Source: Thermoproteota archaeon (GTDB lineage: Archaea; Korarchaeota; Korarchaeia; Korarchaeales; Korarchaeaceae). Taken from it: a DNA stretch of 40,943 nt. Position 1 is the first letter of the stretch. Each line of letters starts with the position of its first letter. The position numbers were made by a program, and so were the translations under genes. The stretch spans positions 1 through 40,943 of the forward strand of contig QMVZ01000001.1 in NCBI GenBank assembly GCA_003661365.1, in the 5' to 3' direction. This document shows positions 1-40,943 of this stretch, piece after piece. Below the pieces are notes generated by a model, which saw only the letters and a list, made by a program, of their open reading frames with translations, did not search any database and was not told where the DNA came from.

Positions 1-2
1 TA

Positions 3-662
3 GTTGAAGAATCCGCTAGAACAGCATGCACCTTCATAGCGGTTGATAAGGAAGGAAGGAGAGTAATTTACTCTCTGGGAGGAAAGGCCTTACTTGAGTC
101 CCCTAACGAGATAGACCTCTCCTACTTAATGAGTTCACGGATAATATACGTAGGAGAGGCCTACCCTAAGGTAGTGTCTAACGCCCTTTTACATGCAAAG
201 AGGAAGGGGATTACCATAATCTCTAATCCTGGAGTAAACTTCTCTCTATTTGGTGATGAAGCTTTTGATATAATTAGAGCAAGTGATCTCATTGTGATCA
301 GTTCTAAGGAGCTATCTTCCATAAACCGAGACATTAGGGAGGGAGCAAGATATCTCCTTAAGGAGGGTCCAAAAGCTGTCATCGTTACAATGGGATCAGA
401 GGGCTCCTTCCTTATCAACAAGGAGGGAGCTAAACTCATCCCTGCTTTCAGAACTAAGGTCGTAGATACTACGGGAGCTGGAGATGCCTTCACAGCTGGG
501 CTGATTTTTGGTAAACTGAGAGGATGGGGTCTCTCGAAATGTGTGAGGTTCGGAAATGCTGTTGCTACGATTAAGATATCCCATCTTGGCGCAAGAAGTG
601 GCCTTCCTACTGCAGAAGAAGCCTTGAATTTCATCGCAAGAAGTAGAACTAAGACTTCCTAA
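3..662 (+). CDS. PfkB-family (ribokinase-like) carbohydrate kinase, 5' end outside window
   Basis: Frame 3 is open from the window edge (VEESARTACTFIAVDKEGRRVIYSLGG... precedes the first Met at 129). It carries the C-terminal PfkB signature DTTGAGDAFTAGLIFG. Confidence 0.85.
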   Translation, partial: VEESARTACTFIAVDKEGRRVIYSLGGKALLESPNEIDLSYLMSSRIIYVGEAYPKVVSNALLHAKRKGITIISNPGVNFSLFGDEAFDIIRASDLIVISSKELSSINRDIREGARYLLKEGPKAVIVTMGSEGSFLINKEGAKLIPAFRTKVVDTTGAGDAFTAGLIFGKLRGWGLSKCVRFGNAVATIKISHLGARSGLPTAEEALNFIARSRTKTS

Positions 663-777
663 ACCTTTCTGAATTTATTCTTCCTAATCGCTCAGAACAT
701 AGACTATCGCGCCTGAAGAATGAGTAAGTCTCTTAGAGGCATCAAGACTTTATATTTCCCAAGATTCTCTCAAATAG

Positions 778-1812
778 GTGCAGATCTTGAAGTGTCTAGT
801 TTACCGCGGTCGAATGGATGTAAGAGTGGAAGAATGCTCGAGACCAGAGATAAACTCTAATGAGGTGTTAGTTAAGGTTCTTGCCTGTGGACTTTGCACG
901 ACAGATGTTAAAACAATAAGAAAGGGCCACAGATATATAAAGCCTCCTTGTGTTTTAGGACACGAGATAGCAGGGAAGATAGTTGAGATAGGGGAGGATG
1001 TGAAGGGATTTGGGGAGGGGGATCCTGTAGTAGTGGCCCCCTATGTCCCTTGCGACTCCTGTTACTTCTGCTTAAAGGGCCAGTATTCTCTATGTAGCAG
1101 GCTCTTTGAGCAATTTCCTAGACCAGGAGGCTTTGCAGAATTCGTTGCTGTACCAGAGAGAATTGTAAAGAAAGGCCTCATAAAGATGGATGGAGTTAAG
1201 CCAGAAGAAGCGTGCCTCACAGAACCCCTCGCATGTTGCATTCATGGAGTGAGGAACCTAAACCTAAAGCCTCTAGATAACGTTCTTATCATCGGATCAG
1301 GTCCCATGGGTCTCATGCTCCTGCAGGTAGCCAAGCTCTTTGGTTCTTCCGAGGTTATTGTAAGCGATTTGCTGGACGAAAGGTTGGATGTTGCATCAAG
1401 GCTAGGAGCTGACATTACACTTAACCCGGCGAAAGAAAAGGTTTCTACGCGAGTGAAAGATCTAACAGGAGGAAGAGGGGTGGACAAGGTTATTGTAGCT
1501 GTCGGCTCTCCTGAAGCAATTTCTCAAGGGATGTCATGCGTTAGGAAAGGTGGTACTGTTCTGTTATTTGGAGGTTTTCCTCCAGGAACCGCAATGGAAA
1601 TAGATCCCAACTTCGTGCACTACGATGAGGTAAATCTAGTTGGAAGCTTTGGTTTTAGTCCTTCTGACTTCTTCTCTGCTGCTCTCTTAATAAGAAGGGG
1701 GATTATGAGGTTTAAGGAGATAATATCTGAGAAGGTGGGATTTGATCGGGTTTTAGAGGCAGTTAAGCTAGTTTCAGAGGCAAAACGTTTGAAGGTGGTG
1801 GTTCTACCTTGA
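778..1812 (+). CDS. Zn-dependent medium-chain dehydrogenase (sorbitol/threonine dehydrogenase-like)
   Basis: 344 aa. Zn-ADH signature GHEIAGKIVEIGEDV, structural-Zn cysteines CDSCYFCLKGQYSLC, Rossmann motif IIGSGPMGL. GTG start. Confidence 0.88.
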   Translation: MQILKCLVYRGRMDVRVEECSRPEINSNEVLVKVLACGLCTTDVKTIRKGHRYIKPPCVLGHEIAGKIVEIGEDVKGFGEGDPVVVAPYVPCDSCYFCLKGQYSLCSRLFEQFPRPGGFAEFVAVPERIVKKGLIKMDGVKPEEACLTEPLACCIHGVRNLNLKPLDNVLIIGSGPMGLMLLQVAKLFGSSEVIVSDLLDERLDVASRLGADITLNPAKEKVSTRVKDLTGGRGVDKVIVAVGSPEAISQGMSCVRKGGTVLLFGGFPPGTAMEIDPNFVHYDEVNLVGSFGFSPSDFFSAALLIRRGIMRFKEIISEKVGFDRVLEAVKLVSEAKRLKVVVLP

Positions 1813-3281
1813 CTTGCGTTTTAGCAGCGGACATAGGAACCAGCGGATGTAAGCTAGCCTTAGTAGATCCATACGGAAGGGTAACCGCAAAAACTGCAGT
1901 TAGATACGAAGTTATACGTCCTAACTCGATTTGCGCTGAGCAAAACCCTCATACCTGGTGGGAAGCCTTTAAAGAGGGGCTCTCCAGGTTAATAGCGTCA
2001 AAAGGTTCGGATGAAATAGTAGCTGTAGGGATCTCTGGCCAGTCTCCGGTTATTTTACCCGTTGACTCGAGAGGGTACGTTCTCCATAATGCTCTCCTCT
2101 GGATGGACAGAAGAGCTGTTTCACAGGCCAAGAAACTTGCCGAGATCTTCGGCATTAGAGAGGATCCATCTAATGCCTTGGCTAAGATCTTATGGTTTAG
2201 AGATGAGATGCCTCATTTATTCGCTAAAACTTACAAGTTCCTTCAAGCCTCTGATTACATAGCATTTAGGCTTACTGGCACATTCGTCACGGACAAGTTC
2301 ACAGCTATGACAGCTTTCTTCAATCCACATGAGTGGAAATGGCCGAAGGAAGTGGAAGACATGGGCATTATGGAGAAACTACCCGAAGTGGTAGAGCCGG
2401 GCTCTCCCATTGGACATGTTTCAAGATCAGCATCAAAAGAGATAGGTTTAAGAGAGGATACCATAGTTACAGCTGGTTCTATAGACGCTTACCTTGCTGT
2501 GCTTGGCTCTGGGGCTATAAAGCCTGGATCTGCATGTGATATTAGTGGTACATCGACCTGCCTCATGATCACTTCATCTAAACCTGTTCATGATCCAAAG
2601 GAAAGGGTATTTTGCACTCCACACTTCTTGAATGATCTGTTTATAGTCTCTGGGGTTCTATCAACAACTGGAGCTTCAATTAGCTGGTTTCTTGAAGAGT
2701 TTGGAAGAGAGGAAATGTTAAAGGCTTCAGAGATAGGGGAAGATCCTTTTAACCTGCTAATCTCAAGAGCCTCGAAAGTCCCACAAGGAGCTGAAGGACT
2801 TATATTCCTTCCCTACCTTGCAGGGGAGAGGAGCCCTATCTGGGATCCCTTTGCTAAGGGAGCGATAATTGGACTAACCCTCAAACATGGAAAAGGTCAT
2901 GTCGTGAGAGCCATATTAGAGGGATGTGCCTTTGGATTAAGACATGTCCTCGAAATCGCAGAGGAATTAGGAGCTAATGTAAAAGAAATAAGAACTTGTG
3001 GAGGAGCTTCTAAAAGCGACTTGTTGTGTCAAATAAAGGCAAATGTAATTGGGAAACCCATTCTTACATTGAGGGAGCCAGATACATCATTAATTGGTGC
3101 CGCCATCCTAGCCTTCATTGGAAGCGGGATCTATAAGAAAGTCTTAGAAGCTATTGATTCTATTGTCAAGGTTAAGAAAGTCTTCATTCCAGAAGAGGAA
3201 TCTAGAAGAGTATATGACCATTTATTTCGCCTCTACAAGCGATCCTATGATGTTCTCAAAGAGATACTCCACAGCCTATGA
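1809..3281 (+). CDS. FGGY-family carbohydrate kinase (xylulokinase/glycerol kinase-like)
   Basis: 490 aa. N-terminal ADIGTSGCK and C-terminal GGASKSDLLCQIKANVIGKPI motifs are typical of FGGY kinases. TTG start overlaps the upstream stop by 4 nt. Confidence 0.88.
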   Translation: MTCVLAADIGTSGCKLALVDPYGRVTAKTAVRYEVIRPNSICAEQNPHTWWEAFKEGLSRLIASKGSDEIVAVGISGQSPVILPVDSRGYVLHNALLWMDRRAVSQAKKLAEIFGIREDPSNALAKILWFRDEMPHLFAKTYKFLQASDYIAFRLTGTFVTDKFTAMTAFFNPHEWKWPKEVEDMGIMEKLPEVVEPGSPIGHVSRSASKEIGLREDTIVTAGSIDAYLAVLGSGAIKPGSACDISGTSTCLMITSSKPVHDPKERVFCTPHFLNDLFIVSGVLSTTGASISWFLEEFGREEMLKASEIGEDPFNLLISRASKVPQGAEGLIFLPYLAGERSPIWDPFAKGAIIGLTLKHGKGHVVRAILEGCAFGLRHVLEIAEELGANVKEIRTCGGASKSDLLCQIKANVIGKPILTLREPDTSLIGAAILAFIGSGIYKKVLEAIDSIVKVKKVFIPEEESRRVYDHLFRLYKRSYDVLKEILHSL

Positions 3282-3697
3282 TCCTTTTGAATGTCTAACC
3301 CCTTTTCTCAGAGAATCTCTTACCTATTATTGGCAAAGTTCCGAACGATCCCTATGAGATGAGAATTTTCACGAACAATCTTTATCGTACTAGTTCAGCA
3401 TCCTATGGGGAGGAAATCCTACCATATGCAATCTTTCATGGGAAAACAAGATTGTGGTCCATACAAGAGGTTACTCATAGAATCGGATTGACAATGGTCC
3501 TAATTCTAGTCTTCATGCCTAAAAAGAAAAGATCTTGAGGTCTTGAGTTATTTGATGAGTGGTTTTGTACGGAGCAGATTAAGCTGCAGTTATCCGATAT
3601 TAGATTCATCTAAAGTAATAAATCAGGAGAGAGGAGAACAGTCTAGATCTTTTATACAAATTTTTAAGTTATAAAAAGAAGAGAGAAGTTAGCTAAG

Positions 3698-4237
3698 GTG
3701 GGAAAAGTGGGAAAGTCGACTCTTATTGCTGTTGTCATAATAATCATCCTTGTTGCCATAGGCGGGTTTTACAGCTACCAACAGATGACTAAACCTAAGA
3801 GTCCAACCGGGGAAGTTGTTCTGAAGGTTAAGGGGAAGATAACGAGAACCAATGTAGGTAATGAGTATCACTTTGATCTAGCCATGCTTGAGAAGATGAT
3901 AGACACAGAGTTTGATTGGGAGTGTCCGTGGTTTGGCAAATATCATTGGGAAGGAATATCTCTAGTTACACTTCTTAAGGAATTGGGTGTTCCTGATGAC
4001 GCTAAGTACATCAAGTTCACTGCTAAGGATGGAGTAACTGCTGAATATCCGATAAGCATGCTGAAAGAGCATCCCAACATAATTCTAGCAATAAAAATGG
4101 ACGGTGAATACATACCTGACGATAAAGTTGGTCCTCTGAGGGTTGTAATCCCTTATGATCAGTATCCAGAACTTGAAGAGGACTATCCTCCATTCCCCTT
4201 CACAGTTGGATGGATTATAGAGGCAGAGGTTGGCTAA
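3698..4237 (+). CDS. membrane-anchored protein with molybdopterin-oxidoreductase-like (YedY/sulfite-oxidase type) domain
   Basis: 179 aa. N-terminal TM helix (LIAVVIIIILVAIGGFY). WEGISLVTLLKELGV...FTAKDGVTAEY...ILAIKMDGEYIP...GPLRVVIP matches my memory of the Oxidored_molyb domain core. Confidence 0.6.
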   Translation: MGKVGKSTLIAVVIIIILVAIGGFYSYQQMTKPKSPTGEVVLKVKGKITRTNVGNEYHFDLAMLEKMIDTEFDWECPWFGKYHWEGISLVTLLKELGVPDDAKYIKFTAKDGVTAEYPISMLKEHPNIILAIKMDGEYIPDDKVGPLRVVIPYDQYPELEEDYPPFPFTVGWIIEAEVG

Positions 4238-4238
4238 T

Positions 4239-4267
4239 CTTTTCCTCCTTCTATTTTTTCTTTTTTA
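4239..4267 (+). terminator. oligo-T tract, candidate archaeal intrinsic terminator
   Basis: Two T6 runs (4254-4259 and 4261-4266) lie directly after the stop at 4237. Confidence 0.35.
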
Positions 4268-4390
4268 CTTCTATCTAGTGTAGGACTCATAGAGGTTAGA
4301 TCTTATTTTTACCGGGGTTTAATGTGTAATCTGATGATGCATCTCCAGTCTAACTCTTCGTTATAACACTATAATATTCTCCTAGAGCGA

Positions 4391-4441
4391 GGGTTTGCAT
4401 TAAACCCATAAAAATTTATCATTTGGCAGTGGTGTTGCCAA
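4391..4441 (+). promoter_or_regulatory. candidate promoter/operator of the ECF operon
   Basis: Hairpin/palindrome GGGTTT-gcatt-AAACCC (4391-4407). A/T box cataaaaatttat (about 4408-4419). Palindrome TTGGCA-N7-TGCCAA (4423-4441), which ends 25 nt upstream of the ATG at 4466. Confidence 0.3.
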
Positions 4442-4465
4442 TCGTAGGATCAAGTTATCTTCTTT

Positions 4466-6202
4466 ATGGAGGGGTTGGGGCTGGCAAAGGATGTAATTGT
4501 CGTTGATAAACTCACCTACTATTATCCTCATTCAGAGGAGCCAGCTCTCAAAGGAATTAATCTAAAGGTGAAACAAGGAGAAATAGTTACCATAATGGGA
4601 CATACTGGGTGTGGGAAGAGTACTTTATGTCTGACCTTCAACGGGGTAATCCCTCACGCTATTGGAGGGGATCTTGAGGGAAAAGTGGTTATTGACGGTC
4701 TAGATGTTATGGAGCATGACATACCAGAGCTAGCTAGGAGGGTGGGCATGGTCTTCCAAGATCCAGAAACCCAGTTATTTTCTGTTACAGTCAAGTCTGA
4801 AGTGGCGTTTGGTCCTGAGAACTTGATGCTCCCAAGGGAGGAAATAATAGAAAGGGTTTACTGGGCTCTTGAGGCTACAAGACTTAAAGGTTATGAGGAA
4901 AGAGCTCCTACAAAGCTTTCTGGAGGGGAAAAACAGCAAGTTGCCCTAGCAGCCGCCATGGCGATGAGGCCCAAGATATTAGTTTTAGATGAGCCTACAT
5001 CAGAGCTTGATCCTGTAGGGACCAGGAAGATCTTCTCACTAATAAAGGAATTGAACAAGAGGTATGGAATTACTTTCGTCATAATAGAGCATAAAGAAGA
5101 AGCAGTTAGGCTCTCAGACAGGATAATTTTGATGAAGGATGGAAAAGTAATAGGAGAAGGAAGGCCTCCAAGGGTTTTTTCTGAAATAGACTCTGTGAAA
5201 GAATCAAGGGTGAGGGTTCCTCAGATATCTCAGCTCTTTTACAAACTGAAGGAAAGGGGTCTGGACATTGGAAGGCTTCCCTTATCAACAGAGGAAGCAT
5301 ATCATATCCTGAAAGATCTTCTTAATAAAGAGAAGGCAGAGGATCTCCCTGTAGAAGCAAGTAAAAGAGATATTGAATCTCAACCAGTGATAAAAACCAA
5401 AGATCTGTTTTTCCAGTACAAAAACGGACCTGTAGCCCTTAAAAGGATAAATTTAGAGGTATATCAAGGGGAGTTTACCGCTATAATAGGTCAGAACGGG
5501 GCCGGGAAGACTACTCTCGCAAAACACTTCAATGGGCTCCTTAAACCAACGAAGGGAGACGTAATAATAGACGGTATGAATACGAAAGACGCCCTCATTA
5601 CGGATTTAGCTAAGACCGTTGGTTTCGTTTTTCAGAATCCAGATCATCAATTTTTCTCGTTTACCGTAGAGGAGGAAGTGGCATTTGGGCCAAGAAACTT
5701 AGGACTTAGCGAAGAGGAGGTTAAGAGCAGGGTTGATGAAGCTCTAAGGATGGTAGGGTTAGAGCAAATGCGAAACAGACATCCCTTCACCCTTAGCAGA
5801 GGGCAAAGGCAGAGATTGGCAGTAGCATCGGTTCTAGCGATGCATCCAAAAATCATAGTGCTCGATGAGCCCACCACAGGGCAAGATGAGGTTGCAATAA
5901 ACCAGATTATGACCTTAGTAAACAAGTTAAGAGAAGAAGGAAGGACGATTCTGATGATAACCCATGATATGTCCATAGTGACTAAATATGCAGAAAGGAC
6001 GATTGTGCTATGCCAGGGAGAGGTGCTCTTAGATGGTCCGACTAGGGAAGTTTTTTCCCATCCAGAGATACTAGAGAAAAGCCACATTGACATCCCTCCG
6101 ATAATGAAGCTAGCTAGGATGTTGTCCGAATATGGAATTCCTAGCAATGTCCTTACGGTGGAGGAGATGTGCGATATGATAATGAGAAAGGCAGGTGGAT
6201 GA
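4466..6202 (+). CDS. ecfA: ECF transporter energy-coupling ATPase, fused double ABC domain (EcfA1-EcfA2/CbiO-like)
   Basis: 578 aa with two ABC cassettes. Walker A GHTGCGKST and GQNGAGKTT, signatures LSGGEKQ and LSRGQRQ, Walker B LVLDEPT and IVLDEPT. Confidence 0.92.
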   Translation: MEGLGLAKDVIVVDKLTYYYPHSEEPALKGINLKVKQGEIVTIMGHTGCGKSTLCLTFNGVIPHAIGGDLEGKVVIDGLDVMEHDIPELARRVGMVFQDPETQLFSVTVKSEVAFGPENLMLPREEIIERVYWALEATRLKGYEERAPTKLSGGEKQQVALAAAMAMRPKILVLDEPTSELDPVGTRKIFSLIKELNKRYGITFVIIEHKEEAVRLSDRIILMKDGKVIGEGRPPRVFSEIDSVKESRVRVPQISQLFYKLKERGLDIGRLPLSTEEAYHILKDLLNKEKAEDLPVEASKRDIESQPVIKTKDLFFQYKNGPVALKRINLEVYQGEFTAIIGQNGAGKTTLAKHFNGLLKPTKGDVIIDGMNTKDALITDLAKTVGFVFQNPDHQFFSFTVEEEVAFGPRNLGLSEEEVKSRVDEALRMVGLEQMRNRHPFTLSRGQRQRLAVASVLAMHPKIIVLDEPTTGQDEVAINQIMTLVNKLREEGRTILMITHDMSIVTKYAERTIVLCQGEVLLDGPTREVFSHPEILEKSHIDIPPIMKLARMLSEYGIPSNVLTVEEMCDMIMRKAGG

Positions 6203-7025
6203 GATGTCTCTTGTTCACTATTATCCCGGGGATTCTTTTTTTCACAAGTTAGATCCTAGAGTGAAGATGCTCTGGCTAGCCTGCATGTTCGTTTTATCCT
6301 TCATCTTCAACCATCCGTTACATCTAGGAGTTCTCTTCATTAGCGTCCTTTTCCTCTGGATATACATGAAGATCCCCTTCTCAGAGTTAAAGCTCTTCTT
6401 CAAGGCTCTGACAATAGTGGCAATAGTTACCTTCTTCTTTCAACTTCTCTTCTACCCAGGAGAACATGCCATCGTATCCTTCTCCATCCCTAGATGGATT
6501 CCTTACTTCGGAGGAGTCACCGCTATAACGATTGAGGGTCTTGTAAACGGAATAGCCATGGTCCTGAGGCTATTCATAATCGTACTTACAATGCCAGTGA
6601 TTACGATGTCCACCTCCCTAGAGCACCTCATCATAAGCCTGATAAGGATGGGAATGCCCTATGAAATAGCCTTTGCAGCTACAACCGCCTTAAACCTAGT
6701 TCCAGTACTTCAGTCAGATGCTCTGAAGATAATAGATGCCCAGAAGGCTAGGGCTTTTACAGCATTGGAGAGGGGGAGTTTCAAAGATAAAATAAAGGCT
6801 TACGTCCCCCTAATCGTCCCTCTTATGGTTGGATCTCTTAAGAAGGGTCAACAACTTGAGGTTGCCATGGAGTCAAGGGCATTTGGAGCATATGAGAGTA
6901 GGACCTACCTAACAGAGATAAGAATGCGATCCATAGATTATGTTTTTGCCGCATTCTTCGTTATTATTACGATTCTCTGCCTTGCCTTGAGAATCCTGAA
7001 AGGATTCGGGGCTTTCAGATTGTAA
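6195..7025 (+). CDS. ecfT: ECF transporter transmembrane T component (EcfT/CbiQ family)
   Basis: 276 aa polytopic membrane protein. Conserved C-terminal AQKARAF...EVAMESRAF motifs. Overlaps the ATPase gene by 8 nt. Confidence 0.88.
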   Translation: MDEMSLVHYYPGDSFFHKLDPRVKMLWLACMFVLSFIFNHPLHLGVLFISVLFLWIYMKIPFSELKLFFKALTIVAIVTFFFQLLFYPGEHAIVSFSIPRWIPYFGGVTAITIEGLVNGIAMVLRLFIIVLTMPVITMSTSLEHLIISLIRMGMPYEIAFAATTALNLVPVLQSDALKIIDAQKARAFTALERGSFKDKIKAYVPLIVPLMVGSLKKGQQLEVAMESRAFGAYESRTYLTEIRMRSIDYVFAAFFVIITILCLALRILKGFGAFRL

Positions 7026-7065
7026 GACTTATTAGTTTTCGCTTGGTTCGTCTATAGGTGACTGA

Positions 7066-7806
7066 ATGGTTAGAAGAAGAGGTAGAATAGCAGAAGTTCA
7101 TGTGGCTTACATAGCGATTTCGGCAGCTGTGACAACAGCTGCCGCTTACATACCAATGTTCCCAGTTATAGGAGCTGGCTCTATGATGAGCGCTGGTATG
7201 ATAGTCGTTCCGTTGGTCGGGATATTGTTAGGCCCGACAGCGGGAACTTTGGCGGTAGCGATAGGGGCTTTTCTGGGACAGATAGTGGCTCCTTATGGGG
7301 CTATATTTGGTTTAATAACGTTCTTGTGCCCTATGACTAATGCCTTTGTAGCCAGCCTGTTGGCATTTAGGAAGTGGAAAGAGGGAATTTGCGCATTAGG
7401 GCTTACGATATTGATGTGGTATGTGATTACCAGCATTAAATGGGCTGGAGATCCTTACGCCTCAGTAAGGTGGTATTTTCCATTCTTACATCTGGCCTCG
7501 TTTGCTTCCCTTCTGATCATGAGGGGTAAGATTGGTGAGTGGATTGAAGGCCTTGATCCAAAAAAAGTTCCTATAGGAATATTTCTGTCCGCGTTGGCAG
7601 GTTTGTTGGCTGAGCACATGGTTGGAAACGCTATATATGTAGGAATATATTCAGGCCCAGCCAGAGTATATGCGTTTGTCCTTTCCATATATTGGATTGA
7701 GAGGCTACTCGGAGCCATTGGAGCGACGCTTGTCGGAACCCCCTTGCTTATAGCTCTATACAAGGCTAGAGTAGAAATTGGGCCCTGGTCTCTTAGAGAA
7801 GGTTGA
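7066..7806 (+). CDS. putative ECF substrate-capture (S) component, integral membrane protein
   Basis: 246 aa with about 6 predicted TM helices. Sits immediately downstream of ecfA and ecfT. No specific S-family was recognised. Confidence 0.55.
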   Translation: MVRRRGRIAEVHVAYIAISAAVTTAAAYIPMFPVIGAGSMMSAGMIVVPLVGILLGPTAGTLAVAIGAFLGQIVAPYGAIFGLITFLCPMTNAFVASLLAFRKWKEGICALGLTILMWYVITSIKWAGDPYASVRWYFPFLHLASFASLLIMRGKIGEWIEGLDPKKVPIGIFLSALAGLLAEHMVGNAIYVGIYSGPARVYAFVLSIYWIERLLGAIGATLVGTPLLIALYKARVEIGPWSLREG

Positions 7807-7827
7807 GTTGTGGCAGGTTAAACTAAA

Positions 7828-8841
7828 TTGGATGTTATAAAGAGCATTTACGAGAAAGCTCTCGGTACTCTCGCTGCCTTAGCGATAGGAGATGCAATGG
7901 GCATGCCAGTTGAAATGCTTTCATTGGAGGAGATAAAGGAGATATATGGTGTAATAGAGGGGCTCGAGAAACCTCCCTCATGGCACATCCACAGTTCGTT
8001 TCCGCCTGGAAGGGTTACCGACGACACAGAGTTAACTCTGCTCCTAGCAAATGCTATCATTAGAACAGGTGGGGATTTAAAGGCTGAGGACTTCGCCGTT
8101 GAGCTGCGAAAGTGGGCAAAAAGTGGAGCATTTAACCTTGACTACATCGGACCAGCCACTAGAAAAGCTCTGAAGAAGTTAGTCATGGGGGTTTCTCCAA
8201 GAGAGTCTGGAGGGAGGGGGAGTACTTGTGGAGCGGCAATTAGGGTATCTCCCGTAGGCATAGTAAACGCGTGCAATTTTAAGGCTGCTGCTTTGATGGC
8301 TGTCGAATCATCTCTTCCTACTCATGGAGGTAAACCTGCGTTAGCAGGGGCCTCAGCAATAGCCTCGGCCATAGCTGAAGCTATGAGGGAAGGAAGTACA
8401 GTGGATTCTATCGTCAGAGCTGCTATTTTAGGATCTAAAATTGGAGAGAAGTTTGGAAGACCAGTTCCTTCAGCATCAGTATCAAAGAGAATTGAGCTTG
8501 CTGCATGTATCTCTAATAAAATAGATGATCCTGAAAAAGCTTCCTTAGAAATACGGGATATAATAGGCACAGGTATGGAAACCGCAGAGGCTGTACCAGC
8601 TGCCATTGGGATCTTCATCGCCAGCAGAGGAGATCCAATGAAGGCCATACACCTAGCGGTGAACTTAGGAGGAGACACTGATTCCGTGGCATCTATGGCT
8701 GGAGCGATCTCTGGTGCGTGGAAAGGGATTCAAGCAGTGGACAGGAAGATACTTAAAGAAGTTGAGGATGTAAATGGTCTTAATCTGGAGGATTTGGCAA
8801 TGAAACTTACAAATATAGCTTTGAGAAAGCTAAGAACATGA
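7828..8841 (+). CDS. ADP-ribosylglycohydrolase-family (DraG/ARH-fold) protein
   Basis: 337 aa. N-terminal GDAMGMPVE and C-terminal GGDTDSVASMAGAISGA metal-binding motifs of the ARH family. TTG start 21 nt after the S component. Confidence 0.85.
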   Translation: MDVIKSIYEKALGTLAALAIGDAMGMPVEMLSLEEIKEIYGVIEGLEKPPSWHIHSSFPPGRVTDDTELTLLLANAIIRTGGDLKAEDFAVELRKWAKSGAFNLDYIGPATRKALKKLVMGVSPRESGGRGSTCGAAIRVSPVGIVNACNFKAAALMAVESSLPTHGGKPALAGASAIASAIAEAMREGSTVDSIVRAAILGSKIGEKFGRPVPSASVSKRIELAACISNKIDDPEKASLEIRDIIGTGMETAEAVPAAIGIFIASRGDPMKAIHLAVNLGGDTDSVASMAGAISGAWKGIQAVDRKILKEVEDVNGLNLEDLAMKLTNIALRKLRT

Positions 8842-8860
8842 TCTAAAGTAGAATACTCTG

Positions 8861-9586
8861 TTAACTTTCCCCATGTATGAGTTTAGCTAACGATTTAACG
8901 ACAGTTTCTGGGTTCTCCGTTTGCCAAATGTTCCTTCCAAATGCTATTCCTCGAGCTCCAGCATCAAGCGCATCCTTTACTATCGAAAAGAGTTTTTCAT
9001 CGCTTTCGATCTTCGGACCACCAAGTATGACAATCGGTATTGGGCAAGATTCCACCACTTTAGCGAAGGATCTCTTATCTCCTGTGTAGAATGTCTTCAC
9101 GAAGTCTGCTCCAGCTTCAGCTGCTATACGTGAGACTTTTGCAATTATCTCTGCGTTATACCTATCCTTTGTCTTTGGATACATCTCGGCCATGAGTGGA
9201 AGACCCCATTCCTCGCATATTATGGCCAACTCGCACAAAGAGTTGATGTTCTCAACTTCTTCAGGCACATGCGTGAATACCATCATCTTGATCGCATCCG
9301 CTCCAAGTCTAATGGCTTCCTTCACAACTTCCTCATAATCAACTAGTCCACTACTAATGCTCATTATAGTCGAGACTTTACCTGCCACTTCTGAGGACGC
9401 CATCCTTAGAATTCCTGGGTTTAGCATGAGGGCATCTGCTCCTCCTTTTATCACCCTTCCGATAGTTCTTATAGGATTCTCTATGCCAGGTAAAGGACCA
9501 AGCGCTATGCCGTGATCCATGGCTACTATTAGAGTTCTTCCATCCTCCCTAAAGATCCTCCCTAACCTTATCTCTTTTCCCGCCAA
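8861..9586 (-). CDS. DhnA-family class I aldolase (archaeal FBP aldolase / ADH synthase / LsrF-like)
   Basis: 241 aa. LIVAMDHG, GADALMLNPG and GADFVKTFYTG (candidate Schiff-base Lys) are typical of the DhnA/DeoC-like class I aldolase family. Confidence 0.8.
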   Translation of the reverse strand: MAGKEIRLGRIFREDGRTLIVAMDHGIALGPLPGIENPIRTIGRVIKGGADALMLNPGILRMASSEVAGKVSTIMSISSGLVDYEEVVKEAIRLGADAIKMMVFTHVPEEVENINSLCELAIICEEWGLPLMAEMYPKTKDRYNAEIIAKVSRIAAEAGADFVKTFYTGDKRSFAKVVESCPIPIVILGGPKIESDEKLFSIVKDALDAGARGIAFGRNIWQTENPETVVKSLAKLIHGES

Positions 9587-9701
9587 CCTATCACCTGAAT
9601 AGTTAAGCCTTAGTTATTTTTAGCCTTCGCCCTCTCCTTCTGGATAGTCAAGAAAAGCCCTAGGGGCTATTTTTAGTTTACAGTTCATAGTAAAATTTCA
9701 A

Positions 9702-11102
9702 CTAAGAGAGAGCTTGTAGATCTGATTCTTTTATAGGTTCTCTAGGCTTCCTGTACTCATCGAGTTTGCTTAATTTCTCCTCAGCGATCTTCATTACCTT
9801 CCTTAGGAGTTCTTCCTCATCTATCGTGAGAAGCTTGCCATGCCTCACGACAATCCTTCCATCTACAATTACGGTGTCGACATCGCTTCCCTTTGCACAA
9901 TAGACTAGTGTTCGGAATATATCTGATAATGGCTGAATGTGAGGTTTCATAAGATTCACGAGAATGATATCTGCCTTTTTTCCAGGCTCTATTGATCCTA
10001 TTTCCTTATCCATACCAAGAACCTTGGCTCCTAACTTAGTTGCCATCATCATCACGTCAGTGGCTGAGATTATCGAGGGATCAAGGGAAGAGACTTTGTG
10101 GAGGAGTGCGGCCGTTCTCATCTCCTCAAACATGTCCAGGTTGTCGTTGCTAGCTGGTCCATCTGTTGCTAAGCCAACTGGGATATTAAGATTGAGCATT
10201 TTCTTGACAGGAGCGATTCCAGATGCTAATTTCATGTTGCTCTCTGGATTGTGGGATACTCCTGCATTTTTCTCCTTTAGGATCCTGATCTCCTTATCAT
10301 CAAGCCAAATACAATGGACAGCAACGAATGGATGGACATCTAATAGGCCTAAGCTATTTATATACTCAAGGGGGCCCATGCCAACCCTTTGCTTCATGTT
10401 ATCGACTTCGTATCTCGTCTCACCCACATGAATGTGAATGCCAACTCCATGCTTTTCTGCAATATCCACGATCTTTTTAAGCAAGCCCCTCGAGCAGCAG
10501 AAAGGCGTGGAAGGAGCTAGCATGAAAGATATCTTATCTTTCTCTCCATATTTTTTAATGAGGTTCTCACTTCTCTTAAGAGCCCACTCGGTAGGCAATA
10601 TTATGTCCCTTCTTATCCATTTATCAGCCAAAGTCAGGGCATATATTCCCCTTATTCCTGCATTTTTCAAGGCCTTTATCACAGCAGGACCCTGAATAAC
10701 TCCTTCCATAGCTACTATGGTCGTAGTTCCGGATTTTAGGGCTTCAACACAGGAGAGCAAGGTGCTGTAATAAACCAGCCTATCATCCCCAGCTATAGCG
10801 TCTTCTAAGGCCATCCTGCAAAAGGGGTACAGCGCCTCTTCACACCAATTGACTAGAGGAGCCGTGTCAACCATCCCTCTCAGAAAGCTCTGGTAAAGAT
10901 GAGAATGTGTGTTTATTAGGCCCGGAAGGACTGCCATCCCAGATGCATCTATCACTTTTTCTGGAGAGCATTCTTCCTCAACCTCCTTGCTCTTACCAAT
11001 TAGCCTTATCCTATTCCCTTCAATATAGACCGCACCATTGGAGATAACGCCATACTTACTCATGGTTACGAGCAGACCGTTTCTTATTAGAATACTGTTC
11101 AT
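9702..11102 (-). CDS. amidohydrolase-superfamily deaminase (MtaD/DadD/SsnA-like, TRZ/ATZ family)
   Basis: Metal ligands INTHSHLYQS (HxH), HIHVGET, VAVHCIW and ATDG. The ORF is open to 11183, but family members start near M..ILI.NG, so I chose the ATG at 11102 (MNSILIRNGLLV). Confidence 0.85.
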   Translation of the reverse strand: MNSILIRNGLLVTMSKYGVISNGAVYIEGNRIRLIGKSKEVEEECSPEKVIDASGMAVLPGLINTHSHLYQSFLRGMVDTAPLVNWCEEALYPFCRMALEDAIAGDDRLVYYSTLLSCVEALKSGTTTIVAMEGVIQGPAVIKALKNAGIRGIYALTLADKWIRRDIILPTEWALKRSENLIKKYGEKDKISFMLAPSTPFCCSRGLLKKIVDIAEKHGVGIHIHVGETRYEVDNMKQRVGMGPLEYINSLGLLDVHPFVAVHCIWLDDKEIRILKEKNAGVSHNPESNMKLASGIAPVKKMLNLNIPVGLATDGPASNDNLDMFEEMRTAALLHKVSSLDPSIISATDVMMMATKLGAKVLGMDKEIGSIEPGKKADIILVNLMKPHIQPLSDIFRTLVYCAKGSDVDTVIVDGRIVVRHGKLLTIDEEELLRKVMKIAEEKLSKLDEYRKPREPIKESDLQALS

Positions 11103-11189
11103 CTTCCACTCAAAATCGTGAAAAGACAAATATTTATCCCTTAGGAAAATTGCTGATGTAGTGTTTCTTATACGAATCATCATTATGAA

Positions 11190-12689
11190 TTGGCGAGAAT
11201 TATGTTGGAAGGTAGATTAGCTGAAAAGATCGGAGATGACGTTGTCAGAATCCAGAGGAACTGGATAAAAATAATTGAGGAGAAAAGGGGTAAGAAATTT
11301 AAGGTGAGCGATTGGCGGCTCATGCTTAAAACGAAAAATGACTTGGAGCCCCATGAGAGACAATTAAAGGAGGTTTTTGATTTATATATCGTCTCAGCTA
11401 ACGCTGGATATGACATCATAAGAGGACTGACGGATTACATCTATCCACAGGACGAGCCATGGTTGGAGCACTATCAGACGACTGCGGTGTTCGAAATTCT
11501 CTATGAGTATGACAGGGAATTCAAGAGAGCCTCTACCGCTTTGGTTAAGACAATAGATAGATCCGATGATTTGATTCAAAAGGAAGTTTTTGCCAGGTTC
11601 TACGGGCGCTATGGACAAACTTGGATCGTAGACTATGTTGCAACGCCAGGATCTTTCTCCAACCTCTATAAAAGGATTCTAGAAAGGGTAAACATGAGGC
11701 CAGACTATAAGTGGACATTCATCAACGCGGTTTCAGCTGCAAGAAATACTAGCTATAGTGTTATGTTTGGTTCTAAGTTTCTGGAAGCACTAAATTCAGG
11801 AAAGAGCATAAATGAGGCAATTAAAGCAGAAAAGGAGGTACTGAAGGAGATGTGGCTTAATCCCTTGGAGACGCAGGTTAGGATAATGAAGGAAGTTGGC
11901 CATAAGTCATTTGATTATGAAAGGTGCATTAAGATGTTCAAAAAGAAGATCTATGAGGCAACCGTTAAAGCAGCAGAGGCCGGCGTGCACTACTCTAATT
12001 TGAGTTTAATTCCTCTTTGGGCAGCTGGGGACTTCCATCACGTTTCTCAAACAACGTACAATTTATGCAAGGGAGACATTGAATTTGCAATACTTCAGAG
12101 CCTGACGGATGCGCTGGAACGAACTATAGATAATGCTAAAAAGGATGGAAAGCTAAGGGACCCGTATAAGATCCCAACATGGGAGGTTACAGCTTCAGCA
12201 TCCGCGTACATCATGAGGCTAGATGGCTTTACCTCAAGCATGGTGGCGGATCTGCTTATGAGGAGGTTCTACAACCTCATCCTAAAGGATCCAAAGATAT
12301 TCAGATATGAGTGTATGAACGAAGAATTTGTCAATTTCCTTAGTCAAGGCGAGTACTTCATCGAAAAACCTCCCAGAGGGCTCGGCCGAAAGGTTTGGAA
12401 CGTTAACATAGATCTATCTCCCATAGAAAAAAACGAGATCTTAAGCAATCCTCAACATTACTCTTGGCCAGAGTGCCCAATTACAAGCCGTTTTGCGAGT
12501 TTGCTTCGCTTTGCCGATGAGCCCTTTCATTTGATTAGCGATCCAATGGTGTGCCTTTATGCGACTGAGCTCATAGCTTTAAATCCTGGCAAACCCCATT
12601 TGCCATATCTTTTCTGCAAGAAATGTGTTTCTGCCAAGTATTTACCGTTCAGATGTAAGTACTGCCTTGCTGAGAAGGAACCTCAGTAA
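11190..12689 (+). CDS. large hypothetical protein with C-terminal CxxC...CxxC zinc-ribbon-like motif
   Basis: 499-aa uninterrupted ORF with protein-like composition. C-terminus is LFCKKCVSAKYLPFRCKYCLAEKE. No family recognised with certainty; it may be an archaeal DUF of about 500 aa. Divergent from the deaminase gene. Confidence 0.6.
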   Translation: MARIMLEGRLAEKIGDDVVRIQRNWIKIIEEKRGKKFKVSDWRLMLKTKNDLEPHERQLKEVFDLYIVSANAGYDIIRGLTDYIYPQDEPWLEHYQTTAVFEILYEYDREFKRASTALVKTIDRSDDLIQKEVFARFYGRYGQTWIVDYVATPGSFSNLYKRILERVNMRPDYKWTFINAVSAARNTSYSVMFGSKFLEALNSGKSINEAIKAEKEVLKEMWLNPLETQVRIMKEVGHKSFDYERCIKMFKKKIYEATVKAAEAGVHYSNLSLIPLWAAGDFHHVSQTTYNLCKGDIEFAILQSLTDALERTIDNAKKDGKLRDPYKIPTWEVTASASAYIMRLDGFTSSMVADLLMRRFYNLILKDPKIFRYECMNEEFVNFLSQGEYFIEKPPRGLGRKVWNVNIDLSPIEKNEILSNPQHYSWPECPITSRFASLLRFADEPFHLISDPMVCLYATELIALNPGKPHLPYLFCKKCVSAKYLPFRCKYCLAEKEPQ

Positions 12690-12842
12690 TACAGATCCTC
12701 TCTAGGTAAATATCATATCTTAAATATCTCACAGCAGTCTTCGTTTAATCACTTCTACAAAGTTTTTGTTCAACCACCGAGCCGAACTTTTGTTTTAATC
12801 ATAATATTTTGTTTTTAGCATCACAAATTGCAACTTTAATAA

Positions 12843-13151
12843 CTAAGAGGAGTAGCCCAAGAGGGTCTTAGCCAAGGAGGAAGGATCCCACCAAAGCCTC
12901 CAACCAATAAAGAAAACGGAAAATATCAAGATTACAGTTATGATAGCAATGAAGTTGGCTATCGTGAGACGAGGAGGTTCCTCTAAATATGTTCTCTTCT
13001 TGTATGCTTCAAAAGCCCGTGATTCTAACGCTATCTGGAACCCATCTGCCCAGTAGTAAAGGGGAATGAAACGTAATGCGGTTCCTAAGGCCACTATTAT
13101 AGCCATCCAAGCAATAGGGGCACCATAAGGAGTACGAGCATGTATACTGCA
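12843..13151 (-). pseudogene. remnant of an EcfT/CbiQ C-terminus (truncated ECF T component)
   Basis: The open frame ARTPYGAPIAWMAIIVALGTALRFIPLYYWADGFQIALESRAFEAYKKRTYLEE... aligns with the C-terminal about 100 aa of the intact EcfT at 6195-7025 (..PLMVGSLKKGQQLEVAMESRAFGAYESRTYLTE..). No N-terminal two-thirds is present. Confidence 0.6.
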
Positions 13152-13207
13152 CTAGATTGTGTGGTCATCTTTCTTATCTCCTCTCCTTGAGAAAAACCTG
13201 ATGACTA

Positions 13208-13582
13208 ATGCAATTACTCCAACAATTAGTGGAAGTAGCTACGGAAAGAGTTATAAATGAGACAGAATTTGTAGGGGTTTTCTGCTATCCTCTGGGTGGA
13301 CTCACAGGAGCTAAGGTTGGAGGGATCAACTACAAGAATGTAAGAGCGACGGTAAATCATAAGTACTGTCCATCCCTCAAAAGCATAGTTCCGGATTCTA
13401 AAGTTCCTAAAGAAGCTCGTTCAGCATTTGAGTTTCCTTTGGTTGGACTTGACTCTAGAAATTTAAAGGTTGCAATGTTCGTCGCCTTAGAAGCGTTTTC
13501 GACAGTTCCAGGTGTACTGGAGGTTACAGCTCCTAAATCCGAGGGTTGTTGGGGAACGAAAAAGTATATTTGCATGATATAG
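13208..13582 (+). CDS. hypothetical protein (124 aa)
   Basis: ORF only. No recognisable motifs. Convergent with the Mch-like gene. Confidence 0.3.
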   Translation: MQLLQQLVEVATERVINETEFVGVFCYPLGGLTGAKVGGINYKNVRATVNHKYCPSLKSIVPDSKVPKEARSAFEFPLVGLDSRNLKVAMFVALEAFSTVPGVLEVTAPKSEGCWGTKKYICMI

Positions 13583-13645
13583 TCTCACTATTACATAAAA
13601 GATAAGATTACCGATGCGATAGGCTACAGAAATGTGCTGTAAATT

Positions 13646-14692
13646 TTACCACGGATTTGAAAGCAGTTTCTCTAAAATATTATCATGAACCCTACCAGCT
13701 CTGTACATCCTCCCAGTTCTGGTGTCATATAAGCATAGCTCGGCCATAATGAAACCATATCCTTCTTTTGCAAGCCTTATCAAGTCATATTTTGGATCTA
13801 TGTACTTCTTCTCAACAACTGCTAGTTGATAGAACGATTTACCGAAGGAATTTGGGTTATTCTCAATAACTGTTTCTTCTGCAATCCTCTGAAGATCCTC
13901 TCCTTCTTTTGAGTAAATCCAAGCATGCAATACACCACCATGCCTTACCATATCATCGGCCCAGGGGCAAGGTTCTCTAAATACTCTAGGCGATATGGGG
14001 GCTATCGGCGTTATCGTCATCATAGCTTCTATTCTATCGTAGGAGATGCCGTAATACTCAGTCAATCTCCAAAACCCATCTTCCATCGTCCGAGCAGAGA
14101 CCTGTACGGAGCCTACTATCGAGTTTGTGGGTGTGACTATGAGATAGAGATTCTCTGGACTCACTCCACAGGCACTTGCTAATTTTTCTGTAACAGCTTC
14201 ATCTGGGAGATCTTTGCCACGAGGCTGGACTAATAGCACGGCAACGTTCCCCTCATCTTTATAGTCCAGCTTGGCATATACTTTCTCTGGCTTCTGCCTT
14301 AAGGCCTTTCCAGGTCCCGATACCCATGCCGTATACTCATTCACTTCCACATGAGGCGGATGTATTACCTCGGGCCAAACGTAGTAAGATATTCCGATTA
14401 TAGCAGGAAGATCAGTGTAGGCAACGATAGCTGGCAGATATATGCTACCGTACTTAGCCATGATTACTTTTGCTTCACCAAATCCGCATAATGCAGCCCT
14501 TGTCACATACTCTGCTGCCTTAAATCCTCCTTTCACATTAACTCCAGTATCTATAATTGTTACGTGATTCTTGAGCTCAAGAACATCAATATCTAACGAA
14601 TCCTTCTTTTGTATCATCTCTCTGACCACCTGAAGGGATTGCTCATTAACGCTTACTCCCTTTAGACGCTTAATTGAGACCTTATCAGACAT
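13646..14692 (-). CDS. methenyltetrahydromethanopterin cyclohydrolase (Mch) family homolog
   Basis: Collinear matches to my memory of Mch sequences: VSVNE, IIDTGVNVKGG, SGPGKALRQKPE, VTPTNSIVGSVQVSART, ITPIAPI, FGKSFYQ, DTRTGRMYRAGRV. I chose the ATG at 14692, preceded by GGGGG; the ORF is open to a TTG at 14704. Confidence 0.8.
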   Translation of the reverse strand: MSDKVSIKRLKGVSVNEQSLQVVREMIQKKDSLDIDVLELKNHVTIIDTGVNVKGGFKAAEYVTRAALCGFGEAKVIMAKYGSIYLPAIVAYTDLPAIIGISYYVWPEVIHPPHVEVNEYTAWVSGPGKALRQKPEKVYAKLDYKDEGNVAVLLVQPRGKDLPDEAVTEKLASACGVSPENLYLIVTPTNSIVGSVQVSARTMEDGFWRLTEYYGISYDRIEAMMTITPIAPISPRVFREPCPWADDMVRHGGVLHAWIYSKEGEDLQRIAEETVIENNPNSFGKSFYQLAVVEKKYIDPKYDLIRLAKEGYGFIMAELCLYDTRTGRMYRAGRVHDNILEKLLSNPW

Positions 14693-14772
14693 ACTTTCCC
14701 CCAAACAGCTACAAGAGGAATAACTTTAAACTTTTTGAGAGATAGTCCACGTAACCTAAATTTGAGTCGCAC

Positions 14773-15756
14773 CTACTCGCCAACTACTTCTCTGAATACC
14801 CTAAGGAAGTTTAACCCAAGTATCTTCTTTATCTCGCCCTCAGAATACCCTCTTTCAATCAGACCTTTCGTTAGATTTGGGAGATCTGTAATAGTTCTAA
14901 GTTCTTTGGGCCAGGTATATATTCTGCCATCTATCTTAATCAGCACCCTTCTAGTTACTGGAAATTCTGCCCATCCCTCGGCAAAGTCTAGCCCTATTCC
15001 GACATGGTTTACTCCCACTAAGTTTACTACATAATCAATACAATCAAGGACTCTTTCAATGGTGCAATTTCTATCTGGATCCCTACATAGCATCCTCGGA
15101 AATGCTGTTACACCAATTACACCTCCTTTCTCAGCTAAAGCCATTATTTCCTCATCTGTCTTATTCTGATACACATCTAAGATGTTGCGGGGATTGCAAT
15201 GAGACGCTATCACTGGATCTCTTGAAAGTTCTATGGCCTCTAAAACGCTTTTTCTTCCGACATGAGCCAAATCTATCAATATATTGAGTCTATTTAATTC
15301 CTTAACAAGTTCAACTCCCCATTCGCTCAGCCCAGAATCTGTCCTTTCTTTACATCCATCAGCAGCTATATTCCTGAAATGATAACTTAACTGAATTATT
15401 CTTACACCTAGATTCTCATATATTCGTAAGAATCTTAAATCTCCTTCTAATGGAGCTATATTCTGAAAGCCAGCAATTATGCCAACTTTTCCTTCTTTCT
15501 TAGCCTCTAATATTTCTCTTGCTGATGTTACAAACGTTGCTATATCCTTGTTCTCATCTATGAGATCCTGAAGATCTAATAGTCTCATTACAGTCTCGCG
15601 GAAACTATGGTTCATAGCAACGGTATAATTTATAGCAGTTACACCTGCGCTCGATAATTTTTCAAAATATTCTCTGCATAGTAAGGAAGAATTTAGCATA
15701 TCAACTATTATAGCCTCATTATGAAGTTCTAAAACTCCCTTTGCTTTGGAAGGCAC
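14773..15756 (-). CDS. M19 (renal/membrane dipeptidase) family protein, atypical N-terminal metal site
   Basis: 327 aa. LIDLAHVG, PVIASHCNP, HVGIGLDF and LNFLRVF match the M19 core. The N-terminal IDGHxD motif appears as IIVDMLNSS. GTG start. Confidence 0.8.
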   Translation of the reverse strand: MPSKAKGVLELHNEAIIVDMLNSSLLCREYFEKLSSAGVTAINYTVAMNHSFRETVMRLLDLQDLIDENKDIATFVTSAREILEAKKEGKVGIIAGFQNIAPLEGDLRFLRIYENLGVRIIQLSYHFRNIAADGCKERTDSGLSEWGVELVKELNRLNILIDLAHVGRKSVLEAIELSRDPVIASHCNPRNILDVYQNKTDEEIMALAEKGGVIGVTAFPRMLCRDPDRNCTIERVLDCIDYVVNLVGVNHVGIGLDFAEGWAEFPVTRRVLIKIDGRIYTWPKELRTITDLPNLTKGLIERGYSEGEIKKILGLNFLRVFREVVGE

Positions 15757-16187
15757 AAACAGGTCATGACATCTTTAACATTTAAATTTGAGTAGGCGCT
15801 TGTGGCAGCGATTTTAGCAAGCGCTGTTAGTGGAGAACGCAGAGCAGAGATAAAGGAACCAGGAGGAATAAAGAAACCCTCTAAAGCGCAGCAGAATTGT
15901 TGCAGCATAACTTTTGAGAGAGCGCTAAAGAATAAGCTGCTTTGCAACCATAAAAACGAGGTAATGAAGATAGAGCCATTTGGGTTCTGGGAAGGTAATT
16001 TATATAGCGTTGTTACAGGGACTGCTGTAAATTAAGAGAGTATGAGGACAATCTATTCTCTAGTAAGGAATATCATAGGTGTATAAGGTATAACTATCGG
16101 TTCTGTAACAAGAGCTTCTTCCTTTCATATGCCAGAATTTTCCTTAGCCTTAAATTAAATTAATTAAGCATTTTCATCTGTTTAGAG

Positions 16188-18203
16188 GTGATCTCTTTGG
16201 GTCAATTTCACGGAGCATCACCTGATAAGGTAACAAAAATGTATAGGATTATGTTACTGATAAGGTGTGTCGAGGAGAAATTAAAAGAGTTGAACATCGA
16301 GGGGCTAATTCCGGGCTTTCTCCATTTAAGCATCGGACAAGAAGCCGTAGCTGCAGGAGTAATGGCTGCTTTGAAAGATGGTGATTACATACTTAGTACG
16401 CACAGGGGACATGGACATTGTTTGGCTAAAGGCATGAGTGAATACATGTTATTTGCCGAGATACTAGGGAAAGTCGAGGGTTGCTGCATGGGAAAGGGTG
16501 GTTCAATGCACCTATGCGATGTAAAACACGGAATAATGGGGACAAATGGTGTTGTGGGAGCGAATATTCCTTTAGCAGCCGGCATAGCCTTCGCCCTAAA
16601 ATACAAGGGAGAAGAGGGAGTCGTTGCATGTTTCTTTGGAGATGGAGCAAGCAATACAGGAGCTTTTCATGAAGGACTTAACCTAGCTGCAGTATGGAAA
16701 CTTCCTGTCATATACGTATGCGAGAACAACCTTTACGCCATCTCGACACGAATAACAAGGGTAACCTTAATTCAGGACATAGCAGAGAGAGCTTCTTCTT
16801 ATGGAATGCCTGGGGTTGTTGTGGACGGAATGGATCCTCTGGCTGTTTATGAGGCAACCTTAAAGGCAGTAAAACGAGCCAGAAATGGAGAGGGCCCAAC
16901 TCTCATAGAATGCAAGACCTATAGATTCTGCGGTTCCTACGCAGCTGAACCTCCTGCTGTTGAGAGACTGTACAGGAGCGAGGAAGAAGTAAAAGAGCAC
17001 ATGAAGAGAGATCCCATCAAAAAAGTGGAGAAGTTGCTCATTGAATCAGGATACTTAACTGAAGTGGAGATTGCATCCCTTAAGGAGGATATTAAGGCGA
17101 GAGTAAAAGATTCTGTAGAGAAGGCGAAGGCTGCACCCAAACCCTCTGTCGAAATCGCTTTTAGCCATCTATATCCTGAGAGGGAGGAGATTCCAGTCGA
17201 TCTAGAGGAGCTTTCTGGCGAACTTGTAGAACTGCCCATGAATGAGACGATTAGAATTACTCTTAGGGAGGAAATGCGGAAAGATAAGAGAATAGTGCTC
17301 ATGGGTGAAGACATTGGGGTTCTTGGCGGAGATTTCAGGGTAACTAAGGGATTGCTCGAAGAATTTGGAGAGAGGAGAGTTCTGGATACTCCGATTTCAG
17401 AGACTGGTTTCGTAGGTTTAGCTATAGGAGCCGCTATGGCTGGGCTAAAACCGGTTGTGGAGATAATGTTCGTCGATTTTGCAGGTGCTTGCATGGATCA
17501 AATAATGAATCAGGCTGCAAAACTCAGCTATATGTATGCTGGGCAGATAAGAATACCTCTTGTTATCAGAGCAGCATGTGGAGGAGGGATTAGGGCTGCT
17601 GCTCAACATTCACAAGTCTTAAGTTCGATATTCAGCCACATACCTGGGCTAAAAGTTGTGATGCCAAGTAATCCATGCGATGCAAGAGGATTATTGAAGA
17701 GTGCGCTCAAAGAGAACTGTCCAGTTATTTTCCTAGAACACAAACTTCTCTATGGAGTCTTGGGTCCTGTTCCGATGGGCGAGTACTATATCCCTATTGG
17801 TAAGGCAAAGGTTGTTAGAAAGGGTTCAGATGCCACAGTAGTGGCATCTGGACTCATGGTTAATAGAGCCTTAGAAGCTGCTAAGAATTTAGATGAGAGA
17901 GGGATTAGCATCGAAGTAATAGATCTGAGAACCATCTCTCCTATAGATAGAGAGACTATTGTCAATTCTGTTAAGCACACAGGTCGATTGGTAATCGTAG
18001 AGGAGGACTGGGCACCTTGCAGCATATCAAGTGAGGTGGCTGCCATAGTAGCTGAGGGACCTTTTGACAGCCTATTATCTCCTGTGAAGAGGGTAACGAC
18101 GCCTTTCTATCCGATGCCTTATAACCCAGAGTTAGAGGACTCGATGATTCCAAGCGTCAAAAAGATAGTGTCTGCCGTGGAGGAGGTGATGGACATCCTA
18201 TGA
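16188..18203 (+). CDS. fused 2-oxoacid dehydrogenase E1 component, alpha+beta subunits (TPP-dependent)
   Basis: 671 aa. The alpha part carries HLSIGQEA, GDGASNTG and YVCENNLYAIST. A linker follows, then the beta part (MNETIRITLREEM..., VLDTPISETGF, transketolase C-terminal-like domain). Confidence 0.88.
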   Translation: MISLGQFHGASPDKVTKMYRIMLLIRCVEEKLKELNIEGLIPGFLHLSIGQEAVAAGVMAALKDGDYILSTHRGHGHCLAKGMSEYMLFAEILGKVEGCCMGKGGSMHLCDVKHGIMGTNGVVGANIPLAAGIAFALKYKGEEGVVACFFGDGASNTGAFHEGLNLAAVWKLPVIYVCENNLYAISTRITRVTLIQDIAERASSYGMPGVVVDGMDPLAVYEATLKAVKRARNGEGPTLIECKTYRFCGSYAAEPPAVERLYRSEEEVKEHMKRDPIKKVEKLLIESGYLTEVEIASLKEDIKARVKDSVEKAKAAPKPSVEIAFSHLYPEREEIPVDLEELSGELVELPMNETIRITLREEMRKDKRIVLMGEDIGVLGGDFRVTKGLLEEFGERRVLDTPISETGFVGLAIGAAMAGLKPVVEIMFVDFAGACMDQIMNQAAKLSYMYAGQIRIPLVIRAACGGGIRAAAQHSQVLSSIFSHIPGLKVVMPSNPCDARGLLKSALKENCPVIFLEHKLLYGVLGPVPMGEYYIPIGKAKVVRKGSDATVVASGLMVNRALEAAKNLDERGISIEVIDLRTISPIDRETIVNSVKHTGRLVIVEEDWAPCSISSEVAAIVAEGPFDSLLSPVKRVTTPFYPMPYNPELEDSMIPSVKKIVSAVEEVMDIL

Positions 18204-18967
18204 GCGCTAGTGGTCTCCGCTTAAGGGGTAAGGTTGCTATTATAACAGGAGCTGGGTCAGGTATAGGTAGGGCAACAGCTTTGCTCTTTGCTGAGGAGGG
18301 GGCTAAAGTGGTGATATGTGATATTGCAGAGAGCGGGGCTGAAGTATGTAAGGAAATAACCGAGAAAGGGGGAGAAGCTATATTCATAAGAGCTGATGTT
18401 TCTAAGGTGGAAGACGTGGCTTATCTCATTAAAAAGACCATTGAAGGGTACGGGAGATTGGATGTATTAATTAACAATGCAGGCATACCGTCCCGCGGAA
18501 CTGTGCTCGATATAGCAGTAGCTGAATGGGATCGTGTGCTAGATGTTAATCTAAAAGGAGCTTTCCTCTGCAGCAAATATGCTATACCTGAGATGATAAA
18601 GGGCGGTGGGGGGGTCATAGTGAACGTAGCCTCTGTCCTAGGGCTCGTAGGAGGGAAAGGAGAAGTGGCCTACTGTACATCGAAAGGAGGCCTGATAGCT
18701 CTTACCAAGGCATTAGCCTTGGATTTCGCTGAGTATAAGATTCGAGTAAACTGCATCTGTCCAGGATCCGTTGAAACTCCAATGAGGCAAAGAATAATGG
18801 CTCAAAAAACTCCTGAAGAGCGCAGAGCTGTAGAATTGAAGATACCAATTAAAAGAGTAGCCAAGCCAGAGGAGATCGCTCGTGCCATCCTCTTCCTAGC
18901 CTCTGAAGAATCAAGCTATATGACTGGGTCTGTCCTTGTAGTTGACGGCGGATGGACAGCAAGATAG
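18200..18967 (+). CDS. short-chain dehydrogenase/reductase (FabG/glucose-1-dehydrogenase-like)
   Basis: 255 aa. TGAGSGIGRA, NNAG and catalytic YCTSKGG (YxxxK). ATGA overlap with the E1 gene. Confidence 0.9.
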   Translation: MSASGLRLRGKVAIITGAGSGIGRATALLFAEEGAKVVICDIAESGAEVCKEITEKGGEAIFIRADVSKVEDVAYLIKKTIEGYGRLDVLINNAGIPSRGTVLDIAVAEWDRVLDVNLKGAFLCSKYAIPEMIKGGGGVIVNVASVLGLVGGKGEVAYCTSKGGLIALTKALALDFAEYKIRVNCICPGSVETPMRQRIMAQKTPEERRAVELKIPIKRVAKPEEIARAILFLASEESSYMTGSVLVVDGGWTAR

Positions 18968-19115
18968 ATGAGGCATTGTGTTTATCGAGCGATAACAGTA
19001 GAAACAGTGCGCTAACCCTTTATAGTTTCCGCGTCAGTTTAGGAAATTATAACGGAATCTTGAATCTATAGACATGTTCTCCCCTAATTTATGAGCTCAC
19101 ACGTAGTCAAAGCAA

Positions 19116-19953
19116 CTAGGAATGAACGTATTTTCTAGCGGCGTCTTCTGCCTTCTTAATGATTTCAAGATTCCTTGTAAGACCCTCTATGGGATCTTGG
19201 GCTCCGCTTTCAAATATCAAGATCCCATCATATTTGTGTTCTACTAGAAGTCGAAGAATGCCAACCAAGTCCAAGTTCCCTTCTCCCAAAGGAAGGTGGA
19301 ATAGTTCCGAATTAGGGCCCGTATTGTCGCTTAGATGCACATGTATCACCCTATCAATTACTTGATAGAGGAAATTGACAGGATCTGAACAAGTGTTAGC
19401 GTGTGCAGCATCAAATGTTATCCCCACGTTCTGCAAGTTTATTGCATCTACCAGTTCTAACATTACCTCTGGAGTGGTAGCAAACTGATCTGGTCTAGAG
19501 TCCGTGTTCTCCAGTCCAACTCTTATCCCAAGTTCCTTGGCTTCCTGACAAACTTCCTCGAGTGATTCTATTGCTTTCTCAATGTAAATACGATCTGGAA
19601 TTCTAAGGCTTGCCCTTCTCCCTGGGTGTATGACAACAAGCTCGGCTTCCAACTCAGCAGCCAAATAAACGCTTTTCATTAGCAGAAGTTTAGACTCACG
19701 TCTTATCCACGGATTGAGGCCAGCTATGTTCATATCATGGCAGGGAGCGTGAATTGTGCAATTTATCCCGTTTTTCTTCAGCAAACTCAAGATTTCTGAG
19801 GTCTCTCTTTCCATCCAGGTACGGGAACATAGAGGGATGATCCATCCACAGTTCAAATACCTCATAACCCATCTTTGAGAGCCCATAGATTGCGTCTTCT
19901 ACGCTAAGATTCCACAGAGCACCTTGCCCGAATCCCAGCCTCCAGCCTCTCAA
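19116..19953 (-). pseudogene. sugar phosphate isomerase/epimerase (xylose-isomerase-like TIM barrel), interrupted by an apparent +1 frameshift
   Basis: The N-terminal homology (LGFGQGALWNLSVEDAIYGLSKMGYEVFELWMDHP) lies in ORF 19735-19953. The rest (ETSEILSLLKKNGINCTIHAP...VVIHPG...GLEN...HVHLSDN) lies in ORF 19116-19886, in another frame. Confidence 0.7.
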
Positions 19954-19954
19954 C

Positions 19955-20974
19955 TTATTTCCCCCATGGCTCTACAATCACTTTCAGGCCGTTTCTTGAT
20001 TTTGCAGTCTCTATAGCCTCCTTTATCTGGTCTAGAGGGAATCTGTGGGATATTATCTTATTTAGTTTCATCTTTCCTGCAGAAAGAAGTCTAACTGCTT
20101 GAGCAAAATGGTTCGCTGTTCTTCCCTCGATTCCCACAAGTGCTATCTCTTTGTGATGTATTATGTTTGGATCGAAGGACAGTTTGATTGGGGGATAGGC
20201 AGCAGCAAAGAAAACTATTGTTCCTCTTTTTGCTGAAGCATTTAAGGCCTGATGAAAGACAGACTCTCCCAAAAAGGTCATTATTACGGCGTTTGCCCCC
20301 TTTCCATCGGTAAGGCTTTTCACCTTTTCTACAATATCTACTTTGGTCGGGTCTATGGCTTCCTCGGCCCCCAACTCTAAGGCTTTCTCCCTCCTAAATT
20401 CAAGAGGCTCGCTTACTATTGCTCGAACTCCCATGTTGTTAAGTAGCTGAACGAACATCAGACCTATTGGTCCTGAACCTACAACGAGAACAGAATCTCC
20501 AAGCTGGATATCATATATTTTTTCTATAGCGTTTATGCAACAAGCCAAGGGCTCGCATAGGGCAGCTTCATCGAGAGCAACCGAATCAGGAAGCTTGTGC
20601 ATGTACTTCTCCGGCATCTTAAAGTATTCAGCGAAACCATTGGGAAGAGGACCTTTTCTCCTCTCACAAAGATTGTCAGCCCCTCTCCTGCAGTAGTAGC
20701 AGGAATTGCACCTCCAAATAGCGTCAACAGCTACTTTATCACCAGTTTTTAGGGATTGAACATCCTCGCCCACCTCGACCACGATGCCAGAAATTTCGTG
20801 CCCTATTGGGCAAGGCGTATATGGTAGGAATAACCCTTCATATATCCTTATGTCAAATGGGCAAACTCCACAAGCTTGTATCCTTATAATAACATCATCT
20901 GGTTTCCCTATTGAAGGATCGGTGGTCTCTATCGTCCTTACATCTTTAGGACCGAAAACAAAGGAAGCTTTCAT
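19955..20974 (-). CDS. Zn-dependent medium-chain dehydrogenase (threonine/sorbitol dehydrogenase-like)
   Basis: 339 aa. GHEISGIVVEVGEDV, CNSCYYCRRGADNLC, VVGSGPIGL. Confidence 0.88.
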   Translation of the reverse strand: MKASFVFGPKDVRTIETTDPSIGKPDDVIIRIQACGVCPFDIRIYEGLFLPYTPCPIGHEISGIVVEVGEDVQSLKTGDKVAVDAIWRCNSCYYCRRGADNLCERRKGPLPNGFAEYFKMPEKYMHKLPDSVALDEAALCEPLACCINAIEKIYDIQLGDSVLVVGSGPIGLMFVQLLNNMGVRAIVSEPLEFRREKALELGAEEAIDPTKVDIVEKVKSLTDGKGANAVIMTFLGESVFHQALNASAKRGTIVFFAAAYPPIKLSFDPNIIHHKEIALVGIEGRTANHFAQAVRLLSAGKMKLNKIISHRFPLDQIKEAIETAKSRNGLKVIVEPWGK

Positions 20975-21070
20975 ATTACCTGCATACCTTTTCCTGCTTT
21001 ATGATAAAAAGTTAGAGGGTATACCTCTGATTTTTAGTTCCGTTAATCTTAGCCATAACCTTCTTTTGAT

Positions 21071-21449
21071 TTACCATCCATGCCTATGCCTGAACTCCTC
21101 TAATTCCATCCAAGATTCGTCTGAGGAAAGAGATCCCTTAAGATATTCCCTGACTACCTCTCTGACATTACCTTGAACTCCGATTATTACTTCAATTCCT
21201 AATGAATCAAAGAATGCACGCGCTCTCCTCCCCACATCATAGGCAAGTATCACGTTAACCCCTTTTTGTTTTAGAAAGGTAGGGATATCACCTGGAGAAT
21301 GCTCTATTAAAGGATTCTTGATGGCCTCCACTCCTCTTATTTTCTCCGTTCTTTATTTTAACTAAAGTGAAGAAGGGAGTTCTGCAAAAATGTGGACTAA
21401 CTTCTGAATCGAGTCCTCGTTCGTCTGCACTAGGAACAGCTATTTTCAT
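21071..21449 (-). pseudogene. NifX/NifB-C-terminal-like (dinitrogenase FeMo-cofactor-binding fold) domain protein, apparent +1 frameshift
   Basis: A 53-codon ORF not in the track, starting at the ATG at 21449 (MKIAVPSADERGLDSEVSPHFCRTPFFTLVKIKNGE...), supplies the N-terminal half. ORF 21071-21331 (..AIKNPLIEHSPGDIPTFLKQKGVNVILAYDVGRRARAFFDSLGIEVI..YLKGSL) supplies the C-terminal half in another frame. Confidence 0.7.
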
Positions 21450-21579
21450 CCTATTCGCCGTTTTGCTCGGGACCTTCTATAGTTAAAAAGACCACCTAAT
21501 AGTGTGAAGAGTATTTCTAGTGCGCCATGGGAAACGCTAAAAAGAGAAAGGCTGGTACAATTTTTGAAGGGATGTTCCC

Positions 21580-22461
21580 TTGTCAAACAACTTCAAGATC
21601 GCGGTAGCACTTGGACTCTTAGCTCTCCTGTTTTTGGTTCTTATGCCAAAGCTCCTTTGGAATCGCCTTAGAAGAGGCTATAATTTAACAACTTTTCGAT
21701 CAGATAACCTTAGTTATCAAAAATTGAAGGAACTTAGCGGTGCTGAGATCTTAGTCCTTGTAGACAATGAGCCAAGCAATTCCAACTTTGAATTAAAAGC
21801 TGCATGGGGAATTTCTTTATACGTGAAGGCTCAAAACGTTTCATTCCTGTTTGACACAGGTCCAAGTCCTGAAGTATTGGAGCACAATTGCAAGGTTCTA
21901 GGAGTTGATTTGAGCAATATATCCTTCGTTTTCATCTCACATGAGCACGGAGATCACACCGGAGGACTTCCATATGTTGCAAAGGTAGCTCCAAGCGTAC
22001 CTGTGTATGTTCCATCTGGGATGAGCTCCTCCGTTCGGAGAGGGATAGAGAGGCTTGGTTTTAACGTTGTTGAAGTGAAAGGCCCTCAACAAATGTTGGA
22101 AGGAATTGCAAGCACTGGTCCTCTTATGAGCGGATCTTTAGCTGAACATGGTCTCATCTTGAACTTACAAGGGAAAGGTATGGTCCTATTAGTCGGTTGT
22201 GCTCATCCAGGGGTTGATAGGATGTTGTTGAATGCTACCAATTTCTCAGAGGAGGTCTTTGGGGTTATTGGAGGATTTCATCTCATGGGAGCAAGCGAGA
22301 CAAGGTTAGAACAGATAGCTAAGGTTTTTGATGAACTCAGTCTTCAACTAATTGTTCCATTACATTGTTCTGGGAAAACTGCAAAGAGTTTCTTTAAAGA
22401 ACATTTTCCCCAGGCGTATCTAGACGCCCAGACAGGTAGTTTTCTGAAATTGGGTCCATGA
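21580..22461 (+). CDS. MBL-fold metallo-hydrolase (COG1237-type) with N-terminal TM anchor
   Basis: 293 aa. HxHxDH motif as SHEHGDHTGGL. ILVLVDNEP...AAWGISLYVKA...LFDTGPS is typical of the COG1237 group. TM helix IAVALGLLALLFLVLM. Confidence 0.8.
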   Translation: MSNNFKIAVALGLLALLFLVLMPKLLWNRLRRGYNLTTFRSDNLSYQKLKELSGAEILVLVDNEPSNSNFELKAAWGISLYVKAQNVSFLFDTGPSPEVLEHNCKVLGVDLSNISFVFISHEHGDHTGGLPYVAKVAPSVPVYVPSGMSSSVRRGIERLGFNVVEVKGPQQMLEGIASTGPLMSGSLAEHGLILNLQGKGMVLLVGCAHPGVDRMLLNATNFSEEVFGVIGGFHLMGASETRLEQIAKVFDELSLQLIVPLHCSGKTAKSFFKEHFPQAYLDAQTGSFLKLGP

Positions 22462-22496
22462 AGAAGCCTGACTCTATTGCTTCGCAGGAATATGGA

Positions 22497-22826
22497 CTAT
22501 TTTGTCTCCAGTTCTGCCAATCTTTTCTCCAAGTCCTCAAGTTGTCTCTTGAGCATGTCTCTTTGTTGTTTGAGCAACTTTATCTGATCTTCCTTGCTCG
22601 TTGGAGCCATGGGAGGCATCATAGTCGTTGGAGGCATCGTTGGAGCCTGTGGGTAAGGCAAGGGAGTAGTTGGAGCTGTTGGTGGAACCATACCGTACTG
22701 GAAAATTGGAGGTAGTCCTCCTGGTGATCTACCAAGCCAACCTGGTGAATAACCGAATCTTACCCATCCTGGAAGGCCTGTAGCATAATACATCCTTCTC
22801 CATCTGTATCCCATATCCATCACCAT
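22497..22826 (-). CDS. DUF5320-like small protein (aromatic/Gly-Pro-rich N-terminal part, coiled-coil C-terminus)
   Basis: 109 aa. YYATGLPGWVRFGYSPGW matches the DUF5320 core as I remember it. The C-terminus KEDQIKLLKQQRDMLKRQLEDLEKRLAELETK has heptad character. Confidence 0.65.
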   Translation of the reverse strand: MVMDMGYRWRRMYYATGLPGWVRFGYSPGWLGRSPGGLPPIFQYGMVPPTAPTTPLPYPQAPTMPPTTMMPPMAPTSKEDQIKLLKQQRDMLKRQLEDLEKRLAELETK

Positions 22827-22858
22827 TTATGTGATTATGCTAACAAATATTTAAGGAT
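22810..22858. repeat. left arm of a perfect 49-nt inverted repeat (partner 24360-24408)
   Basis: cccatatccatcaccatttatgtgattatgctaacaaatatttaaggat is the exact reverse complement of 24360-24408. It covers the TATA-like box, the spacer and the first 17 nt of the CDS. Confidence 0.95.
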
Positions 22859-23261
22859 TCCTGTTCTCGCTTAGAATCTCCACAGGCTGTTTAGAAGACA
22901 GCATCTGTTCCATTGCAACTATAACCTTATCCGATAACACATGTTCCAATTTGCATGCTTCCATCTTAGATTCTTTTCTTGATAGACCTAGGATTTCCTC
23001 TAAAAATCTCTGTATCAACAAATTCTTTCGCTGTATCTGTAAAGCTTGTCTGAACCCTTTCGCTTTCAATCTAGCTCCTATTCCAGGTTTATAATCCACT
23101 AGATCAAGTTCATGAAGTCTTCTAAACATTTCTGTGACTGATGGCGGCTTTATGTTTAATCTAGTAGCCACTTCAGTGGTTCTGATGTATCTGCGGTCCC
23201 CGCCTTTTTCAAAGAGCGTCTTTAGATAATCCTCTATTGCTCTCTTTGAGCACTTACTCAT
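22851..23261 (-). CDS. DtxR/MDR1-family metal-dependent transcriptional repressor (HTH + dimerisation domain, no SH3 domain)
   Basis: AIEDYLKTLFE...TTEVATRLNIKPPSVTEMFRRLHELDLV (wHTH) and ...RFLEEILGL...MEACKLEHVLSD (DtxR primary metal-site C/E/H motif). The ORF is open to 23390. I chose the ATG at 23261 (MSKCSKRAIEDYL), which removes the overlap with the divergent gene. Confidence 0.85.
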   Translation of the reverse strand: MSKCSKRAIEDYLKTLFEKGGDRRYIRTTEVATRLNIKPPSVTEMFRRLHELDLVDYKPGIGARLKAKGFRQALQIQRKNLLIQRFLEEILGLSRKESKMEACKLEHVLSDKVIVAMEQMLSSKQPVEILSENRNP

Positions 23262-23323
23262 TGCTATCAATAAATTGGGATAATGCACATTATTATATTT
23301 TTTGGATTTTAGTTTAAAGAATA

Positions 23324-24322
23324 ATGGTAAACATAGTATACGGTCCAGTTCCCTCTTGGAGACTGGGAAGAAGCCTAGGAATAGACGCAACGCTTCTACC
23401 CAAGGCTTGTACTTTTGATTGTGTGTATTGTCAGCTTGGTAAAACCATCAGAAAGCTATCCTCTCCAAAAGAGCTAAATCCAGTTATCGGAGTTGAAGAG
23501 CTGATTAAGCAGTTAGAACGTAAGATAGAGAAGGTTGGTCCTGATTCGATAGATTTCATCACCTTCTCAGGAACTGGGGAACCTACTCTCAATCCTAACA
23601 TTGGAAACATGATCTCTGCTGTGAAAAGATTGATCCCTTTCAAACCGGTTGCTGTTCTAACGAATTCGTCCTTAGTGTACTTGGATGAAGTTAGAAATGC
23701 GCTCTCAAATGCAGACCTGGTATCCTTTAAGCTAGATGCAGCAGATCAGCAGACATTTGAAGAAATAAACAGACCTGTTGCCAACATTCCAAACATAAAG
23801 GAAATCATTGAAAGTATTAAGAAATTCAAAGCTGGTCATCATGGAATACTTGCCCTCCAGATCATGTTAGTCGATAGCATCAAGCCTGATTTCAGGGTTA
23901 ATTTCAAGGGAGAGGCACTGAACTGCTTAATTGAGGGTATTGCTGAAATACAACCGGATCAAATTCAGCTAAACACTCCAACTAGACCTGTGATGGAGAA
24001 ACACATCAAACCCGTCAATTCTACTATACTAAGTGCTGTAGAGGAGAGAATCAAGGAAGTAACTCCGGAATCAGAGGTAATAAGGGTCGATGAAGAGAGA
24101 GTTCCACTAAAATCGATAAAAAGAGAAAAGAAGCCTATAGAAGAGCTAAGGGGAGATATACTTGCTCTGTTAAAGAGAAGACCCTGTCGAGCAGTTGACA
24201 TATCCATTGCATTAGGAACTGAGAAAAGAGAAATTGAAGCAATCGTAAGATCAATGGTTAAAGAAGGAGTAATTATAGAGATAAGAAGTGAAAGAGGGAC
24301 TTACTATACTTACTCAAGTTGA
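23324..24322 (+). CDS. radical SAM protein with C-terminal winged-helix-like extension
   Basis: 332 aa. CTFDCVYCQLG (CxxxCxxC) and SGTGEPTL. The C-terminal LLKRRPCRAVDISIALGTEKREIEAIVRSMVKEGVIIE looks like a wHTH. Confidence 0.85.
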   Translation: MVNIVYGPVPSWRLGRSLGIDATLLPKACTFDCVYCQLGKTIRKLSSPKELNPVIGVEELIKQLERKIEKVGPDSIDFITFSGTGEPTLNPNIGNMISAVKRLIPFKPVAVLTNSSLVYLDEVRNALSNADLVSFKLDAADQQTFEEINRPVANIPNIKEIIESIKKFKAGHHGILALQIMLVDSIKPDFRVNFKGEALNCLIEGIAEIQPDQIQLNTPTRPVMEKHIKPVNSTILSAVEERIKEVTPESEVIRVDEERVPLKSIKREKKPIEELRGDILALLKRRPCRAVDISIALGTEKREIEAIVRSMVKEGVIIEIRSERGTYYTYSS

Positions 24323-24359
24323 AACCTTGCACTACATGGTACACAGAGGATCGAGAACC

Positions 24360-24408
24360 ATCCTTAAATATTTGTTAGCATAATCACATAAATGGTGATG
24401 GATATGGG
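24360..24408. repeat. right arm of a perfect 49-nt inverted repeat (partner 22810-22858)
   Basis: atccttaaatatttgttagcataatcacataaatggtgatggatatggg. The TATA-like ttaaatattt starts 28 nt upstream of the ATG at 24392. Confidence 0.95.
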
Positions 24409-24715
24409 GTGGGTGCAAGGAAGGTGGATCGGAAGGAGATGGTGGTACTACCCGCCTGTTGCGCTTCCATTAGCAAGTAGAGGGTATATTTACATAGGAC
24501 CCTGTAGATGTGGCTTTGGACCGAACGCATTTTACCTCACTCCAACTGGACAGATCGTCCATGCTTGGCAACTGACCGGTCTAGCTTTCCCTGGATTTTT
24601 GCCATGGACAATGACACCCATATCTGAGAGAAACATGCTTGAAACTGAGAAGAAGATGTTAGAGGAAGAACTTAGGTACATAGAAGAGAGATTGAAACAG
24701 ATTGGGGGCGAGTAA
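24392..24715 (+). CDS. DUF5320-like small protein, paralog 2
   Basis: 107 aa. Shares MVMDMG and an aromatic/Arg-rich N-terminus (GWVQGRWIGRRWWYYPP) with paralog 1. Contains GPCRCGFGP and the coiled-coil C-terminus ERNMLETEKKMLEEELRYIEERLKQIGGE. Confidence 0.6.
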   Translation: MVMDMGWVQGRWIGRRWWYYPPVALPLASRGYIYIGPCRCGFGPNAFYLTPTGQIVHAWQLTGLAFPGFLPWTMTPISERNMLETEKKMLEEELRYIEERLKQIGGE

Positions 24716-24716
24716 C

Positions 24717-24875
24717 ATGAGATGGGGAAGATGGTTCAGACCATTTAGGGGTTGGCGTGGAGGACCCTTTTATTGGACCGTTCCTCCTTGCTATTATCTC
24801 TTCTACCCAGCATATTCAGTATATAGAGTTCCTTGGCCTCTAGCTTATCGCCAATACGGTTATTTCTTTTGGTGA
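24717..24875 (+). CDS. unannotated 52-aa aromatic/Arg/Pro-rich small ORF
   Basis: MRWGRWFRPFRGWRGGPFYWTVPPCYYLFYPAYSVYRVPWPLAYRQYGYFFW. The ATG is 1 nt after the upstream stop, GGGGG lies about 10 nt upstream, and the stop is 6 nt before the next ATG. It is below the 60-aa cutoff of the ORF track. Confidence 0.5.
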   Translation: MRWGRWFRPFRGWRGGPFYWTVPPCYYLFYPAYSVYRVPWPLAYRQYGYFFW

Positions 24876-24881
24876 TGTAAA

Positions 24882-25406
24882 ATGGTTGAGAAAATAGTGG
24901 TAGCCAGCCAGGGGCTTGGAGGTCTGGATGATTATGTGTCTCCAGTTTTTGCAAGATGCAACAGCTTCACCGTAGTGGAAGTTGAGGATGGACATGTTCT
25001 AGAAGTCACTACGCTAAATAATCCCTCAAAATTGGCACCATCTGGAGCAGGAATACAGGCAGCCCAGTTCATTGCTTCTACGGGGTCTAAGGTTGTAATT
25101 GCAGGTAACTTCGGGCCTAATGCACTCACCGCACTCTCTTATATGGGAATAAGAGCGGTAACTGCTGCTTATGGTTTCAAAGTAAGAGAAGCCGTTGAGA
25201 AATATTTAGAGGGAAGCTTGCAAACTCGCGGTATTAGACCACCTATGGTACCAGCCCCCGGATTGCTACAAGTACCATCCTATACTCCAACGTTACCAAA
25301 GGAGAAGGAAATTGAAATGTTGAGGGCAAGGATGGGTTTCATCAAAAGGAGGCTTAGGGAAATAGAGGATAGACTTAAAGAGTTAGGTGAGAAGGAAGAA
25401 GGGTGA
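24882..25406 (+). CDS. NifX/NifB-like domain protein with DUF5320-type coiled-coil C-terminal extension
   Basis: 174 aa. The NifX-like core is KIVVASQGLGGLDDYVSPVFARCNSFTVVEVEDG...GAGIQAAQFIASTGSKVVIAGNFGPNA...YLEGSL. It is followed by a Pro-rich linker and KEKEIEMLRARMGFIKRRLREIEDRLKELGEKEEG. Confidence 0.8.
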   Translation: MVEKIVVASQGLGGLDDYVSPVFARCNSFTVVEVEDGHVLEVTTLNNPSKLAPSGAGIQAAQFIASTGSKVVIAGNFGPNALTALSYMGIRAVTAAYGFKVREAVEKYLEGSLQTRGIRPPMVPAPGLLQVPSYTPTLPKEKEIEMLRARMGFIKRRLREIEDRLKELGEKEEG

Positions 25407-25410
25407 TTTT

Positions 25411-25836
25411 TTGGAAAGAATAGTTGTTTCTTCAAGCCCTCCAGGAGGGCTAGATAGCTTAGTAGATTATAGATTTGCTAGGTGCAGCCACTTCACAGTG
25501 GTAGATGTAGAAAACGGTAAGATCATTAACGTAAGTGTAGTACCAAACCAATCTGCCATGACTCCTCATGGAGCAGGAATACAGGCAGCCCAGGTTGTGG
25601 CATCACTAGGGGCTCAAGTAGTTATAACTGGAAACGTCGGGCCCAATGCCTTTTCCTCGTTGCAAAGTTTAGGTATTAAAATCTACTTAGGAGCAGGAGG
25701 AATAAGCGTTAAAGATGCCATTATGAGGTACTTATCCGGCTCTCTCAGCCCCGCTTCTGGACCAGGATCGCCTGGCAGAGGAATGGGGAGAGGCATGGGC
25801 AGGGGTATGGGCACAGGTAGAGGAAGACGGTGGTAG
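25411..25836 (+). CDS. NifX/NifB-like domain protein with C-terminal (GRGM)n Gly/Arg tail
   Basis: The core is RIVVSSSPPGGLDSLVDYRFARCSHFTVVDVENG...GAGIQAAQVVASLGAQVVITGNVGPNA...YLSGSL. The tail is GPGSPGRGMGRGMGRGMGTGRGRRW. I chose the TTG at 25411 by alignment to the upstream paralog; the ORF track starts at the GTG at 25387. Confidence 0.8.
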   Translation: MERIVVSSSPPGGLDSLVDYRFARCSHFTVVDVENGKIINVSVVPNQSAMTPHGAGIQAAQVVASLGAQVVITGNVGPNAFSSLQSLGIKIYLGAGGISVKDAIMRYLSGSLSPASGPGSPGRGMGRGMGRGMGTGRGRRW

Positions 25837-25957
25837 CTGCCGCGAGGATTCCTACAAATTGATTGTAGGATAATTGGGTTGCGGACCTTGAGTTGGAGGC
25901 GAGAGGAAGTTGTACTCAAGCTACTTGTCTGAAATTCAATTGCCAAAAGAAACTCAA

Positions 25958-26863
25958 ATGGACTCGAACAGAGAAGGACCGAAAGTCATAGCAGTTACTG
26001 GAGGTAAGGGAGGCACCGGAAAAACAACAATTGCTGTAAACCTTGCCTTCTACTTCTCACAGGCTGGCAGAAAGGTCCTACTAGCTGATTGTGATGTCGA
26101 CGCTCCAAGTGTCGCAACGGTTCTTGGAGTCGAGATGGAGAACGGAGAAGAGGTAAGACAATTCCTCCCTATTTTTGATGAGAACAAGTGCATACGCTGT
26201 GGAGAATGCTCAAGAGCATGCAGAATGCACGCAATACTTCACGTTCCTGATAAAACGCCAGTTTTGTTCCCTGAATTGTGTTTAGGCTGCAGGGCATGTG
26301 CTATCGTATGTCCTACAGATGCAGTTCTAGATGGAAGAAAAGTCGTCGGATGGGTCTATGAAGCAAAAGCATATGGAATAGATTTGCTCATAGGCGAATT
26401 AAAGCTGAACGAGAGAGAGTCCGAGGCAATAATAAAGAAGGTAAAGGAGAAGGCAATGCGTTTATCAGAAGAGAGAGGATATGACCTCATTATCATAGAT
26501 ACAGCCCCTGGAGCTCATTGCGACGTAGCTTTATCGTTAAAGGATTCGGATTTTGTGCTCGCTGTGACTGAACCTACTCCCTTTGGGATGCATGATTTAG
26601 ACCTGATACTTGAGTTAGCTAACTTGTTAAAACTGAGGCATGCAATTGTGGTGAACAGGGCTGATCTCCCAGGAGATCATCAACTTTTGAAGGAGATCTG
26701 TGAGAAAAATTCTTCTAGATTGATTGGAGAGGTTCCTGTAGATGATAAAGTAGTGCGGAGCCATATAATGTCAAGACCTTTACTGTTGGACTTTCCAGAT
26801 AGTCCAGCAACAAAGGCGATCCTAGATCTTGCAAAAGAAATAGAGGAGGAGCTTGGCCTATGA
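25958..26863 (+). CDS. MinD/ParA-superfamily P-loop ATPase with inserted 2x[4Fe-4S] ferredoxin domain (COG1149-type)
   Basis: Deviant Walker [11 protein letters not shown]. Cluster motifs [11 protein letters not shown] and [13 protein letters not shown] chose the ATG at 25958 ([16 protein letters not shown]); the ORF is open from 25910. Confidence 0.88.
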
Positions 26864-27747
26864 AGGAAGTCGTAATAGTGAGCGGGAAAGGAGGAGTAGG
26901 GAAAACTACAGTATCAGCCTCTCTAGGATGGTTAATGGCAGAGAGAATGAAGCTGGTGATGGTAGATGTGGATGTGGACGCTCCTAACCTTTCTTTGGTA
27001 ATTGGTGGCTCTCTAAAGAATTCGCTAATGATAGAAGCTGCTGAAAAGGCATTTGTTTTTGAGGAAAAATGCAAAGGTTGCGGAATCTGCTCAGAAAAAT
27101 GTCCAGAGGAAGCTATTCAGATAATTGGGCACAAAGCCGTTGTTTCAAGCTTATTCTGCAGTGGATGTGGGGTTTGCTCTTTGGTTTGCCCTGAAAAGGC
27201 GATTGAATTGAGATTAGTTGCTAACGGAAGGCTCAATCTATACGAGAGTCATTCTGGATCTGTATTACTCGTAGGAAAACTGATGATCGGGGAATCTGGC
27301 TCAGGAAAACTTGTGTCCGAAGTCAAAGAGAGAGCAAGGCAAGTGGCTAAGGAGAAAGGCGCGGATTTGGTGCTAATAGATGGTCCTCCTGGTGCAGGGT
27401 GCCCAGCGATTTCGGCAGTTTCAGGGGCTACTCATGCAATAATGGTTACAGAGCCAATACCTGCGGCCTTTAAAAATCTCAAGAGGATTTTTTCAATAAT
27501 AAGACATTTTGGGGCAAATCCAGGTCTAATAATCAATAAAGCCGACTTGTATGAACCAATAAAGCAAGAAGAGATTTACTTTGCTAAGAAGGAGGGCATA
27601 GAAGTGCTAGGCGAGATACCCATGGATAACTCGGTTCCACAATCTCTAGCCTTAGGTATGCCAGTTGTCAGTGCATTTCCTGATGCTCCAGCTTCTATAG
27701 CTATTAAAAAGATCTTTGAAAATCTGATAAATTTCTTAGAGGGTTAA
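26860..27747 (+). CDS. MinD/ParA-superfamily P-loop ATPase with inserted 2x[4Fe-4S] ferredoxin domain, paralog 2
   Basis: 295 aa. [38 protein letters not shown] overlap with paralog 1. Confidence 0.88.
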
Positions 27748-28124
27748 TCCTCTGTTTCCTCCTCCCTTAACATAACAGGGGCTTGTGGCACTATGAACAG
27801 CTCTCTTCCTTCGGAAATTGCTTTTATTATCTTTTTCCTTCCACTTGCGACTAACCTCCAAACAGTCCCACGAGAGACTCCCATTCTCTTAGCTGCTTCC
27901 TCCTGACTGAGATCTTCTCCGTCTACAAGTCTAAGGGCTTCAAACTCGTCGTATGATAGCAAGATTGGTTCCTTTGGCTCCATAATCGCCCCTTGAGGAA
28001 GAAAGGGCGCGAAATGTCTTATTGAGGGTATTTCACTGATCCATCTTGGCTTCCATGGTCTTCCTCTTCTCCTATGCAATCCCCTCTTAGGTCCTCTTTC
28101 CGGAGCAATCAGTTCTATCGCCAA
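27744..28124 (-). CDS. DUF134 (UPF0251) family predicted DNA-binding protein
   Basis: 126 aa. [13 protein letters not shown]...[51 protein letters not shown] matches the DUF134 consensus (sigma-70 region-4-like HTH). TTG start. Confidence 0.85.
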
Positions 28125-28317
28125 GAATTAAAAAGCTGTTTCTCTTTTTAAAAGGATCCTTTTCACACCCTTAACAAAATGTGTTTACAGAGTTCTAGAT
28201 TCTTATAACTCACTTAGATGCTAAGTACGCACTCCTGATAAAGTCTCTTAAATGAAGCATGATGTACCAAATATTGTAAGGAACCCTCAATTCTGATTTC
28301 GCATCATGTTGAGAAAG

Positions 28318-28357
28318 TTAGGTTAACCTAAACCTTTATATGTTAGGCAAGCCTAAC
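28318..28357 (+). promoter_or_regulatory. feo promoter: two DtxR-box-like palindromes flanking a TATA-like box
   Basis: TTAGGTTAACCTAA (28318-28331) is a perfect 14-bp palindrome. cctttatatg is the A/T box. GTTAGGC-aa-GCCTAAC (28342-28357) has 7-bp arms. The half-sites resemble the TTAGG/CCTAA halves of the DtxR/IdeR iron box. Confidence 0.6.
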
Positions 28358-28422
28358 TTCATCATGTGTGTTACCGGTGTCCAATCTTTCGCTACTGCAT
28401 GAAGCGCTCTAGGGGGGATGCT

Positions 28423-28674
28423 ATGGATAAAGATCAGGGAGTTAGGAAGCTTAGCACGTTAAATGTGGGAGATAGAGGTATAGTAGTTAATCTAGCTGGA
28501 AAAGGAGCTATTATCAAAAGACTAATTGAAATGGGCCTAGTTAGGGGTGAAGAGGTCAAGGTAACAGACAAATCTCCACTTGGGGATCCCATAGAAGTTG
28601 AAGTGAAGGGATACAGGCTCTCTTTGAGGAGGAAAGATGAGGCTGATCACGTCTTCGTGGAGGTGGTAGACTAG
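28423..28674 (+). CDS. feoA: FeoA-family ferrous iron transport protein A
   Basis: LSTLNVGDRGIVVNLAGKGAIIKRLIEMGLVRGEEVKV...PIEVEVKGYRLSLRRKDA is a typical FeoA SH3-like domain. I chose the ATG at 28423; the ORF is open from the GTG at 28366. Confidence 0.85.
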   Translation: MDKDQGVRKLSTLNVGDRGIVVNLAGKGAIIKRLIEMGLVRGEEVKVTDKSPLGDPIEVEVKGYRLSLRRKDEADHVFVEVVD

Positions 28675-28675
28675 C

Positions 28676-28912
28676 TTGTACAAGCAAGCACCCATCTCAA
28701 TGTCAATGCTTCCATCAGGATCCAGATGCGTTGTTAGGGGCATAGTTGCTGGTAGGGGGCTTATTAAGAGATTAGTTGAATTGGGATTAGAGCCAGGATC
28801 CACTGTAAAAGTTGTCAGAAATGAGAGAGGGCCTCTTCTAATAGAGATAAAGGGCTCTAGGCTTGCTTTGAGCAGAGGTATAGCTTCAAAGGTGCTTGTG
28901 GAGGTGTCTTGA
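28676..28912 (+). CDS. feoA: FeoA-family protein, second copy
   Basis: 78 aa. LPSGSRCVVRGIVAGRGLIKRLVELGLEPGSTVKVV..PLLIEIKGSRLALSRGIA. The start is uncertain (TTG at 28676 or ATG at 28700). Confidence 0.82.
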   Translation: MYKQAPISMSMLPSGSRCVVRGIVAGRGLIKRLVELGLEPGSTVKVVRNERGPLLIEIKGSRLALSRGIASKVLVEVS

Positions 28913-29592
28913 TGAAGAGGATACGCGTTGCCCTTGCTGGAAATCCAAATGTTGGAAAGTCTGTTATCTTCAACGCCTTAACGGGGGGAAGGCAGCACGT
29001 AGGTAATTGGCCAGGGAAGACCATTGAAAAGAAGGAAGGAATTTGCTACCATAGGGGATATGAGCTATACATAGTGGATCTCCCAGGAATATACAGTCTA
29101 ACAACTTTTTCACCAGAAGAACTCATAGCTCGCGACTACATCTTAAACGAGAAGCCTGATGTAGTGGTTAACATAGTTGATGCCTCTAACCTTAGAAGGA
29201 ACCTCTATCTCAGCATTCAGCTCATGGAATTAGGAGCAAGGCTCATAATTGCCCTTAACAAGAGTGATCTAGCTGAATCGCTTGGATATGAGATAGACGA
29301 GAAGAGGTTAGAGAAAAACTTGGGAGTTCCCGTTGTTCCTACAGTAGCCACTAGGAAAATAGGCTTACAGGAACTTTGCGACAAGATAGTTGAAGTTGTT
29401 GAGAGAGGGGCTCCTCCTTCATCCATAACTTACCCTGAAATAGTAGAAGCAGAGATTGAGAGGATAAGAAAGGTGTTAGAAAAGGATCCAATGATAAGAG
29501 AGAGCTATAACACAAGATGGCTTGCTATAAAGCTGTTAGAAGGAGATGAAGAAGCTGAGCGAAGGATATTAGCTAAATTAAAAGGTGGTTAA
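28909..29592 (+). CDS. feoB: FeoB N-terminal part: G-domain plus beginning of helical domain
   Basis: 227 aa. G1 GNPNVGKS, G3 DLPG, G4 NKSD. Ends inside the helical domain (..WLAIKLLEGDEEAERRILAKLKGG*). Confidence 0.9.
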   Translation: MMKRIRVALAGNPNVGKSVIFNALTGGRQHVGNWPGKTIEKKEGICYHRGYELYIVDLPGIYSLTTFSPEELIARDYILNEKPDVVVNIVDASNLRRNLYLSIQLMELGARLIIALNKSDLAESLGYEIDEKRLEKNLGVPVVPTVATRKIGLQELCDKIVEVVERGAPPSSITYPEIVEAEIERIRKVLEKDPMIRESYNTRWLAIKLLEGDEEAERRILAKLKGG

Positions 29593-30913
29593 TTTGGAAG
29601 AATTAAGAAAGGTCCTAAATGAAGCTAAGAATAGGTTAATTGAGAGTTTTGGCCTTGAACCGGATGTTCTTCTTCCAGATATAAGGTATAGAGTGATAGA
29701 GGAAATAGTAAGTACATCAATCATTAGAGAGAAGGTAGAACTCACGCTAACTGATGTTATAGATGATGCTATTCTGAATAAGTACTTGGGAATACCGGTA
29801 TTCCTCAGCTTGGCTTGGATGATGTTCCAGTTCACTTTCTCAGTAGCTGCACCAATAGTTGACGCTGTCGACATGTTTTTCAGCTGGATAGGCGAAATTA
29901 TAGGCGAGTATATCTCTAACAGCTTTCTGGCTTCTTTCCTTGCCGATGGGATTGTTGGGGGCCTTGGAACAATTTTAGTTTTCGTTCCAAACATATTTTT
30001 CCTTTTTTTGGCCCTTTCAGCATTGGAGGACTCTGGATACTTGGCCAGAGTCGCATTCATCTTTGATAGATTGATGAGAAAATTTAGACTAAGCGGCAGA
30101 TCGATAATACCTCATCTGATAGGTTTCGGATGTAATGTACCTGGAGTTATGGCAACCAGAACAATAGCTGGAGAGAATGAAAGGATCCTAACTGCTATTA
30201 CTAATCCGCTAATATCGTGCAGCGCAAGACTTCCAGTATATGTGCTCTTTGCTGGAGTTTTCTTCCCAGATAATAGCCCTACTATAATATTCTCGCTTTA
30301 TATGCTCGGCATAGTGCTAGCATTCCTGATAAGCTTTGTTGTAGGAAGATTCTTCTTGAAAGGAAAGCCCTCTCCTCTTATAATGGAATTACCAGAGTAC
30401 TCAATGCCCGAAACCAGAACTCTGTTGATGCACATGTGGGAAAGAGGCATAATGTTTGTAAAGAAGGCTGGAACTGTTATATTGGCGGGAGTCATTGCTA
30501 TATGGGCACTGAGCAACCTGCCGCTAGGAGTTAAAAGCGTAGAAGAATCGTATCTGGGAATACTAGGTCATATAATGGAGCCTTTGTTCAAACCATTCGG
30601 CTGGGATTGGAGAATAGCTGTTTCCATAGTCTTCGGCTTTGTAGCTAAGGAGATCGTCGTAGGTGCTCTAGGCATGATATATGGTGTTGAGGAAGAGGCC
30701 CTTGAACATGTCATATCTCAAACCATGACTCCTTTGTCAGCTTACGCCTTTATGACCTTTGTACTAATATATGTGCCGTGTGTTGCGACACTGGCTGCTA
30801 TAAAGGGAGAGCTTGGCTGGAAATGGGCAATTTTCTCCGCAATTTATGAGGTAATTCTGGCATATCTGGTTGCTCTAATGATTATGGTTATTGGAGGGGT
30901 GATGTTGAGTTGA
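29585..30913 (+). CDS. feoB: FeoB C-terminal part: rest of helical domain plus membrane permease domain
   Basis: 442 aa polytopic. TDVIDDAILNKYLGIPVFL and gate-motif-like regions. Frame is +1 relative to 28909-29592, with an 8-nt overlap GTGGTTAA. Confidence 0.9.
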   Translation: MVNLEELRKVLNEAKNRLIESFGLEPDVLLPDIRYRVIEEIVSTSIIREKVELTLTDVIDDAILNKYLGIPVFLSLAWMMFQFTFSVAAPIVDAVDMFFSWIGEIIGEYISNSFLASFLADGIVGGLGTILVFVPNIFFLFLALSALEDSGYLARVAFIFDRLMRKFRLSGRSIIPHLIGFGCNVPGVMATRTIAGENERILTAITNPLISCSARLPVYVLFAGVFFPDNSPTIIFSLYMLGIVLAFLISFVVGRFFLKGKPSPLIMELPEYSMPETRTLLMHMWERGIMFVKKAGTVILAGVIAIWALSNLPLGVKSVEESYLGILGHIMEPLFKPFGWDWRIAVSIVFGFVAKEIVVGALGMIYGVEEEALEHVISQTMTPLSAYAFMTFVLIYVPCVATLAAIKGELGWKWAIFSAIYEVILAYLVALMIMVIGGVMLS

Positions 30914-31416
30914 AAAGAGCTTTGATCTTATATAGCATCCTGTTAAGCCTTATATTCATTTTCTATGGATCGATGGATCTTCTTTGCGGCATTGTTAGAT
31001 GGTTCATGCCTGCACGTGCGCTTCCAGACTTGGTCCAGACCTCATTGAGTTTCGATTTGGGGAGAGGCAGGGTCCCTGCAATTACGCTCGACCCTGGCAT
31101 GGGCCTGAGTCTCCTTGTGATCGGATTCTCCCTCTTATATGGAGGACTTGGCAGCTTGAAAGGGAAGTTAAAGGGTGGAGAGAGCTTTTTCCTGGCGGGA
31201 TCGATTTTAGCGTTAATTCTACTTGTGCTTCAAGTCCTGATATTATTTGCAAACGGAGTAGAAACCTATGCATTAAGGATCGAGGACTTTTCCGGATGGA
31301 CGCCCCTGGAAGATCTCAATGAAGGCCTTGTTCTCGGCCTTCTGGCAATACCAACTTTAAGTTCGTCTGCTAAGAGGCTCAGATCTTTAAGAAAAACTGG
31401 ATACCAAAAAGACTGA
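30910..31416 (+). CDS. hypothetical integral membrane protein (about 4 TM)
   Basis: 168 aa with hydrophobic segments. TTG start overlaps the feoB stop, so it is likely co-transcribed. Confidence 0.5.
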   Translation: MKRALILYSILLSLIFIFYGSMDLLCGIVRWFMPARALPDLVQTSLSFDLGRGRVPAITLDPGMGLSLLVIGFSLLYGGLGSLKGKLKGGESFFLAGSILALILLVLQVLILFANGVETYALRIEDFSGWTPLEDLNEGLVLGLLAIPTLSSSAKRLRSLRKTGYQKD

Positions 31417-31532
31417 GAGAAAAGCTGCCTTTAACTGCTGTGAGGTAGTCCATCCTCCTTCGCCGCCTTTCAAAAACTAGCTATATCCTAAAGATTTTTA
31501 TTGAGTGTTACTTTTTTGAAGAAAGGTGTTAC

Positions 31533-32870
31533 ATGATTCTCACTAAGGACGCCTTTGGGATAAAAAGCCTAATATTCAGGAAGGCATTCAAGGCTACTTT
31601 CAAGAGACAAAGCCAAGAGATCATCAAAAACCTCTTAAGGGAAGGCTTCGTTGGAAAGGAGGTGGGAATTTACATCCATTTTCCTTTCTGCAGGGGACTT
31701 TGCCCAGCTTGTCCTTATGTTAGGTACCTCTGGGATGATTTATTAGTGAAATCCTATCTAAGGTCCCTTAAGCTTGAAATAAGTGCCTATAGAGATCTAT
31801 TGCAGGACTTGGAGCTTAAAATAACCGAAGTTCATGTTGGAGGAGGCACTCCAAGCTGCCTCGACCCGAAACAGTACAAGGAAATAATCGAGGCCCTTGG
31901 AGAGAGCTTCAGTCTAGAAGGAGCTAGCATAGGGATAGAGGCCAATCCAGAGGATTTAACCGAAGAGAGGATCTATGCCTTGATGGAGGCAGGAGTAAAT
32001 GAATTGAGCTTGGGAGTCCAATCCTTCTTTAGGGAAAACATTAGACTTCTAGGAAGGAGGCACAGCGTGGAGGACTCGATAGATGCAATTGAGAACCTTG
32101 AAGGAGCTGGATTTAGAAGCGTAAACATTGACATGATGTACATGCTTCCAGGTCAGACAATCGAGGACTGGGTTGAGGACCTTAGGATCGCACTAGAGTT
32201 TGAACCAGCCCAGATAACCGCCTATCCTTTGTTAGTAGTCTCTTACAGGCCCATGTATAAGATGATGATGGAAAGGAGGGTTCAGAAGCAACCAAGCATG
32301 AGAGAATTCAAGAAGATGTACTACGAAGCTATTAACACCCTTGAGGAGGCAGGTTATACTCAAGTCAGGTATTATTCGTTCTCCAAGATCCCTTGGGAAT
32401 ATAGCACCGTCGAGAAAGAAATGACTGGCCCCTTACTGGCCTTTGGCCCTGGAGCAATGGGTTTTCCAGGTAAATGCGAGTACATTAACACTTGTTCAGT
32501 TAGGGGGTACGTGAAAAGCTTGTCTAGGGGCAGACTGCCTGTAGCTGGCATAAGAGAGGTTAATAAGGAGGAGAGAGGGATAAGATGGATATCTGAGAGA
32601 TTAAGTGCTTTAGAGCTGAAATTTGAAGGTTTTAAGAACGAGTTTGGGGAGGAGTTCTGGGATTTCGTTAAGAGGACTGGTTTTAGTAAGTCCTTATTCA
32701 TTCAAAGACTATTAGGACACATCAAAATCTATTCTGACAGGATAGAGCTCACTAAGAAAGGGTTATTTTCTAGAAACCTAGGGGGCTGGGCCTTTGTCCT
32801 TTCAGTTCCATGCAGGATAGTAGAAGAGTACCTGAGGACTCCTTGGCCAAGAGAGGTTACTGTTCCATAA
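31533..32870 (+). CDS. HemN/HemW-like radical SAM protein (oxygen-independent coproporphyrinogen oxidase family)
   Basis: 445 aa. YIHFPFCRGLCPACPY (CxxxCxxC), HVGGGTPS, ELSLGVQSF. Confidence 0.85.
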   Translation: MILTKDAFGIKSLIFRKAFKATFKRQSQEIIKNLLREGFVGKEVGIYIHFPFCRGLCPACPYVRYLWDDLLVKSYLRSLKLEISAYRDLLQDLELKITEVHVGGGTPSCLDPKQYKEIIEALGESFSLEGASIGIEANPEDLTEERIYALMEAGVNELSLGVQSFFRENIRLLGRRHSVEDSIDAIENLEGAGFRSVNIDMMYMLPGQTIEDWVEDLRIALEFEPAQITAYPLLVVSYRPMYKMMMERRVQKQPSMREFKKMYYEAINTLEEAGYTQVRYYSFSKIPWEYSTVEKEMTGPLLAFGPGAMGFPGKCEYINTCSVRGYVKSLSRGRLPVAGIREVNKEERGIRWISERLSALELKFEGFKNEFGEEFWDFVKRTGFSKSLFIQRLLGHIKIYSDRIELTKKGLFSRNLGGWAFVLSVPCRIVEEYLRTPWPREVTVP

Positions 32871-32927
32871 GGTTATAAAAAACAGTTTGCCAACTCAATA
32901 GTAGGCTTCATGCCCTACAATTCCTTG

Positions 32928-34202
32928 TCATGAGCCAGATGAGCCCCTTATTTCCTCCAAAATCTCTTTTGCTCTATCTAATCTTATCTTTTTCTCTCTT
33001 ATCAGCCTCTCAACTACTAGATCTACCTCTTCTGGCTTAGCGCCAGCAGCCATAGCCACGTTTCTTGCGTGAAGTTTCATGTGCCCTGCTTGTATTCCTT
33101 CCGTTGCTAGTGCTCTGATGGCTGCGAAGTTCTGGGCCAGACCTAATGATACCATTACCTGAGCAAGTTCTCTTGCCGATTTTACTCCAAGGATCTTTAG
33201 GCAAAGCTTTGCTATCGGATGAACCCCAGTTATGCCGCCTACGGTTCCAACCGCAATTGGCATCTCCAGATAGCCCTCAAGGTCCCCGTTCTCATTCTTC
33301 CACCACCTAGTTAATGAGGTGTATCTGCCGTTACGTGCGGCATAGGCATGTGCACCGGCCTCGAGCGCTCTAGTATCTTGGCCAGTTGCCCTAGCCAAAG
33401 CAACGATGCCGTTCATAATGCCTTTATTGTGCGTGCATGCTCTGTAAGGATCGTTTGCAGCAAAAGCGTAAGCAGCTATTATTCCATCAACAACCTCCTC
33501 CCCACCAATAGCTTCCTTCTTAAATACGGCTCTAGCCCTAGCTATTCTCCTGTCAGCCAAGTTAGATATGATCCTTAGGTATACCCTCCCTCCAGTAAGT
33601 CTCTCTATTGTAGGAGCAACGGCTTCTGCCATTGTGTTAACGGCATTTGCTCCCATCGCATCTCTAACATCTACTAGGAGATGTGTTATTACCATAGGGC
33701 CTACTTGCGTCTTCAAAATTCTAACTTCTAGATCCTTCGCCCCCCCACCAAGTTTCACTAGGATGGGGTCCTGTTCATTTGCTATCTCTAGAATTTGATC
33801 CTTATTCTCAAGTATGATTCTCTTTGCCTCCTCCGGATCCTTGACGTCTACGAGCTGAACTTGACCAATCATGATTGGTTCTGTCGTCTCTGCGAAGAAA
33901 CCTCCCCCCGGAAGGGCCATTTTAGCCGCGTTGCTTGCAGCTGCGACTACAGAAGGCTCCTCTATTGCCATGGGTATCAAATAATCCTTTCCGTTTATCT
34001 TGAAGTTAACTGCAATCCCTAATGGAAGGGGCCATGTACCTATCACATTCTCTATCATGCGATCTGCAACCTCTAACTCCAAGTTACCTGTCTTGAGGAG
34101 GAGCTCAGCCTCTTCATCTGTTAAATCAGCAAATTCCTTCACAATCTTAACTCTTTCTTCGAGCGGAAGTTTGTAAAATCCCGGAATTCTAGAGGTCTTC
34201 AT
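32928..34202 (-). CDS. hmgA: 3-hydroxy-3-methylglutaryl-CoA reductase, class I (archaeal mevalonate pathway)
   Basis: 424 aa. EEPSVVAAASNAAK, DAMGANAVNTMAE, GTVGG and the C-terminal catalytic His region HMKLHARN. Confidence 0.93.
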   Translation of the reverse strand: MKTSRIPGFYKLPLEERVKIVKEFADLTDEEAELLLKTGNLELEVADRMIENVIGTWPLPLGIAVNFKINGKDYLIPMAIEEPSVVAAASNAAKMALPGGGFFAETTEPIMIGQVQLVDVKDPEEAKRIILENKDQILEIANEQDPILVKLGGGAKDLEVRILKTQVGPMVITHLLVDVRDAMGANAVNTMAEAVAPTIERLTGGRVYLRIISNLADRRIARARAVFKKEAIGGEEVVDGIIAAYAFAANDPYRACTHNKGIMNGIVALARATGQDTRALEAGAHAYAARNGRYTSLTRWWKNENGDLEGYLEMPIAVGTVGGITGVHPIAKLCLKILGVKSARELAQVMVSLGLAQNFAAIRALATEGIQAGHMKLHARNVAMAAGAKPEEVDLVVERLIREKKIRLDRAKEILEEIRGSSGS

Positions 34203-34333
34203 ATAAATCGCTGTGGACTCCCGGATGTATTTTAAAAGTTGTGGATTAAAAGTGGAAAATCGTCTTTCTTATAATATCTGAGATATTGGATTGCTTTTAG
34301 CTCTCATTGGATCCTAATAAGATTAGTTAAGTG

Positions 34334-35362
34334 TTATATTGGGATTTCCTTAGCCATCGTAAGCGCAAGAACTGCCATCTTCGCGTAAAGGTTGTTTTCT
34401 GCCTGTTCGTATATTATGGAGTTCGGTCCATCCATGACATCGTCCGTAGCTTCCTCGCCCCTGAAGACGGGTAGCACGTGGGTAACGAAAGCTGGTTTTG
34501 CCATTAAATCGTCTACATGATGTTGTTCAAGCCTCCAGTTCTTGTACTTGTTGTGAATCTCTAGCTCCCTCTCTGGGCCAAATGCAGTGGCTCCAACCTT
34601 CTGAAGTTCCCAAGTTACCCAGCTTCTCGGAAACACAACATTTGCTCCTCTTAGTCCTTCCTCAAAGTCGTGAACTATCTCGAAGGATCCTCCGGCATCT
34701 TCAGCGTTCTTCTTTGCCATTTCAACTACTCTAGGATCTAAATCAAACCCTGGCGGGTGCGCTACTGTTACGTCCATACCAAACCTAGATGCAATGAGCA
34801 CCTCTGATTGGATGCTACAGAGACCCCTTAGCTTGCTTGAATATGCCCAAGTTATGGTGTACTTCTTACCTTGAAGCTCCCCTAGCTTCTCTATGACTGT
34901 CATTATGTCTCCTAGAGCCTGAGTTGGATGATATGTATCGTCCGCCATGTTAATGACCGGAACTTTTGCCACTTCCGCGAACTGCCTCATTATCTTCTGT
35001 CCTTCCCCATACTTGAAGTCTATCGCTTTATCAAGAACTCTGACACCAATTCCATCCCCATATAGGTCGTACATCTTGGCTACATCCTTAACGGCCTCTC
35101 CCGCCCTTATTCTAGTGGTAGTCACATCAATGTAAGGAGCATGCCCACCAAGCAACTCCATTCCTGCCTCAAATGCCCCCCTAGTTCTCGTTGAAGGGGC
35201 ATAGAATATCATGAAGAAGACTTTTCTATCGAGAATCCTTGGAGGTTTCTCTCCCTTTTGTATCAGGGCTTTAAGCTTCTCAGCCAGCTTAATTACCTCA
35301 ACAAGCTCATCAAGAGTCCATTCCTGCGTAGTTATGAGATCTTTCCCATATAATTCGCTCAT
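34334..35362 (-). CDS. YgeW-like (knotted) carbamoyltransferase of the ATC/OTC superfamily
   Basis: Carbamoyl-phosphate motifs STRTR and HPTQALGD. The long stretch KKYTITWAYSSKLRGLCSIQSEVLIASRFGMDVTVAHPPGFDLDPRVVEMAKKNAEDAGGSFEIV...VVFPRSW closely parallels E. coli YgeW as I recall it. There is no OTC SMG/HCLP motif. I chose the ATG at 35362, preceded by GGAGGT. Confidence 0.8.
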   Translation of the reverse strand: MSELYGKDLITTQEWTLDELVEVIKLAEKLKALIQKGEKPPRILDRKVFFMIFYAPSTRTRGAFEAGMELLGGHAPYIDVTTTRIRAGEAVKDVAKMYDLYGDGIGVRVLDKAIDFKYGEGQKIMRQFAEVAKVPVINMADDTYHPTQALGDIMTVIEKLGELQGKKYTITWAYSSKLRGLCSIQSEVLIASRFGMDVTVAHPPGFDLDPRVVEMAKKNAEDAGGSFEIVHDFEEGLRGANVVFPRSWVTWELQKVGATAFGPERELEIHNKYKNWRLEQHHVDDLMAKPAFVTHVLPVFRGEEATDDVMDGPNSIIYEQAENNLYAKMAVLALTMAKEIPI

Positions 35363-35432
35363 ACAAAATACCTCCACACTCGCATTATCTCTAGAAAATC
35401 GGGCTTACTCTTAATATTATGCTAACATCTTC

Positions 35433-36686
35433 TTAGGCCCCAAGTTCCCTCAAATAAGAATCTACAACCTCTATCTTTGGTTCAATTACTGGTGGAAGTC
35501 CCATGTGCTCAGATACTACCTCGGGATCCTTTAGTCCGCTTCCAGTGATCTCCACGACTACGAGGTCTCCGCTATCAACGACTCCCCTCTCCAACAGCTT
35601 TATCAATCCAGCTAACGATGCAACCCCAGAAGGCTCGGCAAAGATCCCTTCTTCCTTAGCCAGCATCTTTTGTGCTTCTAGTATCTCCTCATTTGTTACA
35701 GACACTGCTGTTCCTTCAGATTCTCTTATAGCCCTCAGTGCCGCATCACCATCCCAAGGAAATGGGTCTTCGAGTCCTGTAGCTATGGTCTCAGGCTTAC
35801 CCCACGGCTCTATCTCAAATGGACCTTTTCCTTGCTCATGGGCCCTTACTAAAGGAGCACAGCCAGTTGACTGCACTGCAACTATCTTTGGAAGGGAGCT
35901 TATGAAGCCTAGGTTTTTGAACTCCTTGAAGCCCTTCCAGTTCCCTGCGAGCAGACCACCACCTCCAACTGGAATGAACAACCAGTCTGGAGCTTCCCAG
36001 TTAAGTTGTTCGCATACTTCATAAGCCATCGTCTTATTTCCCTCGAACTGATAGGGGTTGAAAGGTCCAAAGCTAGGACAGGGATACCACCCGTATTTCC
36101 TGCTTGTTTCTAGCATCATCTTTACCGTTGGATCCTCTTCCTCCCCCCACCTTAACCTCACAACTTTTGCCCCGTATAGCATCAGTTGAGCAACCTTCCC
36201 AGCCCCAGCAAAATGCGGAACGAATGTAACGCAATCTATGTTTGCCTTTGCACAGAAAGCTGCTAGAGCCGCTGCAGCATTTCCTGAAGATGCTATCACT
36301 GCAGTTTTTACACCAAATTCGATGCCCTTTGCTACTCCAACGCTCATAGGCCTGTCCTTGAACGACCAAGTCGGATTTCTGGTCTCGTCCTTTGCATATA
36401 GATTTCTAAGGCCTATTGCACGCCCAAGATCTTCACATTTAATCAAAGGAGTATTTCCCTCGCCCAAATCTACAACCCTAGTCCCTTCTTTTATTGGCAG
36501 AAGTTCCCTGTACTTCCAAGTTCCTCCTTTCCTCCTGACAAGTTCATCTTTAGTCAGCACACTCGATATTGCGTCGTAATCATAATAGATATCCAGCCTG
36601 CCGTCCAGCTTGCTGCAGTAGAAAACCTTCTCATCGGGATCATGCTCTTCTCCACATCTAGCACATTTCAACTTTTCAACGAACAT
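35433..36686 (-). CDS. threonine-synthase-family PLP-dependent enzyme with N-terminal Zn-ribbon
   Basis: LKCARCGEEHDP..FYCSK, PLP-lysine motif SFKDRPMS, ASSGNAAAALAAF. I chose the ATG at 36686, preceded by GAGGAG; the ORF is open to 36710. Confidence 0.82.
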   Translation of the reverse strand: MFVEKLKCARCGEEHDPDEKVFYCSKLDGRLDIYYDYDAISSVLTKDELVRRKGGTWKYRELLPIKEGTRVVDLGEGNTPLIKCEDLGRAIGLRNLYAKDETRNPTWSFKDRPMSVGVAKGIEFGVKTAVIASSGNAAAALAAFCAKANIDCVTFVPHFAGAGKVAQLMLYGAKVVRLRWGEEEDPTVKMMLETSRKYGWYPCPSFGPFNPYQFEGNKTMAYEVCEQLNWEAPDWLFIPVGGGGLLAGNWKGFKEFKNLGFISSLPKIVAVQSTGCAPLVRAHEQGKGPFEIEPWGKPETIATGLEDPFPWDGDAALRAIRESEGTAVSVTNEEILEAQKMLAKEEGIFAEPSGVASLAGLIKLLERGVVDSGDLVVVEITGSGLKDPEVVSEHMGLPPVIEPKIEVVDSYLRELGA

Positions 36687-36791
36687 CTCTCCTCTCACAA
36701 TGATTGACAAACTTTTAATTTATGATTGAGATGCGACTCTGTTCTCAAGATCTTCGGGAGCAAACCAATGATTTCACAGGAGGGAAAACCT

Positions 36792-37748
36792 ATGAAAGGT
36801 AAAAGATTGCTAATAGCATTGGGAGGAAATGCGATAAAGCAGGCTCATGAAAGGGGGACTTACGAGGAGCAGTTGAAAAACATCGACATAACATGCACCC
36901 ATATAGTGGAGATCATAAAGAGAGGGTATAGAGTGGCTATAACCCATGGCAACGGTCCTCAGGTCGGTGCTTTGTTAATTCAGCAAGAAGAGGCCGCAGA
37001 GCGTGTGCCACCGCAGCCTATGGATGTATGTGGTGCGATGACCCAAGGTCAAATAGGTTACATGCTACAGCAGACCCTACAAAACAAGCTGAAGGCACTA
37101 GGGTTGAAAGTGCCCGTCGCCACGGTCGTGACTCAAGTCCTCGTGAACAAGGACGATCCTGACTTCCAAGACCCACATAAGCCAGTAGGACCTTTCTACG
37201 ATTACGAGACAGCCACGAAGTACCAGAAGGAGAAGGGTTACTTCATTAGAAAGGTGAAGCCCAATGGTGAGAAACCCTACAGGAGGGTTGTTCCCTCTCC
37301 AGACCCTATTAGGACTATAGAAGCGGAGCCCATAAAACTACTTTATGACAATGGAGTGGTGGTAATAGCATCTGGCGGTGGAGGAATTCCTGTAATCGAC
37401 GATAACGGAATGTTGAAAGGTGTAGAAGCAGTCATTGACAAGGATCTAGCAGGAGAGAGAATGGCAGAGGTTATAGGCGCAGAGATATTCATGATACTAA
37501 CCGACGTGGAGAAGGTAAAGTTGAATTATGGTAAGCCAAATGAGAAGGATATAGACAGGATGACGGTATCCGAAGCCAAGAAGTACCTTGAGGAGGGGCA
37601 TTTCCTACCAGGAAGCATGGGACCAAAGGTTAAGGCTTGCATAAGGTTCATAGAGGAAGCCCATGGTGAGAAAGCAATAATCACATCGCTAAACAAGGCT
37701 GTAGAGGCATTAGAAGGTAAAACAGGAACAGTAATAGTTCCAGATTAA
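36792..37748 (+). CDS. arcC: carbamate kinase
   Basis: RLLIALGGNAI, ITHGNGPQVG, VIASGGGGIPV, DKDLAGE. I chose the ATG at 36792, preceded by GGAGGG; the ORF is open from 36726. Confidence 0.9.
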   Translation: MKGKRLLIALGGNAIKQAHERGTYEEQLKNIDITCTHIVEIIKRGYRVAITHGNGPQVGALLIQQEEAAERVPPQPMDVCGAMTQGQIGYMLQQTLQNKLKALGLKVPVATVVTQVLVNKDDPDFQDPHKPVGPFYDYETATKYQKEKGYFIRKVKPNGEKPYRRVVPSPDPIRTIEAEPIKLLYDNGVVVIASGGGGIPVIDDNGMLKGVEAVIDKDLAGERMAEVIGAEIFMILTDVEKVKLNYGKPNEKDIDRMTVSEAKKYLEEGHFLPGSMGPKVKACIRFIEEAHGEKAIITSLNKAVEALEGKTGTVIVPD

Positions 37749-38143
37749 TCCAAGTCCTCAACAACCTTGAGGCACTCAGCTGGACACCACTCAATGCAGG
37801 CCCCACATAGGGTACACTTTATCGCTACTCTTCTAGTGGGATGTATCTTTATTGCTCCATATGGACAAGCATTTAGACAAGCAGCACAACCGTCGCACTT
37901 ATCTGCGTTAACCATTATGACGCCCCTTGAGTCTCGATATATGGCTTCTCTTTGGCAGGCCTTCATGCACATGGCATCTTCGCAATTCCTACACGCAATA
38001 AGTATATCCAGGTGATCTTGAGTTATTGCCCCGATACGCGCCCTGTTCGGATCCAATACCTTATCGAAAGTAAAAGAGCAGGCTAGTACGCAAAGTTTGC
38101 ATCCAGAACACTCGAGAGGATCTGCATATATGTATTTAGGCAA
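37745..38143 (-). CDS. 4Fe-4S poly-ferredoxin-like protein (four Cys cluster motifs)
   Basis: 132 aa. CSGCKLCVLACS, CRNCEDAMCMKAC, CDGCAACLNACP, CTLCGACIEWCP. TTG start. Confidence 0.85.
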   Translation of the reverse strand: MPKYIYADPLECSGCKLCVLACSFTFDKVLDPNRARIGAITQDHLDILIACRNCEDAMCMKACQREAIYRDSRGVIMVNADKCDGCAACLNACPYGAIKIHPTRRVAIKCTLCGACIEWCPAECLKVVEDLD

Positions 38144-38360
38144 CTAAACACCTCATAACACCGAACTTCAACTTTTGGCTAGCGGAGCAAATGTATACCT
38201 GTATCCAGTTTGGGATTTCCTGTGATAATATTACGCGAATTTGTTGCCGTTAATTCGTAAAAAACCTCCTCATTGGAAGCTCTGCTTAATCCTTCAATTG
38301 CTTCTTGATTCCGATGTAATATAATTCAATATTTTTAACTCCAGATTAAGGAAACAACCG

Positions 38361-39524
38361 ATGCCAATGAAATTCCCGGTATACTTAGACAACATGAGAG
38401 CGACCAAAGTCGATCCTCTGGTTATTGAAGAGATGGTAAAGTACATGCAGGAGATCTATGCAGCTCCTGGAGGAGAGTTTGGTCATAGCATGGAAGAAGA
38501 GGCTGCAGAAGCATTAGAAAAGGCAAGACAGAAGATAGCAAGGAAAATAGGGGCGAAGCCAGAGGAAATAGTCTTCACATCTGGTAGAGTGGAGAGCAAC
38601 AACCTTGCAATCAAAGGCACCGTTCTGGCATCTGGAAAAAAGGGAAAAGTCATTTCATCAAGAATAGAGGAAAGTTCCGTGTTGAGGAGCTTGGAAAGCC
38701 TTGGAAAGATGGGTTTTAACCCGATGTTGGCTCCTGTAGATTCCGAGGGATTTGTAAAGCAGGAGAACCTTTCAGAAATGTTATCTGGAGCTATTCTAGG
38801 CTCAATTCAATTTGTAAATCCTGAAATCGGAACAATTCAAGATTTGAAGGCCATAGGAGATCTTTTCGAAGAAAAGAATGTAATATTTCACAGCGACGCC
38901 TCTTGGGGATTCTGTAAGGTAGATATCGACGTTAGGAAGATAAATGTTGACCTTCTAACCCTTTCATCAGGGCTAATTCACGGCCCCAAAGGGGTGGGTG
39001 CCCTGTATGTAAGAGAAGGTATCAAGCTCCAGCCCCTATTTGATGGAGCTCCAAGGGAGTTCGGTTTAAGACCTGGGATGGAAGACGTGCCAAGCATAGT
39101 GGGTTTTGCCAAGGCAGTTGAACTGATAACAGAAGAGGACATTGCCCGTATGAAGAGATTAAGGGACAAACTGATGGATATTCTCTTAGAGATCCCAGAT
39201 ACAAAGCTAAATGGTCCTAAAGGGGACAGAAGAGTTTGCAATAACGTAAATGTCTCCTTCTTTGGAGTTGAAGGTGAGACAATACTTTTGAAGGCCAGCA
39301 TGAAGAACTTGTTCTTAAATACTGGTTCAGCTTGTTACAGCAGAGAACTTCTGCCTAGCCACGTGATATTAGCTACTGGAGGCTCGTTTGAGCAGTCCCA
39401 TGGCTCGGTAACCCTAGGCCTCAGTAAATGGACAACTGAGCAGGAGATATTTTATGCCAAGGAAGTTTTGGAGGAAATAGTAAGGGAAATGAGAAGCATC
39501 AGTCCACTCTATCGGAGGTCTTAA
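38361..39524 (+). CDS. iscS: IscS/NifS-like class V aminotransferase-fold protein lacking the PLP-binding lysine
   Basis: 387 aa, collinear with IscS. VYLDN...EIVFTSGRVESNNLAIKG and the active-site loop NTGSACYS are retained. The canonical SGHK-IYGPKG reads SSGL-IHGPKG, so there is no Lys. Confidence 0.8.
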   Translation: MPMKFPVYLDNMRATKVDPLVIEEMVKYMQEIYAAPGGEFGHSMEEEAAEALEKARQKIARKIGAKPEEIVFTSGRVESNNLAIKGTVLASGKKGKVISSRIEESSVLRSLESLGKMGFNPMLAPVDSEGFVKQENLSEMLSGAILGSIQFVNPEIGTIQDLKAIGDLFEEKNVIFHSDASWGFCKVDIDVRKINVDLLTLSSGLIHGPKGVGALYVREGIKLQPLFDGAPREFGLRPGMEDVPSIVGFAKAVELITEEDIARMKRLRDKLMDILLEIPDTKLNGPKGDRRVCNNVNVSFFGVEGETILLKASMKNLFLNTGSACYSRELLPSHVILATGGSFEQSHGSVTLGLSKWTTEQEIFYAKEVLEEIVREMRSISPLYRRS

Positions 39525-39526
39525 AC

Positions 39527-40174
39527 ATGGAAATAGCTGGGGGGGCAAAGGAGTTGTGGAAAAGGGTTGGTTACACCGAGAAAGTGATAGACCACTTCAT
39601 GAACCCGAGAAATGTAGGAGAAATGAAGGACGCTGACGTCTCCTCAACTGTTGGAAGCGTCGCTTGCGGAGACATGATAAAGATCTTCCTTAAGATCGAT
39701 GAATCCGACAGGATAGAGAAGATCTCATTTCTTTCTTATGGTTGTGCTTCCAACATAGCTACTACTTCTGTTATGACTGAGTTGGTGAAGGGCAAGTCGC
39801 TTGAAGAGGCAAAGAAGCTTTCCTTCAAAGAAATAGTTGAGGAACTAGGGGGTCTTCCTGCCATAAAGTATCACTGTGCGGTGCTGTCAATAGCTGGATT
39901 GAGGACGGCTATAGCAAAGTATGAGGTGAAGAAGGGTAGAAGACCTCTTGACGAGGACTTCGTCATGACGTTGCTTAAGGGAGTTTTGGATCCAATGACT
40001 GGCAGAGACATAGTTAGCATGGGAAAGGTTAAATCTGTTAGCGTTCATGATGGAGCCATAGATATAGAGCTAGATATGTCGGGAGAAGACGAGATATCCA
40101 AAGTAATAAGAGCTGAGATCTTGGACGCTTTCGAAGGGTTGGATGTTAGCCTTAATGTGAAGTTAAAGAGTTAG
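39527..40174 (+). CDS. iscU: IscU/NifU-N scaffold domain fused to a C-terminal DUF59(MIP18/SufT)-like domain
   Basis: The IscU motifs VACGDMIK, SYGCASNIAT and KYHCAVLS span residues about 1-135. They are followed by LLKGVLDPMTGRDIVSMGKVKSVSVHDGAIDIELDM..., which resembles DUF59. Confidence 0.8.
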   Translation: MEIAGGAKELWKRVGYTEKVIDHFMNPRNVGEMKDADVSSTVGSVACGDMIKIFLKIDESDRIEKISFLSYGCASNIATTSVMTELVKGKSLEEAKKLSFKEIVEELGGLPAIKYHCAVLSIAGLRTAIAKYEVKKGRRPLDEDFVMTLLKGVLDPMTGRDIVSMGKVKSVSVHDGAIDIELDMSGEDEISKVIRAEILDAFEGLDVSLNVKLKS

Positions 40175-40461
40175 TGCTTAATCCTTGATATTATAAGGTT
40201 ATATATCTCTTCAGCTGCTTTTAGGGCCTCTTTTGTACTATCTATGCCTTTTATCATCAGCTTTCCGTTTGAAAACAGGCTGAACTCTTTACCCTTTCCT
40301 ACGAAAGCTATCATTACTCCTGAAACCAACCCAAGCCTATAGCCAGCCTTTTCTAGTAGAGGAGCAAGCTCCCTTAAGTTCAGATCCATCTTCTCGTCTG
40401 GCGTCACCTTATAGTAGTCGCCTGCAGCACAGGGCTTGACCACCTTGGGCAAGGCGATCAC
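40171..40461 (-). CDS. hypothetical small protein (single TBP-repeat-like alpha/beta motif)
   Basis: 96 aa. KEFSLFSNGKLMIKGIDSTKEALKAAEEIYNLI is reminiscent of one half-repeat of the TBP fold. Too short to be a TBP. Confidence 0.4.
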   Translation of the reverse strand: MIALPKVVKPCAAGDYYKVTPDEKMDLNLRELAPLLEKAGYRLGLVSGVMIAFVGKGKEFSLFSNGKLMIKGIDSTKEALKAAEEIYNLIISRIKH

Positions 40462-40775
40462 CCTATGTATTCAGTCGATATTTCTCCCTTCTTAGCGGGC
40501 TTGGGTATCTCCTTGCTCTTTAACTCCTCATCCAGCTTCTTTAAGGTAGCACCTAAGGCATTGTATAAAGCTCTAGCAGTTTCAGGAAGGAGGACTATCT
40601 CTGCAACCATCTGCCCTCTCAAAACGTCAACAAAGCCCAGCCTTACAACCCCTTCTTTCTTGACATCTCCGTCTCTAGATACTGCTTTAATCGATATTCC
40701 TACCATAGCTTCATCCGCAAACACCGGAGTTATTGTCGAGGGGGTTTCCCTTATCTGAATTTTCTTCCTTTGCAT
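40458..40775 (-). CDS. hypothetical protein (possibly DUF3467-like)
   Basis: 105 aa. 4-nt overlap with the downstream gene. Only a weak resemblance to DUF3467 architecture (..VAEIVLLPETARALYNALGATLKKLDEEL). Confidence 0.4.
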   Translation of the reverse strand: MQRKKIQIRETPSTITPVFADEAMVGISIKAVSRDGDVKKEGVVRLGFVDVLRGQMVAEIVLLPETARALYNALGATLKKLDEELKSKEIPKPAKKGEISTEYIG

Positions 40776-40852
40776 ATCAATGCAAGTACATGTTTTGTGT
40801 ATAAAATCCCTCTGGAGCCAAACAACCTTAAAACCTGAGAGGGTCCAAATTC

Positions 40853-40943
40853 ATGATGCCTGAAGGTGAGGAAGATCTAGAGGAGGCTATTACCATCAGT
40901 AAGAGAGGAAAGAGGGAGTTAAGGACGGTACATTCAAGAGGAA
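40853..40943 (+). CDS. start of an unidentified ORF running off the window
   Basis: ATG at 40853 (MMPEGEEDLEEAITISKRGKRELRTVHSRG...) is open to the window end. Too short to classify. Confidence 0.25.
   Translation, partial: MMPEGEEDLEEAITISKRGKRELRTVHSRG

Follow-up and report, generated by a model that had tools for sequence, protein, structure and literature searches.

The locus analyzed here encodes a homolog of the methenyl-H4MPT cyclohydrolases (Mch), which include the M. kandleri enzyme (1QLM) and the A. fulgidus enzyme with its catalytic residues E186 and R183. The NCBIfam equivalog model for Mch, TIGR03120, has a cut-off of 228.8 bits. In the DUF2193 family, one member binds [4Fe-4S] (PMC12375889). 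The window, a 40,943-nucleotide stretch of an archaeal contig, contains a partly eroded copy of a catabolic gene cluster that is conserved among Bathyarchaeia and includes a diverged Mch paralog (MchL). The cluster points to an apparently undescribed pathway, probably for the breakdown of a nucleoside-like nitrogen ring.

MchL and its clade

13646..14692 (-): MchL, diverged paralog of methenyl-H4MPT cyclohydrolase (PF02289, MCH)

The ORF at 13646-14704 (-) matched PF02289 in a profile search (E = 1.8e-60), collinear over profile positions 1-309 of 311, in agreement with the collinear Mch motifs reported in an earlier note on this DNA. The match with 1QLM was obtained at E = 4.8e-52. The true start is probably four codons downstream of the listed ORF start, at 14692, because the resulting 348 aa is the length of all MchL homologs. 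The catalytic residues E186 and R183 of A. fulgidus Mch have their counterparts in E204 and R201 of MchL, and E204 falls in the column of the E186Q site in PDB 4GVR. Canonical Mch has 25 columns with conservation of 85% or more; MchL keeps the residue at 21 of them, E204 and R201 included. A Tyr occupies a family-conserved Gln position, beside a clade-specific insertion. MchL is under purifying selection (dN/dS 0.07-0.11).

The TIGR03120 score of MchL was 201.4 bits, below the cut-off, and only three closer representatives were present among 1.84 billion. The MchL clade was monophyletic in a neighbor-joining tree, so the phylogeny suggested earlier as a check supports the placement of MchL, by sequence, in a non-canonical Mch clade. 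This small clade is apparently restricted to Bathyarchaeia and uncultured archaea related to them. A canonical Bathyarchaeia Mch occurs in an unrelated housekeeping context.

Genes around MchL

9702..11183 (-): cog0402 amidohydrolase, MtaD/DadD/SsnA-like (Amidohydro_1, E = 1.8e-70)
11190..12689 (+): DUF2193 protein, 499 aa, with a C-terminal CX2CX9CX2C motif (PF09959, E = 4.5e-134)
12843..13106 (-): ecfT 3' remnant, 87-aa ORF (45% identity to EcfT)
13208..13602 (+): ftr pseudogene, including the 124-aa ORF 13208-13582 (PF02741, E = 3.8e-18)
14773..15756 (-): M19-family amidohydrolase, 2I5G subtype (PF01244, Peptidase_M19, E = 5.7e-84)

All ORFs of the earlier note were present where it had placed them, and the amidohydrolase and DUF2193 genes are divergent, as described there. 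The amidohydrolase probably starts near 11102, since the homolog alignments begin at residue 28. It scored 429 on PRK06038 and 400 on the 5'-deoxyadenosine deaminase model (below 609 and 522, respectively), and its closest PDB entry was the MTA/SAH deaminase 4F0R (E = 4e-66). The same group includes 8-oxoguanine deaminases and also pterin deaminases.

The 499-aa protein had been regarded as an unassignable Zn-ribbon protein. The profile search assigned it to DUF2193, and its C-terminal cysteines are a putative [4Fe-4S] site according to the family motif (PMC12375889). The cysteine knuckle itself is real (C476-X2-C479-X9-C489-X2-C492), with a spacer of nine residues instead of the ten claimed. 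The AF2 model is all-alpha (pLDDT 84.8), and no PDB fold match was found for it. The dN/dS value relative to L070 was 0.145.

The 124-aa ORF turned out to be an Ftr remnant, which corrects the view that the window holds no other C1/H4MPT gene. The C-terminal lobe alone survives (profile positions 188-298 of 307), and the final ~16 codons lie in another frame (+2). The ftr remnant of L070 is frameshifted, having a dN 5.6 times that of DUF2193 and a dN/dS of 0.47. The neighboring 87-aa ORF corresponds to residues 222-263 of the intact EcfT encoded elsewhere in the window (45% identity, E = 8e-8), confirming the decayed ECF T gene recognized earlier. The M19 gene lies 69-81 nt upstream of the MchL gene on the same strand (80 nt had been claimed). 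Its product covers only PF01244 profile positions 35-319, matches 2I5G at E = 2.4e-64 and shows a dN/dS of 0.08 relative to L005.

The flanks carry the following genes.

129..662 (+): PfkB-family sugar kinase (PF00294, E = 3e-29)
778..1812 (+): Zn-dependent alcohol/polyol dehydrogenase, ZnADH (ADH_N, ADH_zinc_N)
1809..3281 (+): FGGY pentulose kinase, xylulokinase-like (FGGY_N/C)
4466..7806 (+): intact ECF transporter: fused EcfA-A' (4466-6202), EcfT (6195-7025), S component (7066-7806) (two ABC_tran, CbiQ)
7828..8841 (+): ADP-ribosylglycohydrolase-family protein, ARH (PF03747, E = 2e-67)
8861..9586 (-): class I DeoC/LacD-family aldolase (PF01791, E = 2.6e-44)
16188..18203 (+): fused E1 alpha-beta, TPP-dependent 2-oxoacid/acetoin dehydrogenase component (E1_dh, Transket_pyr, Transketolase_C)
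18200..18967 (+): short-chain dehydrogenase, SDR (adh_short_C2, E = 4e-73)
19116..19886 (-): xylose-isomerase-like TIM-barrel protein (AP_endonuc_2)
19955..20974 (-): second Zn-ADH (ADH_N/ADH_zinc_N)

Judged by its profile, the true start of the PfkB gene is upstream of 129, near the left window edge, because the listed ORF covers only the C-terminal half. Its ortholog in L006 scored best with R1P kinase and ribokinase models. The FGGY kinase reached 311 bits on TIGR01312 (cut-off 380), the aldolase 240.5 on NF005556 (cut-off 241), and the ECF S component 34.6 bits on ECF-ribofla_trS. The ARH protein, whose closest structure is MJ1187 (1T5J), is a putative ribosyl-bond hydrolase, and its gene adjoins PfkB in L006, L029 and L032. 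Synteny was found for the first ZnADH with L002, L011 and L020-22, and for the minus-strand pair at 19116..20974 in L005, L009 and L015. E1 occurs as E1a, E1b and E2 with LplA in L001 and L020-27.

Local decay

The cluster is decaying in the window lineage: ftr is dead in the window, and the local copy carries pseudogene remnants and a 2.35-kb indel. In sister strains (94-96% identity), DUF2193 is deleted and M19 is lost or pseudogenized; MchL is kept, persisting without Ftr, DUF2193 or M19. The death of ftr here and the losses in the sisters leave MchL, the amidohydrolase, the ribose genes and E1/SDR as the maintained core.

Conserved linkage across lineages

Grouping at the 90% level gave 17 lineages of MchL loci, with 38-96% identity to the window. 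Neighbors were counted in the 12 lineages having at least 9 kb of sequence. The most constant neighbor was the cog0402 amidohydrolase (8/12). SDR was likewise found in 8, ZnADH in 7, and M19, SBP/permeases and PfkB in 6 each; Ftr-like, FGGY, DeoC and E1 genes occurred in 5 each, and DUF2193 in 3 plus the window's own strain. The linkage of MchL to the M19-like enzyme, the amidohydrolase, DUF2193 and a transporter recurred in many Bathyarchaeia contigs. The co-occurrence proposed earlier was borne out as linkage, but DUF2193, MchL and M19 form no obligate unit, since the sister strains have lost DUF2193 and functional M19 and kept MchL. Because close relatives do without DUF2193 and M19, and DUF2193 occurs in only a minority of lineages, the cluster is modular and not a fixed pathway.

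Fuller clusters contain Ftr-like genes and a second, canonical-scoring Mch (Mch2), which shares one operon with MchL in several lineages. Across clusters, TIGR03120 gave 168-202 bits for MchL versus 264-298 bits for Mch2; the cluster Ftr genes all scored below their cut-off. Mer-like genes were found in two lineages of the G2 subclade (L034 and L036), and L034 also has a DHO_dh-like gene. The C1 paralogs are tied to the transporter by the L002 run MchL-Ftr-Mch2-MalK, whose intergenic distances are 35, 10 and 55 nt, and by a 7-nt overlap between MchL and Ftr in L022. In L029, Ftr-DUF2193-PfkB-ARH-FGGY are closely packed into one operon (3-nt gap, 34-nt overlap) that is transcribed divergently from the amidohydrolase gene. 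The Ftr-like, canonical-scoring Mch and Mer-like genes, together with the ftr pseudogene of the window, indicate that H4MPT C1 chemistry is probably part of the pathway, contrary to the initial idea that the Mch homolog is used outside it.

PRPP synthetase adjoins MchL in L029, L033 and L038, and L038 also encodes a true ribose-1,5-bisphosphate (R15P) isomerase and the RuBisCO large subunit. The transporters near MchL are ECF, ABC or MFS systems depending on the lineage. ECF transporters stand beside MchL in the window, L010, L031 and L034; a CUT1 ABC or MFS transporter takes this position in other lineages. The ABC binding proteins are like oligosaccharide binders and unlike known nucleoside binders. 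Neither a nucleoside phosphorylase nor a classical purine-catabolic enzyme was found in the core cluster.

Proposed pathway

With somewhat less than even confidence, we propose that the cluster imports and degrades a ribose-bearing, nucleoside-like N-heterocycle, most plausibly of the purine type, and delivers formyl-level carbon to H4MPT. The gene context is compatible with the N-heterocycle uptake and ring-opening pathway suggested earlier. The family assignments, the conserved catalytic residues, the clade, the recurrent linkage and operons, and the local gene decay are observations; from them we infer the substrate, the reaction of MchL, the transfer of the formyl group, and what M19 and DUF2193 do. 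The substrate would be taken up by the transporter (ECF here, CUT1-type ABC or MFS elsewhere) and deaminated by the MtaD/DadD-like amidohydrolase. The ribosyl part would be processed by the ARH-like protein, the PfkB and FGGY kinases, the class I aldolase and the dehydrogenases, with PRPP synthetase, R15P isomerase and RuBisCO contributing in some lineages. Formyl-level carbon would be handled by MchL, with its catalytic Glu and Arg kept and its pocket altered. MchL may open a cyclic N-CH=N(+) amidine in the substrate by hydrolysis, giving an N-formyl amine, or it may process a non-canonical C1 adduct of H4MPT, e.g., formimino. In complete clusters, the Ftr-like enzyme would pass the formyl group to H4MPT, and the canonical-type Mch and, in some lineages, the Mer-like enzyme would then feed the C1 pool. 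The 2I5G-type M19 enzyme and the [4Fe-4S] protein DUF2193 may catalyze further hydrolytic or redox ring steps, and a keto or acyloin product would be oxidized by the E1(/E2/LplA) component and SDR.

A riboside is suggested by an amidohydrolase whose closest relatives are the MTA/SAH and 5'-deoxyadenosine deaminases, by a PfkB kinase resembling ribokinase or R1P kinase, and by PRPP synthetase, R15P isomerase and RuBisCO genes near MchL in some lineages. The oligosaccharide-type binding proteins, the core cluster's lack of a nucleoside phosphorylase or classical purine-catabolic enzyme, and its modular make-up speak against the proposal. Furthermore, with the catalytic residues kept, MchL could simply be a methenyl-H4MPT cyclohydrolase.

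Alternative explanations

An MchL isofunctional with ordinary methenyl-H4MPT cyclohydrolases would belong to a sugar/polyol catabolic island acting on no N-heterocycle, where Mch, Ftr and Mer serve formaldehyde or formate from sugar breakdown or duplicate the upper branch of the Wood-Ljungdahl pathway. We consider this rather unlikely. The catalytic Glu/Arg and most family-conserved residues are present, the binding proteins are of the sugar type, and FGGY, PfkB, ZnADH, DeoC, the xylose-isomerase-like protein and GFO oxidoreductases dominate the flanks. The persistence of MchL in sister strains lacking Ftr, DUF2193 and M19 is also housekeeping-like. However, a canonical-scoring and a non-canonical Mch gene are retained together within one operon across lineages, which argues against redundancy. 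The sub-cut-off equivalog score, the substituted Gln and the insertions point the same way, as do the nucleoside/purine-deaminase-type amidohydrolase as the most constant partner and the separate housekeeping context of a canonical Bathyarchaeia gene.

Salvage or remodeling of an imported pterin- or flavin-type cofactor, such as methanopterin or one of its precursors derived from dead methanogens, appears improbable. The Mch-, Ftr- and Mer-like proteins would then bind the H4MPT scaffold, and the ARH-like enzyme and kinases would act on ribosyl/ribityl parts. Methanopterin has an alpha-ribofuranosyl-ribitol link, cleavable in principle by an ARH-type enzyme and hence a possible target. ECF transporters, typical for vitamin uptake, lie beside MchL in several lineages, paralogs of three H4MPT-binding families occur in the clusters, and the amidohydrolase group includes the deaminases of 8-oxoguanine and of pterins. 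On the other hand, uptake in other lineages relies on high-capacity ABC systems of the sugar type, the E1/E2/LplA complex, aldolases and RuBisCO (one lineage) look like bulk catabolism, and the clusters showed neither a pterin reductase gene nor any gene of H4MPT biosynthesis.

It is very unlikely that the genes are a shuffled accessory island of unrelated operons travelling together without a shared function. Gene order and content do differ widely from lineage to lineage, each of DUF2193, M19 and Ftr comes and goes on its own, and the local copy bears the remnants and indel described above. Nevertheless, the same families surround MchL over 38-96% identity, in varied orders and with varied transporters, and hitch-hiking poorly explains such recurrence in tightly packed or overlapping operons.

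Finally, the harvest of ureido/carbamoyl ring-opening products by a YgeW-like carbamoyltransferase and a carbamate kinase (a link raised in the earlier note), together with a PLP enzyme, all at 34.3-37.7 kb, can hardly be upheld: the OTCase-fold, PALP and AA_kinase genes do exist at 34334-37748 and resemble the trio used in bacterial anaerobic purine degradation, but no homolog of the three lies within 10 kb of MchL in any of the 70 related loci, and the trio of the window is ~19 kb distant, beyond iron-uptake and Fe-S genes.

Gene Map of the Window

The gene map of the window was built from an ORF listing and profile searches. The earlier note had proposed that a Zn-ribbon protein, an Mch homolog, and an M19-family protein form a ring-opening cluster. 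Its coordinates and gene descriptions are correct, since the map gives the same genes at those places; its interpretation was supported only in part. The closest relatives of the window are MAGs named Bathyarchaeota, Bathyarchaeia, or 'Nitrososphaerota archaeon'.

Genes around the Mch homolog (MchL): positions, strand, description
129-662 (+), PfkB kinase, only the C-terminal half matched, start close to the left edge of the window
778-1812 (+), Zn-ADH
1809-3281 (+), FGGY kinase, xylulokinase-like
3698-4237 (+), small molybdopterin-binding domain protein
4466-7806 (+), intact ECF transporter: EcfA-A', EcfT, and S component
7828-8841 (+), ADP-ribosylglycohydrolase-family protein (ARH)
8861-9586 (-), DeoC/LacD class I aldolase
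9702-11183 (-), cog0402 amidohydrolase
11190-12689 (+), 499-aa protein (DUF2193)
12843-13106 (-), 87-aa ORF (ecfT remnant)
13208-13582 (+), 124-aa ORF (ftr pseudogene)
13646-14692 (-), Mch homolog (MchL)
14773-15756 (-), M19-family protein
16188-18203 (+), fused E1 alpha-beta TPP dehydrogenase component
18200-18967 (+), SDR
19116-19886 (-), xylose-isomerase-like TIM barrel
19955-20974 (-), second Zn-ADH

Some features of the map stand apart. The protein at 3698-4237, with the FGGY kinase on one side and the ECF transporter on the other, has 179 aa and a sulfite-oxidase-type molybdopterin-binding domain; its conservation is limited to the closest strains. E1 alpha and beta form one fused 671-aa protein (16188-18203) with no E2 nearby, while in related loci E1a and E1b are separate and accompanied by E2 and a lipoate-protein ligase, in L038 also by lipoyl synthase. 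Positions 22851-31416 and 38361-40174 make up an iron/Fe-S themed block with a DtxR-type iron repressor, a radical SAM protein, DUF134, a split FeoB, two small Nitro_FeMo-Co proteins (NifX/NifB-C-like), two ATPases of the MinD/ParA type into which ferredoxin domains are inserted, and, further along, NifS-like and NifU-like genes.

Comparison of MchL with Canonical Mch

MchL matches the MCH domain collinearly over its full length (PF02289, E = 1.8e-60, profile positions 1-309 of 311). Structures of Mch are 1QLM, 4FIO, and 4GVQ; the E value against 1QLM was 4.8e-52. Glu204 aligns with Glu186 of the A. fulgidus enzyme, the site of the E186Q mutant (4GVR/4GVS), and Arg201 aligns with Arg183. The catalytic stretch reads SARTMEDG in MchL, SGRIVETA in the wild-type 4GVQ, and SGRIVQTA in 4GVR. 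Within the MchL clade, Glu204 is invariant and Arg201 is 92% conserved. An alignment of 143 canonical Mch sequences has 25 columns with a conservation of 85% or more, and MchL retains 21 of them; the departures are Gln to Tyr104, Arg to Lys129, and Gly at 60 and 226. Tyr104 occurs in 97% of the clade at the position of the conserved canonical Gln, and a clade-specific insertion adjoins it. The G2 subclade (38-40% identity) carries two additional changes, Arg201 to Ser and Gln197 to His.

The scores on TIGR03120 set MchL apart from canonical Mch. MchL reached 201.4 bits, below the NCBIfam equivalog cut-off of 228.8 bits for Mch, and the entire clade scored 168-202 bits. Mch2, the second Mch present in some related clusters, scored above the cut-off (264-298 bits), and a canonical Bathyarchaeia Mch, P0020, reached 297 bits. 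When 1.84 billion representative proteins were searched exhaustively, only three representatives (54, 41, and 42% identity) were closer to MchL than ordinary Mch (at most 34%). A phylogeny, suggested in the earlier note, placed MchL in a small separate clade: in the NJ tree the clade forms a single branch near the canonical Bathyarchaeia Mch. The dN/dS ratio of MchL (0.07-0.11) indicates strong purifying selection. Between the window and L009, a locus from a near-identical strain, the dS of MchL is 0.27, two to four times that of the flanking genes (0.06-0.15), which hints at recombination at the MchL locus.

The retained catalytic and other family-conserved residues would also suit an ordinary Mch that happens to lie in a sugar island, a reading that we consider unlikely. 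Three points argue against MchL being a redundant Mch: a canonical-scoring Mch lies beside it in the same operon; a conserved pocket residue is altered; and the clade is separate. Its neighbors are transporter, amidohydrolase, and ribose-catabolism genes and not fwd, mtd, or mtr. MchL represents a diverged subfamily, new within a known enzyme family; the conserved cluster around it is apparently undescribed, as far as a limited literature search goes.

The 499-aa Protein Belongs to DUF2193

The 499-aa protein is a DUF2193 member over its full length (PF09959, 448 bits, E = 4.5e-134, residues 10-494). Its C-terminal motif is C476-KK-C479-VSAKYL-P486-FR-C489-KY-C492. The only characterized family member, MvoDUF2193 of Methanococcus voltae, carries one [4Fe-4S] cluster per subunit, held by a conserved C-terminal CX2CX6DX2(H/C)X2C motif (PMC12375889). 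The window protein has the corresponding motif with all four Cys present, and the Asp is replaced by Pro; in 19 Bathyarchaeia sequences, the four Cys and this Pro are invariant. Since the homologous motif binds [4Fe-4S] in M. voltae (PMC12375889), we dropped the Zn-ribbon label of the earlier note, and the two CXXC knuckles are most simply read as a putative Fe-S site, in a region modeled with low confidence (pLDDT 42-58).

The genomic settings also differ. The gene of a MIP/porin channel adjoins the DUF2193 gene in 91% of the methanogen homologs (PMC12375889), whereas DUF2193 lies here within the MchL cluster, and no MIP gene turned up, either in the window or in those related loci that were inspected. 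In L029, a related locus, DUF2193 is packed between the Ftr-like and PfkB genes (3-nt gap, 34-nt overlap), unlike the methanogen genes. The AlphaFold2 model is all-alpha (pLDDT 84.8, pTM 0.88), and Foldseek gave no structural neighbor for it in the PDB (best E = 0.2, TM at most 0.16). The profile searches advised earlier thus named the family. Many polar residues, e.g. those in the GDFHHVSQTTYNLCKGD stretch, are invariant among the 19 Bathyarchaeia homologs, which suggests that DUF2193 may be an enzyme rather than a mere carrier.

The M19-Like Protein and the cog0402 Amidohydrolase

The M19-like protein matched PF01244 with 282 bits, from profile position 35 on. Canonical M19 enzymes carry DGHND at the N-terminus, where the HxD motif provides metal ligands for the binuclear site. 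Here, profile positions 1-34 were unmatched, and the N-terminal HxD is missing. The closest solved relative over the full length is 2I5G (E = 2.4e-64), an uncharacterized bacterial 'amidohydrolase' of 325 aa from P. aeruginosa. Inspection of the N-terminal stretches (IIVDMLNSS in the M19-like protein, VIDGLIIAK in 2I5G) showed that both are without the HxD motif. PA5396 is a 'putative dipeptidase' whose gene opens the dimethylglycine dgc operon (PMC13492115). 2I5G is probably PA5396, as judged solely from the identical 325-aa length; its context would then be C1-releasing amine catabolism and not ribose or heterocycle genes.

The nearest relatives of the cog0402 amidohydrolase are MTA/SAH and 5'-deoxyadenosine deaminases. 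It scored below the equivalog cut-offs of the MtaD/DadD families (PRK06038, 429 vs. 609; PRK07228, 400 vs. 522), and by these profiles it is assignable to the superfamily group only.

Conserved Linkage across Related Loci

Gene look-ups, together with one scan each of genomes and metagenomes, gave 70 related loci, whose ORFs were assigned by BLASTP against references with Pfam annotation. The genome-contig scan with a single protein gave only four close relatives; the alignment-based metagenome scan was far more productive. The MchL loci represent 17 lineages at the 90% level, and neighbors were counted over the 12 lineages whose sequence spans 9 kb or more. Of the genes whose co-occurrence the earlier note had proposed checking, M19 lies near MchL in 6 of the 12 lineages and DUF2193 in 3, plus the window's own strain. 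The cog0402 amidohydrolase is a neighbor in 8. SDR was likewise present in 8 lineages and Zn-ADH in 7; the sugar-type ABC binding protein/permeases and PfkB occurred in 6 each; Ftr-like, FGGY, DeoC aldolase, and E1 genes in 5 each; and ARH in 3. Next to these counts, the reading that the genes stand together without any functional link is highly improbable, even with the partners varying among lineages.

The fullest form (L001, L002, L020-L027) starts with E1a-E1b-E2-LplA-M19 > < permease-permease-SBP-amidohydrolase, and continues with MchL-(Ftr-Mch2)-MalK > < SDR and then DUF2193 > < DeoC-ZnADH-PfkB-FGGY. MchL, Ftr, Mch2, and the transporter ATPase stand in a row in L002, with gaps of 35, 10, and 55 nt, and MchL and Ftr overlap in L022. 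L029 has a tight Ftr-DUF2193-PfkB-ARH-FGGY operon, divergent from the amidohydrolase. All cluster Ftr proteins scored below their cut-off (156-252 bits vs. 292.6). The G2-type MchL adjoins Mer-like genes, of which the L036 copy reaches the NF002619 cut-off (280.7 vs. 276). The L034 locus also has a DHO_dh-like gene.

The type of transporter varies: ECF (window, L010, L031, L034), CUT1 ABC, or MFS. The ABC binding proteins look oligosaccharide-like. The cluster PfkB resembles ribokinase or ribose-1-phosphate kinase. A PRPP synthetase gene lies near MchL in L029, L033, and L038; L029 has an IF-2B-family gene, and L038 encodes a bona fide ribose-1,5-bisphosphate isomerase (389 bits vs. 314) and a RuBisCO large subunit. 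In L038, the PRPP synthetase, isomerase, and RuBisCO genes adjoin the G2-type MchL, and a xanthine-dehydrogenase-family molybdenum subunit (16100-18331) lies about 6 kb from it.

The earlier note had also connected the cluster with a YgeW-like carbamoyltransferase and a carbamate kinase. At 34334-37748, two minus-strand genes, one for a carbamoyltransferase of OTCase fold and one for a PLP (PALP) enzyme of 425 aa, stand with a plus-strand gene for a carbamate-kinase-like AA_kinase, a trio resembling YgeW/YgeX/carbamate kinase of bacterial anaerobic purine degradation. It lies about 19 kb away in the window and was absent from the surroundings of MchL in all MchL loci among the 70 related loci. 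We rejected the link because of this missing co-localization.

Gene Remnants and Local Decay

The 124-aa ORF matches only the C-terminal lobe of Ftr (PF02741, E = 3.8e-18). Against a profile of the cluster Ftr proteins, the match extends from position 188 to position 298 of 307, with roughly 16 positions at its end in another frame, and a six-frame search of the window with this profile did not find the N-terminal lobe. The window copy therefore does not have both lobes (PF01913 and PF02741) in an intact frame. Comparison with L070, from a related MAG, gave 94% identity and a dN/dS of 0.145 for DUF2193, whereas the ftr fragment was 76% identical and frameshifted, with a 5.6-fold higher dN and a dN/dS of 0.47. 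The 124-aa ORF is an ftr pseudogene under relaxed constraint. A standalone FTR_C family was considered and rejected in favor of the pseudogene, since only one 98% identical copy and one broken 83-aa copy exist.

The 87-aa ORF had no Pfam match. By tblastn and BLASTP it aligns with residues 222-263 of the window EcfT (45% identity, E = 8e-8); these 42 or so residues correspond to the C-terminal end, and the ORF is not a full-length CbiQ/EcfT. All plus-strand frames of 12690-13207 are full of stops, and the remnant is on the minus strand. The alignment bears out the earlier description of a decayed ECF T gene, which is a 3' remnant of ecfT.

Three loci with 94-96% MchL identity (L008, L009, L015) are without exactly positions 11297-13643 of the window. 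This 2.35-kb deletion takes both remnants (ecfT and ftr) and all of DUF2193 beyond roughly codon 36, and the segment is a precise presence/absence polymorphism among near-identical strains. M19 is gone in L009 and L015 save a 177-nt remnant, and in L008 it is a pseudogene with two frameshifts and one in-frame stop; L069 has the same architecture as the window. These losses in sister strains imply that the pathway is being trimmed in the window lineage. What this lineage keeps is MchL with the amidohydrolase, the genes for ribose processing, the ECF transporter, and E1/SDR. The window copy of the cluster is an eroding one.

Proposed Pathway

Mch, Ftr, and Mer count as enzymes dedicated to H4MPT C1 metabolism, and all three H4MPT-binding families have paralogs in these clusters. 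H4MPT C1 chemistry as part of the cluster pathway is hence the simplest common denominator. The constant partners, namely a nucleoside/purine-deaminase-type amidohydrolase, ribosyl-processing enzymes, and a transporter, point to a ribosylated N-heterocycle as the substrate. Purine-type rings are the common heterocycles having N-CH=N carbons at the formate oxidation level. Salvage of a pterin or flavin cofactor would share the pterin-binding families and the transporter, and appears improbable beside the sugar-type ABC systems and the E1/E2/LplA and aldolase genes, which look like bulk catabolism. A search of the window for a riboswitch or another RNA hint at the ligand gave 0 Rfam families and 0 tRNA.

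Our preferred model is held tentatively and at somewhat less than an even chance, and all of its chemistry is inferred. The substrate would be imported and deaminated, and its ribose part processed. MchL may open the ring at the amidine carbon to give an N-formyl amine, or handle a formimino-type H4MPT adduct. Ftr-like enzymes could pass the formyl group to H4MPT, and canonical Mch and Mer would move this formyl-level carbon on into the C1 pool, with M19 and DUF2193 possibly doing additional ring chemistry. A more specific version is rather unlikely: hydrolytic, non-oxidative degradation of purine-type ribosides in Bathyarchaeia, in which a neofunctionalized MchL would open N-CH=N, an Ftr-like enzyme would transfer the carbon to H4MPT, and DUF2193 would be an Fe-S enzyme of a new fold. 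If true, moving the formyl (or formimino) group directly onto H4MPT would save the ring carbon for the Wood-Ljungdahl pathway.

The proposed logic has a counterpart in folate systems. In clostridial purine fermentation and histidine degradation, folate captures the formimino/formyl carbon through a formiminotransferase, a cyclodeaminase, and a cyclohydrolase. In both cases, amidohydrolases would open an N-heterocycle, and the N-CH=N carbon would go to a pterin C1 carrier and be cyclized to methenyl. The enzymes differ (FTCD-type there, Ftr-like and Mch-like here), as does the carrier (tetrahydrofolate vs. the proposed H4MPT). The archaeal pentose bisphosphate pathway handles nucleoside/nucleotide ribose through R1P kinase, R15P isomerase, and type III RuBisCO. 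The clusters share with it the ribokinase/R1P-kinase-like PfkB and, in some lineages, R15P isomerase, the RuBisCO large subunit, and PRPP synthetase, whereas the window has neither R15P isomerase nor RuBisCO. To our knowledge, the base is not degraded in that pathway, and it has no Mch, Ftr, M19, or DUF2193 component.

If the model is true, the clusters would be the first case of Mch, Ftr, and Mer recruited to break down an organic substrate, by a selected, diverged set of C1 paralogs wired into a transporter-linked catabolic cluster. They would also hint at how the abundant uncultured sediment Bathyarchaeia live on nitrogenous compounds, nucleic-acid-derived or similar, as sources of carbon and energy. 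A concrete metabolic context is now available for DUF2193, an Fe-S protein without a solved structural relative, and for the uncharacterized 2I5G branch of the M19 amidohydrolases.

Mch-Family Genes in Other Contexts

Three proteins from the search of 1.84 billion representatives (P0045, P0086, P0142) have 600-700 aa, carry the Mch domain at the C-terminal end, and are possible fusions, perhaps with Ftr. The P0020 gene (L072, 884-2809) is divergent from a creatininase-family gene; this family includes archaeal formamidopyrimidine deformylases. In L050 (462-7277), L055, and L065, an Mch of another canonical-like clade (the P0041 group) is followed by FGGY-PfkB-ZnADH-DeoC, facing DUF2193, which indicates that the DUF2193/pentulose module pairs with Mch-family genes of more than one clade.

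What the first reader, a model, noticed from the sequence alone, without database searches (positions are those of the whole stretch)
21071..31416. Ten-kb island joining NifX-like carriers, DUF5320, MinD-ferredoxin ATPases, DUF134, DtxR, radical SAM and Feo: candidate uncharacterised metallocluster handling system
There are no nitrogenase genes here, yet the island holds three NifX/NifB-C-terminal-like domain genes and two paralogous MinD-type ATPases with inserted 2x[4Fe-4S] domains. It also holds two DUF5320-like proteins, a 52-aa aromatic sORF and a DUF134 putative regulator. A DtxR-like repressor is divergent from a radical SAM gene that has a wHTH tail. A COG1237 MBL protein and feoA-feoA-feoB with DtxR-type operators complete the set. 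The core (DUF5320-2, sORF, NifX, NifX, then MinD-Fd x2) is packed with 1-6 nt gaps or overlaps. Co-occurrence of NifX-like, COG1149 and DUF134 genes is a recurring neighbourhood in anaerobes whose function is, to my knowledge, still unassigned. Here it is physically tied to ferrous iron uptake and an iron-responsive repressor. That argues for a role in iron or Fe-S cluster storage, delivery or maturation, with P-loop ATPases as insertases and NifX-like domains as cluster carriers.
Basis: partly seen in the sequence, partly recalled or inferred. Interest (0 to 1): 0.75.

Follow-up and report, generated by a model that had tools for sequence, protein, structure and literature searches.

The report
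Archaeal iron-sulfur handling gene island

Summary
The described genes are all present. Corrections:
- The first NifX-like gene carries a +1 frameshift.
- FeoB is split into two ORFs.
- 73-121 nt separate the second intact NifX-like gene from the first ATPase gene.
- The two "DUF5320" genes fall just below Pfam's cut-off.
- The 52-aa aromatic sORF is a real gene under purifying selection that no gene caller reported.

The window comes from a Korarchaeia-like MAG.

The core is two NifX-like carriers of the MTH1175/ORP type followed by two MinD-type ATPases, each with a 2x[4Fe-4S] insertion. It is the archaeal counterpart of the Desulfovibrio Orp8-Orp3-Orp4 complex, whose function is unresolved.

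In 80 species-level loci anchored on the ATPase:
- NifX-like genes are adjacent in 69.
- A second ATPase is adjacent in 55.
- DUF134 occurs in 42, DUF5320 in 29-39, FeoB in 12, DtxR in 8.
- One specific radical-SAM family occurs in about 16.

DtxR boxes lie upstream of feoA here. In Thermococci, a korarchaeote and an Asgard archaeon they also lie directly upstream of NifX-like or ATPase genes.

Best reading: iron or Fe-S buffering and delivery. The G/R/aromatic-rich DUF5320 proteins and the sORF may act as IssA-like tails supplied as separate proteins. This is a new variant of a known kind. The mechanism is inferred.

The parts
21071..21449 (-). NifX-like gene a (Nitro_FeMo-Co), disrupted by a +1 frameshift and so split into two ORFs
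   Evidence: Pfam hits on both ORFs. There is a 1-nt insertion relative to intact orthologues in L090 and L091.
21580..22461 (+). Metallo-beta-lactamase-fold protein with an N-terminal hydrophobic segment
   Evidence: Lactamase_B and Lactamase_B_2. Best PDB match is 7DCK at 8e-43, then TM1679. The same family occurs in 13 of 80 related loci.
22497..22826 (-). DUF5320-like protein a: a cationic, aromatic and Gly-rich N-terminus, a Pro-rich linker, and a C-terminal coiled coil
   Evidence: Pfam DUF5320 at 26.0 bits, below the cut-off of 27. Family HMM and architecture; composition.
22851..23261 (-). DtxR/MntR-family metal-dependent repressor (136 aa from the ATG), co-directional with DUF5320a
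   Evidence: Fe_dep_repress at 60 bits and Fe_dep_repr_C at 48 bits. Gene call of 136 aa.
22810..22858 (.). Arm 1 of a 49-bp perfect inverted repeat. It is the promoter (TTAAATATTT box) plus the first 6 codons of DUF5320a.
   Evidence: The sequence is conserved in both paralogues of four species.
23324..24322 (+). Radical SAM enzyme (CxxxCxxC at C29/C33/C36) with a C-terminal winged-helix domain; divergent from dtxR
   Evidence: Pfam. A specific family recurs in the related loci with single-sequence E-values of 1e-34 to 1e-70. AlphaFold pLDDT is 92.5; Foldseek hits PFL-AE, NifB, viperin and LIAS about equally.
24360..24408 (.). Arm 2 of the 49-bp inverted repeat (promoter and 5' end of DUF5320b)
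24392..24715 (+). DUF5320-like protein b: an aromatic and cationic N-terminus with a CRCGFGPNAFY motif, then a C-terminal coiled coil
   Evidence: Pfam DUF5320 at 22.7 bits, below cut-off. The motif is shared with L008, L011 and L013.
24717..24875 (+). 52-aa sORF: 21 W/Y/F, 7 Arg, 5 Gly, 7 Pro, 1 Cys, pI 10.1. It starts 1 nt after the DUF5320b stop and ends 6 nt before NifXb.
   Evidence: Intact in L090, L091 and L092. pN/pS 0.17-0.23. Composition. Not called by the gene callers.
24882..25406 (+). NifX-like carrier b with a Pro-rich linker and a DUF5320-like coiled-coil tail
   Evidence: Nitro_FeMo-Co at 65 bits. PDB MTH1175 at 1.1e-16 and ORP at 5e-14. The tail matches the DUF5320 HMM.
25387..25836 (+). 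NifX-like carrier c with a 31-aa Gly/Arg tail (GRGMGRGMGRGMGTGRGRRW, pI 12)
   Evidence: Nitro_FeMo-Co at 75 bits. PDB 2WFB (ORP) at 9e-24 and MTH1175 at 5.5e-20. Composition.
25958..26863 (+). MinD-type ATPase 1 with an inserted 2x[4Fe-4S] ferredoxin domain (Orp3/Orp4-like). The ORF opens at TTG 25910.
   Evidence: Pfam. Invariant GKGGxGK, 8 Cys and PGAHC. AlphaFold pLDDT 92; best folds are FlhG, FleN and MinD, then ApbC, NifH and HypB.
26860..27747 (+). MinD-type ATPase 2 with an inserted 2x[4Fe-4S] domain; 4-nt overlap with ATPase 1
   Evidence: Pfam. 31% identity to ATPase 1.
27744..28124 (-). DUF134 (sigma-70 region-4-like HTH) putative regulator. It is convergent with ATPase 2 and divergent from feoA.
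   Evidence: DUF134 at 89.5 bits. PRK04217 at 124.6 bits against a cut-off of 115.
28318..28356 (.). Two tandem DtxR-type operators, TTAGGTTAACCTAA and TTAGGCAAGCCTAA, 67-105 nt upstream of the feoA ATG
   Evidence: The only two exact TTAGG-N4-CCTAA matches in the window. Conserved in L090 and L091. The same box lies upstream of feo in Hadarchaeota and Thermococcus.
28423..28674 (+). FeoA 1
   Evidence: FeoA at 75.7 bits.
28676..28912 (+). FeoA 2
   Evidence: FeoA at 69.2 bits.
28909..29592 (+). FeoB G-domain (separate ORF)
   Evidence: FeoB_N at 223.8 bits and FeoB_Cyto.
29585..30913 (+). FeoB membrane domain (separate ORF)
   Evidence: Gate at 150 bits and FeoB_C at 68 bits.
30910..31416 (+). 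Small membrane protein overlapping the feoB stop codon (MJ0565 family)
   Evidence: Precomputed Pfam PF27307 MJ0565. No hit in the local Pfam copy.

Best explanation
The island is a Korarchaeia-type version of the anaerobe-specific ORP-like cluster, joined to a DtxR-controlled Feo importer.

Shown:
- There are two intact NifX-like proteins of the MTH1175/ORP type. One has a Gly/Arg tail and the other a coiled-coil tail.
- They are followed by two paralogous deviant-Walker-A ATPases, each with an inserted 2x[4Fe-4S] domain.
- These ATPases keep a near-invariant Cys seven residues after the Walker-B Asp.
- The core recurs with DUF134 and DUF5320 across archaea and bacteria.

Inferred mechanism:
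1. Feo brings in Fe(II), and DtxR shuts feo off when iron is replete.
2. The NifX-like domains hold a labile, non-covalently bound Fe-S species, as the related domains of IssA, ORP and MrpORP do.
3. The DUF5320-like proteins and the 52-aa peptide supply cationic, aromatic and Gly-rich segments like the IssA tail. They are recruited through coiled coils to neutralise and organise anionic iron-sulfide.
4. The two ATPases form an ATP-dependent dimer, as other ATPases of this class (MinD, NifH, Mrp/NBP35) do. Their ferredoxin domains and interface Cys would couple nucleotide state and electrons to loading or release of Fe-S material to client proteins.
5. DUF134 is the local transcription factor.
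For: - Homology to the ORP complex. NifXc matches PDB 2WFB (D. gigas ORP) at 9e-24 and MTH1175 at 5.5e-20; NifXb matches MTH1175 at 1.1e-16. Orp3 and Orp4 are described as paralogues each with two [4Fe-4S] motifs, co-purifying with Orp8 and receiving Fe-S clusters from MrpORP (PMC6345978).
- IssA is an IPR003731 domain plus a Pro-rich then cationic, aromatic and Gly-rich tail, and it stores thioferrate (PMC5524996). Window segments with the same composition are listed.
- Conservation in 80 ATPase-anchored species loci: NifX-like within 3 kb in 69; paired ATPases in 55; DUF134 in 42; DUF5320 in 29 within 3 kb and 39 within 10 kb; plain Mrp/MinD in 31; MBL in 13; FeoB in 12; DtxR in 8.
- Reciprocal test with a DUF134 anchor: 55 of 80 metagenome loci have DUF5320, NifX-like or ATPase genes within 3 kb.
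- Domain fusions link the parts: DUF134-DUF5320, DUF134-GRG-Zn-ribbon, NifX-GRG-Zn-ribbon, and NifX-DUF5320 coiled coil.
- Iron regulation. Exact DtxR boxes occur 26 times in 1.21 Mb of loci against about 1.2 expected. They lie upstream of feo, and directly upstream of NifX-like, ATPase or radical-SAM genes in L010, L012, L028, L031 and L051.
- In M. voltae, two IssA homologues, FeoAB and DtxR rise together on FeS2 (PMC8516115).
- ATPase: AlphaFold pLDDT 92 with a MinD/FlhG/ApbC/NifH fold.
Against: - In this window DtxR boxes precede only feoA, not the core operon.
- No Mrp/NBP35 carrier, which is part of the Desulfovibrio ORP set, lies in the island.
- Feo or DtxR adjacency holds for only 10-15% of related loci, and the sampled loci are phylogenetically non-independent.
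- NifX-like genes next to the ATPases in Thermococci lack IssA-type tails, so IssA itself is not shown to work with these ATPases.
- The resemblance of DUF5320 and the sORF to the IssA tail is compositional only. RGG-like segments also bind nucleic acids.
- The published phenotype of orp down-regulation is altered cell morphology, not an Fe-S defect (PMC8359166).
- D. gigas ORP was isolated with a Mo-Cu-S cluster, not an Fe-S one.
Confidence: 0.55

Rival explanations
1. Mo/W-sulfide handling. The NifX-like proteins would carry thiomolybdate or thiotungstate-type heterometal clusters, as isolated D. gigas ORP does. The ATPases would help deliver Mo or W to pterin enzymes. Feo adjacency would be incidental.
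For: The best PDB match of NifXc is ORP, which binds a [S2MoS2CuS2MoS2] cluster (PMC6345978). The authors studying A. fulgidus AF2378-2380 guessed a role in Mo-cofactor enzymes (PMC3949148). The radical SAM gene has weak hits to MoaA and a W-cofactor maturase.
Against: Those radical SAM hits score 34-38 bits against cut-offs of 284-380. The island holds no Mo/W transporter or pterin gene. The recurring transporters are Feo and CDF, and the recurring operator is the DtxR box. [quoted passage not shown]
Confidence: 0.12
2. Cell-division or spatial-positioning system. The MinD-like ATPases would act as positioning ATPases, as first proposed for the ORP complex. The other proteins would be cargo or adaptors, and the DUF5320 coiled coils would be structural.
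For: The best structural matches are FlhG, FleN and MinD. Inactivation of OrpR gives morphological defects (PMC8359166). MrpORP localises to the cell pole (PMC6345978).
Against: No MinC, MinE, FtsZ or CdvABC genes lie in the island. An inserted di-cluster ferredoxin domain and a switch-II Cys are not features of positioning ATPases. The cluster is present in tiny DPANN and CPR genomes alongside metal transporters. The authors themselves call the role unclear.
Confidence: 0.1
3. Sensor and regulator module. The NifX-like domains would sense Fe-S or redox status for the DUF134 transcription factor, with the DUF5320 G/R segments contacting nucleic acid. The ATPases would reset the sensor. The cluster would regulate rather than store or deliver.
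For: DUF134 is fused to DUF5320 or to the G/R motif plus Zn-ribbon in several loci. The DUF5320-then-DUF134 gene pair is the most frequent arrangement around DUF134 (35 of 80). OrpR, the regulator of the orp operons in Desulfovibrio, senses redox through an Fe-S cluster (PMC8359166).
Against: One to three NifX-like genes plus two ATPases is heavy machinery for a sensor. AF2378-2380 are constitutively highly expressed, and IssA-clade proteins are abundant structural proteins. The one apparent DUF134-NifX fusion (L078) spans a run of N.
Confidence: 0.1
4. Coincidental juxtaposition. The ORP-like core, the dtxR / radical SAM / MBL genes and the feo operon would be independent units that happen to be neighbours in this lineage.
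For: There are several strand switches and at least five promoters. DtxR boxes lie only at feoA in this window. Most related loci lack Feo and DtxR.
Against: The same extended set recurs in different gene orders in Hadarchaeota and Hodarchaeaceae (L009, L014, L018), Promethearchaeota (L040, L041, L060) and metagenome loci L097, L111 and L152. FeoB density near the anchor is about 1.3 per 100 kb. I estimate, without measuring it here, that this is more than 10 times a genome-wide rate. DtxR boxes occur at core genes elsewhere.
Confidence: 0.13

Closest known systems
[quoted passage not shown]
   Same: Both have two paralogous MinD-type ATPases, each with two [4Fe-4S] motifs, encoded next to single-domain Di-Nase/NifX-like proteins. 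NifXc matches D. gigas ORP at 9e-24. Both are restricted to anaerobes. In both, function is unresolved but Fe-S clusters are bound.
   Different: The island has no Mrp/NBP35-Di-Nase fusion (MrpORP) and no sigma54/OrpR/IHF control. Instead it has DUF134, DtxR, two DUF5320-like proteins, an aromatic sORF, a radical SAM-wHTH gene, an MBL gene and an adjacent Feo system. The host is an archaeon.
IssA iron-sulfur storage protein of Pyrococcus furiosus (PF2025)
   Same: Both have an IPR003731/Nitro_FeMo-Co domain of the MTH1175 group. Both have Pro-rich and cationic, aromatic and Gly-rich low-complexity segments with pI above 10. Both are linked to iron and sulfide supply.
   Different: In IssA the 70-aa tail is in the same chain. 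Here NifXc has only a 31-aa G/R tail, NifXb has a coiled coil, and the aromatic/cationic segments lie on separate proteins (DUF5320a, DUF5320b and the sORF). Thioferrate binding is untested. IssA is not known to need MinD-ferredoxin ATPases.
NifX/NafY/NifB-C-terminal domain of nitrogenase cofactor maturation
   Same: The domain fold is the same, and so is the general idea of a non-covalent metallocluster carrier. A radical SAM gene lies nearby.
   Different: There are no nif genes. PDB matches are to ORP and MTH1175, not to NafY or NifB. The radical SAM enzyme lacks the ligands for NifB's auxiliary clusters.
SIMIBI-class metallochaperone and reductase ATPases (NifH, Mrp/NBP35/ApbC, HypB)
   Same: Both have a deviant Walker A and a dimer-forming fold. 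A Cys in switch II aligns with NifH Cys132. The predicted structure matches ApbC, NifH and HypB.
   Different: A complete di-cluster ferredoxin domain is inserted after switch I. There is no CxxC motif of the Mrp/NBP35 type. No solved structure has this insertion.

Membership tests
ORP complex (Desulfovibrio orp cluster) | Two paralogous MinD-type P-loop ATPases, each with two [4Fe-4S] ferredoxin motifs (Orp3/Orp4) | tested here: met
   Pfam CbiA/ParA plus Fer4 on both genes. Eight invariant Cys and a deviant Walker A. Related loci in Desulfobacterota have the same order of NifX-like gene then two ATPases (L027, L053, L075). No direct comparison with the DVU2103/2104 sequences was possible.
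ORP complex (Desulfovibrio orp cluster) | Single-domain Di-Nase protein homologous to the orange protein (Orp8) | tested here: met
   NifXc against PDB 2WFB (ORP): E = 9.2e-24 over residues 8-127. NifXb: 5.3e-14.
ORP complex (Desulfovibrio orp cluster) | MrpORP (an Mrp/NBP35 P-loop domain fused to a Di-Nase domain) | tested here: not met
   NCBIfam NF041136 gives only partial hits of 41-57 bits against a cut-off of 450. There is no Mrp-type gene in the island.
ORP complex (Desulfovibrio orp cluster) | Divergent operons under sigma54 and the enhancer-binding protein OrpR | tested here: not met
   No sigma54 activator domain on any ORF scanned. The host is an archaeon. DUF134 and DtxR are the regulators present.
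ORP complex (Desulfovibrio orp cluster) | Physical Orp3-Orp4-Orp8 complex that binds Fe-S clusters | not testable with these tools
   Needs anaerobic co-purification.
IssA (thioferrate storage protein) | N-terminal IPR003731 / Nitro_FeMo-Co globular domain | tested here: met
   Pfam PF02579 at 65 and 75 bits.
IssA (thioferrate storage protein) | Long C-terminal tail in the same chain: Pro-rich, then cationic, aromatic and Gly-rich, with pI above 10 | tested here: inconclusive
   The NifXc tail is 31 aa with 11 Gly, 6 Arg and pI 12, but only 1 aromatic residue. The NifXb tail is Pro-rich plus a coiled coil. The aromatic and cationic segments lie on DUF5320a, DUF5320b and the sORF.
IssA (thioferrate storage protein) | Placement in the IssA clade of the IPR003731 tree | tested here: inconclusive
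   No IssA sequence was available. The nearest solved relatives are MTH1175, which the IssA authors place in the IssA clade, and ORP. No tree was built.
IssA (thioferrate storage protein) | Binds thioferrate and forms nanoparticles | not testable with these tools
   Needs biochemistry, XAS and TEM.
NifX/NafY/NifB nitrogenase cofactor maturation | Genomic association with nifHDK or nifEN | tested here: not met
   No nitrogenase Pfam family on any ORF of at least 110 aa in the 40.9-kb window. The rest of the genome was not examined.
NifX/NafY/NifB nitrogenase cofactor maturation | NifB-type radical SAM enzyme with ligands for auxiliary K clusters | tested here: not met
   Only the CxxxCxxC motif plus two other Cys, of which one (C288) is invariant. 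There is no nifB hit in NCBIfam. Foldseek ranks NifB alongside PFL-AE, viperin and LIAS without discrimination.
DtxR/IdeR-controlled iron uptake regulon | DtxR repressor with an N-terminal HTH and a metal-binding dimerisation domain | tested here: met
   PF01325 at 60 bits and PF02742 at 48 bits. NCBIfam cannot separate MntR from DtxR, and all hits are below cut-off.
DtxR/IdeR-controlled iron uptake regulon | Palindromic TTAGG-N4-CCTAA operators in target promoters | tested here: met
   Two exact boxes upstream of feoA are the only ones in the window. They are conserved in related species and upstream of feo in other phyla. No box lies at the core operon here.
DUF5320 (PF17253) | Score at or above Pfam's gathering threshold, with the N-terminal MPxGDGTGP...GRG motif | tested here: not met
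   26.0 and 22.7 bits against 27, matching profile positions 62-99 only. Canonical members from related loci score 84-93 bits. The window proteins have a different, aromatic N-terminus.
DUF5320 (PF17253) | C-terminal coiled coil, and a gene position just upstream of DUF134 or NifX-like genes | tested here: met
MinD cell-division ATPase | Deviant Walker A and the MinD fold | tested here: met
   GKGGTGKT. Foldseek TM of 0.7-0.77 (target-normalised) to MinD, FlhG and FleN. NCBIfam minD models score 60-86 bits against cut-offs above 200.
MinD cell-division ATPase | Membrane-targeting C-terminal helix and MinC/MinE partners | not tested
   No Min partners among the ORFs scanned. The C-terminal helix was not analysed.
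NifH-like ATP-dependent reductases | Inter-subunit [4Fe-4S] cluster ligated by Cys97 and Cys132 | tested here: inconclusive
The Cys97 region is replaced by the ferredoxin insertion.

The most novel reading that the evidence does not exclude
The ORP-like cluster may be the anaerobic world's general iron-sulfide storage system, playing the role ferritin plays for oxidised iron. On this reading, the NifX-like domains nucleate an anionic Fe-S polymer or cluster pool. Detachable IssA-like tails, namely the DUF5320 proteins and short aromatic peptides such as the 52-aa sORF, coat and organise it through coiled-coil assembly. A NifH-like heterodimer of ATPases with built-in ferredoxins drives deposition and reductive release, using ATP and electrons. 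The system would be wired to Feo or CDF transporters and to DtxR, and would be conserved from Asgard, Korarchaeia and DPANN archaea to CPR bacteria and sulfate reducers.
Probability: 0.2. Interest if true: 0.85.

Novelty: new variant of a known kind. Interest (0 to 1): 0.6.

Why it matters
How strict anaerobes store and traffic iron and sulfide is poorly understood. IssA is the only described Fe-S storage protein, and the ORP complex has had no assigned function since 2011.

This island and its relatives tie those two lines of work together. They add three untreated components: DUF134, DUF5320 and a specific radical SAM family. They also give a regulatory handle, the DtxR boxes, and transporter links to Feo and CDF.

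The cluster is present in Asgard archaea, DPANN and CPR organisms with very small genomes, which suggests it is a basic function. The reading yields concrete experiments in tractable relatives such as Thermococcus, Methanococcus and Desulfovibrio.

Tried and rejected
- Near-identical contigs (L001-L005, at least 99.6% identity) gave no power to test the sORF. I fetched three species at 77-81% ATPase identity instead.
- My iterated DUF134 HMM drifted onto a Zn-ribbon and CDF transporters. I rebuilt a strict model and recounted.
- The literature search on 'DUF134' by word start returned DUF1343, DUF1345 and DUF1349 papers. A whole-word search found almost nothing on DUF134 or DUF5320.
- Fievet et al. 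2011 (PMC3133258) is not held in the library, so statements about the ORP complex rest on later papers by the same group.
- A cluster look-up for taxonomy gave no names. Taxonomy came from homologues of HMG-CoA reductase and the radical SAM protein.
A narrower alignment worked but is biased toward DPANN/CPR-type DUF134.
- Foldseek on the radical SAM model does not separate PFL-AE, NifB, viperin, LIAS and TYW1, so no chemistry can be assigned. A NifB-like role was rejected for lack of auxiliary-cluster Cys.
- I looked for IssA-type long tails on NifX-like genes next to the ATPases. Only tandem NifX-NifX fusions turned up.
- No Rfam families or tRNAs are in the window.
- The sigma-70 promoter scan is uninformative for an archaeon.
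- A paper on iron sulfides in Thermococcales added nothing about these genes.

Full report
**What is there**

- A NifX-like gene, split into two ORFs (21071-21449, minus strand).
- A metallo-beta-lactamase-fold gene (21580-22461).
- A DUF5320-like gene (22497-22826, minus strand).
- A DtxR/MntR-family repressor (22851-23261, minus strand).
- Divergent from it, a radical SAM gene with a TrmB-like winged helix at residues 280-328 (23324-24322).
- A second DUF5320-like gene (24392-24715).
- A 52-aa sORF (24717-24875).
- Two NifX-like genes (24882-25406 and 25387-25836).
- Two MinD-type ATPase genes, each with two CxxCxxCxxxC motifs (25958-26863 and 26860-27747).
- A convergent DUF134 gene (27744-28124, minus strand).
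- feoA, feoA, a FeoB G-domain ORF, a FeoB membrane ORF, and a small membrane protein that overlaps the feoB stop codon.

No nitrogenase family is found on any larger ORF of the window.

The window is contig JAMKQM010000101.1 of MAG GCA_024281195.1. Near-identical copies come from Guaymas-type hydrothermal sediments. Its HMG-CoA reductase is 79% identical to that of Ca. Methanodesulfokora. Its radical SAM protein is 77% identical to one from a 'Ca. Korarchaeota archaeon'. The host is therefore Korarchaeia-like.

**Corrections to the observation**

- The first NifX-like gene carries a 1-nt insertion relative to intact 125- and 132-aa orthologues in two related species. The same frameshift is present in four independent assemblies that span this gene.
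- FeoB is split into two ORFs, here and in close relatives. It is one 639-aa gene in a Hadesarchaeon.
- The DUF5320 hits score 26.0 and 22.7 bits against a threshold of 27 and cover only the C-terminal helix.
- Between the second intact NifX-like gene and the first ATPase there are 73-121 nt rather than 1-6.
- The small membrane protein after feoB belongs to the MJ0565 family (precomputed Pfam).

**The sORF is real**

No gene caller reported it. It is nevertheless an intact, in-frame ORF at the same position in three species whose ATPase is 77-81% identical to the window's. Its pN/pS is 0.17-0.23, the same as the neighbouring NifX-like gene at 0.20. Of its 52 residues, 21 are W, Y or F, 7 are Arg, 5 are Gly, 7 are Pro and 1 is Cys; its pI is 10.1.

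**Regulatory DNA**

The only two exact TTAGG-N4-CCTAA palindromes in 40.9 kb lie 25 bp apart, 67-105 nt upstream of feoA. This is the classical DtxR/IdeR half-site arrangement. The boxes are conserved in related species.

A 49-bp perfect inverted repeat (22810-22858 and 24360-24408) consists of the promoter and the first six codons of each of the two DUF5320-like genes. The same sequence, with a TTAAATATTT box about 31 nt before the ATG, is kept in both paralogues of all four species. The two genes are therefore very probably co-expressed as leaderless mRNAs.

**Conservation**

I ran a pattern-plus-tblastn scan of one genome per species (GTDB) with an alignment of the ATPase. It returned 80 loci from:
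- Asgard archaea (Promethearchaeota, Hel-, Hod-, Odin-, Heimdall-, Sifarchaeum).
- Hadarchaeota, Thermococci, Bathyarchaeia, Korarchaeota-like Thermoproteota and Methanosarcinales.
- Many DPANN lineages and CPR bacteria.
- Desulfobacterota.

I annotated these loci with HMMs iterated from the window proteins.

| Family | Loci out of 80 |
|---|---|
| NifX-like within 3 kb | 69 |
| Two adjacent ferredoxin-ATPases | 55 |
| DUF134 (strict model) | 42 |
| DUF5320, within 3 kb / within 10 kb | 29 / 39 |
| Plain MinD/Mrp ATPase | 31 |
| The MBL family | 13 |
| FeoB | 12 |
| DtxR | 8 |

The radical SAM family recurs in 16 of these loci plus 2 further fetched loci (L008, L009). Single-sequence E-values run from 1e-34 to 1e-70, and several copies include the winged-helix tail.

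Hit density falls steeply with distance from the anchor. For NifX-like genes it drops from 43 per 100 kb in the first 2 kb to 1-2 per 100 kb beyond 4 kb. Many contigs are short, so the counts are lower bounds. The loci are also not phylogenetically independent.

The commonest order is DUF134, DUF5320, one to three NifX-like genes, then the two ATPases. The extended set recurs in other orders.
- Hadarchaeota and Hodarchaeaceae: a DtxR-FeoA fusion, FeoB, DUF134, MBL, DUF5320, NifX, a NifX-NifX fusion, then the two ATPases (L009, L014, L018).
- Promethearchaeota: FeoB and FeoA on one strand; DUF5320 and DtxR on the other; then the radical SAM gene, an Mrp/MinD gene, NifX, the two ATPases and DUF134 (L040, L041, L060).

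A reciprocal scan of metagenome contigs anchored on DUF134 found DUF5320, NifX-like or ATPase genes within 3 kb in 55 of 80 loci. DUF5320 occurred in 35, NifX-like in 37, the ferredoxin-ATPase in 11 and FeoB in 5. Several of these loci show a divergent arrangement: feoB and feoA on one strand, and DUF5320, DUF134 and NifX on the other.

**Iron regulation elsewhere**

Exact DtxR boxes occur 26 times in 1.21 Mb of fetched loci, against about 1.2 expected. Removing the near-identical copies of the window leaves 18 boxes, of which 15 lie at starts of island-type genes: 11 by the count, plus 4 upstream of feoA in L090 and L091.

Besides feo promoters, boxes lie directly in front of NifX-like, ATPase or radical-SAM genes in five loci:
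- an Asgard Sifarchaeum (L010);
- a korarchaeote (L012);
- Thermococci (L028, L031, L051).

So the core is predicted to be DtxR-controlled in some lineages, although not visibly in this window.

**What the parts are**

NifX-like proteins. NifXc matches the solved orange protein of D. gigas (2WFB, 9e-24) and MTH1175 (5.5e-20). NifXb matches MTH1175 at 1.1e-16. NafY and NifB structures are not matched at E of 0.01 or better.

ATPases.
- They have an invariant deviant Walker A (GKGGxGK), eight invariant ferredoxin Cys, and a near-invariant Cys in DTAPGAHC (GAGC in the paralogue).
- The AlphaFold model (pLDDT 92) matches FlhG, FleN and MinD best, then ApbC, NifH and HypB. No solved structure contains the insertion.

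DUF5320.
- Canonical members in related loci score 84-93 bits. They consist of an MPxGDGTGPxGxGPMTGRGxGYC motif, GRGFGRG repeats, a Pro-rich linker and a C-terminal coiled coil.
- The window's two proteins keep the linker and coiled coil. Their N-termini are aromatic and cationic instead (YYATGLPGWVRFGYSPGW and CRCGFGPNAFY), and these motifs recur in other archaeal loci.

Tails and fusions.
- NifXb ends in a DUF5320-type coiled coil.
- NifXc ends in GRGMGRGMGRGMGTGRGRRW.
- Elsewhere there are fusions of DUF134-DUF5320, DUF134-G/R motif-Zn-ribbon, NifX-G/R tail-Zn-ribbon, and CDF transporter-Zn-ribbon. These fusions tie the families together functionally.

**Comparison with what is known**

The Desulfovibrio vulgaris ORP complex consists of:
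- Orp3 and Orp4, paralogues each with two [4Fe-4S] motifs;
- Orp5;
- Orp8, the orange protein;
- Orp9, also called MrpORP.

Orp3, Orp4 and Orp8 co-purify and accept Fe-S clusters from MrpORP. [quoted passage not shown] The role of the complex is still called unclear, with a cell-division link suggested (PMC6345978 and PMC8359166). The homologous A. fulgidus genes AF2378-2380 are constitutively highly expressed (PMC3949148).

IssA of P. furiosus has the same globular domain. [quoted passage not shown] Its authors place MTH1175 in the IssA clade and note that W, G and R, rather than a fixed sequence, are what is conserved in tails (PMC5524996). In M. voltae, two IssA homologues, FeoAB and DtxR all rise on pyrite, together with thioferrate-like EPR signals (PMC8516115). 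I found no paper treating DUF134, DUF5320 or the ATPases in this context.

**Interpretation**

The island is a member of the ORP-like cluster type. Two defining features are met. The MrpORP fusion and sigma54 control are not.

The most likely function is buffering, storage or delivery of a labile Fe-S species fed by Feo. The following steps are inferred, not shown:
- the NifX-like domains act as non-covalent carriers;
- the DUF5320 proteins and the sORF act as IssA-like tails supplied as separate proteins and recruited by coiled coils;
- the ATPase pair acts as a nucleotide- and redox-gated loader or unloader, using its interface Cys and ferredoxin domains;
- DUF134 acts as the local regulator.

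Arguments against:
- no DtxR box lies at the core operon here;
- Feo or DtxR linkage holds in only 10-15% of loci;
- NifX-like genes beside the ATPases in Thermococci lack IssA-type tails;
- the published ORP phenotype is morphological;
- ORP was isolated with a Mo-Cu cluster;
- G/R-rich segments can equally bind nucleic acid.

The radical SAM enzyme cannot be assigned. Its model (pLDDT 92.5) matches PFL-AE, NifB, viperin, LIAS and TYW1 about equally. It has only the CxxxCxxC cluster motif plus one invariant Cys in the winged helix, so a NifB-like role is rejected.

**Verdict**

It is a new variant of a known but functionally unresolved kind of system. It comes with several testable leads: the sORF, the DUF5320-as-tail idea, DtxR boxes at core genes in other lineages, and the switch-II Cys.

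Noticed in passing
window 24717-24875 (+): A 52-aa, extremely aromatic and cationic ORF that every gene caller missed. It is conserved and under purifying selection in three related species (pN/pS about 0.2).
   Followed up: yes
window 21071-21449 (-), insertion near 21340-21350: The first NifX-like gene has a +1 frameshift relative to intact orthologues in L090 and L091. The same frameshift is present in four independent assemblies that span the gene. It is either a pseudogene or a recurrent error at an A-rich run.
   Followed up: partly
window 22810-22858 and 24360-24408: A 49-bp perfect inverted repeat made of the promoter and first six codons of the two DUF5320-like genes. It brackets the dtxR and radical SAM pair, and the sequence is conserved across four species. 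This could reflect gene conversion or a shared operator.
   Followed up: partly
window 28909-30913 (+): FeoB is encoded as separate G-domain and membrane-domain ORFs with an 8-nt overlap, here and in close relatives. It is a single gene in the Hadesarchaea locus L009.
   Followed up: partly
window 30910-31416 (+): An MJ0565-family small membrane protein is translationally coupled to feoB. From memory, not checked here, MJ0565 neighbours the FeoB gene MJ0566 in M. jannaschii. It may be an archaeal Feo accessory subunit.
   Followed up: no
window 37745-40174: A ferredoxin, a class-V aminotransferase (IscS/NifS-like) and a NifU_N plus FeS_assembly_P protein (IscU-like) lie about 7 kb downstream of the island. 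General Fe-S assembly genes are therefore nearby, separated from it by unrelated metabolic genes.
   Followed up: no
loci L062, L066, L067, L071, L077, L086, L089: In CPR and DPANN loci, a CDF (Cation_efflux plus ZT_dimer) transporter is fused to a CxCxxCG...GxPC...CPxC zinc ribbon and lies next to the NifX-like and ATPase genes. The same ribbon also occurs free-standing and fused to DUF134 or NifX-like proteins.
   Followed up: partly
loci L009, L014, L016, L018: Hadarchaeota-type loci encode a tandem NifX-NifX fusion joined by a Pro-rich linker, and a DtxR-FeoA fusion protein directly upstream of FeoB.
   Followed up: no
locus L075 11719-13305: In Desulfosediminicola, the NifX-like gene and two ATPases are followed by an ApbC/Mrp-type carrier (291 bits to MrpORP, below cut-off) and a DsrC/TusE-family sulfur-relay protein. 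This hints at a sulfur-trafficking link.
   Followed up: no
window 31533-32870 (+): A HemN-like radical SAM gene lies downstream of the feo operon. Homologues also occur near the cluster in L009, L018 and L021.
   Followed up: no
window 11190-14704: DUF2193, an FTR_C fragment and methenyl-H4MPT cyclohydrolase (MCH) genes are present, consistent with an H4MPT C1 pathway in this Korarchaeia-like host.
   Followed up: no

Follow-up and report, generated by a model that had tools for sequence, protein, structure and literature searches.

Why do two paralogous genes, facing outward on either side of a divergent gene pair, begin with the same 49 nucleotides when the coding sequences behind them have drifted so far apart? 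The question arises from a window of 40,943 nt (the whole stretch of DNA analyzed here), in which positions 22810-22858 are the exact reverse complement of positions 24360-24408 (49 nt, 100% complementary) and 1501 nt separate the two arms. The host is an uncultured archaeon from hot sediment. An earlier note on this DNA had described the arms as promoter-plus-start modules of two old paralogs in a mirror-symmetric locus, a description that our analysis upholds. The mirrored locus is found, always in the same orientation, in five lineages: the window (WIN) together with L081, L082 and L083; L001; L164/165; L166/167; and L168-171. We consider it rather likely that the arms are two inverted copies of one promoter and translation-start module, held by purifying selection and short-tract gene conversion. 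The features on which the argument draws are as follows.

22497..22826, minus strand: DUF5320-like paralog 1, the last gene on the left side (109 aa from the first ATG, ATG1; 105 aa from the fifth-codon ATG)
22810..22858, minus strand: left arm of the 49-nt perfect inverted repeat, promoter/5' module of paralog 1; conserved in L001, L164/165, L166 and L168-171
22812-22814, minus strand: fifth-codon ATG, probable conserved start of paralog 1 (MGYRW...)
22819-22824, minus strand: mirror copy of the GGTGAT motif, left arm
22824-22826, minus strand, and 24392-24394, plus strand: ATG1, possible second, leaderless start
22827-22844, minus strand: mirror copy of the 18-nt spacer, left arm
22845-22854, minus strand: mirror copy of the TATA-like box, left arm; contains the TAA stop of the DtxR-like gene
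22851..23261, minus strand: DtxR/MntR-family metal-dependent regulator, 136 aa (Pfam Fe_dep_repress and Fe_dep_repr_C)
23276..23302, no strand assigned: central divergent intergenic block, TGGGATAATGCACA followed by the TATA box of the radical SAM gene
23324..24322, plus strand: radical SAM protein (rSAM) with a C-terminal winged-helix (TrmB-like) domain, 332 aa
24360..24408, plus strand: right arm of the 49-nt perfect inverted repeat, promoter/5' module of paralog 2 and the six-gene operon behind
24364..24373, plus strand: TATA-like box TTAAATATTT, right arm, 28 to 19 nt before ATG1; invariant in 10/10 arms
24374..24391, plus strand: 18-nt spacer GTTAGCATAATCACATAA, operator-like, between TATA box and start; at most 3 changes across five lineages
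24392..24715, plus strand: DUF5320-like paralog 2 (107 aa from ATG1, 103 aa from the fifth-codon ATG)
24394..24399, plus strand: GGTGAT, Shine-Dalgarno-like motif 4 nt before the fifth codon; also found before internal genes of the window
24404..24406, plus strand: fifth-codon ATG, probable conserved start of paralog 2 (MGW...)
24717..27747, plus strand: rest of the right-arm operon, with a 52-aa W/R/Y-rich ORF, two NifX/orange-protein-like genes and two MinD/Mrp-type ATPases
27744..28124, minus strand: DUF134 helix-turn-helix protein, candidate regulator of the module (Pfam DUF134, 2.2e-25)
28318..28356, plus strand: two DtxR/IdeR-type palindromes, TTAGGTTAACCTAA and TTAGGCAAGCCTAA, around the feoA TATA box, showing for contrast the form of a DtxR site in this genome

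The two outward-facing proteins had been introduced as DUF5320 paralogs. Their homology stands (28% identity, mutual E = 1e-4), and genes at the same position in relatives are homologous to both. The family name needs softening: the Pfam DUF5320 (PF17253) scores of 26.0 and 22.7 bits fall below the gathering threshold of 27, the match is confined to the C-terminal coiled coil, which in paralog 1 follows a W/Y/R/G-rich N-terminal part, and NCBIfam yielded no match for either protein. Both genes are best called DUF5320-like. Among their neighbors, the regulator is matched by NCBIfam MntR/DtxR models below their equivalog cut-offs, and both MinD/Mrp-type ATPases of the operon carry 4Fe-4S inserts; NCBIfam MrpORP hits also fall in this operon. 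In the literature that we searched, DUF5320 and DUF134 are essentially uncharacterised.

Self-comparison of the window, proposed earlier as a check, returned the 49-nt pair as the sole long inverted repeat, the runners-up being 23-24 nt at 83-87%. Arm sub-patterns occurred 0.01-0.05 times in shuffled sequence, and the best perfect inverted repeat per locus had a median length of 13 nt in 163 other loci of 1-13 kb. The repeat is genuine, far beyond chance and unique within the window. It recurs in three other assemblies of the window's organism: L081 from JGI and L082 from ENA, contigs with 17-19 differences per 13 kb relative to the window, and a Logan k=31 contig (L083) whose extent is exactly the 1501-nt segment between the arms and 30 nt of either arm, ending there because a k=31 assembler must break at the repeat. 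Neither arm shows a single variant in these strain-level assemblies (n = 3). An assembly artefact is ruled out by these three assemblies and by four other lineages, in which the arms are present in slightly diverged form. Identity was said to stop abruptly on both sides; the flanks are indeed diverged, but upstream of the arms, after a 3-nt indel, CGAGAAC is again common to both sides. The left arm does overlap the end of the DtxR-like gene, whose stop codon (22851-22853) falls inside it.

Further copies of the element, as expected of a regulon, were sought in the window with the spacer, the TATA half and ATCAC-N7-GTGAT, and only the two arms were recovered. A third TGTTAGCATAAT (35416-35427), upstream of a carbamoyltransferase gene, is placed differently with respect to its A/T box and probably reflects chance. 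An Rfam search gave no match to a known RNA family at E<=1. Shuffled sequence folds as well as the 49-mer (z = -0.9), longer read-through contexts (z = -2.3 and -2.7) fold differently on each side, and on these grounds a structured leader was set aside.

As described earlier, a TATA-like ttaaatattt starts 28 nt before the first ATG in both arms and is followed by an 18-nt spacer (gttagcataatcacataa) and a 17-nt start (ATGGTGATGGATATGGG). In archaeal TATA-type promoters, the A/T-rich box is centred ~26 nt before the point where transcription begins. In the arms, TTAAATAT is centred ~24-25 nt before ATG1; A/T boxes lie 22-33 nt upstream of other first genes in the window, at least seven of which carry them at the same distance as the arm box. 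Scanners for bacterial sigma-70 promoters are not applicable to these archaeal arms. From this geometry we infer that transcription starts beyond the spacer, within a few nt of ATG1, and the 18-nt spacer is a putative protein-binding site. The palindrome ATCAC-N7-GTGAT around ATG1 was considered as an operator as well; it is invariant in WIN, L001 and L168 and broken (ATCTC, GTCAT) in L164-166, and was dropped because that clade does not keep it.

The shared coding stretch had been read as the first five codons of each gene (MVMDMG), and here our comparison leads to a different start. ATG1 is in frame in 9/10 arms. In the right arm of L001, a 1-nt deletion shifts it out of frame (MVIVWAG*), and the fifth codon must therefore serve as the start there. 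In distant homologs the ATG1 position is taken by ACG or a stop codon or is missing (L087 has ACG; L085 and L086 have TAA between the ATG1 and fifth-codon positions), while GGTGAT, 3-5 nt and ATG-GG are retained, so that GGTGAT is conserved before the MGYRW and MGW starts. The same motif stands 3-10 nt before internal genes of the window at 7066, 8861, 18200, 24882 and 30910. Because of the L001 frameshift, the distant homologs and the use of GGTGAT at internal genes, four of the five "codons" are probably a short leader with GGTGAT as its Shine-Dalgarno sequence, and the conserved start is probably the fifth codon; ATG1 may be a second, leaderless start only. The likely start codons of both DUF5320-like genes are corrected in this way.

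Having placed the parts of the arm, we compared related loci fetched via radical SAM orthologs; one of the close lineages came from metagenome and genome scans and the others from protein search and contig look-ups. The four related lineages, which probably belong to Korarchaeia, keep both the mirrored locus and the arm core, whose conservation had been proposed as a check. Identity at 4-fold (synonymous) sites is 39-66% between lineages, and yet the 38-nt core from CCTTAAAT to GGTGAT shows only 0-3 differences from the window, which indicates that purifying selection holds it. The 30 nt immediately upstream of the right arm are unalignable between lineages, and the longest perfect match between the window and L001 in 7 kb of normal divergence (47 nt) runs across the left arm. 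Where rSAM identity is 52% or lower, only one DUF5320-like gene is present and the inverted repeat is lacking; the mirrored arrangement is thus limited to one clade.

The rare changes in the core are shared by both arms of a genome. At arm positions 22-23, L001 has AT on both sides where the other four lineages have TA on both, and at position 27 an A>T change is found in both arms of L164, L165 and L166. Within the core, no site sorts the arms by orthology. The flanks do so throughout: in every lineage, left flanks resemble left flanks and right flanks resemble right (ATACAGATGG vs xTGGxT; AGGAATCC vs CYAWCC). At these few core sites each copy is closer to its partner in the same genome than to the other paralog's copy in relatives, and the tract is bounded by flanks that follow orthology and by proteins only 28% identical. 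The left-right distance summed within genomes was 15; across 120 permutations the mean was 21.8 and none gave a smaller value, although the test overstates independence in that L164 and L166 are sister lineages and the signal comes from three or four variable sites and about two events. In the window, 13/13 positions that vary among the ten arms are identical left versus right, including edge positions that differ elsewhere; L001, L166 and L168 show left-right differences at the less constrained edges (3-5/49). Lineages with ~75% identity elsewhere are 90-99% identical across the DUF134-feoAB segment; judging by these alignments, homologous recombination is active in these populations. The pattern indicates that the arms evolve in concert, most simply by short-tract gene conversion as the putative homogenising mechanism. 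Selection on a shared cis-element and localised gene conversion had been put forward as alternatives, and both gain comparative support, from core conservation and from the concerted changes respectively.

Could selection produce this pattern without conversion? Nearly every base would then be constrained, and the shared changes would be parallel or compensatory after a change in regulator specificity. The very strong conservation of the core between lineages agrees with this, as do the small number of concerted events (~two) and the edge differences in L001, L166 and L168, and two operators tracking a regulator change would yield the same concerted pattern. However, the TA>AT swap and the A>T change would each have had to occur independently in both arms, the left-right identity of the window extends to the edges, and the L001 arm change has no counterpart in the central operator-like block, an observation that speaks against altered regulator specificity. 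We regard selection alone as unlikely, if still worth some weight. Recombination of another kind was suggested by the earlier note, in which the arms could recombine and invert the 1.5-kb DtxR-like/radical-SAM segment; such a cassette might work as a switch for regulation or phase variation. Homologous recombination, active in these lineages, can use a perfect 49-nt inverted repeat as its substrate, and the DtxR-like frame would survive inversion because its last codons lie in the arm. Against a switch, 11/11 arm-spanning contigs from five lineages of near-saturated synonymous divergence show one orientation (at the assembly level, where minor subpopulations are invisible). Moreover, no invertase, integrase or recombinase was found in the Pfam content of the genes called up to 6 kb to the left and right, nor in that of ten more window genes. 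The promoters within the arms face outward, so inversion would leave every promoter-gene junction as it is and merely exchange the upstream genes whose read-through reaches each paralog; with these junctions and the DtxR-like frame intact, a flip would be silent, and we hold an invertible switch to be very improbable. The geometry of 49-nt inverted termini around 1.5 kb would also suit the terminal repeats of a mobile element carrying the DtxR-like and radical SAM genes, but geometry is all that speaks for it. The scanned genes include no transposase, the outer flanks (CCATCTGTAT vs GTGGGTGCAA) form no target-site duplication, the window has no other copy (each arm sub-pattern is found only twice), the arms continue into homologous coding sequence of the two paralogs, and the arrangement is syntenic in five diverged lineages. 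We give this origin hardly any credence.

A further proposal concerns the regulator: the DtxR-like repressor encoded between the arms would bind the 49-mer and make both paralogs iron- or manganese-responsive. In its favor, besides the position of its gene, the TGTTAG that immediately follows the arm's TATA box recurs in the downstream one of the two DtxR-type boxes at the feoA promoter (TTTATAT-GTTAGGCAAGCCTAAC). Operators of the DtxR/IdeR type are palindromes of the TTAGG-N4-CCTAA kind with a 19-bp consensus, TTAGGTTAGCCTAACCTAA. The arms have no such palindrome, the second half-site being absent; a search of the window for the DtxR box TTAGGCNNGCCTAA with <=2 mismatches returned the two feoA-promoter boxes and one unrelated site, and none in the arms. 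In addition, relatives without an adjacent DtxR gene keep the module, with a different palindrome and beside DUF134. DtxR binding, which the earlier note had raised, is in our estimation quite improbable.

These relatives suggest another candidate. In Nitrososphaeria and Bathyarchaeia relatives, a TATA box, TGTGC-N4-GCACA and ATGGTGA..ATGGG precede the homologous operon; TGTGC-N4-GCACA is an operator class defined in this analysis, not a described family. The 14-nt palindrome lies between the TATA box and the ATGGTGA..ATGGG start in L002, L087, L172, L006 and L014, and the arm spacer occupies the same position. There, TTAGCATAATCACA matches the palindrome TGTGCATATGCACA at 10/14 positions (3 mismatches in 10 specified bases), a match so weak that it is common by chance in 41 kb. 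Since equally weak matches are this common, homology rests on position, not on score, and the spacer is a putative degenerate, positional homolog of TGTGC-N4-GCACA. Among the fetched loci, the palindrome is 13-fold enriched within 400 nt of DUF134 genes (0.617 vs 0.047 per kb). In the central block, nearly invariant across five lineages while the remainder of the intergenic spacer diverges, TGGGATAATGCACA has two mismatches to TGTGC-N4-GCACA and includes the palindrome ATAATGCACATTAT; by position, the block is homologous to the operator that precedes rSAM in L002 and L087. A resemblance between ATAATCACAT of the arm and ATAATGCACAT of the center is recorded as an observation and no more, as the two align only with a gap of 1 nt and the center shows no equivalent of the L001 arm change. 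We put forward tentatively, as a doubtful conjecture when taken whole, that the arm is a local degenerate form of an undescribed, widespread archaeal operator, TGTGC-N4-GCACA, bound by DUF134 proteins and controlling orange-protein-complex-like Fe-S/metal-cluster operons. In the Korarchaeia-like clade it would have been duplicated around an inserted DtxR-like gene and partly remodelled (a feoA-like TGTTAG half-site beside a retained TCACA half-site), one promoter sequence that integrates two regulators being kept identical by conversion.

The reading that we favor, one module in two inverted copies, would then run as follows. Each copy would consist of a TATA-like box, an 18-nt operator-like spacer, a short GGTGAT leader and the start codon of a DUF5320-like gene. 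The module is presumably old, given its presence before the homologous operon in distant archaeal relatives, and in one clade, probably Korarchaeia, it would serve both paralogs that flank the divergent DtxR-like/radical-SAM pair. Purifying selection on the cis-element would keep the 38-nt core near constant between lineages, and short-tract conversion between the arms would carry rare changes into both copies; in the window's lineage, conversion would have made all 49 nt identical. Paralog 1 and the orange-protein-complex-like operon of paralog 2, NifX-like and MinD-like genes would thus come under identical transcriptional and translational control. The regulator would most likely be a repressor bound between TATA box and start, with the cluster's DUF134 protein as the leading candidate.

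Overall, this is ordinary genome evolution, neither a DNA switch nor a new kind of genetic element. Its interest lies in what would be a clean natural case of concerted evolution limited to a ~50-nt regulatory module, by which paralogs with coding sequences diverged almost beyond recognition could stay under identical control. It also offers a concrete candidate cis-element for a conserved uncharacterised archaeal cluster (DUF5320-like, NifX-like, MinD-like, DUF134) and, in TGTGC-N4-GCACA and the DUF134 protein, a candidate operator-regulator pair.

Several known systems resemble parts of this locus. Concerted evolution by gene conversion occurs in tufA/tufB of Salmonella and E. coli and in the duplicated chaperonin genes of Crenarchaeota. 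As in the arms, copies within a genome are closer than orthologs, tract edges are sharp and inverted orientation is tolerated. In contrast to tufA/tufB, the tract here is only ~49 nt and covers a promoter/operator/ribosome-binding module rather than coding sequence, the coding sequence beyond being 28% identical, and conversion is deduced from about two events. The invertible promoter switches fimS and hin and the shufflons likewise have inverted repeats bracketing a 1-2 kb segment; here, in contrast, there is no recombinase gene, all assemblies show one orientation, and the promoters face outward inside the repeats, so that a flip would switch nothing. The DtxR-family repressor MDR1 of Archaeoglobus fulgidus has an operator located between TATA box and transcription start, where archaeal repressors prevent the recruitment of RNA polymerase. 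The conserved operator-like 18 nt of the arms, a putative operator, lie in the same place, although the spacer is not a DtxR-type palindrome and is, by position, a degenerate relative of TGTGC-N4-GCACA.

A further parallel is the orp cluster of Desulfovibrio vulgaris Hildenborough, in which divergent units flank a regulator gene, share the same regulator-binding palindromes and are co-regulated (PMC6345978, PMC3897727). Like this locus, it encodes NifX/orange-protein-like domains and MinD/Mrp-type Fe-S ATPases, and its control involves sigma-54 promoters, the activator OrpR and IHF (PMC6345978, PMC3897727). The locus described here differs in its archaeal TATA-type promoters, in likely repression between TATA box and start, in its DtxR-like and DUF134 regulators, and in two promoters that are sequence-identical over 49 nt.

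The arms at 22810-22858 and 24360-24408 are exact reverse complements over 49 nt (100% complementary), separated by 1501 nt, and the claim of a perfect repeat was confirmed. We found nothing comparable elsewhere in the window, where other inverted repeats are 23-24 nt long at 83-87%. Across 163 unrelated loci, the median length of the best perfect inverted repeat was 13 nt, and shuffled sequences are expected to contain 0.01-0.05 occurrences of the arm sub-patterns. The same arms, in the same orientation, are present in L081 (a JGI contig) and L082 (an ENA contig), which show 17-19 differences from the window over 13 kb and therefore represent separate strains or assemblies. Both encode an identical radical-SAM protein, as does L083, a Logan contig of 1561 nt made up of the 1501 nt between the arms and 30 nt of each arm; it ends there because an assembler with k=31 must break at a repeat longer than k. 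With the same arms in L081 and L082, and L083 breaking as a genuine repeat predicts, an assembly artefact was ruled out. The 54-nt perfect inverted repeat at both ends of L025, a 2.2-kb Methanosarcinales contig (1-54 and 2193-2246), is unrelated to these arms and most likely is an assembly artefact. The genes of the locus are:

22497-22826, minus strand: DUF5320-like paralog 1, just under the Pfam threshold
22851-23261, minus strand: DtxR/MntR-family regulator
23324-24322, plus strand: radical-SAM protein with C-terminal winged helix
24392-24715, plus strand: DUF5320-like paralog 2, just under the Pfam threshold
behind paralog 2: 52-aa ORF rich in W, R and Y, two NifX-like genes, two MinD/Mrp-type Fe-S ATPases
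after the ATPase genes: convergent DUF134 gene, then feoA-feoA-feoB

The paralog proteins share 28% identity. The 52-aa ORF (24717-24875, 3' of paralog 2) has a very high content of W, R, Y, F and P and is kept in relatives; distant relatives L002, L006 and L014 carry similar small W/R/G-rich ORFs at the operon head. The second NifX-like protein ends C-terminally in GRGMGRGMGRGMGTGRGRRW (25750-25836). Iron and Fe-S functions abound in the window as a whole: it holds feoAB, the DtxR-like, NifX-like and MinD/Mrp-like genes and two genes for radical-SAM proteins, and 10 kb downstream (38361-40174) it encodes a cysteine desulfurase (Aminotran_5) and a NifU/IscU-like scaffold. At about 19801, the window is two nucleotides short relative to L081 and L082. 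A gene for a 279-aa AP_endonuc_2 protein (xylose-isomerase-like TIM barrel) is thereby broken into minus-strand ORFs of 256 aa (19116-19886) and 72 aa (19735-19953); the cause is a frameshift specific to this strain or an error in assembly.

Using the radical-SAM protein as query, genome and metagenome scans yielded one close lineage, L001, a Guaymas Basin Thermoproteota MAG (69% identity; same contig as L084). Protein search and contig look-ups added L164/L165 (79%), L166/L167 (77%) and L168-L171 (77%; named Candidatus Korarchaeota by one source). Gene order and orientation of the mirrored locus are identical in all close lineages. At radical-SAM identities of 52% or less we found a single DUF5320-like gene and no inverted repeat, so that the mirrored arrangement has a single origin, within this clade. 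Between lineages, identity at 4-fold degenerate sites of five locus genes is 39-66% (window versus L001, 40%), and the roughly 30 nt from the radical-SAM stop to the right arm cannot be aligned, whereas in the 38-nt core CCTTAAATATTTGTTAGCATAATCACATAAATGGTGAT all arms of all lineages show 0-3 differences from the window. Within 7 kb of normal divergence, the window and L001 share no perfect match longer than 47 nt, and the 47-nt match spans the left arm. This comparison indicates that the core is under purifying selection as a non-coding element, in support of the shared cis-element proposed in the earlier note.

The anatomy described there is accurate: each arm holds a TATA-like box, an 18-nt spacer and the 17 nt ATGGTGATGGATATGGG, and the DtxR-like stop codon falls within the left arm. 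The box, TTAAATATTT, starts 28 nt 5' of the first ATG (24392-24394; 22824-22826) and spans -28 to -19. Its placement is consistent with that of the A/T boxes 22-33 nt 5' of the starts of other first genes (778, 3698, 13646, 14773, 23324, 32928, 40458), and transcription would be expected to begin at or beside this ATG. The reading of what follows as the first five codons (MVMDMG) calls for revision. One base is deleted in the L001 right arm (GATCG-TATG), its first-ATG frame reads MVIVWAG-stop, and the gene must therefore start at the fifth codon (MGW; ATG at 24404-24406 and 22812-22814 in the window). In distant relatives the first ATG is ACG (L087), followed by a stop (L085/L086) or missing (L006), while GGTGAT, 3-5 nt and ATG-GG (MGYRW, MGW, MAWW) are kept. 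GGTGAT is complementary to the 3' end of archaeal 16S rRNA, and GGTGA(T) precedes many internal window genes at the same spacing (7066, 8861, 18200, 24882, 30910). Together, these observations indicate that the supposed codons most likely form a leader of 12 nt that carries a Shine-Dalgarno sequence, ahead of the true start. The first ATG is in frame in 9 of the ten arms of the five lineages, its sole substitution being TTG, and codon 5 is replaced by TTG or GTG only. Dual starts are possible, with leaderless initiation at the first ATG on the module's own transcript and Shine-Dalgarno-led initiation at the fifth codon on DtxR-like or radical-SAM read-through. Neither an Rfam match nor a convincing RNA structure was found.

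Among the ten arms, 13 of 49 positions vary. No core site separates left from right arms and three pair both arms of the same genome: positions 22-23 are AT on both sides in L001 and TA in the remaining four lineages, and at position 27 L164, L165 and L166 each carry T in left and right arm alike, the other three lineages having A. Directly outside the arms, variation follows orthology instead. Left and right arms differ at 0 positions in the window, 2 in L164, 3 in L166 and 5 each in L001 and L168; the sum, 15, is the minimum of all 120 left/right pairings (mean 21.8), in a test that rests on about two events and includes two sister lineages. The signal of concerted evolution is thus real but thin. 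Parallel selection on both arms might have produced the paired changes; occasional short-tract gene conversion, latest and most complete in the window's lineage, is the simplest reading, and the localised conversion suggested earlier is retained as most likely. At about 27800 the window and L001 become more alike, DNA identity rising from about 0.75 to 0.93-0.98, intergenic DNA included, until the L001 contig ends (window 27800-29450, covering DUF134, feoA, feoA and the 5' part of feoB; L001 7250-8942; L164 7400-8215). L164 shares the jump (0.90-0.99) and L168 does not (0.5-0.8). At 90-99% identity among the window, L001 and L164 against about 75% elsewhere, this segment looks like recent lateral exchange among co-occurring lineages, pointing to active recombination in these populations.

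In Nitrososphaeria and Bathyarchaeia relatives the homologous promoter reads TATA, TGTGC-N4-GCACA, 3-10 nt, (A)TGGTGA....ATGG. The palindrome separates the TATA box from the leading gene of DUF5320/NifX-like operons in these MAGs. Its coordinates in the relatives, and those of a conserved block in the window, are:

L002 2596-2609; L087 3487-3500; L004 9383-9396: TGTGC-N4-GCACA, 14 nt
L006 5071-5084; L014 179-192; L172 2668-2681: the same
23276-23302 (window), DtxR-like/radical-SAM divergent intergenic region: conserved block TGGGATAATGCACATTATTATATTTTT, containing palindrome ATAATGCACATTAT

TGTGC-N4-GCACA also occurs 5' of DUF134 and radical-SAM genes. Allowing one mismatch, its density in the fetched loci is 0.617 per kb within 400 nt of DUF134 genes, on either side, versus 0.047 elsewhere (13-fold). 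We know of no description of such an operator. At the same position the arm carries TTAGCATAATCACA, matching TGTGCATATGCACA at 10/14, a match not significant alone. The central block is near-invariant in five lineages while the remaining spacer diverges, and a conserved TGGGATAATGCACA sits just 5' of the radical-SAM TATA box, where relatives carry the operator. We infer that left arm, centre and right arm are three related sites for one regulator, with DUF134, by association only, the best candidate. Outside the arms, TGTTAGCATAAT, the 12-nt stretch that follows their TATA box, recurs exactly at 35416-35427 (minus strand), in the 55-nt gap 5' of an aspartate/ornithine carbamoyltransferase gene; this third copy precedes an A/T box, whereas the arms have it after, and is probably due to chance.

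The neighbouring DtxR-like protein had been named, along with DUF134, as one to test for arm binding. Two clear DtxR/IdeR-type palindromes lie on either side of the feoA-feoA-feoB operon's TATA box:

28318-28331: TTAGGTTAACCTAA
28343-28356: TTAGGCAAGCCTAA

These two boxes are likely the real target of the regulator, and L001 and L168 carry equivalent ones. Neither arm contains such a palindrome, TGTTAG right after the TATA box being the sole common feature; we thus rejected the arms as a DtxR site, weak or half-site binding being conceivable and unsupported. Inversion between the arms, also raised earlier, was rejected as well: no recombinase is encoded near the locus, 11 contigs show a single orientation, and a flip would be silent because the promoters face outward and the DtxR-like gene would receive identical last codons from the arm in either orientation. 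Nor do the arms qualify as transposon ends, with no transposase, target-site duplication or further copy found.

Overall, the observation stood and its interpretation held in part; the arms are neither a switch nor a transposon end nor a DtxR site. From sequence comparison, the arms are best described as two copies of one conserved promoter, putative operator and ribosome-binding module; selection keeps it constant, and conversion between copies most likely keeps the arms identical. The candidate TGTGC-N4-GCACA/DUF134 pair and the corrected start codons are the most useful by-products. In the orange-protein (ORP) complex cluster of Desulfovibrio vulgaris, which likewise encodes NifX-like and MinD/Mrp-like proteins (here with NCBIfam MrpORP hits), a regulator gene is flanked by two divergent operons sharing its palindromic binding sites (PMC6345978, PMC3897727). 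The parallel is one of function, the parts being different. The evolutionary mechanism proposed here would be conversion that homogenises inverted duplicates, confined in this case to a regulatory stretch of about 50 nt.
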